Source: Lepidodermella squamata (Eukaryota > Animalia > Gastrotricha). From it: a stretch of DNA of 64,000 nt. Under the pieces are notes generated by a model that was given only the letters and a program-made list of their open reading frames with translations, ran no database searches and was not told the DNA's origin. Location: positions 3,720,001-3,784,000 of the forward strand of contig JBLDXI010000003.1 in NCBI GenBank assembly GCA_047495785.1, read 5' to 3'. This document shows, piece by piece, positions 1 through 64,000 of this stretch. Made by a program: the position numbers and the translations under genes. Numbering within the stretch: position 1 is the first letter of the stretch; every line of letters begins with the position of its first letter.

Positions 1-377
1 TGTCCATCACAACCAGTTGCATTGTACTTGAAATTATTCCCTCCGACCAACTGATGTTTATTCCGGCAACAAGCAGGTGATGACATGAAGAGTTTGCTAT
101 TGTTATCATCAGCGCTGTTAATTCCGCTGGTCGTTGCTTCTGAGGACGACGAAAGCGACGGGCTGTTGTCATCAACGCTGGGTTTAATCATTGATGGCAG
201 ATAAATTGTCGTCATTGATAGCAGCCTCGATGATTTCATTGTTCCATGATGAGCTCCTCGTAATTGGCAGCAATTATCAGACAGATTATCTTCGGAACTT
301 GTTATTAGAACGTCTCGCTTGATTCCACTTGAAGTGCTCGCGCCTTCATCGGCCTCCATAATAATTTGCTGAGACAT
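1..377 (-). CDS. 5' coding exon of an unidentified gene, truncated by the window edge
   Basis: ATG at 377 opens a frame with no stop up to base 1 (MSQQIIMEADEGASTSSGIKRDV...; Ser/Asn-rich). A pyrimidine-rich tag acceptor lies just upstream. No recognisable domain. Confidence 0.55.
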   Translation of the reverse strand, partial: MSQQIIMEADEGASTSSGIKRDVLITSSEDNLSDNCCQLRGAHHGTMKSSRLLSMTTIYLPSMIKPSVDDNSPSLSSSSEATTSGINSADDNNSKLFMSSPACCRNKHQLVGGNNFKYNATGCDG

Positions 378-1159
378 TTCAAAATTCGCTAGATTTAAAT
401 AAATAAATAATAAATAAATAAAAAATTGATCAATAATTATTAGAATTTTGCAAATTCAACTATTTCACTTAAAACCAGTGCTCCAATAATTGCTTTGCCC
501 TACATTCACGAGCTAAAATAATGAATCAGCCACATCTCGTCCCAACTTGAGGAAAATGAATCGATAAATGGCTAGACCATATGCTGGAGTAGCTTAACCG
601 GGGCTTACCAGTTCCGTCAAGGATTAGGGTGAGATTGTGTAAATAAGGCTGAATTATTGTTTTATTTCGTTTCGGAGGCTGAAGAAAGAAATTGTTTAGT
701 CGTTGGATAAAGGAAAAAAAACCGAAAAATTGAATGATAGCGTACTTTCGATTTCTACAAACTTAAAAAAAATCACTCGAAAACATGGACCACTGACCAA
801 TCGATTCCAAGAAAATGACTGCCCTGAGGCACCAGTACAGCGCGGATGGTTTTAACTGAACTGAAGATAGAAAATTGGAAAATTTCCATATAAACAGTAA
901 TAGCGGCGATCGATTTGAAAATTAGCATTAAATCCCCGCCACTCTTTATCTCACTTTATCCGTCTCATTTATTAGTTTTCAAAAAACAGCAAAATTTAAG
1001 TGAAAATTGCGTGCAGTTGAAACTCCACGCCATTATTGTACAATTTTATTGCGATAAATATTATTTACGGTCAGGTATGAATGCAACTCATTTGATGTTT
1101 TTCCATGAACACAAATAATAGTGTAATAAACAAATTTTAATTGCAATTGAAATTATTTT

Positions 1160-3500
1160 TTATTGCTTGTATTGACCCTCAGTGGCCTCCTCGAAGCGCT
1201 CGAATATCGCTTTAAGATTAGCGAAATCAGTCCGCTGCTCTGGGTCGCGGTGCCAGCACAGTTTGATGACGTTGTAGAGCGATTCTGGACATAGCGTTTT
1301 ATCCATAGCCTGGCACTCCGCCAGCGACATGACGACGCCGTTCAAAATTGCCCGTTGAGCGTCTGTATTCGATCGAATCGATGGGTAAGGCACGTTGCCG
1401 AGTGACACTACTTCGAAAGCTATGATTCCGAAGGACCATACGTCAGATTTGAGGGAGAATTGCAAACTGGCTAGAGCTTCGGGCGCTGTCCATCGAATGG
1501 GCAGTAGGCGGCTTGTTGACTCATAAATTCCCTCCGGCACGATTCGAGATAAGCCGAAATCAGCAATTTTGACCTCTAAGCTTCCATTACCGACTTCGTG
1601 GACAAGGACATTGTCGGCTCTCTGATTGAAAAAAAAATGAAAAAATCTCTAAAATTAATATAAATCGTACCAAATCTCTATGAATGAAATTTTTCAATTC
1701 GAGATAAGCCATTCCAGATGCTATTTGCCGTAGAATGTAAATGATAGTTTCGAACTCGATTGTCCGCCGTTTTTCCGGCGTTGTGACGTATTTTTTCAAC
1801 GAGCCGCCGTTCATGAATTCGGATACGAGGCAGAACGGCGGTTGATCCACGCAAACGGCAATTAGCTTCACGATATTATCATGGAAAAGCCGGGCCATAA
1901 CCAGGCCTTCGTCCAAAATTTGATCGGGTGATATGGCTTCGTCGTCCGGGTCGCATTCAGGGAAAATTAGCTCCTTAATTGCTACATCGAGATGCTTCAA
2001 CTTCCCTAAAAACGGAGGGATTCAAAAATTTATTGAAAAAATTGAAAATTTAACTCACCTTTATAAACATTTCCGAACTTTCCATTTCCTAATTTATCAA
2101 AATATTCAATGCTTGATTTCGGAATTTTGATGTCTTCAATTGTGAGCGGGTGGGCGGAATCGTCGGGTGGTAAAAATCCGGATGTTAAAATAACATCCCT
2201 TTGAATCGGATTAGCTAATAAAAAGAAATTAAAATTTCAAATTTCAAAAGCAATGAATAAAATACCTCGATAATAATTGACTAAGCTTTGAACATCTTCA
2301 AATGTTTTTGCGGGATATATGAAGCAACCGTAGCCGTCCGTCAAGAAATAAATCTGGCATAAATTTCAAAATTTTGCAAAAGGAAAAATTATGAAAATTT
2401 TACTTTAAATTTGGCAAGAGAAGGCACTCCATTTTCAACGCCGGCTCTGACAGATAAAGCGATACAGTTCTCTGCAGAACTGTCAGCACTAGGCCGCATT
2501 AAAAATACACCGTTCGCGACATTCGGCCGCATCAGCATTATCGATGCTGATCGTTTATCGGCTGTGGCATAAAAATAACTAAAAAATAATTTGATTAATA
2601 AAAACGATTGATTTTTCGATATTTTGTTACCTCTGATGACGTGCGGCTGATGGGCTAGAGTATCGGTCCTCTTCTTCGAGGCAAACTAAGGGAGCTAGAC
2701 CGACTTCACTTGTAGTCTGGTTTCGGACATAAGCGTACTGATCAGGTAGCTCGCCGCCGCTGTAACCAAATTTTTATTCAATTTAATTAAATAAAAAATA
2801 ACTTACTATTCAACTGATTCGAGAATATCTCCGGCACTGAACGATACTTCGTTTGTGATTCGCTTATCAAAATCGCGAACTGCGACGTAGCCCTGCAATA
2901 TTTCCATCTCTGATTGAAAACAGAGATAATAATTATTTTGATTTAATTTTTGGAATAATTACTTCTCCGAGTTTCAGCCGGAGCTGCTGTGGTGATGAAG
3001 GGTGTCGACTGCTGGCCCGGGCGTTGGGTGACTCGAAGTAAACACCGGATTTGGTACTTTGAATTCGGTTCCAGCTCAGCGGTCACCAGCCGGTACTTGG
3101 CCGCACTTTCCTCGTGCGCAACATTTCGCCACGCTGTTGCGCCATTTTGCCGCACTTGAACCGCGGTTATTTCGAACTTGGCCGGCTGCGGGCGGAACTG
3201 CACGTAAATGTCAACCATGTGAAATCGGACGGAAATTTTAAGCGACGCTGTGATTTGCTGTGACAGATTGGGCGAAGAATTCGCGGATGCTGAAGCAGCA
3301 GCCATTGAAACTCTGTTGTGCGAAGCCGCTGATGAACTGTTCGCCTTTAATAACACCCCATGACCAGACACCTCATCGCTGAAAAATGACTCCGATGCCA
3401 TTGAAACAGATGGCTGGGGTTGAACTTTCATTGGACTCGGCATAACATCCACCGGTCGCTTTTTACTCGACCCGCTAAGCTTGCCTATACAGCTTCCCAT
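1160..3500 (-). CDS. Src-like non-receptor tyrosine kinase 1 (myristoyl-FN3-SH3-SH2-kinase), multi-exon
   Basis: N-terminus MGSCIG; FN3-like exon (..ELEPNSKYQIR..); SH3 (YVAVRDFDK..VSFSAGD..GLAP); SH2 (FLMRPS); kinase motifs GNGKFG, VAIK, HRDL/RADN, DFG, PIRWTAPE, SDVWSFG; C-tail EATEGQYKQ resembling the Src Y527 region. Exons join in phase at GT-AG sites. Confidence 0.92.
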
Positions 3501-3921
3501 TCTATTTTGAAAATAATCAGGTCATTTCTATAAAAATGAAAGTAGCCGATCGCTTTATTGCTGGCAATTAAATTTAGATGGACGTATAACAAGTAGCTGG
3601 AGATATCTCTCAAGTCAGTTCTCGATTAGGGACAGCATTGGCTATAACGAAAGGGTGTAACTATAAAAATGTTGTGCTGACGTGAAAATGCGGGCTATCT
3701 GGCATTTTTCGTGAGATAATTGATACGCGAGATAAAGGTGGGCGACCTTGGAGTTACGCCCCCATTTGCGTAGAAATTCTAGTGATAACATAAAAATTAC
3801 AGAAAACTCTGCATTAAAATATGTTATTTTTATTCATTTTTCCCCAATGATGCGAGCAAAGCAGATCAAGTGTAAATAATAACATTTTCATTAAAACATA
3901 ATAACATCAACAGATGAATAC

Positions 3922-6900
3922 TCAGGTTGTGTAATTTGAAGCTGATTCATAATTATCCAAGAAATCGCTAAGAAATGCAAAAGTCGGACGGTCATCCGGG
4001 TCCTTTATCCAGCATCGCGAAATTTCACGAAATAGAGACTCCGGACATAGGTCCTCAATAGGCCGTTGCCTAGGCAACGAAACAACTCGTCGGTTGTTTC
4101 GACAATCGTCAATTGATATCCGGCCACCCGATTGAATAAACGGAAAAATATCGTCGTTTGCTTTTCCTGAAAAAAAAACAAATTTTAAGATGGTTTTGCA
4201 AATATTTCTCTGCTAAAATTGTGATCTAGTTGCAATTTCAGCATTTTCCTTTCTTGATCAATTTTTCCTTAAAGATGCTCCCTAATCCCAAATATAAGGC
4301 CAATTTTCCTCTTACCTCTTACCCTTGCCCTTTTAAAACTTAATACAGTGCTCCCTCGTTAAAGGCACCCTTGTTATACCGTAGTGTGGGGTTACTTGGC
4401 CGGAAAAGCAGTTTTTGGCGTCTCAAAACGAGCTTTTATCGTAAACCCCCCGCAAATTTAATATCAGCAGATTCCTCGTTTGATGATCTAGCGATAGCCG
4501 CAAACCCCGTCAAACACCGATGCACCTGGTCGGTTTTATCAGGGTTTGAAGCATCGGGTCCAAGTGGGGCAACTTGGCCGGAGCGCGGGATAACTTGGCC
4601 GCATGGCTATTTCACTTGGCGATGAACCATCTGACAGAAACTAGGGCGATGATTCATCACGCCCTCTCGTGTCCAGGCCAAATTTTAGTGCGCATTTCGC
4701 ACGTTAAAAATCGGCCAAGTTACCCCACAAACTTCAAGTGCTCACTGCTCGTGTTTCCGCCAACAGATTTTCAAGTTTGAGGTGTATTTTGAAAGATCTC
4801 AACGAGAGGATTCCGAATCTGAAAACAGCGTCGTCTGAAACTTCCTCAATGGCGAGATTTTCAATGCCAAAGTTTCAAAGATCAAAATCGATCAGTTATT
4901 ATCGATTATCGATTTTGATTCGTCAACAATTTTAAAATTCGAAAAAGTGCTCAATGTAGCCCAAGTGCCACAGATGGACTCAATGGAAAAAAACGCGGAG
5001 AAAAGATTTGATTTAGCTGTGATATCGATGGTGAATCGACTTTTCCGGCCAAATTACCCCCCGGTCAAGATACCCCACACTACGGTAAGACCGTTTCTTT
5101 ATCGAGGGCTGTTTACGATCGGAAGAGGATTAGCGCCCCACATGGTGCCAATTTTTTGCTTTTTCGTAATAAATGTACGGCACCCTTGTTAAAAGCACCC
5201 CTTGTTTAAAGAACGGGTCTGGCTCCCAACCCAGTGCTTTTATCGAGGGAGCACTGTATATCGGGAAAATCACTGATTTGTAAAATCGATATCAGAAATC
5301 GATATCAGCTTTAGACTAACTCGCAAAAACTGACCATTAATACAGAAAAAAAATTCGTGTAATAGTGGGACCTATCAGTTAGTTATCCTAATTAAGAAAC
5401 CTTAATCAGCTAAACCTAAAAATTCATTTTTCAAAAAATTTAGAGCAAGATCTTCAAATTTAGTGCTGGATATCCCCAAAATTAGAGCGCGCACATTTGC
5501 AAATTATTTATTTTATACCTTTATAAGGTAGACCGCCCAAAGTGAAAACCTCATATGCCAGAATGCCGAAAGACCAAACGTCGCTTTTGAAAGAGAAGAT
5601 GCGATGAAAAGCTGCCTCGGGCGCCGTCCATCGAATCGGGACAAGCGTATCCGGACCCGACCTGTGAACCATTTCATTATCCCGCAATTTCGTCGTCAAG
5701 CCGAAATCGGTAATTTTGATCTCGAGTTGGTCATTTTCATCGTGGACTAACACATTCGCTGCTCGTAGATCGCGATGTATGACGCTTTTTTTCTCGAGAT
5801 AGGCCATTCCAGCTGCGACTTGGCTCAGAATGAAAACAGCGTCGAGCATTTGAATTTCGACAACGGCCGCGTCATCTTTCAGCCAACTCTGCAGCGACCC
5901 GCGGTTCATGAGTTCGGAAATCAGGAGGTAAGGTTCAGCGTCCAGGCTGACCCCAATCAATTTGACAAGGTTCTCGTGAAACAACTCCGCCATCCTCCTA
6001 GCTTCATCTAGCAGCTCTTCCCGGTTGCCAAGCACCGACCCAGTTCCACTGGTATCAGTCAGCAGCTTTTTAACAGCGACTTCTAGGTTATTCAATTTCG
6101 CCCTGTATACCTCTCCGAAATTTCCATGGCCTATTTTGTTCAGGAGCGTGATTTGAGACGATGGTATCTTAAGTTCATTAATGTCAAGTGGAGGCTCAGG
6201 TGTACGCGGAAAGGATTTCGTTAGCATAATTTGTCGATTTGCCGAAATATTATTTTCTGTAATTAAATTCAAATGATTAATTATAAGAATTAATTTCAAG
6301 AAATTCGTCAACTTTGAAAATGGTCGATAAGCAGAGTAACATCTTCAAAGATGCGCGTCGGTATGTTCAGGTAACACCCGAATCCATCGGGCATAAGGAA
6401 AATTTTAAAATGTTCCACCAGTGGAACGCCGTTTCGATTCATGCCTAGTCTGACTGTTAGGGCCATGAAATCAGGGCTATGCGATGGCCGGATGAGGAAG
6501 CGGCCCTTTTCAACATTCGGCCGTATCATCCGAACCTCTGCCTTGCGGCGATTCACGTTTTCAAAATAGCAACTGAAAATTAATTATGAAAAATTGGTAT
6601 AAAAAATTGCAAAAAATTACTCTTGATTTGCTATCAAAGCTGGCCGATCTCCCGTTGGATTCCGGGTGCAAGTAACCAAGGGAACGTAGCCAAATAGGCC
6701 AGTTCGAGCATTTTTGGCGTAAATAAAACCGTCGGCAACAGTTTTCGGCTGGACACTGGAAAATTAACAGATAATTACAACTAAATATTTACCTAATTTC
6801 CTACCTTGAATCTTCTAATAAATTATCACCAGTAATTGTTGATAATTCGTGTAAAACTCTTTTAGTGAAATCAATCGTGGCAGTATAGCTTTTTATCGTC

Positions 6901-7428
6901 GACATGGCTGGAAATAAAATTTCAAGATTTATTTTCAAATTAATTTAAAAAGAATTGAAATTCCTAACGTTTTGATGTTGTAATAGATTGCATTGGCGAC
7001 TCGGCGAAAATTGAACCGTCAGCTTCACCGCTTATTCTAGCTAGTACTTGATATTCAGTTCGAGGTTTGAGGTTCTGAATCGTGGTCACTCGGCCAGGGC
7101 ATTCTTTAGCAGCCCGAATTTCCTCACGCGGAATTTGCGTCCACTCGACCTCTTCGCCGCTAGGCATTATTCGATAGAAAATAACGTAGCGGCTTCTCGG
7201 CGGCATTTTTCCGAGATTTCCATTGTCCATCGGCCTCACGTATACGTCGATCATGTCGAATCTGGCGGATAGAAATAGCTCGAGAACGATATTGGTCTTG
7301 CTGGTCGGGGTGCGAGATCGATTGGCAATCGGTGTCGGAATTTCCAAAGGAATTTCATCATTTTTAAGTTTTTGATCCGAATTTTCAACGATCGAGGGCT
7401 GCTTTGGTGAGCTGAAGCAAGAACCCAT
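3922..7428 (-). CDS. Src-like non-receptor tyrosine kinase 2 (myristoyl-FN3-SH3-SH2-kinase)
   Basis: MGSCFS start; FN3 (IQNLKPRTEYQVLA); SH2 FLIRPS; GHGNFG, VAVK, HRDLRAAN, DFG, PIRWTAPE. The last exon 4166-3922 (GKANDD..LCPESLF..CW..DPDDRPTF..NYTT*) follows a 1.35-kb intron (4167-5518). Confidence 0.92.
4346..5256. mobile_element. Tc1/mariner-type MITE (outer) in the last intron of kinase 2
   Basis: TIRs cagtgctccctcgttaaaggcac / gtgcttttatcgagggagcactg; TA on both flanks (4344-45, 5257-58). Confidence 0.85.
4379..5085. mobile_element. CCGTA-ended MITE nested in the outer MITE
   Basis: TIRs ccgtagtgtggggttacttggccgg / ccggtcaagataccccacactacgg; TA on both flanks. Confidence 0.85.
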
Positions 7429-7746
7429 TTTCCGGCTGAAGTAAATTGCTAGATTTGCATGTATTTACAAACCGGTACCTAATAGTCCAAATAATATGCC
7501 ACCCACTTTTAGAGATAAAACTGCCTAGTCCACCCATTTAATTAAGGTAATTCCTTATCGCAGACTGACTCTTCAGAGATTAGGTATATTAACAATTGTA
7601 CTAAAAGACATAAGTTTTTTTGTTAACTGGGTATGAATCATCCAAGTCGATTATCCGGATAGCCAAAATTGGAGGAGATTCGTCCTAATAACTGAGAATG
7701 ATCGCAGTTATGACGGAAATTGGGCAAAGTTCGCCGTATTAGCATA

Positions 7747-8109
7747 CATCGTGTCCCATAAGCTCCACAACCGTATTTGGAATTTTGGGATTTTTTTCAG
7801 GAATTTAAACTGATTTTTTGAATGTTCACTGCGGGAATCCTCCATTCTTTATGCATGAGTTTACCGAAGAAATTGAAAAGCCATGAAAACCCCGATGGTA
7901 ACTAGTTCGGTAATTTTCGGTATTTACCTGGTTGGATCAAATTTCTTCGGATTTTTTTAATTCCATTCACACTTGATTACTATTCTTCTGGCATTTTAGA
8001 TTTTTCTAAGATTTTTCTTGCCATGAGATATGACTTCCCCTATCATTTAAGATTTTCTGACCCCTTTTCCGTGTATTTCCTTTCTTTGCGTTACTTATGG
8101 GGCACACTG
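7747..8109. mobile_element. MITE, family shared with 62933-63293 and about 61430-61625
   Basis: Imperfect TIRs (catcgtgtcccataag / cttatggggcacactg) with TA flanks. The internal sequence (aaccccgatggtaactagttcggtaattttcgg..., ccttttccgtgtattt) recurs at about 63070-63290. Confidence 0.7.
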
Positions 8110-9207
8110 TATTAAATTAGTAAAAGGGATTCCTAATTCCAAGGGATTCCAAACATGCCACCTCTTACCCTAATACCACCCTAAAATTCGTCAGATCAAA
8201 TTTACCTATAAAACGCAAAAATAATGAAAACTTAGTTGAACTATTTTGATTGATCCTAAATCCTAAATAAATACGGCTACTAAAAAACATTCCTTTCGTT
8301 TATATCCTTAAAAAGCCTTCATACCAATTAAAAAATAATATACGAATATTTTCGAGAAAATGGTATTTTATTTTATCCCTCATCATGTTGACGAATCTCT
8401 GCAAGAAATCTTAACAAAATTAAAAATTCGTTTGATAATCATTTTGGACTTCGAAATTGTCGAAAAACGCAGAAAGTTGGGCGAAAGTCGGCCGAGAATT
8501 CGGATCACGGCTCCAACATGCTGCCATCTTTTCATACAAACCATCAGGGCAGAGTTCTTCGGCCGGCTTGCGGCGTTTTATGGCCTAAAACGCGAATATG
8601 TCGCACCAAACAGCGTTTTGAAAAAGTCATATGATCGGAAAAACCGATATAGATTCTGAAAGCCCTGGTTTCGGGCTACATTAGGAACTTACAATTTTTC
8701 ACTTTCTCAGATGACGTAACACTTATTACGTCATGTCAAAATACTACCTAACAGGCGTGCCAAAAAAGTGTTTAGAGCAAATTTTGCCACTTGATTGCGA
8801 GCAAAGTGTAACAGCTGGGCTTTTATCGTTTTGCAAGTGTGTGAAGGTTATGTCAACAGAGATTTCCTGAAAATTTCGGCGTCTTTTGACAAACAGATGT
8901 TGCGTAATTGTCAAATATCAAAACGCTGTCAAATGCCATCTGTCGGTGACAAAATTGATCTTCGTTGTAGCCAGCTCTTAGAATCCGTGAGTTATAGGCT
9001 CCAAATATGTTTCTGAAATCCCCAGTGACCATATCTATTTAATTTGACACTTAAAAGCTATGTGGGAGTTCTCCGTATACTAGTAATCAGCGTCACCGAG
9101 GGAGAAAGTTTCTGTCGGTGACGCTATTTTTTTCCTGTCACCGACAGATAAATTAACTATTTTTATGCTGTTTAGTCATTATTTCGGCATTTTATTGAAT
9201 ATTGAGT

Positions 9208-10664
9208 ATGCCAGCAAAAAGCGGAGCTGAAAGGACTGCAAAATGGCGTTCTAATCTCAGTCAAAAACAAAAGGCGGACATTCGAGAACATGATCGACTG
9301 TACCACACCGAAACACGGGCAGCAGAATCGTCCGCTGAGACGGAAAAGCGACGCAAGAAGGACAGGGAGAGTAAAAAAGCTACCTATGATATGAAAAAGG
9401 CAGCTAAAACCGAAGTTGTCGATACACCAGTGGTGGAAGAGCCTGATGAAAGCCATGAAGAAAACAACGACTCGGCTTATTCGAGTCGGCAGCGATTAGG
9501 TCGCGATTATGCAAAACTCTGGAGAGCACTGCCGACAGATCCTTCGAAGCAGCAAGTTCTGGCCATGAAGCTAGCTAAGGACCAAGGTCTCGGCAAGCAA
9601 TTACCTAAGAGGCAATACAAGGGGCGACCGATTACCGAGCAATTGAAGGTATTAATTCAGGAAATATATGAAGAACATTCCCGAGTATCGCCAAATCAAC
9701 GTGACGTTCACAAAAATGGTAAATCGAAAATGTTTATGGACATACCAATTAACGAATTATTTGGTATATTCTGCCGCCGCCACGGCGAAAATTTGATTGG
9801 CAAAACGAAGTTTCAAAAGCTCAGGCCGGAACATGTTATCACGGATGACAAAATACCGGCTAACGTCTGCGTTTGCGTCGTTCACGAAAACGTCAGGCTT
9901 GTCCTGGAAGAGCTTCATCGCGTTGAAAAAGAGTTCCCGATTTCAACTCATGATCTAGTTGCCCAGGTAGAAATGCTTTATCATTACCTATTGGATTCGT
10001 AACACTAATAATTATTTCGATTTAGATTACCTGTGGATCCGAACTCGAGGAAAATTGTGCAAATGGGCTTTGTGAGAACTGCGGAATGGGTCGTTTGCTG
10101 GACTTGGAAGCACGGCTCTTTCCGGATATCAACGCGAGAATGGCTACCATTGTAAATTTCAGAGAATGGAAGGCTGGATCGGAAACATACATTGATAAAA
10201 CAGGTAAAATTATCTTTGTAAATCCCGCCTTTTCACATGTCATTTTTACCTAGGATGTGAAAAAGGAACGTCACGCACGAAAAAGACGCCCGGCTCCTAT
10301 TTCGCGAGCTGGTTCAGTGAAAAGACCGGCAACTGCTGCAGCTAAAAGACCGGCAACTGCTGCAGCTAAAAGACCGGCAACTACTGCATCTAAAAAACCA
10401 GCAACTGCTTCAGCGAAAAGATCAGCAACTGCATCGAAAGTCGACGATTCATTCGACGATTCATCATCTGACGAATCTGACCAAGAACCGCTGACCTATC
10501 TGAAAAGTAAATGTGCCAGGTGCGACATAAGCTGGTCGGAATGGAAAAAACAATCGAAGGAAGGTCAGGAATGGGGCCTTTGCAGCTGGTGCTTCGAATG
10601 GTTCTGCTTTATCTGCTCTCGAAAGGCCAACTCAAAGTTCATCTGCTCGGAATGTCAGGACTAA
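9208..10664 (+). pseudogene. Truncated transposase of the Sola2-like element (N-terminal part plus C-terminal PHD-like finger)
   Basis: Exons 9208-9966, 10026-10203 and 10254-10664. The second junction is out of phase (phase-1 donor, phase-0 acceptor), consistent with deletion of catalytic exons. C-terminus CARC..WGLCSWCFEWFCFIC..FICSEC. Confidence 0.7.
10320..10440 (+). repeat. 24-bp coding tandem repeat (KRPATAAA, about 4 copies)
   Basis: aaaagaccggcaactgctgcagct repeated with decay. Confidence 0.85.
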
Positions 10665-12077
10665 CAATTATTTTGCTGTCACTGCTTTTTTCCCCTCCTT
10701 ATACTCCTATGTATTGATTCTCGAGTTGTTATGTGGTCATTACTAGTAAATATGGCGAAAAAAATCAATTTGAAAATGTCTTTTTAAAACCTCTATCGGT
10801 GACATTTTGCCTCCTCCGTCGGTGACGCAGTTTTTGTACCTCCCTGGCCTAATTTGAAATAAACTCGTCACTTTGTTTATGTTTTTTTATTCCTTGAACC
10901 TGTGCGGAAGTTTTAAAATTCATAAATAATCTTTTAAACCCAAATCTGATTAGGAAATTTAGTTGGAAAAAAATGCGAAAAACAGCAAAAACATTTTTTC
11001 TCCGTCGGTGACGGCCCTATTTTCGACCCACCCTGCAATGGCCTTGAACTCGGTTGAGTCGCGGATAGGCTTAAAACATAGCCCTAAGTGGCATACACAC
11101 GTTATTAGAAGCGCTCAAGAAAATACATCGCCGTTGCCTGTGAAAACTGCCTGATGTGTCGAAAAAAAAGTTAATCTTCTCTGTCGGTAACTCGTGTTTT
11201 AGGCCTTATATCAATTTTACGGAGATTTTTTCGACACTCACTAAGTGCGATTACGCCACCATTTGTCACATACTTGACGACTTCGTCATTTTTCATTTCT
11301 GCAAACATATTGGAAATTACTCAAAAACAAAGAAAAATACTAAATTATCAAAATACCTTGGTATGGCATCCCTCCTAATGTTACGATTTCATAGCACAGG
11401 ATTCCAAAGGCCCAAACGTTTGATTGCGCAGAGAATTCCCGATGTAACAAAGCCTCAGGTGCCATCCATCGGATAGGTGCCAAGGTATTATCGGAAGACA
11501 CGTGTACATCTTCACAAAGGTTTGAGAAGGCGAAATTGCCGATTTTCACTTCTAACTGGCCGCCGTCATCGTGAACCAGCACATTTGCAGCCCTCAAATC
11601 GCGATGTAAAACGTTTTGCTGCTCTAAATGCGCCATCCCAGCCGTGACTTGGCTCATGATGAACAGAACGTCATTGAGTTGAAAGTCGGCAACATTCGAA
11701 TCGTTCTTCAGGTAGCGGAGCAACGATCCGGCGTTCATAAATTCGTAGACGATTTTAATGGGCTCAACGTCGTTGCAAATTGCTATCATCCTGACTAAAT
11801 TATCGTGGTTAAATACAGCCATTAATTCGCGCCTGCGAAATCGCGAAGATTCTTCGTATAGGTCTTTTGGCAATTGTTTAACGGCGACGTCAAAGCCGCA
11901 AAATTTTCCTTCAAATACTCCTCCAGAAATAGGCTTTCCTATAGTAATTTTATCAGACGGTATCAATAACTCTTCCGACCTTGGAGGCGAAGGATTTCGG
12001 GGAAACGGTGCTACTAGGAAGTGATTCGGATGAGTGGCTAGAGAATTAACTGAAAAATCACAACATTCTATCAAGTA

Positions 12078-12688
12078 CCGTATTTCTCGAAAATTTACCG
12101 CGGGCTATATTTATGAACAAATGATTTTTGATTCGGGTTGTATTAGGGAGTGGGGATATATACGGGTGTGCTGTTTAATTGCGAATCATCACAAAAAGCC
12201 GCGAGCAATTCGTATTAAGACGACGTTTTTAGATTGTTTTATTTGTCGATTCAGTGAAAATGCGAGGGAATACTTGCGGTGCCGCTTTCGCTTGTCTTCT
12301 TCGGACACCTGGACGGAATCTTGAAGACGATCAGGAGAGCCAGCCATCATCGATTCCAGAAGGTTAAAACGATTAAGAAGGATATGAAAATGTTAAAATA
12401 AAACTCTGTGTCTCAGCTAGTGAATGCTGAATGGGCATTTTCTGCTGGCTTATGAATGGTGCCAAGATCAGACGTTGCGAAGCTGCTTACGCGATAGCTA
12501 ATCACTGATTACGATAATGCGTCATTAATAAGGCTTTTCTTTTGTTCCAACGCATGCTTCGCCCAAATTAAAATAGCTGTGGTACAATTTCGAGGCCTGG
12601 GTTAAATATGAACAAACGATTTTTTCGTCGGGTTGTATTAGGGAGCGGGGATATATACAGGTGTGTCGTATATTTTCGAGAAATACGG
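12078..12688. mobile_element. CCGTA-ended MITE in a kinase 3 intron
   Basis: TIRs ccgtatttctcgaaaat / attttcgagaaatacgg; TA flanks; internal ~55-bp direct repeat (tcgggttgtattagggag.ggggatatatac.ggtgtg) near both ends. Confidence 0.85.
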
Positions 12689-14687
12689 TATTTGTTGGAA
12701 AATAAACTCTTACCTGTGTAAAAATCAACCAAATCACAGATGTTTTCGAAGGTTCGGACCGGGAACGAAACAAAACAACCATAGCCATCTTGCAAAAAGG
12801 TAATCTTCAGAGCAATTTCGAGTGAAAAAGACGTACATTTTTGAAGGTAAAATTCGAACCTGATAATGGCAAATGTAAGGACTGCCGTCTTCTTTAGTTC
12901 CAAATCTCGCGGATAATGCCATGAAACGGCTATGGGCTGAGGGCCGTATGAGAAACCTGCCTGATGGAACATTTGGTCTCAGCAACCAAACCATCGCTGT
13001 CCTCCGATTGATGTTGAAGAAAAATCTAGGAAATTCAGGATTAGGATTATAAAAAAAATGTGACATTCTAAGTTTTTACTCTTGATCTCTAATGTTAGGA
13101 GGCCGGTCTAAAGACTTCTTCCTTGTGACGCACGAATTTGGCACGAAGCCAACTTGATCGGTTGCCAAGTTTCGGAGGTATACTTTATCGGAAATTTCTC
13201 GACTGAAAATCAGGGAAAATTGTAAATATATTATTTGCAATAAAATGAAATCCTCACTCGGATGGCTCAGTTATGAGTTTATCTCCATTTTTTACTGAAA
13301 GACAGCCATCTTGTGAAGATTCGTAGTCTGAAATAGCCAGATATCCGAGCTTGGGAATAGGTGTTTCTGATAAAATTAAGATTTCAATTAATTAATCTTG
13401 ATTACGATGATGCCTATACTTTTTCCAGTCGGCACGGCTAGAATATTTGATTCCGCCAATGTTGATTCGTCATCAATCAGTGTTAGCTCAGCTCGAACCT
13501 CGTAGTTGGTATCTTCCTCTAGGTCCATCACCGTGCACATTCTCCCAGGCTTATCGGAATACGCTATCACCTCACTTTGCGAGCAATCGATCCAAGCGAA
13601 ATCACCCGATTTTCGATACATGAAATCATAGCGGCGCCTCATTGCCGTTGAATCACCGCCGACTGGTTTCGCGTAGATATCGATCACGTTATACCGGACT
13701 GAGGCGAAGATCAACAGCTGGATGGATTCATCGTTTTTTTGAGACGCCTTAGAATGTTGTAGTGACAATATTGCCTTCTGGCTTCGCACTGAGCTGGATT
13801 TGCGTCGAGATGGGAAACAGCATTTCATTTTACCGAATTATAAGTCTGATGTGGGCTACTGAAACATCAATTTGACTGATATCGGGTGCCTGCTTACACA
13901 TGGAGATAAATAAGGACGCATTAATTGTTTAAGCAGATAAATTTATCATACTTGCGTTATTCATGTTAAAACAAGATAACAATGTCGCAAAATTCCAGGA
14001 ATATTTGTTTTTAGCAGAAAAAGTTGATGACACACCTTTTCTCGGTAGTCCGATTTCTGAGCAAATAGAAACGTCACCGTATAGCGCCATTGAAGGGCAA
14101 AAATGGACTGGAGAGCGAAACCGAATTTTGAGACGCACGACTGATGTCAAAGGATTAATTTTGAATGTTGCGGTGGCTTTGAAACACTTCAGAAAGAAAT
14201 TAAGGGAATAAATATAGACTTCTTGCTTCCCGCGTGAACAATTGAAAATTGAAAACCTCTTTCAGATTCTGGAAGGTGCGTTTGAAAAAAACCTTGAAAC
14301 TCGCATCAAGGTGTAACTTTTCAGGTTAGTTTATTCGTATAGTGGATATTCGTACTTGAACGGCTTTCCGGTTGCGTAATATTCGAGGTTTTTTGATCAT
14401 AAGCATTTAAAACTAAGAATCATATCTCATCTAGAATTTTGAGATAACTTGGCCTTATCAAATTTGCAGGCAAAATCATGCAATTAGAGTTGGAAAGCTC
14501 AGGGAACCTAAAAAGTACCGAACCTTCGATCGAACTTTATCAAAATAGGAAAAGGCTCCTGATTTTGTCACCAGATTTGATAGGGTCAAGTTATCTCCGC
14601 CTTGCTGAAACAGCGGCTGGCTGCTTCTGTGCTGTTCAATGAGATCTCCTGAGGTTCGACTCCAAGTCCATCGGCTCTAATTTTTAT

Positions 14688-15322
14688 GCACATATTCAGG
14701 CCCGCCTAAGTTTTCCTCCACGCGCGCACTCTGATTGGTCGGCCACGCACTCAATGAATGATAAAGGATAACTTTCGAATTTACCGGCGGTTTTTATATC
14801 AAAATGAAATTCATTAAATTTGGAATCGATTGAATATGGTGTTCTCGCTCGAAAAATGTAAAGCGAAAATGTTTTACGAGCATCCAAAGTAATGCGCGCA
14901 CGCACTAGTGAGCGCGCGCGTTAACGGAAATTCAAACGACAAATTTCCATCACATCGTAAAAAAAAATTGCTTTACATTTTTCGCCGCGCGCGGTTTTTA
15001 AATGCTAAAAACTATGTGCGGACACAAATTAAACTTGTGCGCGCGCAATTCTGCAAGTCCTAACGGTTCATTAAATTTCAATTTTAAATAATTTATTCCA
15101 TACGAATTTTTGATAAGAATATTCAGTTTTTACTGCTCTGTCCAATAATGTGCTATCATGATCGTGGAAAAATTTAATTGCAAAAAGAAATTGGGGTATA
15201 ATTCGAGATTTTGTTTGCTCGCATTGTGCGCGCGCTCACACGTGTTGCGCAATCGCACGCACGCAACGCCGACCAATCAGAATGCGCGCGTGGAGGAAAC
15301 TTAGGCGGGCCTGAAAATGTGC
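14688..15322. mobile_element. Mutator/MULE-like MITE
   Basis: ~55-bp TIRs (gcacatattcaggcccgcctaagttttcctccacgcgcgca..ctgattggtcggc) starting with G; exact 9-bp TSD aatttttat (14679-87, 15323-31). Confidence 0.88.
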
Positions 15323-15574
15323 AATTTTTATGATCATCTTATATTTCTTTCCAGTTTTTTCGGACAGTTTTTATTCGGCATCAAACAAGATTTCAAAACT
15401 TCCACTTCTCACTTTGGTGCAATTCACGCTTACTATCTAGCTCATTTCAAACTCTTCGCTTTTCATCCAGAACATTTCAGAATTCTCGGAGAACTGTGTG
15501 ATGAACTGACAGGCCTGTCTTTATTCAGTCAGCCTCCCTCTTGTGTCTTCTGGATCTTTGCATTCTTGTTCGGT

Positions 15575-15775
15575 GCAGTTCTGACTCTTGGCGGCTCCGG
15601 ACGTGGTGCAGATTTGCCAGGGACCTTCGAAGAACCAGCAGTTCTGACGCATGGCGGCGACGGGGGTGGTACAAATTTGCTAGGAACCTTCGGGGAACCA
15701 GCAGTTCTGTCACTTGGCGGCGGCGGCGGCGGCACTGGCACTGGCACTGGCTCTGGCGGCGGCGGCGGCGGCCCG
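15575..15775 (-). repeat. Pro-rich tandem repeats (RTAGSxKVPxK units, poly-Pro) in a short ORF
   Basis: Two to three ~63-bp units plus (ggc)n and (ggcact)n runs. The ORF 15529-15894 has no recognisable domain. Confidence 0.5.
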
Positions 15776-16829
15776 ACCTCCGGGATATCCGGCTTTTGGA
15801 AAGGCGGCTTAAGTTTATGAAGCGGGCCGCGGCGGCTCTGCTCGAAGAGAACATCGCTAAGAACGACGCCGACCTTGTTGTGGTAAAACAACATTTGGAA
15901 CCCCGTTTATTCACAAGTGAAAGAGCTTACGAAAAGTGCGAAAGCTACACAGCGCAGCATTATTTACTAAAATTGAGTGTTTAAAAAAGTAACAGAGTAT
16001 ATTTACAAAGAAATTAGTTGAGAAGTGAATTAGGAGCTGCTAACCGTCTTCCATATCAGCCACGTGAGTCACGCGATCGCCCTCACGCACCTGGCATCAA
16101 AGCAAATAAACAGCCGATCAATGGGTTTTTTATCTATCAACCCTGGCCAAAAAGTGATCTCGAAAGTGAACAGTGCATACAGACACATGTACAGACATAG
16201 AGCCTCCGCGAAACTTTTTATTCCTATTCAATAGCTGCCTTGAAAAACATTAAGCCTCTGGCCGGAGGGTGAAAAACACGTTTTAAGCTGTCGGTGTACA
16301 CTGTTGGTTTATAGCCAAAACCAGAAGAAATGAACTTTCCAACTTCTGACTAAGTGCTGATAAGACCACGAGGAAACATTGATCAGGATTGAACTACACT
16401 TTCTCGCGATTCACTCAAATTTTGTTCTCTTTGAATATCGTGTGGAATAATCGTACCTAGCAAAATTTCGGACAAATATCATATTACTTGCTCAATGCAG
16501 GCAGGGTTTCGGTTTGTTGGTTTTCTTTGAAATTTTGCGTTTCACTCAAGTGGAAAAAATTATTCGGCACCTGTCTCATTTACTAATCGTTGGTCATTCG
16601 TGTTTAACGTAATCGCGACAAATAAAGGGCAATGAGAAAATGGTCGTAGAGAGCTTTTTGATTGATTGAACTCGGCGAACCTTGAAAATTTGCTGAAATT
16701 AATAATTTTTTAATTATAATTTTGTTTGTTTTATTTTATTAAATTCCCGAAACGCTGCATAGGAATCAAAGCAGGAAAAAACATTTCAGAATGTCTATAA
16801 TTCAGTTCGGTTGTATTAACTTGTTAGAT

Positions 16830-17901
16830 TTACCAATTCAAAACACCAGGAATGTACTTATCAATCAAAGATTGATAGTAAGGCTTAAGAGCCTCGACAT
16901 CTGGCAAAGTGTTGCTCTTAGAATACAAATCGAATTGACTGAAAAAAAAACAAATTATTCAGGTTAACGTAAAACCCAAATTTTCCTTTGCTTACTTGAA
17001 TCGCAAAACCCACTCCATCATCTTTTGGTCATATTCACTTTCAAAATACTGATAGTCGCGAGCTGTGTGCCAAGCTGAAAGGAACAATTTTCTAAAAAAA
17101 ATTCGAAACATTTCTGAAGTTCGACTCACGGTAGAAGGAATGGTATCGAACGCAGTAGAGAGCTTCGGCTGGTAAACGGCACTGAGGGGCGTTTTTCAGA
17201 ACGCGGTACAGGTATTCATCATGGCCCCAGGACATGGTCAAATTTTCGATTCCACAATGTTCTTTATACATGCCCAACTTGGTGCTGTAGACCGGGTGAT
17301 TGAAATCAGGGTTCTCAGCAAAACTCTCCAGACCGAAAACAATTTTCGGGGACGGGGCACATCCCACAGGGAAAGAGTCGCCAACAGTGCTGTATTGGGG
17401 CTCGCCGTATAGCGCCATCAATTTACCCAAATCGTGGATGAAACCGGTTAGTTGGAACCAGTCGTTGTCTGGGTACACCTCACGGATACGTTCAGCTGTT
17501 TGGTAGGCGTGGAACGAGTTCGCAAAGTCAACATCCGGATCACTTTCGTCGACAAGATCGTCCAACATGTCAGTGACTTCCATAATAGTTTTTTGGGCAT
17601 GGTTAAATTTCAGCCATTCCTCATGCTGAGCGACATAAAATACTACAGGTGGATTTTCTAAGTTTAAGGTAGCTATACCTTGGATTTGACGTAATCCACG
17701 CATTGATATGTATGCATGTTGTAATAGGTCCGCTTGACCCGGTCATGGAGCGCATTCGATTCGTCATAAACTCGATACGCTTCTTTGTCCTTCGAAGCTT
17801 CGAAGGGGGTTAACAAGTTGTTTGCGACTTCAATTAGCTACAAATTAATTAGAATTAAGACAATCCTTTCATTTGTCCTATAATTAAAAGTAACGTACCA
17901 T
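16830..17901 (-). CDS. MIOX: Myo-inositol oxygenase
   Basis: ATG-only first coding exon (17899-17901); RVKRTYYNMHTYQCVDYV, LVDESDPDVDFANSFHAYQTAE, GFIHDLGK, VGDSFPVGC, MSWGHDEYLY, RYHSFY, DLYSK, KYIPGVLNW*. These are the di-iron HD-fold MIOX motifs. Confidence 0.96.
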
Positions 17902-18375
17902 TGTGTTTGGGAAATGATAGAAAAAGCTTCAACTGGTGTGGGATTTCGTCGTATACCTTTTTATCTGACCTTTTTGTCACAAACTGGAGTTGATAACAAC
18001 CTGCTTGCTGGCATTAATTACAGCATGCACTCCCATCGCGAATATGCCAGATACAGTACGACACTAGACAGGGCGATGCGCTGTTGATAAAACTCACATT
18101 ATCATATTATTTGTTTTCCGCTTCACTTTTTCGCGGTCAAAACCACGCCTTCGCATGTCCATAAACAGAGCGTTATCAACTGCCAACTTGGGTAAAAACG
18201 TGATGTTTCTCCGATATCGGTTTTCTTGAAGCCCGACATCAAACATGTAGACACCTCATGCGTCATAAAAACAGCCACACCGGGTAGCAGGATCAATCTG
18301 GCTAATTACTCTATAAAGTTGTAATCCTGCGAAGATGAGAGAGCAAAAATATTTTTATAAAAAAATACTGGCAAC

Positions 18376-20803
18376 ATGTTCAGATTTATAGCCTTGATAA
18401 CCGTAGCTCAAGTATGTCAAACGGCGTTTCCTAAAAAGCCCCACGACATGTCGATGTTAATCTTGCTACCTTTGACTGGTTTGTCTTATCGGGATTCCAT
18501 AGATTACATCCATTCTCTCCCATTCAGGTGACGAGCCAAGGACTGGTAAAGGCTGTCGAGCTGCAGCTGAAGTAGCTCTGAATGCAGCCAACTCTCAGTC
18601 AGAGATTTTGCCTGATTACAACCTTGTCCCAACTTACATGGATGAGGGCGCCGTTTCAGGTCTATCGTCTCGATCAGTTGTTTCATTTCGGCGCAAATTC
18701 GAACTATCAACCGAGCTGATTCAATCACCTGTGATGGTCGGACCATACTTCGCAACAGGATGCATGGCTCTAGGGCGGCATATCCATGAGCTGGATATGT
18801 TGACTATCTCAGTTGGCTGTAGCACACCTCAAGCGACGGCGAATCGTCGTATCTTCCCGAATTTGTACCGACTCAGAGTGAGTGGCGAATTCGTCGCTTG
18901 TCCGCAAATGCTTTTTATCCGAAATTTTGGTGGGTGGAATCGATTTGGTATCATCTCATACTCGGGCAATGTTTTCGACTACACCATCGCAATCTACCTT
19001 CAAAAAGTGGCTATAGCCGAGGGGTTTAACATCGCCTACTTTGATGTAGTCCCCGATTTCACAGAAGAAACGATGCATCTACTGAAAGAGTCTGATTCCA
19101 GAATTATCGTAGCTGATATCGCGGTTCCATTAATGATGATGCGTTTCCTTTGCCAAACTTATCAGCTCGGTTTGACTGGGCCGAAATACGTATTCATTAT
19201 GCACCCAGCAGCTTACGTCGAGCCAACAGTAATGCCGGAAAAAATTGGCGAGAATTGCACGAGGCAAAACATTTTCGAGCAGTTAAACTACTCGATTTGG
19301 ATCGCATGGTCTGTTGTACCTTTGTCAGAGGGGAAAATGGCTCTGAAGTCTTCCCTTGGCTATGACTTCAGAGAATTCGAATTTCGATATCAAGCTCTAA
19401 CCAATTATTCAACTCCTGCCGATCATGACAAGCGTTTACTCTGCCATGATGCGACTCTTCAAGCTATCATGGCTTTGCATGAATCAGAAAAGATATTGAA
19501 ATCGTTAAACATGACGCTGAAAGACTACCAAATCAAACCGAGAGCAGTATCGAAAGTTGTCAATGCCACAATGGCCAACATTTCTTTTGTCGGTTTGAGG
19601 ACCGGGAAGTTTCGTTATTCGGAACGAGTCGAAATCGATGCTGATATACAGGTCGCCTATCAATGGACTCCAAGCAGCCAGCAACAGCAAATGTTGACGG
19701 AATTTTCCGTTTTTGAAAACGCGAATTCCAGCAAGTTAAGCAGTTACAGGGCTAGAGCTATCAGCAATCCGATTTGGCTCACTGCCAATGGCCAGGCTCC
19801 AAATGACATATCACAATTTGTTCACGACTTACAAACCGTTCCTATCGAGTTCTTCTGGTCCATTTGTGCAATATCGATACTCTCAATGATTTTCCTACTC
19901 CTTGGTCTTGCCAAGGCAATATTCGTCTATCAGAAGGAACCGGGCCATCACGGGTCTCTTCCGGTCAGTAAGACCGGTTTCACACTGGGCTGTATCTCTC
20001 TTGATCTCGCGGCAATATTTCTATCCATCACAGTCTATAAGGATATGAGTGTCGTATATTGCTTCATACAGCGTATTTTCTTGCTTGTTGGCCTCGCGTT
20101 GGTTCACGGCTACGCAGTTTTTCGAATGGTCTTCTATTTCCGTTGTAAAGTTCGTCACAATATAGATCGTTTATTTGCTGAACATGTCGCTCAAGGAATC
20201 TACCGATTTTCCGTCCATCATCCGCGTTTCGATAACAGGCACTCTTCCCTTAAGTCAGCCCATTCAAATGGGATAACAAAAAAGAATCATTCGACCAGCT
20301 CAGAGGGGAAAATGAAGAAAGACCTTGTTGGGCAGGAATTGTATGCGATAGTTGGCATTTCGTTCCTTATGCTAATATCAACAGCCTACGTAATATCGTG
20401 GGGGGTAGCCGCTCAGCCTCAATATTTACTGCATAACGTTACAGAGCTGGAGTACTTTGAATCGATTGATACTTACGTCAGTCACGAGGTTTTGATTTGC
20501 GACTCGTCGAACGATACAGCTTGGGTCCTAGGGATAACCCTTTTTCACGGTTTGCTCCTCGTTATTGGCAGCTTCCTAGCTTACGAGTTACGCCATTGCA
20601 CGAAGTTGATGATGACGTACGTCGGCTTCAATGTAAATCGTCTCGCTTTGGTCAACATGGCTGTTTTGTTTTTTGGCGCATTTTTATTGATGTTAGTCGT
20701 TCAGTCTCATATTGGGAAACTCATGGCTTTAGCAGTCATTTGCTTACTGTTTTCGTCCATTACTGCAGGCATTATGTTTATCCCATTTTTCAAACGTCCG
20801 TAG
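18376..20803 (+). CDS. Divergent GABA-B-receptor-like class C GPCR (Venus flytrap + 7TM), about 792 aa
   Basis: Signal-peptide exon 18376-18478, 49-nt intron, then GKGCRAAAEVALNAANSQSEILPDYNL, FPNLYRL and LKESDSRIIVAD (GABA-B VFT motifs). No cysteine-rich domain. Seven hydrophobic segments, including GLLLVIGSFLAYELR and IMFIPFF. Confidence 0.85.
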
Positions 20804-20937
20804 CGAAATTCAAGATTCTTCACATTCTTCTCACAAAATTCGAAAAAAAAGAAAAAACAGGTTCTTTCGTTTTCTTCTTACCGTAGTCTGAATATGAAAA
20901 TTAAATTTAACGACATTGTCAACTTCTTAAACTGCAA

Positions 20938-23900
20938 TTAGTGTTCGTCTATACTTTCGGAGCGCTTAGCAGTGAATTGTTTTTTTCGCTGCCTCACCTT
21001 TTGGGCGTCTTCATCGCTTTCGTCGACCATGGCGTAGTTGCTTGCTTTCGGCCGTCTAAACGCGACGAAACGAGTAGTGACCGCATGCCATTGCGCTCGA
21101 GCTGCAGGGCTTCGAAATTCGGTAGCACTTTGGTGATGGGACGATTTTTCATCAAAAGAAGCACGGCTATCCTCTCCACCGCTTTCGTTGTCCCGATCAT
21201 GCCCAGCGCCGTCATTGAATAATTCATTCTCCATTTTTAGCAGAATCGCTTTCAGGACGTCCTGCTGGGTTTCAAACTTCGATCCTAAGCCGGTCAAATG
21301 GCGAGACTGCATCGTGAGCTCTTCCAGCAGATAGGCGAAATCCGTTTTACTCTCATCACCCTCGGGATCTCCATCTGCATCTCCACTCCCACTATTTTTC
21401 AGTGACGATTTGATTTTCTAGGGAAATCAGGAACTTATGTATCGAAATGACATCGAAAATTCGAACTTACCTCCAAAAATTTGAACCCAGATCTGTTAGG
21501 ATAGAACTTCCACTCATCGAACAAACGCCTGATTAGGAAAGATCTCGGAAGGATCCTCTCCATTCCTGTGAAGAAATCAACTTGCATCGCTAGCCGCTTC
21601 AAGCGAGCATTCTTCTGGACTGACTCAATGTTACCGACGGCAAGACCGACAAGAAGATTTGTCAACAAAATAGGGATCAAAACGATGAAAATGACATAGA
21701 ATATATAGGCCAAGGCTGGGTATAGAAGCTCTCGCTCTCCATTGATAGTCGGGCTGATGAGATTGACGTAATTCAACTCTCCCAGCATCATGGCCATTGT
21801 TGCGATGATTGAGACAAACGGGTCGTTGAATTCAATCGTAGGGCCATCGGTCGCTCGAAATACGACAGAAAGTGTCAGAGCAAATGCAATGAGAATAAAA
21901 CTGAAAACGACTAGAACTCGAATGACAGTTTTGAAAATCTCCACGAACATCACAATGTAGATACCAAAGAAATCAAATCTTTTGAGTAAAAGAGAAAAGC
22001 TTAGAGCGAAAGTTATTCGTGGCGATTCTCACCTTTGAAGGTACAGTAATAGGTTCACCCAACCAAGGAACAAGCAGATCACGCTTGAGATGAACTGGAG
22101 GTCATATTGCTCCATTTGTATGAAAGAAGGGATCGTCATGCAGTACGTTGCCACGTACAGTATTGCCTCAATCCAATGCGTGAAGTCGAAGAAGAAGGCT
22201 ACCTTTTGCTGGGCTAAAGAAAATAGCTGCATTCCAGAATTTACAAGACAGAATATCGCAACTAAGGCCATTCGAATGACAAGCGACTGTTCAATCAATT
22301 CTCGATTTTCCTTTAAAAGACGCAGGGCTATGATTCTAGGCAAGACTTAGGACAGAATTCACTCACGTATTTGACCGGAAAATGTAGCGCTGTCTCGTTG
22401 CTGTCTTCATTAAAATGGCTTGTGGACTCCGAAATGTTGGAGAAGTTGTGAAAAGTAGCATTCCACGATGTCGGTTGATCCTCTTTGGGTTTGCAGTCTA
22501 TGCATTTGATGTTTGCAATAATGTCGTCAACGTCGTAAGCCACCGAAGTCAATAGAGCCAAAAATAGGAAATAGAGAGCTGAAGTGAAGCAATTTAGGAA
22601 CCGAGTAAGTATCAAAGAATTCTTTACCAACCTATTCTGAAATTATACACAAGCGCTCCGTATCCGACCCATTTACGCTGAAGAAAGTTCACGCAAAGGG
22701 GATGCGAAAGGCAGTCAACTCGGTTATACTTCACCATCATCTGATACGAAGATGTCAGCCTGAAATTAGTAAATGGTTGCAACAACTTACATTCAGAGGT
22801 AACAGCGGCGTTATTTTGAGATCCTTGGTTGCCTGGGCGGATTCGATCAAATGCTCAGGAGTCTTCAAGTATCGGAAATCGTAACGCATGTAGAAGTCTC
22901 GACTTTTCTTGTTAGTCGCTGCGAACGTGATACATTTATCCAGAAAAAGGATGCAGATTTTCGGCAAATGCTGGATCAAACCAAGCAGTGGTGATCCCAT
23001 CGTGCTGCGAAGTTGCATCGCCTCTTCGCATCTCGCGTGTCGAATCACTGCGGCTGCAACGTCTGTTCGAAAATGCAGTATTGCGAGATCGAGAAAAGTA
23101 TGGCCGTCAGAGTTATAGTCAAGAGTCGCCTCAGCGGTGAGGAGATAATCGACAATTAAGGCATGGCCGTTTTGCGACGCAAGGTGTAGGGCAGTATTGC
23201 CAGCCTTATTCGTAGTATTCAGAAGGTGAGGAGCTAAACCAACCAAAAGCATCACAGATTCGTGATTTCCATACTCCGCAGCTAAAAAAAATCCGATCAA
23301 AATAGCTTCAGTGATTACTATTAGTCAATTTACCCATGTGAAGCGCCGTGTTTTGCTGGAAATCTTTGCTCATCTGAGCACCTTTTCGCACTAGTAGAGC
23401 AATCACTTTATAATGGCCGTACATAGAGGCAACGAGAAGAGGGGTCCTGCCTTCTCCATCAACCTCATTGATCAACAGAGCCCCCTGTTCGCTGTTCAAC
23501 AAGTTTTTCGCGGTTTGAAGCTTGCCATGCCTAGCAGCGAAGTGAAGAGGTGATTGCTTCTCATTGTCTTTCAACGTAACAGTCGCCCCAAGCTCCAGTA
23601 GACTTCTGACTGTTGATAGTTGCCCGGCTTTACTAGCGTAGTGGATTGGCGAGCACCCAAAATCGTCGCGTTCGTTCAGAAGTTGCTTTAAAGTCTTGAC
23701 GCTACTCAGCTCAAGTTCCCTTACTTTCACTCCATTCATGATTGCAAGATGAAGAAAGTTCCTATTATCCTTATCTCGTAGGGTGGTATTAGCTCTTCTG
23801 CGTAACAGGCAGTTGATTGTTTTGACCGCGCCCTTCGAAGCAGCAAGGATCAGCGGGGTCCGCCTCTCGCTGTCCTGAACATTCAAAGCGGCGCCCGATT

Positions 23901-25123
23901 CAATAAGGAATAGAACTGCATCGACGTGGTTGAACCCGGCCGCTTTGTGAAGCGGGGTCTGATCTAAGATGTCGCGGCTACCAATGCTTGTCTCCACCTT
24001 ATCCGGGCAAGCCAGGAACATTGCTTTGATGATGTCAACACTGCCCTTGGACGCAGCATAATGAACAGCGGTTTGCTTGTCTTCGATGTGATGAGCATTG
24101 ATGTCGGCCCCAGCTTTCAGACAAACCATTACGGATTTTAGGTCACCACTGTTGACAGCGCTGTGTAGAGGTAAGTTATTTTCGCCGTCAATGGTGTGGA
24201 TCAATGTTTCTCCGCTGATATCTTTCTGCGCCGCTGCAAATATATCGTAAACGGGTGAGATTCATCAACTTCAAGAATTTCTACTAACCGTATTCGATGA
24301 GGACATCGACGACTTTTGCCGATCCATTTCTAACAGCGGCATGAATCGATGAATAACCAATGTCGTTATTTCTGAACATATCAGCCCCCTCTTGCAACTA
24401 CAAACATCAACATTTCGACCCAATGCTCAGTTTTTAGTCGTAACTTACCAAATATCTTGCGATTTCTGGCATATCACCAGCACAGGCATACTGCAATGGA
24501 GTGAAACCGAAATCTCCAGGCAGCTCGAGAGACTCGCGGTCCAATTCAATGATGATCTGAACAATCGCAAGTTTGTTGGTCAGAACTGCTGCATGTATAG
24601 CAGCCGATGAGTTGTTATTGCGAATTTTAGTCTCAGCGTTGTGTTTGATGAGCCATTCAACCGCATTAGCATGGCCCCGATCGATGGCACATAGCAGCGG
24701 GGTGTTGCCAATCTTATCGCGAAAATTCATGTCAAAGTAAGGCGACCCATTGTAAGTGAACAAAAAGTCAAGAACTGGCATTCGAGCCCAAACCGCGGCG
24801 TGGTGGAACACGTTTTGACCTCGTATGTCGCGAACAGCCAGTCGTTCTTCGTCTTCACTGAGCAGACGCTGAACTTCCTCCAGGTTGCCTTGTGCCGCGA
24901 CTTTGAGAATGTAGTAAGGAGATTCGTCGTAATGGCAAACAGTCTTCTCCTTATGGCCGACATCGCTCTGTTCGTCCAATTGCGATTGGTTAAGATGGAC
25001 GCCGTCGCGACTTGAAAATTCCCCATTTCTCTCTGGGTCATCGGCAGTCGTCACAGTGATTTCTGCATCGGATGACTTTTTCCCGAATAAGCAGGATAGA
25101 AATCCTGGTTTTTTCGCAGCCAT
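20938..25123 (-). CDS. TRPA1: TRPA1-like channel, copy A
   Basis: Long ankyrin array, HPLC..FLQRKW pre-S1, six TM segments, filter MMLGELNY, S6/TRP-like NLLVGLAVGNIESVQKNARLKRLAMQV, C-terminal coiled coil. Confidence 0.93.
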
Positions 25124-25256
25124 ATCAAGATTGTTCAAAAAATACTAGTACAAATTGAAAAAATGAATTATTTTTACATCTCAAAATTTAATGGACATTG
25201 ATTTCTGTGCGAAGTGCTTTGATCTTAGTAACATAGGTTTAATTTGTCGGTGCAAT

Positions 25257-28200
25257 TTACAAGACCTGTGCGAAGGCTGAGACAACTGGAGCACTCGTGT
25301 CATTTTCTTGTCCATTATCCTCTTCATCTTGAGTGAGCCAAATATTCGTCATTGGCTTGCGCATATTGGCCAAGCGCTTGTTAATTGCATGCCAATGAGC
25401 TTCGGATTTCGCTGACCTAAAAATCGAGGATTCATCCGTTGCGCGTCCTCGTTTCTTTCCGCGATTGGCTTCGTTCTCATCAGCTGAATCCATCTCACGC
25501 TCGACCTGCTTTTTGCTGCTGAGGAGAATGTCGAGTTTCCTTTGAATCATTTTAACCATCTCACGATGCAGATCGAATCTTGCGTTTAGTTCCGCAATTC
25601 TTCGTCCGAGCAATGCCAATTCTTGTTGGATGAAATGCATTTGCTCTGAATCTTTGTCGAAAATATGGTCGTCTGCAGATCCAAGGGATCCACTGAGATG
25701 AAACCCGGCCAGCTTCTTCAGCTTGCTCCATAACCCTTTGTCCTTGTGATTAGGGTAGTATCTGAATTCGCTCAGTTCTCTCCTTAGCAAGAAAGAGTTC
25801 GGTAGCCTTTGCTCAAGGTCGGTAAAGTACAGGACTTGAGTTGCCAAGCGCTGGAGCTTCGCGTTCTTCTGCACAGACTCGATGTTGCCAACTGGAAATC
25901 GCATTCTTTAACATTTCATTAATAAACATCTCATATCCTCACCTGCCAAACCAATCAAAGCATTTTTAACCAGAATTCCAATCAAAACGAGAAACAAGAC
26001 GTAAATTAAATATGTGAAATCCTTAAAATACGGCACGTGTTTCAGCTCTCCCTTGAAGCTGGGTTTGATGTAATCCGGAAAATTAACGTCTCCCCACATC
26101 ATCGGCAGAAGGGCAAATAGCGACTCTTGCGGCGTATGGAAATCGGCAATGTGACCGGTTGGCGTTCCGAAAGCCAGGGAAAATGTCAATGCAAAGGCGA
26201 TCAGGACAATCGAGTAAATGAAAAGTACGCGGATTAAAGTTTTAAAGATTTCTCGAAACATGATAATGTAAAGACCGAAAAAGTTGAACCTGGGAAAGAT
26301 ATTTTAAAATTTGTCAAGACAGCAGAAGCTCATAATACGAACCTTTGCATGAGGAATAGGAGGTTAAACCAGCCTAAAAATATTGCTAATGCGCTGGCAA
26401 TATACTGGGCATCGGTCGCATCTGTTTCGGTGTAAATCGGTATGGAGAACACCAAAATCGATGTGTAATAGGTTAGGTCGATCAAATTCTTATCGGTAAT
26501 AAAAAGGCAGTCAACATAGGGAAGTTACCTGAGAAATGTGAGTTACCATGATATCGAAAAAATATGTGATCTTCTGTTGAAAAATGAGAAGCACGTGCAA
26601 AAAGATGTTGATTACGCTAAATGCTGTAACGATGATCAGTCTAATGAGAAGTCCGTTTTTGAGGAGATCCTTCAAAAATATACACAATTTCATCAGGATT
26701 GTGTTATCTATTTGTGCTAACCAAAGTGTACGACTCTGCCGTGCTGTTCTTTTTCGCCTGGATCGAGTCCTTCAAGGCGTGGACAGAGTCCGCATAATCC
26801 TTCGTTCCGTCATATGCAAGCCAGTTGACCAATAACAGCGATACAACAAATATAATGAGTTTTGAATTGTAGACGAGGGAGCCAAACGAATTCCTGCAAT
26901 AGATCATGATCAGTCCTATAAATCAGATATGTTTGCTCTACCGAACCATTTTTGATTGAGAAAGGTGACGCACAGCGGGTGGGCCAAACAGTTTACACGG
27001 TTGTAGCGAACCATCATCTGGTATATTAAATTTTCAGTAGCCAATTCGAAAATTTAGGGGAACTTACGGTTAAAGGCCAGAGCGGAACAACTTTGCAAGC
27101 TTTTTCGATCTTCTTCCCTATCAAATCTGGAGGGGTCTGAAGATAGCTGAAGTCGTAGCGCATATGATAGTAGTAGCTTTTGCGATTTTCCTCGGAATAC
27201 TGCATGCATTTGTCCAAAAACACGACGCCCATAGCAGGGAGGTGCATGATAAGACCAATCAACGGCATCCCGAAAATACTAGGCTGTTGCATAACCTCCT
27301 CCCAGCGTTTGTGTCGCATGATGGCTCCTAAGATATCAGTATGACTTTTCTCCACTGCTAAATCAAAAAATGACGCTCCGTCGTTATTCCCATGCAACTC
27401 GGCATCATTTGTCAACAAATAGTCAACCACGAGGGGATGGTTGTTCAGTGCAGCGAGATGAAGAGCGGTGTTTCCAAGCTGATTACGCTGATTCATCGAA
27501 TTGGGAGCCAGGGTTAGCAGTAGCATGACAGCTTCAAAGTTGCCATACTCTGCCGCTAGAGTTTTTCAATCAACAGATTTACACTCAAATTATGGAAAGG
27601 ATTAAAGTTACCAAGGTGTAAAGGGGTGTTCAGTTCGTAATCTTTTGTCAGCTGACCACCTGCCCGGAACAGCATGTTGATTATGTCGGCATAGCCATAC
27701 GTCGCGGCAAAATGAATCTGAAACCGCTTTTGTACAATTTAGAAGGAGGGATTAGTGTTTCAAACTTACGGCATTTCTTCCAACACTGTCTGTTGATGAT
27801 AACAGAGCTTGGTCCGAATAGACAAGCATTTTCGAAGCGTAAAACCGTCCATATCTGGCGGCTGTATGCAATGGTGTCTGAAAACCAATAGGTTATCACA
27901 GCAAAATATCAATGAGGTAAAAATCACTTGAAATTCTTTGTCTTTGACCAAAAAGTCGCAATCAAACTTTAGTAGGACTCTCAGGTTTGTCAAATGACCG
28001 GCTTTACAGGCGTAATGAACTGGCGTGCAGCCGTAATCATCCTGCTCGCTGATTAGCTCATCGAAATTCGGAATATATTCGATATTAATAGCAGTCAGCT
28101 TCATGCCATTGATGACGGCAAGATGTAGGAAATTCCGCTCGTCTTTATCTCTCATGGTAACATCCGCTTTGCTTTTGAGAAGATAATTCACAACTTTAAG

Positions 28201-29774
28201 CGCATTTTTCGACGCGGCTGATATCAACGGAGTTCGATTTTCGCTATCTATTGCATCAATATCTGAACCCATAGCCAAAAGATACGAAACTGCATCCAAT
28301 TGGTTGAATGTTGCTAAAGAGTTTGAAATTAAGAATGGCCTAGCATTTCAAACTCACGCTTACCAGCTTTATGCAGTGGGGTTTGCTCTAGAATGTCCCG
28401 TTGAGAAACACATAGGCTAACTTTCTCCGGCTGGGCCTCGAACATAGCCCTCAACAAATTAAGGGCGCCTTTTGTGGCCGCGTAATGAATCGCAGTTTGA
28501 TTGTCTTCAGTGTGAAGGGCTGAGATATCCGCGCCGGCTCTCAGGCAAACGCTCACAGCGGTTAAATCGCCCGAGTTGACAGCCCCATGCAGTGGAAAGT
28601 TACTGTCCTTGTCAAGCGTATGAATCAAGTCTTTTTCCGTCATTCCTAGATATTTCCCTGTAATTAAATAAAAGATGAAAGAGCTTGCCAAAAATTACCA
28701 AAGAAAGATTACCAAATTCAAAGAGGACTTCAACGATATTAGCACAGCCATATCGTGTTGCGCAATGGATAGCGCAATAGCCAAGATCGCAGTAATACAT
28801 CAGATCAGCGCCTTGCTCGAGCTATAGGAAGTCTTTAACTCAAATTATCCTAAAGTCTAGTAAACAAACCAGGTATCTAGCAATATCCGGTCTGTCATGT
28901 TTGCAAGCGTAGAGGAGAGGAGTGAATCCCAGATCACCTGGGTAGTGAATGATTTCCGGATCAACCTTCGACATAATCTGTAGTTCAGTGATTTTAGAAC
29001 AATTCCAAATACCGGGTAAAGGATTACCTTCAGCCAATTCAAATTGCCATTTTCGACGGCGACGTGGATCGGTGCTTGATTTAATACATTTTTCACTCTC
29101 ATGTTCGCCCCATGGGAGAGGAGCCATTCCAAGGCAGTCACATGTTCACCTTCAACCGCGTGATGCATCGGGGTATTTCCAAGTTTGTCCTGATCATTCA
29201 AATCAACAATGTCGATGTCAACGAAATTGAATAAGAAATCCAGAACATTCAAATGTGATCCATGTGCTGCGTGATGAATAACATTCTGGCCGCGAAAATC
29301 TTGAACAAGAAGAGTTGATAGGTCCTTTTTGACCAATTTCGTCACCTCTTCAAGATTCCCTTGCCCTGCCATTCTTAGAATTAACGTAGGCCCGTCGTCC
29401 TTTTTAACATGCGGTAATCTGACTGCCGGAAATGCTTTTGAGAGCCTTTTACCAGTCGGGAAGTCGACTGATTCTCTGAACTGTACAGACGATCGCCGCG
29501 AATGCCTGTCAACCTCTGTGCTGACTGATGGTCTTTGGCTTGACTGAACTGAAGCAGTTCGCTGTTCATCTTCGTCGTACTCCTCGAGAAATACCAACGA
29601 CTGTCCTGCGTCAAGAACTTGTGCGATTCTGTGGCGTAGCGACGATTTTTTACGCTTCTGTTCATGGAAAATGGACTCGAGGCTTGACAGTAGTCCATGG
29701 TCGACTTGGGGATGATGCGAGGGACCTGAAAAACTGTTCCGGGGTGTCCTCGTGCCTGCTTCTGGACTGTTCAT
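25257..29774 (-). CDS. TRPA1: TRPA1-like channel, copy B (most divergent, most introns)
   Basis: Ankyrin exons join in phase where traced; filter PMMWGDVNF; S6 LVKNALIGLA/VGNIESVQKNAKLQRLATQV; extended Ser/Arg-rich N-terminus. Confidence 0.9.
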
Positions 29775-30792
29775 TTTTGCGAATAATCAGGCAAACATCG
29801 AAAGAAACATGCATCAAAATTTGTAATGAAATAATTATCATCAATCCTTAAATCCGACCTTACGAGTGCCCGGTAAGTGCGGATTCAATCATGTGTTTTC
29901 GAGGAATCGTGCTCGATTTCGCTTTCTCGTCTCGCCCTCTTAGAAGGTAATTTGAATCGATCGACAGTAATTAAATAACGATACGCGATGTGTGACCCTT
30001 GATACGAAAATGAACTAGAGATGGAAAATAACCGCGCCGAATCGTAAGATTTGGTTTCTCGATCCTCTTATAATGAATTATTTCAAATCACGTGAAGCCT
30101 ATGTTTTTTGGAATCGGGCAAATTTATTTGTTGAAGGTGATCAAGCATCGTTTTAAACTTCAGGTTTGTTGACTTGACAAAGCTATGCTTGATAACCTTC
30201 AAAAAATAAATTGGCCCGCGTATTAATATAATTACAAAGTTAGCACGTATCTCCCAACTGATTTCGTTTGATGAGCCCATGCGAGTCATTCGTCAGAATA
30301 ATTAGTCAGGACATTGATTAGTGAAATGTCAACTCAGCCCAATTGAGAAGCACCTCATTGAGACGGGATGGATTCAATTAACCTTGATTTACCCACGGAA
30401 GTTTGTCTTTTGTCCGAAGTCGAACACTAAGTCATTTTATGAACAATCACCGCTATCGCAGAATAAGTCCGATTGAGGCATGCCCTTACTCTTTACGAAA
30501 ATGTGCCAGTGGCAGATGGAAAGTGGAAGCAAAAGCCGCGTGATTTTCAGCGTAATAAAGATTAAAACTATTGAATGCCGTGAGATTCATGTAGTAAGGC
30601 TGAGCCAAATGACAACTCAGCAGAGTTTCCAGCTGATGCAATGATTTTTGCTGTTTCAGACATGTAAATCGCGTATGAGTACATACTCCCTTTTTATTAC
30701 TGGTCTACTTTAAGCTGCTCAAAACTGACATAAACAAGCTTGAAACAAGTTTCTCGGCGCCGCTCGCCGCTATAATAATATGACTTCTGCAG

Positions 30793-32180
30793 CTATTGAA
30801 AAATATTTCCCTGCAAGCCCGTTTCCTGATGGCTAGACCCAAGCTGGAGAAGACTTTTGTTCGAATCGCTGAGGCTCCGTCGTAGTGTATGAGGAGGGAA
30901 GCGCTCCAGCATTTGCTGACGCAGTTCCATGACCAAGTGATTTCTTCTCGCCAGAATAGGATGCGCTTCACAAATGGCGTTGAGCGAAATCATGAGCTTC
31001 GACCCAGTCTTTCTGAGACTCACGACTGCCTGCAACAAATAATCAAGTCGGCTCTGAGTTATGTCCGATTTTCCTGTTTTAGTGCAATAGGAAGTGAATT
31101 GAGAAGTTAGCTGCTCGAACACTCCAGCAAATGAACCATTTCGTGTATTGCCCCATTTTCCATCTATAATGGAGCGCAGTGGAAAGTGGAAAATGAATCC
31201 CATGGTTAAGAAGTGACATACAATTGTGAAAGTAGAGAAAAGCTAAAAGGAACACGAATTCAACTTTATCGAGGCCAAGCGATTGTAGCATTGAACGCAG
31301 CATTTGCGTCTCTTGCATTAGGAACTGGAAGAACAAGCTATTTTTCACGTTGACCAATAGGGATTGCCTTACCCTGACACCGGGGAAGTAGAATGACGTG
31401 ATCGCAAAATTGTGCTCATTCATCCCACCAAGAACTGTGTCGGTGCTATAGCAGTTTTCTGCGATAAGAATCGGGAAACAGCTACTGAGAAACAGCTCTT
31501 TCCGATCGTCAATGTGTGCCTCGTTGTAGCCTGGTATTGAAGAAAGAAGCTTTCGAACCATAGTCAGCTGAGGCACGAAATGATTGTCAGCAATCTCAAT
31601 GAGCACATCTTCCCGACTCTGATTGATGGTAAAGACGATTTGCTTCCGCAACTTTAGCTAAGGTGAAACGTAAAAAGGTCGAAGGGTTCGAATATTGACC
31701 TTGTTGGAGCTTACATTGTTAGCCGATTCGAGAAGCTGTTCGGCTGCAGCAGCGAATACTGTAGTTTGACAGGAGTTTTCAGCGCGATCTGTTTGCGTCT
31801 CGGGCATATTAGGGCTGATGGACCTTTTGTATTCAAGGCTTTCCCGCTCGTAGTAACGCGAATTCATGCCGATGTTAACGCATTTGGCAAACCGACAGGC
31901 CGAGCAGGAGAAACGCCACTTCTTGCCCGCCGAAGTGACGACTGTCTCGGTTTTAGCGACATCTAAGCAGTTTTGGCCGGGGGAGTTAGATGAGCATTTG
32001 AGCTTGCGGTTATTGGGTAATTGGCGAAGGTAGAACCGACGACAAGCTTCGCAGACCATCGCGTTGTTCCTCATCTTGCCCTCTGTTTCCACGCCACATA
32101 CCTGTGAATATGACTGCATGCACTATCGATATGGTATGATTAGGAAAACTCACCTGACATTCAGCTGATCCTAAATGCAT
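30793..32180 (-). CDS. Divergent nuclear hormone receptor 1 (C4 DBD + LBD)
   Basis: MHLGSAECQ/VCGVET..VCEACRRFYLR..C..C..CSACRFAKCVNIGM; LBD-like signatures LLSSIPGYNEAHIDDRKELF and LGLDKVEFVFLLAFLYF. Confidence 0.85.
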
Positions 32181-32975
32181 TATAGCAAATTATTTGGATT
32201 TCGAGCGTCTGGTCCTCTCCACTTGAGGTGAATAGGAAACTATTCATAGCTTACGCAGGGAGCATTAAGTCAATTACACCACCATGTCATGTTCGATTTC
32301 AGGTGATCCGCCAGTTTCCGTTTGTCTGTAGAATAAAGTAAAAGAGAACATTCCGGGTCTAGTTATCGTAACGAACAGATGGACGCACAGTACTGAAGCT
32401 AGACTAATTTAATTTCTATCAGTTATCCCGATTATTCAGCAATGTATTGCAACGATCGCAATCTAATCCACGCAAGTATTTTTTGAACCCTTCTCATTAT
32501 ACATAATTTAATCTAATTTCGACACGGTGGCAGAGCATAGTGTTGCAATTAAGCAAAAACATAATTGCGAACCAATCTATAATATTTCAAAATTTGACAG
32601 CTACCAACAACCGTAGGTGCCATTTAATGAATCATTTTGACTAACAGTCCTAATTTTTGCGGCGGGAACCCAGTGGATCGCTATCTTTTTTATTCAATTT
32701 CGCTACGGTGGCTAAGGCTACAATAAAATAACCAAAGGACAAGCAATATCGATCCGTTCATTGTGGAACCACTAAGACTTCGAACTTGAGCGCGAGATTT
32801 CATATGCGTAGAATTCATCCTCTCTTGCGGAACTTTCGACATAATGATAGCACGAGGGAAAGACTCCATTCCAGTGAAATATTGTCGATATTAGGGCCGG
32901 TTGCTGTTTCTAATAGAGAAATGACAACCCCTTCTCAGATCTCTAGGACTTGGTACAAATTCAGGAACGCCATTT

Positions 32976-33674
32976 CTGTATTTCACCGCGGCAAGATATG
33001 AGTAGCGCAGCCGGAGTCACGTAAAATGCCGACACCGCCAATCGTATCGATTTGACATAGGCTGTATCCAGGCTGCGTTGCGAAAATGAGGATTAGAACA
33101 ATGTTCCTGAATAATCACGCTCTCACCATAGGCGAGCAAGTTTTAGTCGCATCGGTGCAGGCTTGCGCTGCGGCGACACACACGTTGGGTGATGCAGAAA
33201 CGCAGCTTGAACCTGAAGAGCGTGCTGGCGACGATGCTGGTACAGGGTACAGTAGGGCATGGCGTTGTTGTTGTTGTCGTTGTTGCTGCTACTGTCGTCG
33301 ATGATGGCGGGGAAGCGCTGCCATCTGGCAATATAGCCAGTAAAACAGCGCAATAAAGAATGAACATCCGCAAAATTAGCTTTTTCAAGAAAGGCAAAAA
33401 GAAGGGTATTTGAAGAATGGGCGAACGTGCGTTAACAATGAGTGATTGAATAAGTTGAATTCAATAACGTAGGTCGTAGGTTGTTGGGTAATTATCAGAC
33501 TTTCTCTTGAGGCCGGACAAAAAAGCGGCGTTTGACGATGTAGCGGGATGAGTATAACTGACTATAATCAATATCTGCTCACGGCTCGTGGCTTTGACGC
33601 AGGCCGCACACCACGACTACGACTTTTACATGACTCCGGCTGCGCTACTCATATCTTGCCGCGGCGAAACACAG
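32976..33674. mobile_element. Non-autonomous TIR element
   Basis: ~50-bp inverted repeats (ctgtatttcaccgcggcaagatatgagtagcgcagccggagtcacgtaaaa and its reverse complement at 33624-33674); internal (ttg)n run; TSD unclear. Confidence 0.7.
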
Positions 33675-33745
33675 TTCATCTAGGCGGCATGTTCAACAGG
33701 ATCCCCCACTAGGTGAAACAGTAAACAATGATACTCAAAACGAGT

Positions 33746-34000
33746 GGCTTTCGCCAACGAGCCATTCAGGGCGTCGTCGGCATATCGTGGGGTTGGCGAC
33801 AGAACGACTTGACTAAAATAGAAAAGCGTCAAACTATTTTTTGTATCTCGGCCAAGTCAGTCGTGTGACGGAAAACTGATCGCCAGTTTTTCTGTGCATC
33901 AACAGCATTACGCCATTTTCGTTTCGATTTTAGTCAAGTCGTTCTGTCGCCTACCCCGCGATATGCCAACGACGCCCTGAATGGCTCGTTGGCCAAAGCC
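33746..34000. repeat. Fold-back element with ~80-bp inverted arms
   Basis: ggctttcgccaacgagccattcagggcgtcgtcggcatatcgtggggttggcgacagaacgacttgactaaaat is mirrored at about 33928-34000; no TSD found. Confidence 0.75.
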
Positions 34001-34642
34001 CCAATTTCATGGTGAAAACCCCAAAGTTGAGCTCAATTCCGGGCTCCCTCAGTTTCGAATAGCCCCCATCTACAGCAAAAGACAGTTGAGCTATGTGCTT
34101 TCGCGATTTTCAAAAATCTGTCTGTCTGTCACATTGGAATCTGCTATTTTCTAATTGGAGTGTCCTTTAGTAAAAAGTATTTTTATATCAGCGGCTTTAG
34201 ATGAATCTCTAAATATGAAGTTAGCAGGAACGTAGTACTAAGCAAAAAACTTTACGATCAAAACATCATTTACGGACGTTATCACGTGATTGCACTGCGA
34301 TGCTTTAAACGTAACGATAAAATGCAGACATGTGCTGCGTTGACAACTGCGTTAATGAATCAGGTGACAAATGAAGCGGAGAAGAATGTGGCAAAATTGG
34401 GCGCTTGTGGTTTGCCAAATTCCACAATGCCTCGACAAGCTAATGAATGGGAAAATCATCAAGGCCTTGACACACAGATAAATAAAGGATAAAACGGACA
34501 TTTTGTTGACAGGACTTCAGACTTCAGCTCTTTGGATATGCATAGGTTTATAGACGTTTCGTGCAGGCTTTACACCTCTTTGAGAAGCAAGCCAGGAGGT
34601 GGAACTTTGGGGAAGGGTGGAACACAGGTTTCTGGGATACAA

Positions 34643-35240
34643 TTTATTTATTTATTTATTTATTTATTTATAAGCTTTAACGCCCAGAAGAGGGCAGCTT
34701 GACAAGAGGTAATTTGAAAGTGAAACATGTAATTGCAGGACAGTTTACAGATGAATAGGACATTGGCAAATGATAACAAAAATTGCTTTTTACGAGTGCA
34801 GATAATGTAGTAGTGATGTAAAAACAATTTTTAGGCAACAACAATTCTTGACAAGCTGGATAGCTTTATAAAAATATAAGATACATACAAGACAAAATCA
34901 AGGCTAATTTATATTCAATTTCAATTTGCCGGCATTATTGGAATAACAATACTGATAAACAGCTTCACGACATTCCTGCGCTGATTCTGCTTGATGTGCT
35001 GCCGTCGGAAGCTGGTTCCACCAATCAGGCCCGCGGTAGCCTAAACTGAGTGCACCGCGCTCTTTGCGTTCTGTTGGCTTGATCATTGGCTCAAAGTGAC
35101 GAAAGCCGTACGCGCTGGCTTCGTTCAATTGGAATAGTGTTTGCAACATTGATGGCGCTTGTTGATGTAGACAGTTCCAGATGCTAATACTAAAGACAAT
35201 ACTAAAAACCTTATCGATCAGAGCTAAATGTTTCATTGTA
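34643..35240 (-). mobile_element. 5'-truncated CR1/L2-group LINE (ORF2 C-terminus, 3' UTR, (TAAA)n tail)
   Basis: ..IWNCLHQQAP..LGYRGPDWWNQLP.. matches the post-RT 'WN.LP' region; 3' stem-loop gccc-tcttct-gggc just before about 7 TAAA repeats. Confidence 0.75.
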
Positions 35241-35417
35241 TCATTTTGCAGCTTGGTAACAGTTAATTTTATACACTACTACTAGTTTTTTATTGCACTC
35301 TTGACCAACAGCACAAACAAAGCGAAAACAAAACCACTAGCAGTCTGTTAAGCAATTAATGAATTGGTTGATGTGTCCTAATAAATTATTGGCTTTTCAA
35401 TAACCAGTTTTGAGAGT

Positions 35418-36811
35418 CTATGATTTCAATTTAGACCACTGCTCAGTTGGATATTCACCAGTACTTTTACCGAACAATCGCCGCAAAGATCCAGGTGGAA
35501 AAACTTTCAGCCCGAGGGCTCTTATTTCCAGGATAGCGGAGTTGGTTGCAAAGAAAGAGCCGAATTCGCGGAAAAAGGAGTCCATCGTGACAAGCCGCCT
35601 CAGACCAGCCTCAAAAAATGCATCAGCTAAGAAAGTTATCAGCTCGAGACGCAATTTGAATTGTTCGGTGTTAAGAACTATGCCCTCTTTCATGCAGTAA
35701 GCTTTGTACAGAGCTGTTACACTATGAGCTGTCTCAAACAAGGCCATATTGCCCGGCTGCACCCACTTTCCTCCTGGAGAGCGAAATTGAGAATAAAATT
35801 TGAAGTAAAATACAACACTAACCAATGTAATAGTAGATGAACGTCAGAAAGAACGAAAATTCGACTCTGTTAGGATTCCAGGTCTTTAGCACATCTCGCA
35901 GGTAGCGTCTCTCCGGCCACATGTACTGAAACACAAAGATTCTGAAAATAATGCAGAAAAGAATGCCTCGAAATTACCCCAAAGCCAGGAAAATGGTGCG
36001 TTAAGACGCGATAGTTGGTTTCGTTCATGCAATTTATCACGGATTCATCAGAGTACGAAAATTCTGCGATCAACAATGCATTGAAGGAGCTCATGAATAG
36101 CTCGAACTGGGTTTTTTCGTCAGTCTGTGCGAACCCTGAAACAATCTTTTCATGTGATAACTTCGCATTTCCAATTAAAAATTCAAATAAACCTGGAACA
36201 GATGACAAGAACTCCCAAGAAAGCAGTTTTTGATGAATGAATTGATACTTCACGACTATTTTCACGATTTGCTCTTTCGTCAGATCGTAGCTCAGTAAAT
36301 TGTGTCTCCTCAAAGCCAGCTAAACGTGAAGCAGCTGCAAAGCGTGCCAAATGTTGATTTCAAGAACTTACTTTACTGAAAGCCTCTAACATTCTTATCG
36401 TGGCGATGGCAATGCTCCCTATCATCCTTTCAGCTGCCACAAGATCTGTATGAATTTCGATTGATACTTCTGTGTGGCCAGATGTTTCTCGTGAACTCAG
36501 GAGCACAGCAGCACATTTCTCGAACCGGCAAGCTGCACACGAAAATCGCCGCGTCTTACCAGCTGACGTGGTGATCGTGCGGTTTTGCGAGGACTCCAAG
36601 CAGTTCTTCCCTGGCCCACCAGCCGAGCATTTCATTCGACGGCTTTGCGGCAATTTGCGGAAGTAGAATCGCCTGCACGCCTCGCACAAGGCATTGTTGC
36701 TCCGGAAATTTGTTGGGACGGAGCACACCTAAAACCGGAGAAAAAAGCCGGCTATAAATATTAGCATGAAAATGAAATTTATACCTTGCATTTTGACATG
36801 AACTTGAACAT
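35418..36811 (-). CDS. Divergent nuclear hormone receptor 2
   Basis: MFKFMSKCK/VCSVPTNFRSNNALCEACRRFYFR..CAACRFEKC; LBD FLSSVP/GFAQTDEKTQFELF, WNPNRVEFSFFLTFIYY; all traced exons join in frame. Confidence 0.85.
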
Positions 36812-37369
36812 TTTTCACAACTGAGAGGAGATACAGCAAAAGTATGAACTTCAATCCAAGCTGTCTACAATAATTAAGATCAATATATTGACTCGCTCGT
36901 CAGGGCAGCGATATAATGTGATATGAAAAGCGAAATTTCGAGACTAAAAAATGTCTACAACCGGAGGATTTCATTCGTATTTAAAGGTTTCACCCAATTG
37001 ACAGGCTTGAAAACAAGCTTAAATTCCAGCTGTTCAGCAAAGATCGCATTCCGATCTAATGGATGTGGAATGCGAACCTCGTGTCATATTGAAATCAAGC
37101 AGGTCAATATCAGAAAAAGGCGTTTATTCGCATTTCTAACATGCTGTGGTAAATTAAAATACTGTTTTATAAATTAAATTAAAATACTAATTTTATTTTA
37201 GCACCTCATATGGTTACACATTCACGTTGCGGCTTGCGGCAAACTCTCCGACGTTTCTCGCTCTGTTTTATGCTTCGATGTCATTCAATATAATCACAAT
37301 TGCCCGCATTCTCTTTCCATATGTCAATATCTCGTTAGCAATGTTAAAAATAAGTGAAATTCTTGCATA

Positions 37370-37803
37370 CCGTATTTTATCGAATAGTATCCTGGGATAT
37401 TATTTGTTTCCGAACTCGAAAAGTAGTGAAAAAAATCGGGCTATTATTCGAGGGGGCTTTTATTCAAGGCAGGCTATTATTTATCCTAAAACGTCAAATC
37501 ATCACTTCAACAGACATTCTTGGTCATTTTTAGCTTGCATATATTCCTCTTTGTCGCTGTAATCAAGCTTAAATGCACTGTAGTTATCTTCCTCGTTGTC
37601 GCACTTTCTCTTCTCTCTACGTCTCAATTTTCTCGAGGCACGCTAGCCACCTCCCCATTCACTATTGTTATTACTATATGGAATGTGGCTATTATTCGAG
37701 GTGGGCTATTATTAACCTTTGGACCCAATATTTGGATGAATTTTTGTGGCTATTATTCGAGGGGGCTATTATTTGAGGTTGGATACTATTCGATAAAATA
37801 CGG
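37370..37803. mobile_element. CCGTA-ended (pogo/Tigger-like) MITE
   Basis: Perfect 23-bp TIR ccgtattttatcgaatagtatcc; TA flanks; internal ggctattattcgagg repeats. Confidence 0.9.
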
Positions 37804-38255
37804 TATATCACTTGTCAACTTAATTTTGGTTTGCTCATGAGGAAAAAGTGGCCAATCGTACAATCTTTAATTAAGGGCAAATTTTTTAGGCAAGCCGGGC
37901 TTTTTATATCACCAAACTTTTCTTACACGGTTGTCTACCCATTCCGTCGTCTTCAAATGCAACTGATATCCACTCATGAAGTTTATTTCTGATCAGAAAT
38001 ACAAACTTGAGATCTTTGATGTCGTTAGATAACTCGAAATTACGACTTTTTTTAGTTGAAGGTGATTATGTAGTGGCGAAAAAAAGTAGTGTGAACTTGA
38101 TGTTAATTTTGAAGGCAAACAATTTAACACTGCTAACTAGTGAACGGAAGTTTTGTTTACGTCCCCGTCAAGAGATGAGTCGGTTTTCTGAATTAGCTAG
38201 CCTCACGCTCAAAATTCTTCGCGAGAATGTTCTCACCTGCGATAGGAATTGATGA

Positions 38256-38457
38256 ACTGATATCGTTAGCGTCGTTGAATAACTCGGATTTAGGCTTGTT
38301 TACGTCAGTTTCACGGTGACATGTGACAACTAAAAAGTCATTCGTTTTTCCGATTCGTTCGCGTCAAAAAAGCCGCTTTTAACTTGTCACCCGTTGCCTT
38401 GAAAAGGATGTAAACAAGCATAAATCCGAGTTATTCAACGATGCTAACGATATGAGT
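38256..38457. mobile_element. Short hairpin MITE
   Basis: ~45-60-bp inverted arms (atatcgttagcgtcgttgaataactcggattta.gcttgtttac); possible 3-bp TSD tga. Confidence 0.65.
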
Positions 38458-39607
38458 TGAACGCGTTAAATCCGTTTGTTTTTATCTATCACCGTTAAGG
38501 CTTAAGGCTGTACAAAAACGGGCTGAAATCGCCAAGCTGATTTCAGGCGATTCTTCGAGCACCCTAATTTCTGTGTCAGGTGCCTTCAGCGTTGGAATTT
38601 TAGATTATAAATTACTCCCATGAATGTTCCTAAGATTCTCCCTCACTTATTTCACCGAAAAAAATCAGTTTAAAAAAGATTTAGAGTCTCAGCATTCAGA
38701 TCTGAATTCAGTTTTTCACGTTTTTCCTCGCGACAGTTTTTGCAGCACAAAAGTCACGCACTCCGCCTGTATTTACGCAGAGGTCGCATTTTTTGTTGGA
38801 TCAAAAACTAATCGCAGAATCCTATGAAATTTCAAGTTGAAAAAAATCGAAATTTCAATGTCAGGTTGACTATTTTAAAATTGCTTGTATATGTCCTGGC
38901 CATGCAAGATAACGGTGCCCAGGTCTCAAAACCTTGTAGCCAACATCGAAAAGCAATATTCCTCAAAAGGGCGATCAAGAATTCATGAAATTGAATTTTC
39001 TGCGAATTTTTAAAGTCGAAATTCCGAAATCGTCCTTTCCGCCGTGAAAGGGTTAAGGAGCCTTTTAAATTGCTAAATCTCGAGGAAAGCTGCAAAACAA
39101 ATCAGTAACAGTATATAAGTTAACGAGAAGGGAAAAGATATCACAAACAGATCAGAAGACATGCCACTTGTACCTCTAATGTACCACGTGATTGTCATCC
39201 GGTTGGCTGAGAAAGTCAGAGAATTCTTTCCCTGGAAATATTTCATTAAAAAGGCGCACTAAAGGAATTTCAATTATTTCTGGGTAATCTGTGGTGAGGA
39301 ATCTAGAATCCGCAAGAAAACCTGGCTAAGAATATGGCATAACTCAATTATCGTTCTTTTTCAAACCAACAGCTTTTTGTGATCTGCTAGACAATAATGG
39401 GGTGATACTTAAAGCAGATAATCGTGAAACAATTCAATTTCTGTTTTTAATGGGCAAATGGGCTTTTTTATTGTCCACCTTCCTCACTCAACGTGACATA
39501 AACAAGAGTAAGTCCGACTTTCTCAACGAGGCTAACGATATCATCAATAGGCAAATCGCATCTCATTGAGAAGCATCACGATACACATCACAAATGAGCG
39601 CTGTCTT

Positions 39608-41045
39608 TCATGACCTGTTATTGTTAGATGAAGTGATTCTCAATTTCGACAAATGGTCTCTCGGATATAAGTCCGTTATCTCGTAGATGAACATTTTCCG
39701 TATCGTCCCAGCAGGAAAGACCTTAAGACGTAGGGCTGTCAATTCAAGAACTGCTGCATCGTTCTGCAGCAAAGAGGAGAATTCGTGGTAAAAAGCGCCC
39801 AGCGCGATTAGGCGCCTCAAACCAGCCTCTGTAAATGCTTCCACTATATGCGTCATTAATTCGAGCCGCACTTTGAACTCCTCGGAGTCACGGACTATGC
39901 CCTCCCTCAAGCAGTAGGCTTTGTACAGAGCTGTCACGTTATGAGCTGTTTCCAACAAGGCCATACTGCTGTGTTGCCTCCATTTCCCCACTGAAGAAAA
40001 TACGCAGAAAATGCCGAACAGATAAACCACAAAAATAGAAAAACTAACCGTTGTAAAAGAAAATGAACGTTAGAAGGAAAGAAAATTCGACTCTGTTAGG
40101 GTTCCAGGTATTCAGCACCTCCCGCAAGAAACGTCTCTCTGGTAACATGTACTAAATAATTGTCGCAGAAGGGGATTATTGTAATCGAATGATGGACTTG
40201 AAATTACCGAATAACCAGGATAATGGTGAGTTAACACTTGGAAATTGTGTTCGTTCATGCAGTGAATAACGGAATCATTCGAATAGCAGAATTCTGCTGT
40301 TAATAGCGCGTTGAAGGAACACATGAATAGCTCTCTGCGAGTATCTGTGTCAGTCTCCAAGAAACCTAGAGGAGATTTTAGCTGAATTAGATAGCGTTTG
40401 CAATGGGAAACAAGAAGCAACCTGGAACAGATGACAGGAATTCCCAAGATAGTTGGTTTTGATGGACGAATTGGTTCTTCATGACTGTTTTCAACACCTG
40501 GTCTTTGGTTTGATCGTAGCTCAATAGGTTCTGCTTTCTAAGGGTCAGCTTAACATTGGGAAGACATAGTCGGATCTCATTTTTACCTTGACTTCAACAA
40601 CTTACCCTACTGAACGCTTCGAGCATTCGTTGAGCGGCAAGTGCGATGTTTCCAATTTGTCTTTCAGCTGCGACGAGATCTGTTTGAATTTCAGAGGATA
40701 ATTCTGCCTTAACCTTGCACTGAGACGTTTCTTGTGGACCGATCAACAAGGCAACACATTTCTCAAATCGGCAAGCTGAGCATGAAAACCGCCGCGTCTT
40801 TCCAGAGGCCATAATGATTGTCCGGTTTCGCGAAGCGTCCTCGCAGTTCCGCCCAGGTATCCCAGCCGTGCATTTCAAAAGGTGGCCTTGCGGCAACTGC
40901 CGGAAGTAGAATCGCATGCAAGCCTTACATACAGGATTATTGCTTTTAGTAATTGTCGGGACGGAGCACACCTAAAACATAATAACAAGGATAATTTGGA
41001 CCATTATAATTGAAGCTATACCTTGCATTTCGGTTTGGAAGTCAT
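39608..41045 (-). CDS. Divergent nuclear hormone receptor 3 (closest to copy 2)
   Basis: MTSKPKCK/VCSVPTITKSNNPVCKACMRFYFR..CSACRFEKC; same exon structure and LBD motifs as copy 2. Confidence 0.85.
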
Positions 41046-41299
41046 CGTTTGAAAATTCGAGGCGCCCAGGGCGACAACTTAGATCAAAACTATCTAAAAT
41101 AATTAAGATCAATATACTGACTCGATTAGCTAATATACTGCAGACATCGGTTGCGTTTATTGCGCTCTCAGGCTGCGAAATAAGAATATCAAGATCGCCA
41201 GACGTTCCATGGCCCTTGGCGCTGATAGTCTCAGACCTATCAGATTTCCAGACAAAATGAAAACATTTTTCACGCTCTGTTTCCATCTATGTCAGTTTT

Positions 41300-42671
41300 T
41301 TAATTGAAGATGTCCTGCAGTAATGTCGACGGAAAAAGTGTCAAGATCCGCATCCCCAGCCCCATAGTTTGCGGATTGCGCTTCATGGCTGTCGACGTAT
41401 GACGTATTAGCGCTTGGTTTGATTTCATGCGTCGATATCCAGCACTGGCAAAAGCCTCCACAATTTTGCCCAGTGTTTCCATTCGCATTTTGAAGCCATC
41501 CGTATCTTTCACCTTGCGTTCCCGCAAACAGTAAGCGTGATATACCTTCGTTAGCTGCTGATAGGCTTTCTCTGTTGAATGGCTATCAGATGGGCTCCAC
41601 TTCTCCTCTGCATCGTAATTAGAATAAACTAAAACAGTGTTATATCGGAAAACTTACTGTTGTAAAGATATAGAAATACGACTAGGAAGAAAAATTCGAC
41701 AGCGTCCGTGCCCCATGTATCCAAAACACATCGCAAGTGCTCTGTTTCTACGAGTATGTACTGCTTTTATAATTAAATAAATCTAGAGATAGATGACATT
41801 GAAAGCGAACCTGATGTTCAGGGAACAGCGGTATCACTGTCAGAAAATTTCTTTCAGTCATGCAGTTGTATACTCTCTCGCCGCTGTAGCAGTTTTCAAG
41901 AATTGAAATCGCGTAAAGACTAGTAATAAAAGGTTTCCACTCCCCGCTAGCACTGGGAGTTTTGAATCCTATAGCTGTGTTGTTGAATTTAAATCAAATA
42001 TTGGACGAAAATAAAATGAACTCCTCACCTGTAATCGCGGAAAAGAATTCAACAACCAGCGCGATTTGTGGGCTGAATTGATTACGTAATACCTCGATAA
42101 GAATGTCCCCAGAACACATATTTGGTGAAAATTCGACGTCTTTTCTAAGGAGTAGCTGAAAAATCCTATCTTTGGAACATTTCAAGGTGATGAAGCGGCT
42201 ACTTACGCTCTTGTAAGCTTGGATCATCTTCTCCGAGGCGGTAACGAATGAAGTCAATTGCTGTTCAACTCCTACAAGATCAGTTTGTAAATCCGGCGAT
42301 GGACCTGATGTGATACCCGCTCTTGCTTTGACGTATTTCAAGTTTTCCCGAGCGTAGTATTGCGACGACATTCCAACAGCAACACATTTGTCGAATCGAC
42401 AGGCCGCGCAGAAGAAACGGCATTTCCTGCCCCTTGCTGATAAAATGGACGTTTCGTCGAGGCAATGTCGACCGCGGCATTGCAACTTTCGACATTCGGG
42501 AAGCTGGCGAAGGTAAAATCTCCGGCAGGCTTCGCAGGATAATGCGTTATTTCGCAATTTCCCATCAGTTTCGACTCCGCAGATCTACAACGGTAAGATT
42601 CGCTTATACAATACGATAAGGTTATGTTAGGAAAAATCAACCTGACAGAAGTAGGTCTTAGCTGAATCCAT
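41300..42671 (-). CDS. Divergent nuclear hormone receptor 4
   Basis: MDSAKTYFCQ/ICGVETDGKLRNNALSCEACRRFYLR..CAACRFDKCVAVGM; LBD WGTDAVEFFFLVVFLYLY. Confidence 0.83.
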
Positions 42672-43055
42672 CAAATTCTAAAAGAGTAATTATTTTGAGT
42701 GAATAGCAACTGATTGTTAAATGAGTGAACGCTGATACACGAAATTTAAACCCCCTTTGATTGTTACTTGTCGGAATCATTTAAAATCAAGGGCAAGTTT
42801 AAACTGACGTTTTTCCCGGGTTAAAGACGATTCAGAAACGCTCAGAGATAAAAAGTCCAATATTAGACACAGACGCAACTTCTCTAATTTATTGTTATCA
42901 TTCAGCTATGATCTGAAACTTTGGCAGACTCCGTATCAATTATCGCTAGCAAAGATAATAGGTGTGGGTAAATTTTATCGTCACCTCGATTTGTCTAAAT
43001 CACTAAACAACATTTAATAAAAAAATGAACACTTTTAGCGTCAACTTCATTCAAA

Positions 43056-46000
43056 TCAATCCTTCTGATCGTCCTTCCACAGCTGTCTAACGCTCGGCCT
43101 CCGCGGAACCTCTAATTTCGCGTTGAGAGCATGCCATTTAGCGCTCGACCCAACCGATCTGAATTCATTCGATCGGCGACGTACGCGGAGAACTGATTCG
43201 GCGGGTTGGCATGAAGCCGCTTCTTCTTCCTCAGGGATGCATGGGACCGAGCTGCCCGCGTTGCCCGCGTTGCCCGCGCTGTCAAGCGACTGCATCATCC
43301 TCTTCGTAAGATCTTGTTGCTGCCCCAATTTTGTGTTGGCTGTTGCGATTTTACGAGATTGTTGCGTCAACTGTTCCAGAAGGTAGTTGGCCTCATTCTG
43401 GTCATCATTATCATTGTCAACTTGGAAATCTTCCGATTTGTTGCTCTGTTGGACGGAGCTGAACAGAGACTTCAGTTTCTGTAAAAACACACTTTTCTTA
43501 AGAAGTTTCTAATGCGAAGCATTGATTTACCTCGAGGAACTGATACTTGCTGCGGTTCGGATAGTGATTGAATTCTTCGAAAGAACTTATTCGGTCTTTT
43601 AGGAACTTTGGCAAAGCCCTCTCCAGGAAAATGAAATACTCGACCTGCATTGCGAGACCTTTAAGGCGGGCTGTTTTTCGAACTGAATCGATTCGGCCGA
43701 CCGAAAGACCGACTAACATGTTCATCAGAAGTCGCGAAATAAGCATTATGAAGGCGGTGAAGTAGATATAAGTCAGGACTCCGTATATCAACTCGCGAGT
43801 TCCTTAGAATGAGGTAATCAAGAGTTACAATATTTAGGAAAATAGGCGTTTCTCTTACCATCCAATGTTGGAGAAATGAGATTCACATAATTCGCCCTCC
43901 CAAGCATCATGCTCATAGTTGACATCAATGCGATAGGAATGGTCTTAAACTCCGTCGTTGGACCAGTCTTCGGTAAATCAATGTCATTTTAAGATCCATT
44001 TTAGGAAAGGTGATGGTTATACCTTTGTTTTGAACACAATCGAAAACGATAAAGCAAAGGCGACTATGATGAAGCTGAACACGGCTAGAAGTCGTATCAT
44101 AGTTTTGAAAATTTCAACGAACATGATTGTGTATATTCCAAACCAGTCGTATCTGCGTTCATGCTTATGCTTACAGTGATTAACAATGAATTTGAAACTT
44201 ATACCGTTGCATTTGCATGAAAAATACAATCCATCCAAGAAGCAAGGAAATCGCTGCGCAAATGATTTGCTGCCTCGGTGTTACTACGTCCACGGAGTAG
44301 AATGGCAACAGGGCAAGGTACGTCGTAATGAAGAGACTCCATTCGAGGTAATTCTAAAGAGGATAGACGTCAAATGGCTTGGTCAATCTCAGCCGCCAAA
44401 AACTTACATGGTAATCCAGGAAATACAACACTTTCTGTTGCCACATGGAGAACAGGTGGACCATTATATTGATTCCGGTGAATGAGGCAACCAAAATCAT
44501 TCTAATAAAAAATCCGAAGCCGACGTAATTCGCAGACTGGGTGAAAATTTTGTTAGCAGGAGAATCAAGGCTGTTCAAGATTATTTACCATCCCCTTCGG
44601 AAAATGTCCATCAAGACTGTACTGAGTCATGTTTGTGCTGTTCACAGAGCTATCGACAGCTTGCAGAACGGCATTTTCTACATCGAACACCAATGTAGTC
44701 AACAAAGCTAGGAAAATCACGTAGATCCCAACGCGACAGTTGTACACTTTGGCCCCAAAGGAATTCCTGCAAAAAAACGGAAATTGTGACGAAACGGTCT
44801 TCTCGAATTTAGATTTAAAGACCATTTTTCTCGGAGAAACGTAACGCAAAGTGGATGACTGAGGCATTCAGTTCTGCTGTACTTAACCATGGTCTGGAAA
44901 AAAGTCAGGCATTGAAGATTTCAAAACTTATAGTCGAATTTTACCGTCAACGGGAGAAGCGAAGATATTTGCTTCGATGATTCCATCAAATAAGTCGGAG
45001 TCTTTAGGTATCGAAAATTGTACCGCATGGAAAAATCTCTGTCGTTCTTATTCCCATCAGAATATGTCAGGCACTTGTCTAGAAACATGACTGCAACTTT
45101 TGGCAAGTATTGAATGAGGCCGACCAATGGAGTTCCAAAGGTGCTCACAGCTTCCATAGCCTCATCGCATCTGCTATGGTTGATAACGACAGATGCTGTA
45201 TCCGCTTGAAATTTCATGATTGCAAGGTCAAAAAACGAGGCGCCGGCGTTGTTTAATGTGATCTCCGCTCCAACCGTCATCAGATAATCAACAACAATAG
45301 GGTGTCCCTTGAGGGCTGCAAGGTGAAGAGGGGTTGAACCGTCTACATTGGCCGCATCCAGGAGATGAGGAGCGATACTTATCAGAATGACGACAGCTTC
45401 GTATTGACCGTTCTCAGCTGCGACATGTAGGGGGTAGTTTTGCCTGAAATCTTTTGTGATTAGGGCTCCTTTCCCGACTAGGAGGGATATAATCTTGTAC
45501 TGACCGTATTGACTAGCAACATGCAAGGGTGTTCTCCCGAGGTTATCAGGCTCATTCATTAGTAAAGACCCATGCTCACTCTGCAGAAGATTCAGGCAGG
45601 TTTTAAGCTTCCCAAACTGGGCAGCAAGATGAAGTGGGTTGTTCTTCTCATTATCTTTCACTGTGACCGTCGCCCCTAGCTGGATTAGTCCTCTAAGAGT
45701 GTTCAACATCCCAGCTTTCGATGCGTAATGCATCGGGGTGCAGCCTGCGTCATCTTTTTCGTTAAGCAACTGGGTCAAGTTCTTCAACGGGGTCAGATCA
45801 AACTCTTTAAGAGGAGCGGAGCTCAATATTAAGATGTGCAGGAAATTTCGATTATCCTTATCTTTGATTGCGGTATTTGCGCGACGCTTTATCAAAAAGT
45901 TGACCGAACGGCTCGCGTTTTTCGACGCGGCTAAGAGAAGCGGTGTTCGCCGCTCGCCGTCCTGGGCATTTATCGACGCGCCTTCATTAATCAGGTGCTC

Positions 46001-47845
46001 AACAACCTCGGCATGGTTCATCATAGCGGCCTTGTGCAGGGGCGTCTGCTCGAGAATGTCTCGGCTATGGATGCAGGTCTCGCGCCGCTCTGGCTGCGCC
46101 TCAAACATCAATTTTATCATCTCAAGACCACCCTGAGCCGCGGCGTAGTGAATCGCCGTCTGTCGATCATTCGGCTGTTGCGCGTGGATTTCTGCCCCAG
46201 CTTGAAGACACACTTTCACCGCTTTGACGTCTCCAGAGTTGACAGCTGCATGAAGTGGCATGTTTTCCTCGTTGTCAGTCATGTGAATCAAAGCATTGCG
46301 CGTCAGACCGCGTCGCTCGGCGAAGTCGAGCAGAACATCAATTACGTTGGCAGATCCGTTCCGTGTCGCCGAGTGAATTGGCAACAAACCCACCTCGTCA
46401 CGCCTCAGTAGATCGGCGCCTTCTTCGAGCTGAACATGAAAAATATAAGTCACAAATCCCTAAAATACCCCTAAGTTTCTTACCAAGAATCGTGCTATTT
46501 CGGGAAAATCTTTCGCTGACGCAATGTGGAGAGCTGTTGCCCCCAGATCACCCGGCAGATTAATATTCCATGAGTGTCGGCAAACCATCAGCTGTAATGG
46601 AACATTTAAAGAATTAGAATACTTCAGAACGTTGTACCACTATAATGAAGCATGACAAATTGCGCAAAAAGAGCAAAAAAAGAATATAATATCATGGGCA
46701 AGAGGATAAATAAGAAGCCCACCTTAAAATCTCCACATTAAAAACTTTTCAACTTTCAAACCTGTTAAGATTGAAAATCAGAAGAATGGTCTGTGTAGAT
46801 ATAAATGCTCTGCTCACCCGTTAGATACAGTTCAGGGTTAAGAGGCCAATAGAGGGAGTTTACTATTGTCCCGCATGAATAAGCCTTCCTTGCATAGATC
46901 TAACATGATAATGCAAGGTCAATGCATGGGAATGTATGGGAATGTATGATGGACCTGTGGTCAATGCACAGAGATGCATGGAGATGCATGGGCTTTTCGA
47001 TCATGCATTCCCAATGTTCAGCAAGACAATGTTCAAGTTTTATGCCTAGGATACACTCGGTAATCTGATTGGGTTTTCAAAAATTCGTTACAAGATTCTT
47101 CCTCATTTGGTGAATAAGGAGACAAAGGAAGACAGTTTAAGACTTCAGGCTTTTAGTGAAAGCTGGCTTCAAAAGTGTTAGCCCAGTCCTCAGCCCAGAC
47201 ACAAAGGAATATGTATAGATTAAAACTAACCTGAATCATCTCCAAGCGACCCATCTCAGCGGCGTAGTGGATTGGTGCGAAATTTTGCAAGTTCTTCAGG
47301 TTCAACTGAGCGTTATGATCCAGCAGCCACTCAACGGCCTGGAGTTGGCTCCTCTCGATTGCCCAGTGGAGTGGCGTGTTGCCCATTTTGTCTTGAACAT
47401 TCAACGGCACATTGCGAGCACACAGCCAGTCCAAAACGTTCACACTAGACCATGTGACAGCGTGATGAACAGCGTTCTGACCTCGGTAGTCGCATAATGT
47501 CAACCGGCTCGGATCATCCTGGACCAAACGAATAACCTCGTCGAGATTGCCTTGCGCCGCAAATTTCAGAATGTCATAGCGTGCCTCTTCAAAATCACAC
47601 TGAAATGTTTCGCGTTTCCTTTTCATCTGAGCTGAAACTCTTGGATGAACAGCGTGACGAGCATCACCTTTTGAAGTTGAATCATTTATCCAGGCACTGC
47701 TCCTTCGAGAAACTCGACGGTATAAGTCTTGGAAAATTCCTACTGGAGAGTTCTCCATTGTAACGTGAACTCTGCTATCCGAAAGGTTAATTTGTGTCAG
47801 TGAGGGACTGAACCGTTTTTCGTCAGCTTTCAGCCTATGAGTCAT
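43056..47845 (-). CDS. TRPA1: TRPA1-like channel, copy C (Arg-substituted pore)
   Basis: Start at 47845 or 47758; ankyrin array largely in one ~1.5-kb exon; transmembrane exons join in frame; filter MMLGRANY; S6 ISRLLMNMLVGLSVGRIDSVRK. Confidence 0.92.
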
Positions 47846-48131
47846 ACTGTAATTGATGATTGATGAATGCTGACAGTAACCTAATTGCTGCGACAATTAG
47901 ATAATTTGAAAAAGCGGGGGGTTTAGCCTTGTACATCAACCTGTTACAATAATTACTTAAACGAATTTGAAGGTATCAGGAACTTGCCAATTTAAATTTG
48001 AAGTTTGAAGCGAATGATACAACGAAATTTCTCGATTTTTATTAGAAAATGGTTTTAAAGGGTTCAACTACCTAAAAGCTATAAACATAAACACGGCGAT
48101 ATATATTGAATAAAAATGTAGACCAAGTTCA

Positions 48132-50824
48132 CTAAACTGGGTCTCTAACTGTAGATGCTGAACCTTTCCGGCGGCCATTTCGTATCAGATAAGCGACTTC
48201 AGCGTTCCGGTTATCAACAGCCACCTGAAGAGCGGTTCGTCCTTCGTTGTCCACTGCCGCGATATCGGCGCCGTAGTTCAGTAGTAGCCTAGCAATTGCA
48301 GTGTTGCCATTACGAGCGGCGATCATCAGCGGCGTCTCTTCTAGATAATTCCTTGAATTCGGCGTTGCTCCCTTTTCTAATAGCATCCGTGCGATTTCGA
48401 TGTAGCCACCCTGAACGGCCCACATCAAAGCATCTTTGCCATCTCCGTCCTTCATCGAAGTATCAGCTCGAAATCTCAGCAGCGCTTCTACTAGATTCGC
48501 GAACCCATTTTGAGTCGCGATTAATAACGCAGTAAGGCCGTAGTTATTTCGAACATTAGGATTCGCCCGAGCGTCAAGCAGGGTTTGAACCCCAGCCAGC
48601 GACCCTGATAAAGTGGCAAACATAATTGCTGTTGAACCAGCAAAATTCCTTAGCTCAACATCCGCTCCACATGTGATGAGATCTTTCATGTAAAGAGTTC
48701 TATTATTTTGCGCCGCCATCATAAGAGGCGCCCAATTTGACGGGGGGAATCGCGAGTTAGGATCGGCACCTGCTCGAAGCTCGGCGTAGAAAGTAATATC
48801 ATCGCCATTTCTAGCTGAATCAACCAATTCTCTTGATCGATATTTGTTGGGAGAGGTGCCGCATAGTCCTGGGGGTAATGTGGAGTAGCTTTGAGCTTGG
48901 AGCATTGCCTTTGGATTTCTGCCAGGTCCAAATTCTTCAGGCGACCTTCGAATCGCAACCAAAGAGTTTAGGGGAGTTCGAGTGCGTCGGCTACTTAAAG
49001 ACGTAGTGGCATTAGCTCGAGAAAGCGGTCGAGGAGTCGTTGTTGTAGTTGGCACTAAAATTAGACAGAAGCAGAGAATTACATGCAAAAAACCATATCA
49101 AAGGCCCTTTAATCAAGATAAATTTTGGCTATTCTAATGCTGTTACTCATTCAAGTTGAAGAGCCAATAAAGCTACTTCGCGCAATTAAACCTTAAAGCG
49201 GATTTGCGCAAATCAAAATTATTCATTCCACTGAACCAGCCACGCACAGCGAGGTCTAGAAAATCAGGAAAAATTGAAAAAATCGAAATTTCCAGATATC
49301 CTATGGTGGTAAAAATTTCTTAAATTTTACCCTTGATTTTCTGAAAATATGTGAAGGTTTGGGTAAATAATTTGGACACCAGGGCGTTAATTTTTGACAC
49401 CTCATTAGCATATGCACAGTTTTATTATGCATATGCGCAATAAGCTATTTTTTCATGAATCATTTCAGCGCATCAGAACTTTGTAATATTATTATTACTC
49501 GAATATTACACCTTTACCACCAAAACAAAATTCAGAAAATTATTTTTCGAGGGAATGTAGATTAGCGACGCGTGAATTTTTCAAAATTTCACGCAGGATT
49601 TCACGAGTTATTCTAATTTTTAACTTGGAGGTGAAGCCGTCGTAATACTCGATAGCCGCCTGGTTTTAGACTCATGAGCGCGGCTCGAAATTTAGTTAAA
49701 TAAATGTTGACTTCGCCCGCGCACGCTTTCCTTACAAGCTTTAAGCCTCGAATTCACAGTGACATGTTCAAGTGGGATTTATAGAAATGTGCACTTGTAA
49801 GACCCGTTGAATATAAGCCGTTGAAATCTAGCTCACCTTCTGGAACACATCGGCCAGGATCTGACCAGTAACCAGGTGGAGTGCAAGTTGATGATCTAGA
49901 CCCGCGAAGTTCGAAGCCCTTCCGGCAAATTACCACCAGGCTGGTACCGAATTGTGTGCAGGTAGACGGTAAAAAGTAGCCATTATCAATAGCGGGCGGC
50001 GACCCGCAGTTGAGCTGAAGATATTTAGCTGGAAGCAAAAAGATTAAATATCGAATATATTCCATTACAGGCACTAACTAGGGCTGCATTTCCCGTTCCA
50101 TTGCCACTGGAAGCTGGTCGCTGCTGTGCAGACAGCGAAATCAGCGCCTCGAACAGCGTAGCCCGGGCAACAAGTTACTGTCGCCGTATTCGGGCTCCAC
50201 GGGTTGATTTCAGCGAATCCATTTTGAATATCCAGGTCATACTCACAATTAACTTTAAATAATAATGCTTTTGAAGGCAAATTGAAAATAATTTCAAAAT
50301 AATTACACAAAGGCTGGCATATTCCGGGCTCACTCCATTGTCCAGTATCGTCACACAGGATGGTATCATTGCCGACTAAATTGAAGCCTTTATTGCAGAC
50401 CACGTTCCGCGATGGCTCGGTATCAGCCGACCCAGGCGGGCCAATATATGTGATATAGCCATTAGGAATTCTCGGCACTTGTCCACATTCCAGCCCTAAT
50501 TTTAATCCAGAATTAAAACAGGAAATAAGAATTTTTTGAATTTTTACTTCTAACGCATTTGCCGTAGCGAGACCATCCGGTTGAAATTGTACAGGTGATG
50601 AGAGAAGGCCCGACCAGGCGGTAATAATTGTTACATCTGACTTGCCAGGCCGTAAGCCATGGTTGACTAGTTAACAGCGCCGGGTAGCCGTTTTCGACCG
50701 GGGGCACTACTCGACAGCTATCGAACGACGTTAAAGCGGATGGCAACTTTTGCGTAGTTCGGCAAGAAACCAGCAGAAAGTAACTCGGAATCAGGCAGAA
50801 GGCTTTCCAACTAGCAAAACGCAT
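48132..50824 (-). CDS. Predicted secreted protein: signal peptide, 4 Sushi/CCP domains, Thr-rich linker, about 6 ankyrin repeats
   Basis: MRFASWKAFCLIPSYFLLVSC signal; four phase-1 exons each with C..P..NG..C..G(F/Y).L.G...C....W....C. The donor at 49836 and acceptor at 49055 join in phase (G/TG) to VPTTTTTPRP and the intronless ankyrin exon. Confidence 0.72.
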
Positions 50825-52042
50825 TATTCTGCTCTGGATCACATTCCCATTTTTATTGCGAAATAAATCGGCGAATATTTTAAAGAATTCAAATGCTTCA
50901 TTATCTAAAATCTAACAAAATTAAATTGAATAACTTCGGAAAAAAAATTAGCTCATAAATTGAAGGTGAATTGTAGTAAAAACAAGGAGAGGGGTGATTA
51001 GTCTAGCATGATGTGAATTTTTGTTTCGAGTGTTGATCGCGCCGGATTGTTTTTTATAACACTTAGCAGGTGTGAAGACGTGTGATGATGATGATGTGAG
51101 GAGGAGAATTTTTTTACGCTCGCGGCTGCTGGCTTTTTTTTTGTTATATACCGGGCCTTGTTGGGCGGTGCGGGCAAATAAAGCCAGGTGTACAACATGC
51201 TATAATCACCGCCTTTTCATATCAAGATGGAAAAAAATATAATATCATCAAGTTATTTCGATTCGTGTACTTTAAATATACAAATGACAAAAAGTGTTAA
51301 GGTGGATCTTATGAAGTGCCTGGACGAGTGGATAAGCTGAAAGCGCACGCCGTTTAAACGATTTGACATCAATTTATCACCTGCTAATAATGAAAGGTCA
51401 TTCACATGAAATTAATGTGATATGACCTGGATTGTGGGCTATTGTTCTCAATCGATGCGTAATTGCGGGGCAATAAAATTTGCCTTGAAAAACAAAATCG
51501 CTCATGCGTAAAATAATCGTTTCAACAAAAAGTGTTTCAAAAATACTGCCATAACGCTTGGCTGGGCCTTGAAACGTAGTAAACAGCAAATGAAAAACAC
51601 TCCGTAATTTATTAAATAATACTTAAATATCAAAAGTTCATCATGAAATAAAAGTAGTAGGTATCTAACCTTCTTATAGGACCAATTTTGCTAAATTTAG
51701 TACCAAACGCACTGGGTAACGGGGCAAAATGTAGCAGCACATCTCCCCCCACAAAATACTCGCGTGAATTTTTTATTCGTTTTTATTTTTATAAACAAGC
51801 CAATTAACATTATATATCAGGCAAAATAATCAAAAATTCATATTAAAAACAGTAGACGAAAGGAATTTTTCCTCGTAAAACACGGGTATCAGAGAGAGAA
51901 AGTAAGCGATAAAATAAACAAACACCAAGCCGATTAGTCAATAAATTATACAGTACGCCGGGAACATTCTCGAGTAAATAATCTCGATATAAAAAAATGA
52001 GAGTAGAATTTCACACGCGTTTTTTTTGTGTCATATATTTTT

Positions 52043-55000
52043 TCAAATTTTAATTTCAGATATAGACAATGCGTCTTTAGTGTTGTCGGTACTTCGCGCC
52101 GAACTCGGCCGACGGTCGATGCCCAGCCGTCGACTGTGGCTGTTACCGCGTGATGCTTTTTCGTCGCTGTTCGAAAACCAAAGTTGGCTGGCTTTCGGCT
52201 TTTTGATCGCCGCAAATCGGGCGGCTACAACGTGCCAGTGGGCCCGCGAGCCCGACGAGTGAAATTCGCTGGAATTAATACGCTTCCTTATGCCATTCTT
52301 ATGGCCATGCTCGCCGTACAAGCTGATATCGTCCATGTCACAGTTTTCATCCTCGATTTCGTCATCACCGAATTCGTCCGCATCGCCGAATTCAGTTTCG
52401 ATACGCTGCATCAGCAACTTGAGCATGTCCTGTTGCATGTCCAATTTCGACGTGACCGACGTCATTTGCCGCGATTGTACCGTCATTTCTTCGAGCAGAT
52501 ACGCAAAATCATTTTTGCTCTCAATATCGCCATCAAAATCGTGATCACTTGATTGGTCGAGGTTATAGAATTCACTGACAACGCCGCGAAATTTCTAGAA
52601 AAAAATATGATTCATTAATTAATTTATAAAATTTTAAATCTCGAAAAATCAATATCAATTTGGTGATTCATTGAAAAGCGAAATTTTTAATGAGCTGAAT
52701 TATTTATTACCTCGAGAAACTCGTACTGCGATCGGTTTGGAAAGCATTTATACTCGGTGAAGGCGTAACGGCGGCGGAAACACATCGGCAATCGGTAAAG
52801 TTTGCGCTCGAGCAGCGTGAAGTACTCGACCTGCATGGCGAGTCGCTTCAGGCGCGCGTTTTTCTGAACGCTTTCAATGTCGCCAACCGCAAGACCGACC
52901 AACAAGTTCATCAGCAGCGTCGGGATCAACATGATGAAAACGATGAAGAAGACGTAGGTCAAATCACCGTAAATTAGCTCACGCCGACCTGATGTGGGAA
53001 AAAAACAATAAAATAAATGTCACACATTTTGATTGAAAGTTTGTTTGACTCACCGTCAAGACTTGGCGTGATGATGTGAACGTAATTCGCTTCACCAACC
53101 ATCATTGATAGAGTTGTCATCATAGAAATCAGCGGGTTTTTGAACTCTTGCGTTGGACCACGCTGATTAAAATAAATGAATTTTCGTGATATATATTTTA
53201 AGGAGGAATTTTTCAAATTACTGTTGTGCGGAAAACCATGTTGAATGATAAACTGAAGGCGATGATGATGAAGCTGAAGACAACCAGTGCTCGCATTAAG
53301 GTTTTGAAAATTTCGATGAACATGATGACGTATAGGCCGAAGAACTCGAATCTGAAATTCAAAAAATTGATAATGCCGCAATTTTTTCGATAAAAAATTA
53401 TGCGAACCTTTGCATGTATAGTAGCAGGATTATCCACCCTAACAATAGGGAGATAGCGGCACATGTCAGTTGGTAATGGATATCCAGGCAATTGTTCTCC
53501 GAGAAAAATGGGAAAATTGCGAAAAATGTCGTGAAGTAAAGCGTCCACTCAAGATAATGCTGAAAAATTAAAGAAAAATTTGAAATTATCAACAATAAAT
53601 TAGGCGGGTGTCTCAGTCGTTAGGACACTAATTTTGAGTTCTCAATTTTTTTCAGAGTGTTTTGGGATTTTACCAAAAAAAACCGAAAATTCCCGACAGC
53701 TCAAGATTTTTCATCGCTCTGATTTCTTTGAATTTTTCAATCATTATTAATATTTTATATCAAAAATAATATTTTATACCGTAAATTCGAGAAAATAAGC
53801 CAGCTTTCTCTGAATGATTGAGCCGACATGAGCAAGCACATTGAATCCGCAAAATGCAACAACAACCAGCATTCGCATGAACATGTTGTTAGTTATCGTT
53901 TTCATACTCTGCAATAAAAAAAGACGAGCAATCGATTTTTTTTTAGTCCCCACGAATAACTGAAGCATACCAAATTGCTGCTCACTGACGGGTGACCATT
54001 TGCGTCTATGCGCGCTGTACTATTTAACGTTTCATTTTGAATTTGCATCATCGAAGTTGTTCCAGGTGTCGCAGACACGTGGTCGTAGTCTAACGGGGAG
54101 GCTTCGTAGTCGTAGCCTGAATGGCGGATAGGTCCCGGCGGATTGTTGATAACTATCGAGCTGTCAATTTCCAGAGCTACTGATGTCAGAAAGGCTAGGA
54201 AAACCATGTAAATCCCAACGCGTAGGTTATAGAAGACAGAACCGTACGTATTCCTGGAAAAAAATTCGCGTGAGTTATTGGGTACAAATTCCTAAATTAG
54301 ATTTCGAACCAACCATTTACGCTTGAGAAAAGCAACGCAAACAGGGTGAGCCAGGCAATCAACGCGATTGTATTTAACCATCATCTGGAAAAATCGACAA
54401 AAACTATAATATTACCCTAAATTATTGCGAAAAATACATACATTCATCGGCATTAAGGGCAAATTTTCCAGTTTATGCTCGCTTTTCCTGCTCTCGAAAT
54501 CGTCCGGAGTTCGAAGGTAGCGAAAATCGAATCGGATGTAAAAATTGCGGCTCTTTTTGTTCTCGTTTGAATAAGTCAGGCATTTATCCAGGAATAGAAG
54601 CGCAACTTTCGGCAAATTTTGAATCAGACCAATCAGGGGTGTTCCAAAGGTGCTTCGCAGCTGCATGGCCTCCTCGCAACGGCCGTGGTTGATGATAGCA
54701 GCCGCGGCATCGGCTTGAAATTTCGAGATGGCCAGGTCGAAAAAAGTCGCGCCATCGTCGTTGACATCGAACGTTGCTTCAGATGACATCAAGTAGTCGA
54801 CGACCAGGGCGTGGTTGTTCAAGGCAGCCAGGTGTAAGGCGGTGTTGCCCTGTTTGTTGCCGTTGTTCAAGAGATGAGGCGCGAGGCCGACTAGCAGGAC
54901 AACGGCTTCGTGGTGGCCGAACTCGGCGGCCAGGTGCAGAGGCGTGTTATGCATGAAATCTTTATTCATGAGTGCACCTTTGCGAACGAGAAGCGCAATG

Positions 55001-57082
55001 ACCTAAATAATATGAAAAAATAATTTAAAATTGTTTATGATTAAAATTAAAATAGGAAAATCTAAAATTGCAAATAAATTAAAAAAATAAGAAGGTTTAC
55101 AATTATTAAAATAAATTGAAATTTTTTTTAGAAATTGAAGAAATTTATTACTGCCTAAATTTATTTATTTTTCAATTTTTTCAAATTTCAAATTAAATTA
55201 GCAATTTTAAATTTAAATTTTTTATTATTAATTTTTTTCATCTTTTCATTATTTACTCATCTCAATAAAAAAAGTAATTCATACTTTTAACATACCTTAT
55301 AGTGGCCATATTGGCAAGCCGTGTGTAAGGGAGTTCGACCATCGCCATCAATTTCGTTGATCAAAAGTGACCCATTTTCGGAACTCAACAAATTTCGACA
55401 CGTCTGTAGCTTGCCGTATTTCGCCGCTAAATGCAGCGGGTTCTTCTTGTCGTTATCCTTCAACGTCACCGTCGCGCCGAGTTCGAGCAGGCCGCGCAGG
55501 GTGCCTAGTTGCCCAGCCTTAGACGCGTAGTGCATCGGCGTGCAGCCGAAATCGTCCCGTTCGTTGAGTAGCAACTTCAGATTTTTAATCGCCCCCAGGT
55601 CGATATCTCGCAACTTTGACCCGTTCAAGATCAAAATGTGCAGAAAATTACGGTTGTCCTTATCCTTCAAATTCGTATTAGCCCGGCGGTTAAGGAGGAA
55701 ATTGACCGAACGACTCGCGTTTTTCGACGCGGCTAGGAGAAGCGGTGTTCGCCGCTCGCCGTCCTGGGCATTTATCGAAGCGCCTTCATTGATCAGGTGC
55801 TCAACAACCTCGACGTGGTTCAACATAGCGGCCTTATGCAGGGGCGTCTGTTCGAGAATGTCCCGACAATGGATGCAGGTCTCGCGCCGCTCTGGCTGCG
55901 CCTCAAACATCAGCTTTATCATCTCAAGACCACCCTGAGCCGCGGCGTAGTGAATCGCCGTCTGCCGATCATTCGCCTGTTGCGCGTCGATTTCTGCCCC
56001 AGCTTGAAGGCAAACTTTCACCGCCTTAATGTCACCAGAATTAACAGCTGCGTGAAGTGGCATGTTTTGCTCCTTATCAGGCATATGGATTAAGGCGGAT
56101 CGAGTGATCCCCTTTTGCTCGGCGAATTCTAGAAGGATATCGATAACGTTAGCCGAGCCATTTCGGGTCGCGGAGTGGATCGGAGGGCATCCAACGTCGT
56201 CTCTTTTATTCAGATCTGACCCATTTTCCAACTAAATTGAGGTGGGAATAATAATTAAACTCAATTGCCCAAGTTTCGAACTTACCAAAAATCGAGCTAT
56301 AGCCGATGAATCCTTAGAGGCGGCAACATGTAGAGCCGTAGCACCCATATCACCGGGTATATCAACCGTCCAAGGATTTTTCTGGACGATCATCTGATGA
56401 AAAAATGATATAAAACTAGAAAATCCAGCTTAATACCCCGACTTACCTTGACCATTTCAAGGCGCAAAAGTTCGACAGCATAGTGGATTGGCGTGTGATT
56501 TTGGTTATTTTTCACGGCCAAATCAGCTTTATGGTCGAGAAGCCATTCAACCGACTTGATTTGATTCTTTTCAATCGCCCAGTGCAGCGGGGTGTTGCCC
56601 AACTTATCTCGCGCATTGATATCAACATTATGCGGGATTCCATACGTTTCAAGGTGGTCCAATATATGAATCCTTGACCATGTAACAGAATGATGAACCA
56701 CATTTTGGCCTCGATAGTCGCGGACTGTCAGGCGGTTTCGATCCTCTTGGATTAGCCGTGTTACTTTCTCCAGATTACCCTGAGCCGCTACTTTCAGGAT
56801 ATAGTAGGGTGACTCATCGAATAGGCAAACTAATTTTTCGGTCGATTTCTTAGACGGTATAACGCCTCGCCCAGTGTCGATCTCGATTTTAGGCGGCAGG
56901 TCTTTCTTGCCAGCTGTAAAGTCGTACTCGCTGATTTTCGCGACTTCAATCTCGCCATTCGGTGTATCAACACTGCTGCTTTCACTGCCAGTTGGGCTGG
57001 TTGCTCGATTGAAAAATCGAGTGTAAAGACTCGCTAGTATACTCTGACTAGAGCCTTTAGGTGAATTTTTCTTCATAACCAT
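52043..57082 (-). CDS. TRPA1: TRPA1-like channel, copy D (most canonical)
   Basis: Ankyrin array; HPVCVAFLKRKW; filter MMVGEANY; NLLVGLAVGDIESVQKNARLKRLAMQV; coiled coil and acidic cluster DADEFGDDEIEDE. Confidence 0.94.
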
Positions 57083-57521
57083 TTAATCCTATAAATTCGA
57101 AAAAAATGAAGTAAAATAAATGTCATAGAGCAAGAATAGCTAGGAGTCCAAAGTCGCAGGAACGAATTAATTAAATCGGACAAAAAACAAAAATTAACCG
57201 AAATCCGTTTGGTTGGCTGGTAAATTGAAGCCTTTTAGCATGAATTATTTAGTCAACCGAAATGTTACAGAATTATTTATAGATTAATTGGTTGTTTTTT
57301 TCGCGACTGCCGAGCTAGGTGACGACGCGGTTTGCGGCGATATTTCATTTTGCGTAGTCAGGCGCAGAAAAATAATTTGCATTTGCGACTCGCGGGCCTA
57401 AAATCGAAAGCTCTTGGAATATTAAACGAGAAATCACGGAACGGCCTGCTTTCTAGCCCTACTAAATTTTAAGCGTTTTAGCCACGTGTACAATCGATTG
57501 TTGGTTAATCATGCTGCTGAA

Positions 57522-57526
<5 letters not shown>

Positions 57527-57555
<29 letters not shown>
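57527..57555. repeat. (AG)14 microsatellite upstream of TRPA copy D
   Basis: Direct reading of the sequence. Confidence 0.95.
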
Positions 57556-57557
<2 letters not shown>

Positions 57558-60500
57558 TACAAAACGGGCTCTTCCTCTGAAGAGTAGGAAGAGTAGGAGA
57601 GGGTCCATTTCAAGTTCGATTAAACTCTAGTTCTTGAATCATCAATTCTCTAATAATTGATACGACAATACTAAAGAGTTCATGATGATGTCAGGCCTCT
57701 GAGTTCTGCACAATGTATGCCATACTGAAATTGAGACACCCTGTCCAGCAGATAATCGGACCTTCCCGGGGCGTTGAGTGCGATAGTTGAAACGACAACG
57801 CTTAATTGCTAGCAAGACAAATGCCAACGTTATTAAATGCATATATTCTCTTATCGGTATAATTTTTCGATAGTCAGACAGAGGACGTAATTCGGGAAAG
57901 AAAAATAAAATTGCCAATATTTTAACGAAAATTTCGGAGTTTTCGAATGTCATTTTCTAGTTTTTTAACTGAAATTATTCCTCTTATCGCAGACTATTTT
58001 AATCAAGTACTTACTGTTGAATGAGGATCCATGAATATTAAGTGATGATATAGCAAAAAAACAGGTCCAAGTTTTCTGAGTAAAAAAAAATGATTGATTC
58101 GAAACTCAATATTTTCTGCCCTTGTGAAAGACAGCTCCCAGTGTTATTTTTATTATTTTCTTTCAATCTCAGTGTCTCTCCCTTGCCGCTTGACTGATTG
58201 CGACCACAGCGCAAGCCAGTTGTTCCGCCTGTCAAACTCCGCATGTCACTGCTAGCCATAGTCACGAAAATCGAATTGAAGTCATGACCCCGCAAGTAAG
58301 GACCGTGACGTAGTGTTATGAACATCAATCGCGACTAATTCAGGCTATTTACTTGATTATCTAAACACAGGTAAACATCGCTGATTCACCAAAGTTACGC
58401 CCCGTTAGCATCAGGATGTTATTGTTTCATTATAACAACAAAATAGCAGTCTAAATAAATCAAAAGACTTGTCTATAAATAATAATGGTTTTATTATTGC
58501 CGTTAACCCAAGCGTTTTGACGTTGATAGAGATCGAGAGAGAGAGAGCGCGCAGGTTATGACGGCGTGAAATTGTTTTCGATAGCGCACATGTTTTATTT
58601 GAGTGGATCATAATCGGCACCTCATCACTGGGCAGAATCAACACGTCGCAAGCTATGTTAAGTGTGTACTGTATACTACTTGGTCTGCGATGCGCCTGCA
58701 ACCTGATGTAAAATATACCTGAGCCGCAGGCGGCCGTTGCGCGGCAAAAAAACACGATCGCCTGAGTGCGCGGACACAATGAGATGCGCAGATATTATAG
58801 TATTATAATGATACCGCGCCCGTGGCATAATAAAAACGTACATGTTATAATAATAAAAATGTGAACAATGGCAACGGTGCAATCGCATCACTAGCGGCGA
58901 TGTAAAAACCGCGCGTCGGTATATACCGGGGCGACTCATTATACGCTATATCTCTCTGAAAAAACCCGCGGCTAAAAGTAGCCAAAAGGCGAAAAACAAA
59001 CCCGGCATATTCTTGTAACGCGAATACCTAAATCGATTTTAGCTTTGTTTGAAAGATGCGCTGTGTAGTGGAATCAAGGTGAGCGGCTCTCGCTTAATAT
59101 ATACCGGAATAAATATATACTTACCTGATGTGTATATGTTAACCACGCGCGCGATTTAGGCCAATAACAAGGCTACGAGTTGTTATAATATATTTTGTTG
59201 CGTGCTCTCGCCCACACGCCGCTGTTTTTCCGGGTTCGAAGAGCCGGCTCGATACATTTTCACAAATCACAACAATAGCGGTGTTATCTCTGCGCTCATC
59301 GTTATGCGCGCGAAACAGTGCAAAGGCAGCGAGATTTTCATCGGCTTTTAGGTTGAAATTAAACAAACAGCCGTATCATCCGCCCGGAAAACCGCGCGTC
59401 TAAATAAATACCTGAAAATCGACTTTCAGATGCTGCAACTCCACTCAAGCATAGTATAACATCAAATGTAACAACATTAATGAAACAAGCTTTTCTGAAT
59501 TTCGCTAAATGAAAACAACAATAACTTATAAGATAACATTTCTTGCCATATGCGAGTTATTTTCGATAACAGCATTTTTGTGTTTATTATCGGCTTTATC
59601 TGTTTCAACCCTTGCTATAGTTTGTTACGCTCCGCTGCTTCGCCACCAGATTTTCTGGATGAGTGATGAAAAAACCACCTATCTCTCTAATTCATAACAA
59701 CGAATCAATCATTTGTAAAAAAATTATTTCGAACTTTCCTTCGTTTTATTCGACTGCCTAAAAGGAGAAAAATTGGCTCATGAATTTCCAATATAGTTTT
59801 CTGTAATTTATCATTGAAATTGGTCGTATTTTTTGTTATAGCCAAAAAATTATTAAAAAATCGTTAAAAGGTTAAATGTTTATTCGAGATTTTGATCTTT
59901 TTACGATGAATTAAAGCGGGATATTTTCAATTTTTCCCGAGGATCCTTCTTTCACGGAACCAAAATTCGCAAGTTGCGCAGCAAATTTAGGATAATCCAT
60001 TCGCTCAAAACTGTTTTTCAAAATTTTTTGGAAATTCATTACCAATGCGAAAAAAATCGAAATAAATTGCTATTAAATCCTTCTTATTTGAAGTATTTCT
60101 GATCATCACTTTGAAATTCGAAAACGATTTGGAAATCGTATTTAGCATAATTTTTCAAAAATGGCCAATGAATGTAAATAGCTACGTCTGCCTTTAATAG
60201 TTTTTGTTTCGTGGGTTTCACATTTGGAAGTTTGGTTCCACTACAACAAATTAGGTTCCACTAAAAGGAATTTGCCTTGCCAACTTGTTTAGTTCAAACT
60301 TTGAGGATAGCCTTGGCAGAAACGGCAAAAAGGAGCCAAAATGTAAAATGCCATGTCGGAATTTTTATACTCCTAGTTATCATTCAAGCGTGACACTTGG
60401 AGGGCCGTAGAGCACATCACCGTATGACTCTCATTAAAGCAGAGTGTCTAACCACTCTTTGAAGGTAGTGAATAGTACACTTGCGGCAATCTTAATGTGT

Positions 60501-60761
60501 TTATCTTGGAGAAAAAACCCACCTATGCTCCAAACCGCATGTGTTGGTATTCATAAACCGCATCGCTATACTCAACACGTTCTCAAGTGTTTCTATTTCT
60601 GCATGGTTGTATTTCGAACCAAGGTGGATCCGTTCAATGATGCCAATCGTTGCTGACAGCTAAATCTGGACTACTATTCTTTTGAATCCGTCTAGCTCAT
60701 CCTAGCTATTGGTAACCTAAGTGGATTATTTTTATAGATATTTTAACAAAATTGAGCTAAA

Positions 60762-62820
60762 ATGGCGGATGATGGCGTGACTGTGACGCTGTCACTTGAT
60801 GATGAACCTGCGGCTGAACCTTCAAGCAACGAATTCACCCTGGACGCTCCGCCTGAAGACGAAGGTTCCGGCCTGACGTTCACCCTGACAGCTCCGGAGG
60901 ACGTCGACGTTTCTGGCATCGTGCCAGAGCCCCTTTCAGACGAACCGGTCACCGTCGAAATCAGCTTGAGTGATGCTGTTCTTGGCGAAGAACCGACCGT
61001 AGCTTCGGCCGATATCGATTTGTCAGCAATTGTACCTGAACCGATTGCTGAGGAACCGTCTAATGAAGGAAATGTATTCACGTTGATGCTGCAGAATGAC
61101 GAGGAGGAAAAGCCGGTTGAAGCGGAGCCGGAATCTGCGATCACTATCACAATTGCTGAACCTGTTGAAGCTTCAGATCAGGCATTATCTGAAGGTAATT
61201 TCACAAGCGATTTCCCAAATCGATGAATATTAAATTTGGATCGCTCATGAGGGGTAAATGTGAAAAAGCTGGTAAATTTTTATGCAGCTATGCAGATCGG
61301 GGATAGGTATGAAAGCGAAGCACCAAGAGAACTAATTTATTAGCAGGAAATCAAGAAAATTTAAAATTCATGCTAAAATGTTCAAAATTAAGGTATTGCC
61401 CATCCATTTCGAAGTAATTGGAAATTCGCTGGGGAAACCCGGAAAAACCCGATGCTTCGGTAATTATCGGTATAAAACCCGGTTAGATCAAAATTCTCCG
61501 GATTTAATAATTCTTCTTGTCAAGATTTCATGGCTAATTAATATTTCGATTTCTTTCAATTATTTTTCTGACCGTGAAATTGGACGGAGCCTCTCATTTC
61601 GGAGTTATTGATCCTTTCCGTTTGGTTGCTTGTTTGGTTCCGTTGAATATATGCGACACGCTTCATCTGCCTCGATAGACTTTCAAGCCTTTTTAGATAA
61701 ATTCAGCCGATTGATTACAAAGTTGTTGATGTATCGCTAAATTCCCAGAAAAATAGAATGCCATCGACTCATTAGGGTTTTTTCGGCGAGGAAGATGGAA
61801 ATTTCTCTCAAAAAATAGTTTCTTATTTTTTTCTGAATTTCGTGTACATTTTCGAATTTTTCAGACACGCCAACAATACAAGTTGAAGTTCCGGCAGCTG
61901 AACCTGAACACGCAGCTGAAGAACAGGTGAACATCGAAGTTCTGAAAACCGCGGAGGAAGCTGAACCAGCTTCAGCCGTTGAAGTTCCTGAACCTGAACC
62001 TGAACCAGTTAGCGCAGTTGAGGCCACCCCTGAACCTATCATCGAATCTGCCCCGGCTGCGGAGCCTGAGGTAGTCGCTGCCGTACCTGTTGAAACCGCC
62101 ATCGAAGTCGAAGTCCCGGCGGTGGAGGAAGAAAGCCCAGCTCCGATTAGCGTGAAAATTGAAGAAAAGGAAGAATTTTTCGAAGCTTCCGCCTTATCGC
62201 CAGCTCCCGTTGAAGTGGTCGAAGAGGTAAAGCCTGAACCTGCTCCAGTTGTTGAAGAGACTAAGGTCGAAGCCGCCCCGGTTAAAGAACCCTCTCCGCT
62301 CAAGGAACCGTCTCCCGTGAAGGAAGTCGTTGCCGAACCAGTTGCTGAAATAAAACATGAGGAACCTGTGCAAGAACCTGTAGTTGAGGCCAAGCCCGAG
62401 GAGAAGCCAGCGCCTGTTGAGGCAAAGGTCGAAGAAGTATCAGCGCCAGTCGAAGAGCCGAAAAAGGAAGAGAAACCTTCGGAGCCTGTTGATGTCGCTC
62501 CTCCAATTTCGAAGGCCAAAGAGGCCGTTTCGCCAAAGACATCGTCGCCAGCCCCGGCTCCGGAGAAAATATCTTCGCCCAGAAACTCGTTAAGTTCGAT
62601 TGGCAAGAAAGCTTCCCTCGAAAAGAAGCCATCGATTGAGGAGAAGAAGAAAGAGCCACTATTTGGTGCTAAAGCTCTGCTGGAGAAGAGGTCCTCTGTT
62701 GACGAGAAAGAAAAGGCTAAAGCTGAAGCTTCGAAACCAGCCAAAGCTCCAGAGCCGGTAAAGGAACCCGAGCCTGTCAAAGAACCCGAACCGGTCAAAG
62801 AGCCCGAGCCAGTTAAGCCG
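60762..62820 (+). CDS. 5' exons of a Glu/Pro/Val/Lys-rich low-complexity protein; continues past the window
   Basis: Exons 60762-61194 and 61865-62820 join in phase (G/AC); KEPEPV and KEPSP repeats; gtaagt donor at 62821. Confidence 0.75.
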
Positions 62821-62932
62821 GTAAGTACCATAAAATCTTACTAACCTTCACAAATACTTTTTCCTAATAAAATCGCTAGTTTCCCCCCTTGTTGTCACCT
62901 ACCAATCCGAAGGTTTCTTAAGTCCAGAATTA

Positions 62933-63293
62933 CGGCATGTCCCAGAAATTACGCAATTATTTTTTAATTTGGCAACTTTTTGTATGAAATTCACTAAATT
63001 TGTCTAAATTTTACCTACCGAGGGAAAATTTCATCTTTTAAACGCGATTTAACCGAAGAAAACCCAGAAAACCCCGATTGTAACTGGTTCGGTAATTTTC
63101 GGTTTTTTCCCGGTTAGGCCAAATTTCTCCGGACTTTTCTAATCCAATTATCAAATGACATAGTTGATAAATATTCCCGTGATTTTTTGAAATTTCTAAA
63201 TTTTTTCTGGCCATGAAATGTGACTTCGTCTCTCATTTCAGGGTTTCTGAACCCTTTTCCGTGTATTTTCTTTGTTACCTATGGGACAGGCTG
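62933..63293. mobile_element. MITE, same family as 7747-8109
   Basis: Imperfect TIRs cggcatgtccca / tgggacaggctg; TA flanks; internal similarity to 7890-8100. Confidence 0.7.
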
Positions 63294-64000
63294 TAGTGGT
63301 ACGGTATCTTATGCTAGAAATTAATGTTTATTAAGGAAATATAAAAAGGGCAAACGCAGTAAAAACAAATACGGATTAAGCTGTACGCTGTTTCGTTTTA
63401 TTCTAAACACCCGGAGAAAAGGCGGATTACCTGTAGCCACTCGTGTTTTCTGAGGATTCGCCACCAGCTGCCGCTGCTGCTTTTTTGCGGTTCCTAATTT
63501 TTTCTCGATTTTTTGCGTAGTTTACTTGTTGAACACAGCGCACTAGTTTTTCAAGCTGCACAAAACTGTTATTTGCGGTAACATCTTTCATCTGTCATCG
63601 AACCATTTGCCCGTTATATATGCTTTACTCATCAATCATCGATAAAATTAAGTAAGAGCCACTTATGCGTGGGAACATCTAGCCGATTTCTATCACTAAT
63701 CGACCGTTATTTGCGTACTTGCTCCAGATTTTCTGTTGTATTATATTTACGCACTCAATCATGTAGCCGAAAATCGACACCGCTATTATTACTATTATTT
63801 GGTGTGGGACCCATTATTATTATTACTATTTCGGCTAATATCGAACGGGCAGATGTGCGTTATATTCCGTGAAGCTAATAAACTCAACGTGGGTTTGAAG
63901 CAACATTATTTCTCCCCTCAAAGCCGGCCATTTTTTCATCTCATGTCCGATCAGTTGTTTTTATGTGAATTTTTTTTTGTATGTAATAATTTCATCGCAT

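Follow-up and report, generated by a model that had tools for sequence, protein, structure and literature searches.

Tec kinases carry a Src-related core behind a folded N-terminal targeting domain, and FN3 domains occur inside the cell in RIM-binding proteins (SH3 and FN3) and titin-type kinases, among others. Among the choanoflagellate kinases, MbSrc4 carries the C2 domain. Through domain shuffling a Src-related kinase can acquire an additional folded domain, as is known from the C2, FYVE and PTB domains of choanoflagellates (PMC3082566). The cytoplasmic tyrosine kinase layouts of animals are described as conserved, and the Tec family is named among these conserved kinases (PMC4342544).

The window analysed here is a stretch of 64,000 nucleotides from the gastrotrich Lepidodermella squamata. 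It contains three genes, A, B and C, in which an earlier note had seen Src-like kinases with an intracellular FN3 module, and all the features quoted there were found on the minus strand of the three genes. The locus is probably best explained as a tandem array of three paralogous, cytoplasmic, acylated Src-related kinases, with a divergent FN3 domain before SH3, SH2 and kinase that may act as an extra binding surface or as an autoinhibitory part.

Gene models and domain content

The genes lie head-to-tail on the minus strand, in the order A, B, C along the window. All the splice junctions read are GT-AG and in frame, each model sums to a multiple of three, and the intron phases are common to the three genes.

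3500-1160, minus strand: gene A, 8 coding exons (3500-2963, 2909-2807, 2759-2631, 2578-2404, 2353-2266, 2214-2059, 2005-1671, 1621-1160), stop-free segments with in-frame GT-AG junctions; 661 codons, tail ending EGQYKQ-stop
7428-3922, minus strand: gene B, 6 coding exons (7428-6969, 6907-6805, 6755-6621, 6572-6313, 6256-5519, 4166-3922); 646 codons, tail ending SNYTT-stop
13828-8420, minus strand: gene C, exons 13828-13420, 13366-13258, 13202-13080, 13025-12860, 12804-12714, 12049-11357 and 11298-11206 + 8577-8420; 613 codons, omitting an insert and one target-site copy

Each gene encodes, in order, an acylation-type N-terminus, 33-79 disordered residues, a beta module of about 100 residues, SH3, SH2, a Src-type kinase and a tail tyrosine.

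3264-3500, minus strand: gene A N-terminal stretch, 79 aa, MGSC acylation motif and Ser/Ala-rich linker
2964-3263, minus strand: gene A FN3-type module, 100 aa; AlphaFold pLDDT 77, pTM 0.65
2631-2909, minus strand: gene A SH3, exons 2909-2807 and 2759-2631 with a phase-2 intron between
2266-2578, minus strand: gene A SH2, exons 2578-2404 and 2353-2266, with the FLMRPS arginine
1160-2214, minus strand: gene A kinase, PK_Tyr_Ser-Thr 2.9e-23 and 1e-25 on two exons
7300-7428, minus strand: gene B N-terminal stretch, acylated MGSCFSS linker of 43 aa
6970-7299, minus strand: gene B FN3-type module, 110 aa; AlphaFold pLDDT 86.6, pTM 0.80, seven strands
6621-6907, minus strand: gene B SH3, exons 6907-6805 and 6755-6621
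6313-6572, minus strand: gene B SH2, one exon, Pfam SH2 5.4e-7
5519-6256, minus strand: gene B main kinase exon, PK_Tyr_Ser-Thr 1.3e-60; the kinase ends in exon 4166-3922
13421-13729, minus strand: gene C FN3-type module, 103 aa, placed by sequence alignment with B
11357-12049, minus strand: gene C kinase exon, PK_Tyr_Ser-Thr 1.4e-49
8582-11205, strand unassigned: transposon of 2,624 bp with terminal inverted repeats, inside the last coding exon of gene C

Pfam, the tiling of paralogues and the motifs together bear out the claim that these are real Src-related SH3-SH2-kinase genes. In the window genes the SH3 domain was scored by halves and not whole, and because an intron cuts it in A, B and C only first halves scored (SH3_1, E 0.035 for A and 0.044 for C), with no Pfam match for either half of B alone. 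Between them, the two halves span the intact SH3 domain of the paralogues L010 and L011, B included, and those intact domains pass Pfam; the first half of the gene A domain is 65% identical to that of L007, a contig of a related species. The SH2 domain of gene A was assigned by comparison with L007 (48% identical to its SH2 frame, which gives Pfam SH2 1.8e-7) and not by Pfam scan, and that of gene C gives a Pfam value of 7e-4.

The Src-type HRDLRA(A/D)N motif that had been proposed is present throughout, as HRDLRAAN in B and C and as HRDL|RADN, interrupted by a phase-0 intron, in A. The gene A kinase also keeps GNGKFG, VAIK, DFG, the activation-loop Tyr (EGIYES) and the tail Tyr. Gene B has GHGNFG, VAVK and DFG, and in its activation loop DNEM takes the place of the Src sequence DNEY; among named PDB entries it is most like Lyn, Fyn, Src and Lck (1e-46 to 1e-42). 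Gene C keeps VAVK, the glycine loop is degenerate (ISGGVFE), NFA replaces DFG and the activation loop lacks a Tyr. The proposed trio of Src-like kinases thus stands as to relationship, but the copies differ in condition: C looks dead as a catalyst and the transposon disrupts it, and the activation-loop tyrosine is missing from B.

The first exon and its FN3-type module

The N-termini read MGSCIGK in A (ATG at 3500), MGSCFSS in B (ATG at 7428) and MKCCFPS in C (start at 13828), and each start Met is the first after an in-frame stop 3-12 codons upstream. The acylation-type ends described earlier (MGSC, MGSC, MKCC) are therefore all there, but the PROSITE pattern for myristoylation fits A and B only; gene C lacks Gly2 and thus has no myristoylation signal. 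In C a basic linker of 33 aa precedes the module. As low-complexity, disordered stretches of 33-79 residues separate the acylation-type end from the module in A, B and C, the FN3 domain does not stand in place of the unique region, as had been suggested, but was added between that stretch and SH3. In exon 1 and the SH3 exons, 19-residue hydropathy peaks at only 1.14, within FN3 strands A-B, and therefore neither a membrane segment nor a signal peptide is predicted, in agreement with the earlier reading. A cytoplasmic module is supported by this lack of a hydrophobic segment and by the myristoylation pattern in A and B.

The quoted strands are present in the modules (Y.I.YR..W; IQNLKPRTEYQVLA, VMDLEEDTNYEVRA, AELEPNSKYQIRC). 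The modules of the three paralogues are 26-33% identical (C against B 33% over 111 aa, E 1.2e-9), and between the gene A module and P0033 the identity is 37% over 82 aa (E 4e-16). None of the three copies reaches the Pfam fn3 cut-off (14 bits against 25; E 0.06 for gene B). A profile of the three modules matched only FN3 domains in the PDB (Tie2 0.0011, gp130 0.014, NCAM), in strand-for-strand register and with the tyrosine-corner motif L.P.T.Y in the alignments. The same profile gave 49 matches at E<1e-3 among 1.84 billion proteins; 14 of these were scanned, of which 10 were FN3-repeat proteins, 11 had FN3-type hits and 3, P0033 included, had no family match.

Structure comparison with the AlphaFold models, which rest on alignments of five rows only, gave a similar result. 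FN3 domains account for about 40 of the top 50 matches of the gene B model in the VIA structure search (Z 10-12.1, rmsd 2.3-3.0 over 90-98 aa) and for most of the best matches of the gene A model (Z 8-8.9), and the ESM Atlas neighbours of the gene B module are mostly FN3 clusters.

It could be that the module belongs outside the FN3 superfamily, as an immunoglobulin-like sandwich of generic type (V-set, filamin or CBM-like). The Pfam score would suit this, Foldseek (TM-scores about 0.6) lists nanobody and Fab V domains beside FN3 at similar E-values, and among the matches of the gene A model are also some carbohydrate-binding modules and one filamin domain (Z 8.1-8.6). We nevertheless regard it as very improbable, since every PDB profile match is FN3, tyrosine corner included, the significant matches scanned from the large protein set are FN3-repeat proteins, and for the better model FN3 domains prevail in both the VIA search and the ESM Atlas. 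An FN3-type fold is the reading to which the two profile searches, the structure matches and the ESM Atlas all point.

The first exon also belongs with the kinase. In the related species, known only from metagenome contigs, a single open reading frame of P0033, and likewise of L007, runs from MGAC through a linker and the module into SH3, of which it covers the first half; along SH3, SH2 and the N-lobe of the kinase, the L007 contig is collinear with gene A. At L015 a module remnant and a whole SH3 share one frame in two genes in tandem, the second of which lacks half of the module. Module and SH3 form one protein, because a single uninterrupted frame encodes both in the related species. One might object that the gene models are an artefact and that exon 1 is a separate small gene, unspliced to the SH3 exon, the donor sites being predictions only. 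This can be given hardly any credence: the three paralogues, diverged as they are, share the position of the phase-1 intron at the junction, the related species has the uninterrupted frame, without such an intron, in two different genes, and the kinases minus exon 1 would have no start codon or N-terminus.

Origin and state of the copies

Apart from the relatives in the related species, no other protein with an FN3-SH3-SH2-kinase layout turned up among 1.8 and 5.8 billion proteins, and no earlier description of the layout was found. The proposal of a restricted, lineage-specific family, new in its architecture, agrees with this distribution of three copies and relatives in one related species. 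The kinase tree has a starred clade (97/98) in which A, B and C stand together with the genome's canonical Src (L010) and the other Src-like genes of that genome. A, B and C lie near the canonical Src, in a loose grouping of moderate support. They join the L015 genes at 88/92; the clade of FN3-bearing genes, not strongly supported, also includes L009, which has SH2 and kinase but neither SH3 nor FN3. As judged from sequence, the family arose within this animal lineage from a Src-type ancestor and occurs also in a related species. Exon shuffling, as had been suggested, fits the phase-1 intron at the 3' boundary in A, B and C, but there is no 5' intron, the boundary intron is absent in the relative, and no donor FN3 was found.

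The view that the module evolves fast held up: it is the fastest-changing part, and the SH2 identity is 48% compared to 92% in canonical Src. By these comparisons the rate of evolution in the family is several times that of the canonical Src in the same genome.

The transposon in gene C has the ends GGCCTAAAACGCGA and the reverse complement of TCGTGTTTTAGGCC, is flanked by a TTAT duplication and contains plus-strand ORFs at 9202-10002 and 10257-10664, neither of which has a Pfam match. Further copies elsewhere in the genome are 99-100% identical. As assembled, the frame of gene C stops at 11173-11171 after 572 codons; the last exon, 11298-11206 resumed at 8577-8420, is in frame without the insert and aligns gap-free to gene B.

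By its residues, copy A has everything required for catalysis and regulation and is conserved between species, and copy B is catalytically equipped without the autophosphorylation tyrosine. Copy C is predicted to be a pseudokinase or a dying gene, because the DFG aspartate and the myristoylation glycine are lost and a transposon has recently truncated it. Since constraint seems relaxed in two copies out of three, the family may be partly decaying rather than diversifying. A more extreme reading is that the locus is decaying duplicated DNA, whose FN3-bearing copies are non-functional or being lost and whose odd first exon has no role. The state of gene C (NFA, degenerate glycine loop, no Gly2, young transposon), the missing tyrosine of B, the replacement of the SH3 ligand-binding residues in all three genes (the WW-pair Trp and the P.NY Tyr), the half-lost module of the second L015 gene and a divergence far above that of canonical Src would all be compatible with it. 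It is unlikely, however: all exons are open and splice phases are conserved despite the low identity of the modules, which unconstrained DNA would not keep, gene A is intact in its key residues with a collinear open-frame counterpart in another species, and four module sequences keep the hydrophobic strand pattern and eight invariant positions.

Working model and comparison with known systems

On the preferred reading of a cytoplasmic kinase array, myristate and/or palmitate would tether the proteins to the inner side of a membrane, and SH2 and the tail tyrosine would allow Csk-type autoinhibition; a Csk-like gene is present in the genome (G000:C55:1569562-1571033, E 1.3e-71). The FN3 domain would rigidly adjoin an SH3 in which the Trp and Tyr that usually bind ligand are replaced, and could offer an extra protein-binding surface selecting partners such as receptor tails or substrates. 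Alternatively, it might join the autoinhibitory assembly.

A stronger form of the latter, in which FN3 is mainly an internal regulator that packs on SH3 or kinase, replaces a weakened SH3-linker clamp or promotes dimerisation, is a less favoured but realistic option. The module-SH3 junction of only about ten residues and the altered SH3 residues speak for it, as does the absence of the activation-loop Tyr in B and C, for which reason their control must differ from that of Src. The module nevertheless changes fastest, which suits changing partners better than a fixed internal contact.

Receptor tyrosine kinases (Eph, Tie2, insulin receptor, Ros/Sevenless, Axl/Mer) likewise combine FN3 and a tyrosine kinase in one chain, and FN3 domains of Tie2, insulin receptor, ROS1, Sevenless and EphA2 were among the sequence or structural matches. 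Their FN3 is, however, extracellular with a membrane segment before the kinase, whereas A, B and C have neither signal peptide nor membrane segment, and SH3-SH2 lies between. Integrin beta4, MID/TRIM C-I and CRLF3, like the RIM-binding proteins and titin-type kinases, use FN3 intracellularly, to bind proteins or as a spacer, and the domains of integrin beta4, Midline-2 and CRLF3 matched the gene B model at Z 10-10.8; none of these proteins is a Src-type tyrosine kinase, unlike A, B and C. The choanoflagellate non-receptor tyrosine kinases differ in the domain added and belong to protists, not animals. The Tec family (PH-TH-SH3-SH2-kinase) resembles the array in placing a folded targeting domain before a Src-related core, but there it is a lipid-binding PH, with no acylation and no tail Tyr, whereas A, B and C have FN3 and keep both acylation and the tail Tyr. 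From the c-Src, Fyn, Lck, Lyn and invertebrate Src42A/Src64B type the three genes differ in their replaced SH3 residues, in the activation loops of B and C, in the NFA of C and in the folded FN3 of about 100 residues between the disordered N-terminal stretch and SH3. They share with it the acylated N-terminus, the SH3-SH2-kinase order, HRDLRAAN and the tail tyrosine, as well as the activation-loop Tyr in copy A, and Src-family kinase domains are their best named PDB matches.

Gene structure and the SH3-SH2-kinase core

The three Src-type kinase genes, A, B and C, are arranged head-to-tail, and all ORF pieces used in the first reading of the sequence are on the minus strand. The gene models are:

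3500-1160, minus strand: gene A, 8 exons, 661 codons
7428-3922, minus strand: gene B, 6 exons, 646 codons
13828-8420, minus strand: gene C, 7 exons, 613 codons with the inserted element left out

Exon junctions were read visually and with the aid of a short script. GT-AG ends are present at every junction and the coding length of each model is divisible by three. The introns of the genes in the window are mostly 50-60 nt long with GT-AG ends, in an assembly of 121 Mb in 151 contigs; the GC content is about 40-45 %. The last intron of gene B (5520-4170) is approximately 1.35 kb long, compared to 50-60 nt for the other introns of this gene. In all three genes exon 1 is separated from the SH3 domain by a phase-1 intron, the SH3 domain is interrupted by a phase-2 intron, and the SH3-SH2 and SH2-kinase boundaries are marked by phase-2 and phase-1 introns, respectively; A and C share a phase-0 intron within SH2. 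In each gene an in-frame stop is located 3-12 codons before the start codon, which is the first Met after it. Acceptor-like motifs upstream of the start codons were compared across the three genes and showed no consistency between them.

The Pfam family PK_Tyr_Ser-Thr was detected in B (1.3e-60), C (1.4e-49) and A (2.9e-23 and 1e-25), and the Src-type HRDLRA(A/D)N motif described in the earlier note was found in each gene, as HRDLRAAN in B and C and as HRDL and RADN on the two sides of an intron in A. The closest named kinases to that of gene B in the PDB were Lyn, Fyn, Src, Lck and Hck (1e-46 to 1e-41), and a higher score was obtained with an EGFR-named chain (9p9u_A, 2.9e-62). The SH2 domain, located directly before the kinase, was recognized by Pfam in B (5.4e-7) and C (6.8e-4), while the SH2 of gene A shows 48 % identity to an ORF with a Pfam SH2 match on L007, a metagenome contig of a related species. 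The phosphotyrosine-binding Arg is conserved in the SH2 domains, being read in FLIRPS or FLMRPS. The predicted, intron-split SH3 gave Pfam matches as half-domains only, for the first halves of A (0.035) and C (0.044), the remaining halves being blank. In all three genes the two halves together cover the complete SH3 domains of two paralogues found elsewhere in this genome, both of which Pfam recognizes. Alignment with these paralogues shows that A, B and C all have other residues in place of the ligand-binding Trp of the WW pair and of the Tyr in P.NY. All three genes end in a short C-terminal tail containing a putative regulatory Tyr: EGQYKQ in A, SNYTT in B and, beyond a transposon, NDYQTNF in C.

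The module encoded in exon 1

The first exons of A, B and C align over approximately 100 residues with 26-31 % identity and eight invariant positions; B matches C with E 1.2e-9, and A over the first two strands (5e-5). The gathering cut-off of Pfam fn3 (PF00041, clan E-set) was not reached with gene B (E 0.06, 14 bits compared to 25), gene A matched only FN3_DSCAM (E 0.04), and gene C gave no FN3-type match. When a profile of the three modules was compared with the PDB, all top matches were FN3 domains (Tie2 0.0011, gp130 0.014-0.07, NCAM), aligned in register from strand C up to and including the tyrosine corner (L.P.T.Y). In a set of 1.84 billion representative proteins the same profile gave 49 matches at E<1e-3 (best 3.8e-19). 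Fourteen of these were scanned for domains: 10 had FN3 repeats (fn3) and 11 an FN3-type domain, while three, including the 187-aa metagenome protein P0033, had no family match.

Structure prediction with AlphaFold2, using five alignment rows only, gave all-beta models for B (pLDDT 86.6, pTM 0.80) and A (pLDDT 77, pTM 0.65). In both predictions the module is a sandwich of seven strands that superposes on experimentally solved FN3 domains. In exhaustive structural comparison the predicted model of B had Z scores of 10-12.1 and an rmsd of 2.3-3.0 over 90-98 residues. FN3 domains accounted for about 40 of its 50 top matches, the best being IL-10R-beta D2 (Z 12.1, rmsd 2.3, 98 aa). The predicted model of A matched mostly FN3 domains, with Z scores of 8-8.9. 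Foldseek returned insulin-receptor FnIII-1 and IFNAR2 D2, and also nanobodies, at TM of about 0.6, and the feature neighbours of the module in the ESM Atlas were mainly FN3 clusters (scores 0.91-0.94). The FN3 signature comprises a tyrosine corner L.P.T.Y in strands E-F, aromatic residues in strand C and a Trp in strand B. As read from the sequence alignment, the putative signature residues L77, Y83 and T73 are invariant and strand C contains Y.I.YR; strand B has no recognizable Trp, and the invariant Trp is situated after strand C. Four independent lines, i.e. the PDB profile, the profile against 1.84 billion proteins, the AlphaFold2 models and the ESM Atlas, lead us to conclude that the predicted module is a divergent FN3-type domain. 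Profile search and structure prediction were both in agreement with the FN3-like region described in the earlier note.

Relatives, distribution and origin

The strongest evidence that exon 1 is part of the kinase gene comes from relatives that lie outside the window. Protein searches returned one true relative only, P0033 from ENA metagenome assemblies, in which the module lies in a single ORF together with MGACYGK, a linker and the first SH3 half. Its module is 37 % identical to that of gene A (E 4e-16). Together with the phase-1 junction common to the three paralogues, this ORF bears out the earlier assignment of exon 1 and SH3 to one gene. The four contigs encoding P0033 (L007, L008, L012 and L013) share about 99 % identity, which is too close for useful dN/dS, and are collinear with gene A in tblastx (module 36 %, SH3 65 and 41 %, SH2 48 and 39 %, kinase N-lobe 60-85 %). 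A further contig from the same samples (L015:1-3872, ENA ERZ23486764 scaffold_28758) contains two tandem genes with kinases 49-50 % identical to that of B. In the first, one ORF combines a probable module remnant with a complete SH3, and the second starts with MGNSVTC. Both modules align with the module profile in the right register, at hhalign E values that are not significant (0.03 and 0.09), and are probably modules of this family. In the second gene strands E-G of the module are apparently missing, with about 50 nt from the C' region to the SH3 ORF, and this gap could result from a deletion or from faulty assembly.

The module profile detected only the three copies A, B and C and one chance-level match in the L. 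squamata genome. With a local HMM of the module none was found upstream of the other Src-like genes of this genome (L009, L010 and L011), and none on L016, a contig from another metagenome sample. The latter (L016:6208-9721, ENA ERZ25072854 ctg35997) carries a Src-like SH3-SH2-kinase gene, followed by a 795-aa ORF with weak similarity to COR-A and by a Death-domain ORF. A word search with the alignment of exon 1, covering 5.8 billion proteins, returned P0033 alone, two JGI metagenome scans gave no relative, and the kinase domain was absent from all nine mid-length profile matches scanned. No report of FN3 combined with SH3, SH2 and a non-receptor tyrosine kinase was found in a literature search, although the layout may have arisen independently elsewhere with an unrelated FN3.

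The only protein met with both fn3 and a Src-type kinase was P0085, annotated at NCBI as a 'tyrosine-protein kinase yes-like' of the fish Alosa pseudoharengus (336 aa). It was rejected as an example of the same layout, having half an FN3 fused straight to the kinase without SH3-SH2. Its Yes-type kinase has DFF in place of DFG and lacks the tail Tyr. P0085 is probably a chimeric gene model, or else it looks like a decayed copy.

The genome also encodes a canonical Src (L010) with MGNC, a low-complexity unique region, SH3, SH2, kinase and the tail SQYREAPT; no credible family match was found for its low-complexity N-terminal stretch. L011 has the SH3-SH2-kinase layout and a short N-terminus. L009 is an SH2-kinase gene (G000:C3:4400500-4410400 of this genome, minus strand) without SH3 or FN3, starting with MSAVIKKKKRS and ending with DYEEEHFND, and it may be a member of the family after loss of the N-terminal domains. 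The kinase-domain phylogeny (IQ-TREE), suggested when the genes were first noticed, places A, B and C with the canonical Src of the same genome in a clade (97/98) that also contains L009, L011, the genes of the related species and a tapeworm kinase. The exons of gene A were unjoined and entered the tree as two separate rows, and references were at most 467 aa long. The clade falls inside a Src/Frk-like assemblage and is separate from the rows of Csk-like and Eph-like kinases. Within it A, B and C (the latter two paired at 94/88) cluster with L009 and the L015 genes (88/92), next to L010/L014 and L011. The nearest named kinases beyond this genome are flatworm proteins.

Between the two species the canonical Src is 92 % identical in SH2 and 83 % in the kinase, compared to 48 and about 60 %, respectively, for gene A and L007. 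The shared samples suggest that the P0033-type and canonical-Src contigs are from one organism and, if this is so, the FN3-bearing genes would evolve several-fold faster than canonical Src.

Origin by exon shuffling, as proposed in the earlier note, fits the phase-1 intron after the module. No donor FN3 and no 5' intron were found, and the relative has no intron at this position; shuffling is therefore unproven.

When the genome was searched with a kinase query, at least 59 tyrosine-kinase exons were found at E<1e-20, many of them in dense tandem arrays. Such loci include C30:1256227-1335621, with at least nine tyrosine-kinase exons within 80 kb, C46:400323-447621, C29:3732371-3758843, C24:1138527-1224824 and C31:845622-949738. 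The arrays suggest large lineage-specific expansions of tyrosine kinases.

State, location and possible function of the three copies

The three young paralogues appear to have reached three different states, namely that of a canonical enzyme, of a kinase lacking autophosphorylation and of a transposon-hit pseudokinase. Gene A retains GNGKFG, VAIK, the alpha-C Glu, the HRDL and RADN parts of the catalytic loop, DFG, the activation-loop Tyr (EGIYES) and a Src-like tail. In gene B the catalytic set is intact and the activation-loop Tyr is absent, with Met at the position of Src Tyr416 (DNEM). Gene C retains the VAVK Lys and the HRD Asp, but its glycine loop is degenerate (ISGGVFE), the activation-loop Tyr is absent (EDVHVS), and DFG is replaced by NFA. 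With this Asp a residue needed for catalysis is lost, and the product would be classed as a pseudokinase.

A transposon of 2,624 bp (8582-11205) splits the last exon of gene C; it is bounded by terminal inverted repeats (GGCCTAAAAC...), and its TTAT target is duplicated. Its two plus-strand ORFs (266 and 135 aa) matched no Pfam family. Gene C as assembled stops after 572 codons and lacks the kinase end and the tail; when the element is left out, the last exon is in frame and aligns without gaps to that of gene B. Further copies, some internally deleted, occur at 99-100 % identity on contigs C19, C36, C31 and C25. The insertion into gene C is therefore recent, and the element is active now or was so until recently.

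In agreement with the first reading, no signal peptide and no membrane span between FN3 and the kinase were detected by hydropathy in exon 1 and the SH3 exons. The maximum over 19 residues was 1.14 and the N-termini are polar. A and B match the myristoylation pattern G-{EDRKHPFYW}-x(2)-[STAGCN]-{P} after Met1, and both have Cys4. Gene C (MKCC) has no Gly2 and does not match the pattern; for its product palmitoylation could be the only acylation possible. Between the acylated end and the module there are 79 (A), 43 (B) and 33 (C) low-complexity residues. The claim that FN3 stands in place of the unique region must consequently be revised: as the low-complexity stretch is still present, FN3 was inserted after a shortened unique-like stretch and the unique region was not replaced.

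Acylation would place kinases of the A, B and C type at a membrane. SH2, the tail Tyr and a Csk-like kinase would permit autoinhibition of the Src type, and the genome contains a Csk-like gene (C55:1569562-1571033, E 1.3e-71 to a CSK-like protein of a sea cucumber). The module lies only about 10 residues from SH3, and FN3 would be held near an SH3 whose binding residues are altered. Most likely FN3 provides an added protein-binding surface for the choice of partners; otherwise it may be part of the autoinhibitory assembly. A more specific and rather unlikely proposal is that FN3 is a new targeting device, a cytosolic, membrane-proximal docking module which selects partners in the stead of a weakened SH3, each paralogue being tied to a different lineage-specific receptor tail in the way that Lck is tied to CD4 and CD8 by its unique region. 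If this docking were real, the module would diverge fast because it co-evolves with the surface-receptor families that are expanded in this animal.

The family offers a natural experiment on ways of supplementing or replacing the disordered unique region of Src and its SH3, on the cytoplasmic reuse of an 'extracellular' module and on the divergence of young kinase paralogues. Its practical importance is modest, as it is limited to a little-known lineage. The layouts of cytoplasmic tyrosine kinase families are constant across animals and their unicellular relatives, whereas receptor kinases turn over fast (PMC4342544). A Src-derived kinase that has gained an intracellular folded FN3 would be an exception, in an animal, to these constant layouts. 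Receptor tyrosine kinases with FN3 ectodomains have a signal peptide and a membrane span, whereas A, B and C have neither and carry SH3-SH2 between FN3 and the kinase. In the Src family only a disordered unique region lies between SH4 and SH3, whereas in A, B and C a folded module of about 100 residues is predicted there.

What the first reader, a model, noticed from the sequence alone, without database searches (positions are those of the whole stretch)
43670..43970. TRPA1 paralogue with a charge-reversed pore: candidate anion-permeable or modulatory TRP subunit
Seen: copy C has Arg at four aligned positions where copies A, B and D are acidic or neutral. These are the filter MMLG-R-ANY (AGG, 43896-98; A GELNY, B GDVNF, D GEANY), mid-S6 IS-R-LLMN (43732-34; D IPTLLMN), the inner mouth VG-R-ID (43693-95; D VGDIE) and SV-R-K (43678-80; others SVQK). 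The transmembrane exons still splice in frame, and several of these changes need more than one base substitution, which argues against sequencing error or simple decay. Established: human TRPA1 D915 (MMLGDINY) sets Ca2+ permeability, I957 and V961 form the lower gate, and characterised TRP channels are cation channels. The sites align to about D915, I950, D963 and Q968. Inference: a homotetramer would have stacked rings of positive charge along the ion path, giving anion permeation (an inhibitory TRPA), or copy C could be a non-conducting or Ca2+-limiting subunit in heteromers with its neighbours. Counterpoint: copy C also loses one Arg in the TRP-like helix (LKR to LKG).
Basis: partly seen in the sequence, partly recalled or inferred. 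Interest (0 to 1): 0.92.

Follow-up and report, generated by a model that had tools for sequence, protein, structure and literature searches.

The report
TRPA1 paralogue with arginine pore filter
One of four neighbouring TRPA1-type sensory channel genes in this invertebrate is intact, transcribed and under purifying selection, yet has arginine where almost all relatives keep the acidic residue that attracts calcium, so its pore very probably does not conduct like a normal TRPA1, though how it conducts is untested.

Summary
Copy C (minus strand, 47758-43056, 11 GT-AG exons, 1193 aa) has Arg at the human D915, I950, D963 and Q968 positions, and Gly at R975.

DNA contigs of one run and spliced transcript contigs of a second run show the same pore-exon codons. 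Differences specific to copy C are 11 synonymous to 1 conservative. It is therefore neither an error nor a decaying gene.

Only part of the "four stacked rings" reading survives:
- Arg at Q968 is ordinary (51 of 150 relatives, including Drosophila TRPA1).
- I950 lies in the S6 pi-bulge and lines a ligand pocket in human TRPA1.
- D963 sits off the gate face by helix periodicity.
- The filter Arg is unique among 128 relatives.

New here: copy C probably belongs to an old sub-clade, with two genes from metagenome contigs of a related animal. These share an unpaired S6 Arg, Ser for the invariant Ala960, and loss of the filter acid (Asn there). Clade support is moderate.

The pore looks remodelled under selection. 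My best guess is a calcium-impermeable, low-conductance or pore-modifying subunit. Anion permeation is possible but untested.

The scan had not noted this feature on other DNA. A Cav2 pore-lysine note exists elsewhere in this genome.

The parts
43056..47758 (-). Copy C, complete coding region: 11 exons, 1193 aa. Exons: 47758-47231, 46591-46484, 46429-44945, 44893-44823, 44766-44589, 44536-44408, 44353-44205, 44152-44023, 43967-43859, 43802-43531, 43478-43056.
   Evidence: Model assembled. All introns are GT-AG and 51-56 nt, except intron 1 (639 nt). Seven junctions are seen as spliced joints in run X2. My spliced aligner reproduces the model. Pfam finds ankyrin repeats in exons 1 and 3.
43859..43967 (-). 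Pore-helix and selectivity-filter exon of copy C (TGPTTEFKTIPIALMSTMSMMLGRANYVNLISPTLDG).
   Evidence: X2 transcript contig shows no difference here.
43896..43898 (-). Codon AGG = Arg950, at the position of human D915 (upper gate, selectivity filter).
   Evidence: It is the only Arg at this position among 128 TRPA relatives.
43531..43802 (-). S6 and TRP-like-helix exon of copy C.
   Evidence: Best matches among solved structures are TRPA1: 7YKR at E=3e-12 and 6V9V at E=1e-9.
43732..43734 (-). Codon CGA = Arg986, at the position of human I950 (S6 pi-bulge). The preceding Ser985 replaces human P949.
   Evidence: Arg at this position occurs only in copy C and in the C-like genes P0018/L001 and P0005/L005.
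43693..43695 (-). Codon CGA = Arg999, at the position of human D963.
   Evidence: Among 150 relatives this position is D in 139 and N in 11, never R.
43678..43680 (-). Codon CGA = Arg1004, at the position of human Q968. This state is ordinary.
   Evidence: Arg occurs here in 51 of 150 relatives, and Drosophila TRPA1 (7YKR) reads SVRR.
43657..43659 (-). Codon GGT = Gly1011, at the position of human R975 (basic residue of the TRP-like helix).
   Evidence: Among 150 relatives this position is R in 130 and G in 2.
52157..56851 (-). Copy D, the nearest paralogue, with a canonical pore (MMVGEANY, LIPTLLMN, VGDIESVQK).
   Evidence: Spliced alignment gives 1162 aa with no stop. An orthologue, L006/P0001, exists in the related animal.
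25317..29751 (-). Copy B (MMWGDVNF, VGNIESVQK), with an extra intron inside S6.
   Evidence: A B-like orthologue is P0014.
21013..25027 (-). Copy A (MMLGELNY, VGNIESVQK). S5 through the TRP helix lies in a single exon, 21978-21471.
   Evidence: Pfam Ion_trans scores 55.6 bits on that exon. An A-like orthologue is P0002.

Best explanation
Copy C is a working gene of the TRPA1 family. It most likely belongs to an old, fast-evolving sub-clade ("C-like") within a lineage-specific set of four TRPA1 paralogue groups. In this sub-clade the ion pathway has been remodelled and then kept by selection.

Shown:
- The gene is intact, spliced and transcribed.
- Its polymorphism is almost all synonymous.
- Its ankyrin domain and gate scaffold stay conserved.
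- Substitutions at otherwise invariant sites concentrate in the pore.
- The unpaired S6 Arg, Ser for Ala960, Ser/Thr for Pro949 and loss of the filter acid are shared with C-like genes of a related animal.

Inferred:
- Arg950 removes the ring of negative charge that attracts cations and sets Ca2+ permeability, and replaces it with four bulky positive side chains at the narrowest external point.
- A pore containing copy C subunits should therefore be Ca2+-impermeable and of low conductance.
- The most likely role is a pore-modifying subunit. It may act alone or in mixed tetramers with canonical neighbours such as copy D, which is transcribed in the same sample. This would resemble arginine-edited GluA2 in AMPA receptors.
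- Arg999 and Gly1011 probably retune the S6/TRP-helix gating junction rather than line the pore.
For: Gene integrity and transcription:
- 1193-aa open frame with GT-AG introns.
- Spliced contigs in run X2 at seven junctions, and no X2 depth inside the 639-nt first intron.

Selection:
- Differences specific to copy C are 11 synonymous to 1 nonsynonymous (D81E). The chance of this under neutrality is about 7e-7.
- The C-like gene of the relative shows 20:5, 16:4 and 4:2 synonymous to nonsynonymous differences between haplotypes, with none of the nonsynonymous ones in the pore.

Where the changes fall, at sites at least 85% conserved across 18 outgroup TRPA1s:
- Ankyrin domain: copy C departs at 3 of 57, copy D at 2.
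- S5-S6: copy C departs at 5 of 14, copy D at 1.

Sub-clade:
- Copy C groups with L001 and L005 (SH-aLRT 90).
- Support is 77/81 after removing the pore columns and the conversion tract.
- Sixteen clade-specific positions are spread over the whole protein. No acidic partner for Arg986 is gained.
- Filters read ILSTNNNY and KFATNNHY in the relatives.

Uniqueness and precedent:
- The filter Arg is unique in 128 relatives.
- D915 sets Ca2+ permeability (PMC5100928, PMC8151290).
- One added S6 lysine turns TRPM8 into an anion channel (PMC9805079).
- Paralogue D contigs are present in X2.
Against: - No functional data exist.
- The orientation of the Arg side chains was not modelled. Spliced proteins cannot be passed to the structure tool by reference, and it returns no coordinates.
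- Mixing of subunits with copy D is conjecture.
- The relatives carry Asn, not Arg, in the filter. The filter Arg is therefore known from this one lineage only.
- Support for the C-like clade is moderate once the pore columns are removed (77/81).
- Synonymous divergence between paralogues is saturated, so no branch test of selection was possible.
- The list of differences from the reads tool was truncated (32 not shown).
Confidence: 0.48

Rival explanations
1. A homotetramer of copy C is an anion-permeable TRPA channel, which could act as an inhibitory sensor. Arg950 in the filter and Arg986 facing the central cavity would invert the pore electrostatics.
For: - The filter acid is replaced by Arg.
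- Arg986 is conserved across the C-like genes and has no acidic partner, so it probably needs water around it (my inference).
- On a regular helix it lies on the same face as the lower-gate residues, at i+7 and i+11.
- Precedent: TRPM8 V976K is an anion channel (PMC9805079).
- From my own knowledge (Burnashev et al. 1996), arginine-form AMPA and kainate receptor homomers pass chloride.
Against: - The lower-gate position that converts TRPM8 (equivalent to human TRPA1 I957) is Val in copy C.
- Human I950 faces the ligand pocket in the pi-bulge state (PMC6926016).
- The outer-pore acids Asp and Glu after the filter are kept, as in copy D.
- There are no electrophysiology data.
Confidence: 0.15
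2. Copy C does not conduct. It acts as a pore-dead or dominant-negative subunit, or as a sensor or scaffold that uses its ankyrin domain and gating machinery without carrying current.
For: - Four Arg side chains at a constriction about 7 A wide (PMC8151290) could occlude it.
- I950A in human TRPA1 loses function or expression (PMC6926016).
- The ankyrin domain is highly conserved, and part of it is homogenised with copy D.
Against: - Gate and TRP-helix invariants are still kept: N990, G994, L995, V997, G998, I1000, Q1015, E1023 and P1027.
- The pore exons show only synonymous differences. This suggests the pore itself is still under selection.
Confidence: 0.2
3. Copy C is an essentially ordinary non-selective cation channel. 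The Arg side chains point away from the ion path, and carbonyl oxygens or other acids maintain cation permeation.
For: - A few natural TRPA relatives lack the filter acid (LGN, LGG), usually with an acid two or three residues later.
- TRPA5 channels work without Gly914 (PMC10993193).
Against: - Copy C has no displaced acid in GRANYVNL.
- D918A alone already lowers Ca2+ permeability (PMC5100928).
- A positive residue at the filter is a much larger change than those natural variants.
Confidence: 0.12
4. Copy C is a decaying or unconstrained duplicate, or the Arg codons are assembly or sequencing errors.
For: - Copy C departs at several otherwise conserved pore sites.
- The C-like branch evolves faster: copy C to L001 is 41% identical, against 68% for copy D to L006.
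Against: - The 1193-aa frame is intact.
- Correctly spliced transcripts exist.
- The codons are identical in two independent runs.
- Differences are 11 synonymous to 1 nonsynonymous.
- The signature residues are shared with another animal.
Confidence: 0.04

Closest known systems
[quoted passage not shown]
   Same: - Long N-terminal ankyrin repeat domain and a six-helix channel domain.
- Pore helix with the MMLG motif.
- S6 motif N-x-L-x-G-L-x-V-G, with hydrophobic lower-gate residues (V993, V997).
- TRP-like helix.
- Among solved structures, TRPA1 entries are the best matches.
- It sits inside the TRPA1 clade in the tree.
   Different: - Arg replaces the filter Asp/Glu.
- Ser-Arg replaces Pro-Ile at 949-950.
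- Ser replaces Ala960.
- Arg replaces Asp963.
- The basic residues R975 and K989 are lost.
GluA2 (arginine form at the Q/R site) of AMPA receptors
   Same: A tetrameric pore-loop channel subunit with Arg at the narrow tip of the pore loop. From my own knowledge, this makes mixed channels Ca2+-impermeable and of low conductance, and makes homomers partly chloride-permeable.
   Different: It is an unrelated family. In GluA2 the Arg comes from RNA editing, whereas here it is encoded in the genome and the transcript is unchanged. Mixed assembly is not shown for copy C.
Engineered TRPM8 V976K and TRPM2 S6 mutants (Kuhn et al. 2007, as cited in PMC9805079)
   Same: A single added positive residue in S6 of a TRP channel switches it from cation to anion permeation. 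This shows the fold tolerates such an inversion.
   Different: The engineered site aligns with the lower gate (human TRPA1 I957), which is Val in copy C. The positive residues of copy C sit in the filter, the pi-bulge and below the gate. Copy C is also a natural gene, not a mutant.
Insect TRPA5 (RpTRPA5B, PMC10993193)
   Same: A TRPA-family channel with a non-canonical filter: Gly914 is absent, or is Ser/Thr in most non-hemipteran TRPA5 proteins. The C-like relatives L001 and L005 resemble this with S-T-N and A-T-N.
   Different: TRPA5 keeps the filter Glu and is a separate TRPA subfamily. Copy C keeps the Gly but loses the acid.

Membership tests
TRPA1 subfamily of TRP channels | Long N-terminal ankyrin repeat domain | tested here: met
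   Pfam finds Ank_2, Ank and Ank_4 on exon 3 (E=1.9e-66) and on exon 1 (E=1e-19).
TRPA1 subfamily of TRP channels | Six-helix channel domain with a pore loop, most similar to TRPA1 among solved structures | tested here: met
   The S6 exon hits 7YKR at E=3e-12 and 6V9V at E=1e-9. Other channels score far weaker. On this short exon alone Ion_trans scores 20.3 bits, below the cut-off. The equivalent single exon of copy A scores 55.6 bits.
TRPA1 subfamily of TRP channels | Placement inside the TRPA1 clade in a tree | tested here: met
   The nine window and metagenome genes form a clade with 100% support, nested among insect, amphioxus and other TRPA1 proteins. The root was not inferred.
TRPA1 subfamily of TRP channels | Acidic residue in the selectivity filter (L-G-D/E; human D915) | tested here: not met
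   Copy C has Arg950 (AGG). Of 128 relatives, 117 have D or E and none has R.
TRPA1 subfamily of TRP channels | Hydrophobic lower gate (human I957, V961) and the conserved S6 Asn (N954) | tested here: met
   Copy C has N990, V993 and V997.
TRPA1 subfamily of TRP channels | TRP-like helix followed by a C-terminal coiled coil | tested here: inconclusive
   The TRP-like helix aligns to human 964-1009, but R975 and K989 are replaced. The coiled coil was not tested. Only the conserved YLLEQLTQQS stretch was seen.
Pore-modifying arginine subunit (works like GluA2 in its arginine form) | Arg at the narrowest point of the pore loop | tested here: met
   Arg950 aligns to D915, the upper constriction (PMC8151290). 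This rests on alignment only, not on a structure.
Pore-modifying arginine subunit (works like GluA2 in its arginine form) | Co-assembly with canonical subunits and lowered Ca2+ permeability | not testable with these tools
   The only relevant observation is that both copy C and copy D are transcribed in run X2.
Anion-permeable TRP (as in engineered TRPM8 V976K) | Positive residue at the S6 lower-gate position (equivalent to human TRPA1 I957) | tested here: not met
   Copy C has Val993 there. The positive residues lie at other sites.

The most novel reading that the evidence does not exclude
The C-like genes are a natural clade of TRP channels with inverted pore electrostatics. There is no filter acid, a conserved Arg in S6 faces the water-filled cavity, and copy C adds an Arg ring in the filter itself. 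Homomers would conduct anions, or at least exclude Ca2+ and most cations. That would make them the first natural non-cationic TRP channels, possibly inhibitory sensory receptors.
Probability: 0.15. Interest if true: 0.9.

Novelty: new variant of a known kind. Interest (0 to 1): 0.68.

Why it matters
All characterised TRP channels conduct cations, and the filter Asp/Glu of TRPA1 is the known determinant of its Ca2+ permeability. Copy C is a naturally selected, expressed TRPA1-clade subunit with Arg at that site. It probably belongs to a sub-clade that shares an unpaired S6 Arg.

This gives a ready-made natural experiment on how TRP pores set charge selectivity. It may also show how sensory channel arrays diversify by changing the pore rather than the sensor.

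The question can be tested directly. The wild-type cDNA, the canonical neighbour copy D and single Arg revertants are all defined by this report.

Tried and rejected
- **More C-like genes.** Three searches found nothing beyond what was already in hand. P0018 found only itself. A profile of the three C-like S6 exons found only P0005. A scan of JGI metagenome contigs matched 600 pattern stretches, none confirmed. The clade therefore rests on copy C, L001-L004 (one gene in four assemblies) and L005.
- **dN/dS between paralogues or with the relatives.** Synonymous sites are saturated everywhere except a conversion tract, so no branch or branch-site test was attempted. I used polymorphism instead.
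- **My first HSP-chaining gene modeller.** It failed because tblastn runs through the 50-nt introns. I replaced it with a spliced dynamic-programming aligner, checked against the RNA-supported model.
- **Structure prediction and pore electrostatics.** Not run. Orientation was argued from the literature (PMC6926016) and from helix periodicity.
- **Differences at codons 272-378.** I first read these as alleles of copy C. They turned out to be contigs of paralogue D, because each alternative residue equals the residue of copy D. I excluded them.
- **Organism.** Not identified. An inositol oxygenase ORF gives at best 63-66% identity to named proteins of bryozoan, nemertean, annelid and mollusc. 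I describe it only as an unidentified protostome, probably a spiralian.
- **Literature on D963.** A search found nothing relevant.
Full report
**1. Observation**

The window holds four TRPA1-type genes, all on the minus strand:
- Copy A: 25027-21013.
- Copy B: 29751-25317.
- Copy C: 47758-43056.
- Copy D: 56851-52157.

In copy C the filter exon reads MSMMLGRANY. The S6 and TRP-helix exon reads FIMLISRLLMNMLVGLSVGRIDSVRKTARLKGLAMQVEY.

| Residue | Codon | Window position |
|---|---|---|
| R950 | AGG | 43898-43896 |
| R986 | CGA | 43734-43732 |
| R999 | CGA | 43695-43693 |
| R1004 | CGA | 43680-43678 |
| G1011 | GGT | 43659-43657 |

At the same sites the paralogues have:

| Copy | Filter | Mid-S6 | Below the gate | After that |
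|---|---|---|---|---|
| A | E | I | N | Q |
| B | D | I | N | Q |
| D | E | T | D | Q |

As written, the codons differ by two or three bases each. HMMER alignment to solved human TRPA1 (6V9V numbering) maps the sites to D915, I950, D963, Q968 and R975. Ser985 aligns to P949.

**2. The gene is real, intact and expressed**

I assembled an 11-exon model of 1193 aa with GT-AG introns throughout. Ten introns are 51-56 nt and one is 639 nt. A spliced aligner that I wrote reproduces this model.

Two public runs hold the locus.
- Run X1 (2024, DNA-like) covers 43274-43943 with no difference.
- Run X2 (2015, a different study) holds contigs that skip seven of the predicted introns exactly. Their ends read CT..AC on the plus strand, which is GT..AG on the gene's strand. 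X2 has no depth across the long first intron. It is therefore cDNA, and copy C is transcribed and spliced as modelled.
- One X2 contig joins S6, the filter exon and S5. It has no difference in the filter exon and three differences in S6 (43716, 43726, 43738). All three are synonymous.

Differences clustered at codons 272-378 turned out to be contigs of paralogue D. Every alternative residue there equals the residue of copy D. I excluded them, and they also show that copy D is transcribed in X2.

With those excluded, the listed differences specific to copy C are 11 synonymous and 1 conservative replacement (D81E). Synonymous sites make up 22% of the coding sequence, so the chance of this under neutrality is about 7e-7. 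One caveat applies: the tool listed only the best-supported differences, and 32 were not shown.

**3. How unusual each site is**

A full HMMER search of 1.84 billion representative proteins with the S6 exon returned 312 hits, of which the best 150 were examined. None was closer than 60% identity. The counts below come, except the filter, which comes.

| Human position | Residues among relatives | Copy C |
|---|---|---|
| I950 | I 125; R only in P0005 and P0018 | R |
| D963 | D 139, N 11, no R | R |
| Q968 | Q 82, R 51 | R |
| R975 | R 130, G 2 | G |
| P949 | P 91, S 36 | S |
| D915 (filter, 128 sequences) | E 100, D 17, N 4, G 3, P 2, I 1, R 1 (copy C only) | R |

- Arg at Q968 also occurs in Drosophila TRPA1 (SVRR in 7YKR). 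That site is ordinary.
- The few relatives that lack a filter acid usually have one two or three residues later. Copy C (GRANYVNL) does not.

**4. A probable sub-clade with the same pore signature**

P0018 and P0005 are gene fragments called on ENA metagenome contigs. P0018 lies on L001-L004, which come from four assemblies. P0005 lies on L005. Spliced alignment gives open frames with no stop in either gene. L001 gives 1133 aa. L005 gives 1013 aa but includes a run of N in the contig.

Both genes share features of copy C:
- In S6 they read M-(S/T)-R-L-L ... M-L-T-G-L-S-V-G-N-I.
- Their filters read ILSTNNNY and KFATNNHY, with no acid and no Gly.

The same metagenomes also hold D-like (P0001/L006), A-like (P0002) and B-like (P0014) genes.

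Maximum-likelihood trees group each window copy with its metagenome counterpart:
- A with P0002: 97-98.
- B with P0014: 99.
- D with L006: 98-99.
- Copy C with L001 plus L005: SH-aLRT 90 on the whole protein.
- The same grouping of C has support 77/81 after I removed the pore columns and the ankyrin conversion tract.

Sixteen positions are specific to the three C-like genes and lie along the whole protein. They include P949 to S/T, I950 to R, A960 to S, Q968 to R, K989 to A, and a coiled-coil E to Q. No acidic residue is gained that could pair with Arg986.

The four paralogue groups therefore most likely predate the split of the two animals, although support for the C-like grouping itself is only moderate. 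On that reading the S6 Arg and the loss of the filter acid are old. The filter Arg itself, Arg999 and Gly1011 are known from the window's lineage only.

Haplotypes of the relative's gene differ by 20:5, 16:4 and 4:2 synonymous to nonsynonymous codons. None of the nonsynonymous differences falls in the pore.

**5. Where the constraint lies**

I took sites at least 85% conserved across 18 outgroup TRPA1 proteins.
- In the ankyrin domain copy C departs at 3 of 57 sites. Copy D departs at 2.
- In S5 to S6 copy C departs at 5 of 14 sites. Copy D departs at 1, copy A at 2 and copy B at 3.
- The gate scaffold is kept: N990, L992, G994, L995, V997, G998, I1000, A1007, Q1015, V1016, E1023 and P1027.

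The changes are therefore focused on the ion pathway and are not spread across the protein.

Copies C and D are 60% identical overall, and synonymous sites are saturated. The exception is codons of about 241-420, where dS falls to 0.27 and nucleotide identity reaches 93% at codons 301-360. This is a gene-conversion tract in the ankyrin domain.

The C-like lineage evolves faster than the D-like one. Copy C to L001 is 41% identical, against 68% for copy D to L006.

**6. Mechanism**

Established from the literature:
- D915 forms the upper constriction, about 7 A wide, and attracts cations (PMC8151290).
- In mouse TRPA1, D918A lowers Ca2+ permeability and D918E raises it (PMC5100928).
- I957 and V961 form the lower gate.
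- I950 lies in the S6 pi-bulge (residues 946-950). It helps line the ligand pocket between pore helix 1, S5 and S6. I950A abolishes function or expression (PMC6926016).
- TRPM8 V976K, at the S6 lower gate, is an anion channel (PMC9805079, citing Kuhn et al. 2007).

Inference:
- Arg950 removes the cation-attracting ring. It puts four long positive side chains at the narrowest external point. Canonical Ca2+ permeation is very unlikely.
- Arg986 has no acidic partner and is conserved, so it probably needs water around it.
- On a regular helix Arg986 shares a face with V993 (i+7) and V997 (i+11). With the pi-bulge present it turns toward the pocket. Its exposure to the cavity is plausible, depends on the gating state, and is unproven.
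- Arg999 is two residues past V997, about 200 degrees away from the gate face. With Gly1011 and Ala1025 it more likely alters the S6/TRP-helix gating junction. The human residues R975 and K989 at these positions contribute to voltage- and chemical-dependent activation, according to PMC8151290, which cites Samad et al. 2011.

My best reading is a Ca2+-impermeable, low-conductance or pore-modifying subunit, possibly in mixed tetramers with copy D. This follows the logic of arginine-form GluA2, which I cite from my own knowledge.

Other readings stay open: anion-permeable homomers, a non-conducting subunit, or a near-normal cation channel. Only recordings and a tetramer structure can decide between them.

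**7. Comparison and novelty**

Copy C meets the TRPA1 criteria for domain architecture, structural similarity, tree position and lower gate. It fails the filter-acid criterion (see the membership table).

I found no report of a natural TRPA or other TRP channel with a basic filter residue. TRPA5 shows that TRPA filters can lose Gly914 and still work (PMC10993193). I class the finding as a new variant of a known kind.

**8. Limits**

- The organism is unidentified. The best named matches to a neighbouring inositol oxygenase ORF are spiralians at 63-66% identity.
- The C-like clade has only three sampled genes.
- Support for the clade is moderate.
- Operator rules were followed.

Noticed in passing
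window 45806-46345 (core 45986-46165) in copy C, against the matching ankyrin exon of copy D (56231-55296): There is a gene-conversion tract between the ankyrin domains of copies C and D. At codons 301-360 nucleotide identity is 93% and dS is 0.27. The rest of the two genes is saturated at synonymous sites. Read depth is also raised here, because contigs of both paralogues map to it.
   Followed up: partly
window 48132-50824, minus strand, between copies D and C: Open reading frames encode Sushi-like Cys-rich repeats, followed by an ankyrin-repeat exon (49097-48135). The ankyrin exon is only 26-29% identical to the TRPA ankyrin domain. This is a separate gene, and the X2 transcript coverage of copy C does not extend into it. 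An earlier scan note (s1-395256) describes it.
   Followed up: partly
window 25892-25942 (copy B), 21471-21978 (copy A), L006 2358-3191: Intron positions in the pore region differ between paralogues. Copy B has an extra intron inside S6 (GLA|VGNIE). Copy A encodes S5 through the TRP helix in one exon. The D-like gene of the related animal has no intron from the filter to the C-terminus. The C-like genes L001 and L005 have an intron inside the pore helix instead.
   Followed up: no
window 41997-42584 and 31661-32122, minus strand: Two ORFs between copies B and C begin with a zinc-finger motif like that of nuclear receptors (CGVETDGK(L/M)RNNA..CEACRRFYLRQ). They appear to be a duplicated pair of nuclear-receptor-like genes interleaved with the TRPA array.
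   Followed up: no
L001 127-741 and 13572-15036: In the related animal the C-like TRPA gene has different neighbours from those in the window. It lies beside a Cys-loop receptor ligand-binding-domain gene and, about 8 kb away, a TRPM-like channel (LSDAT plus Ion_trans).
   Followed up: no
window 17095-17742, minus strand: This is an inositol oxygenase (PF05153) exon. Its best named relatives are spiralian proteins at 63-66% identity, and one unnamed ENA metagenome protein (P0183) reaches 73%. I used it only to place the organism roughly.
   Followed up: partly
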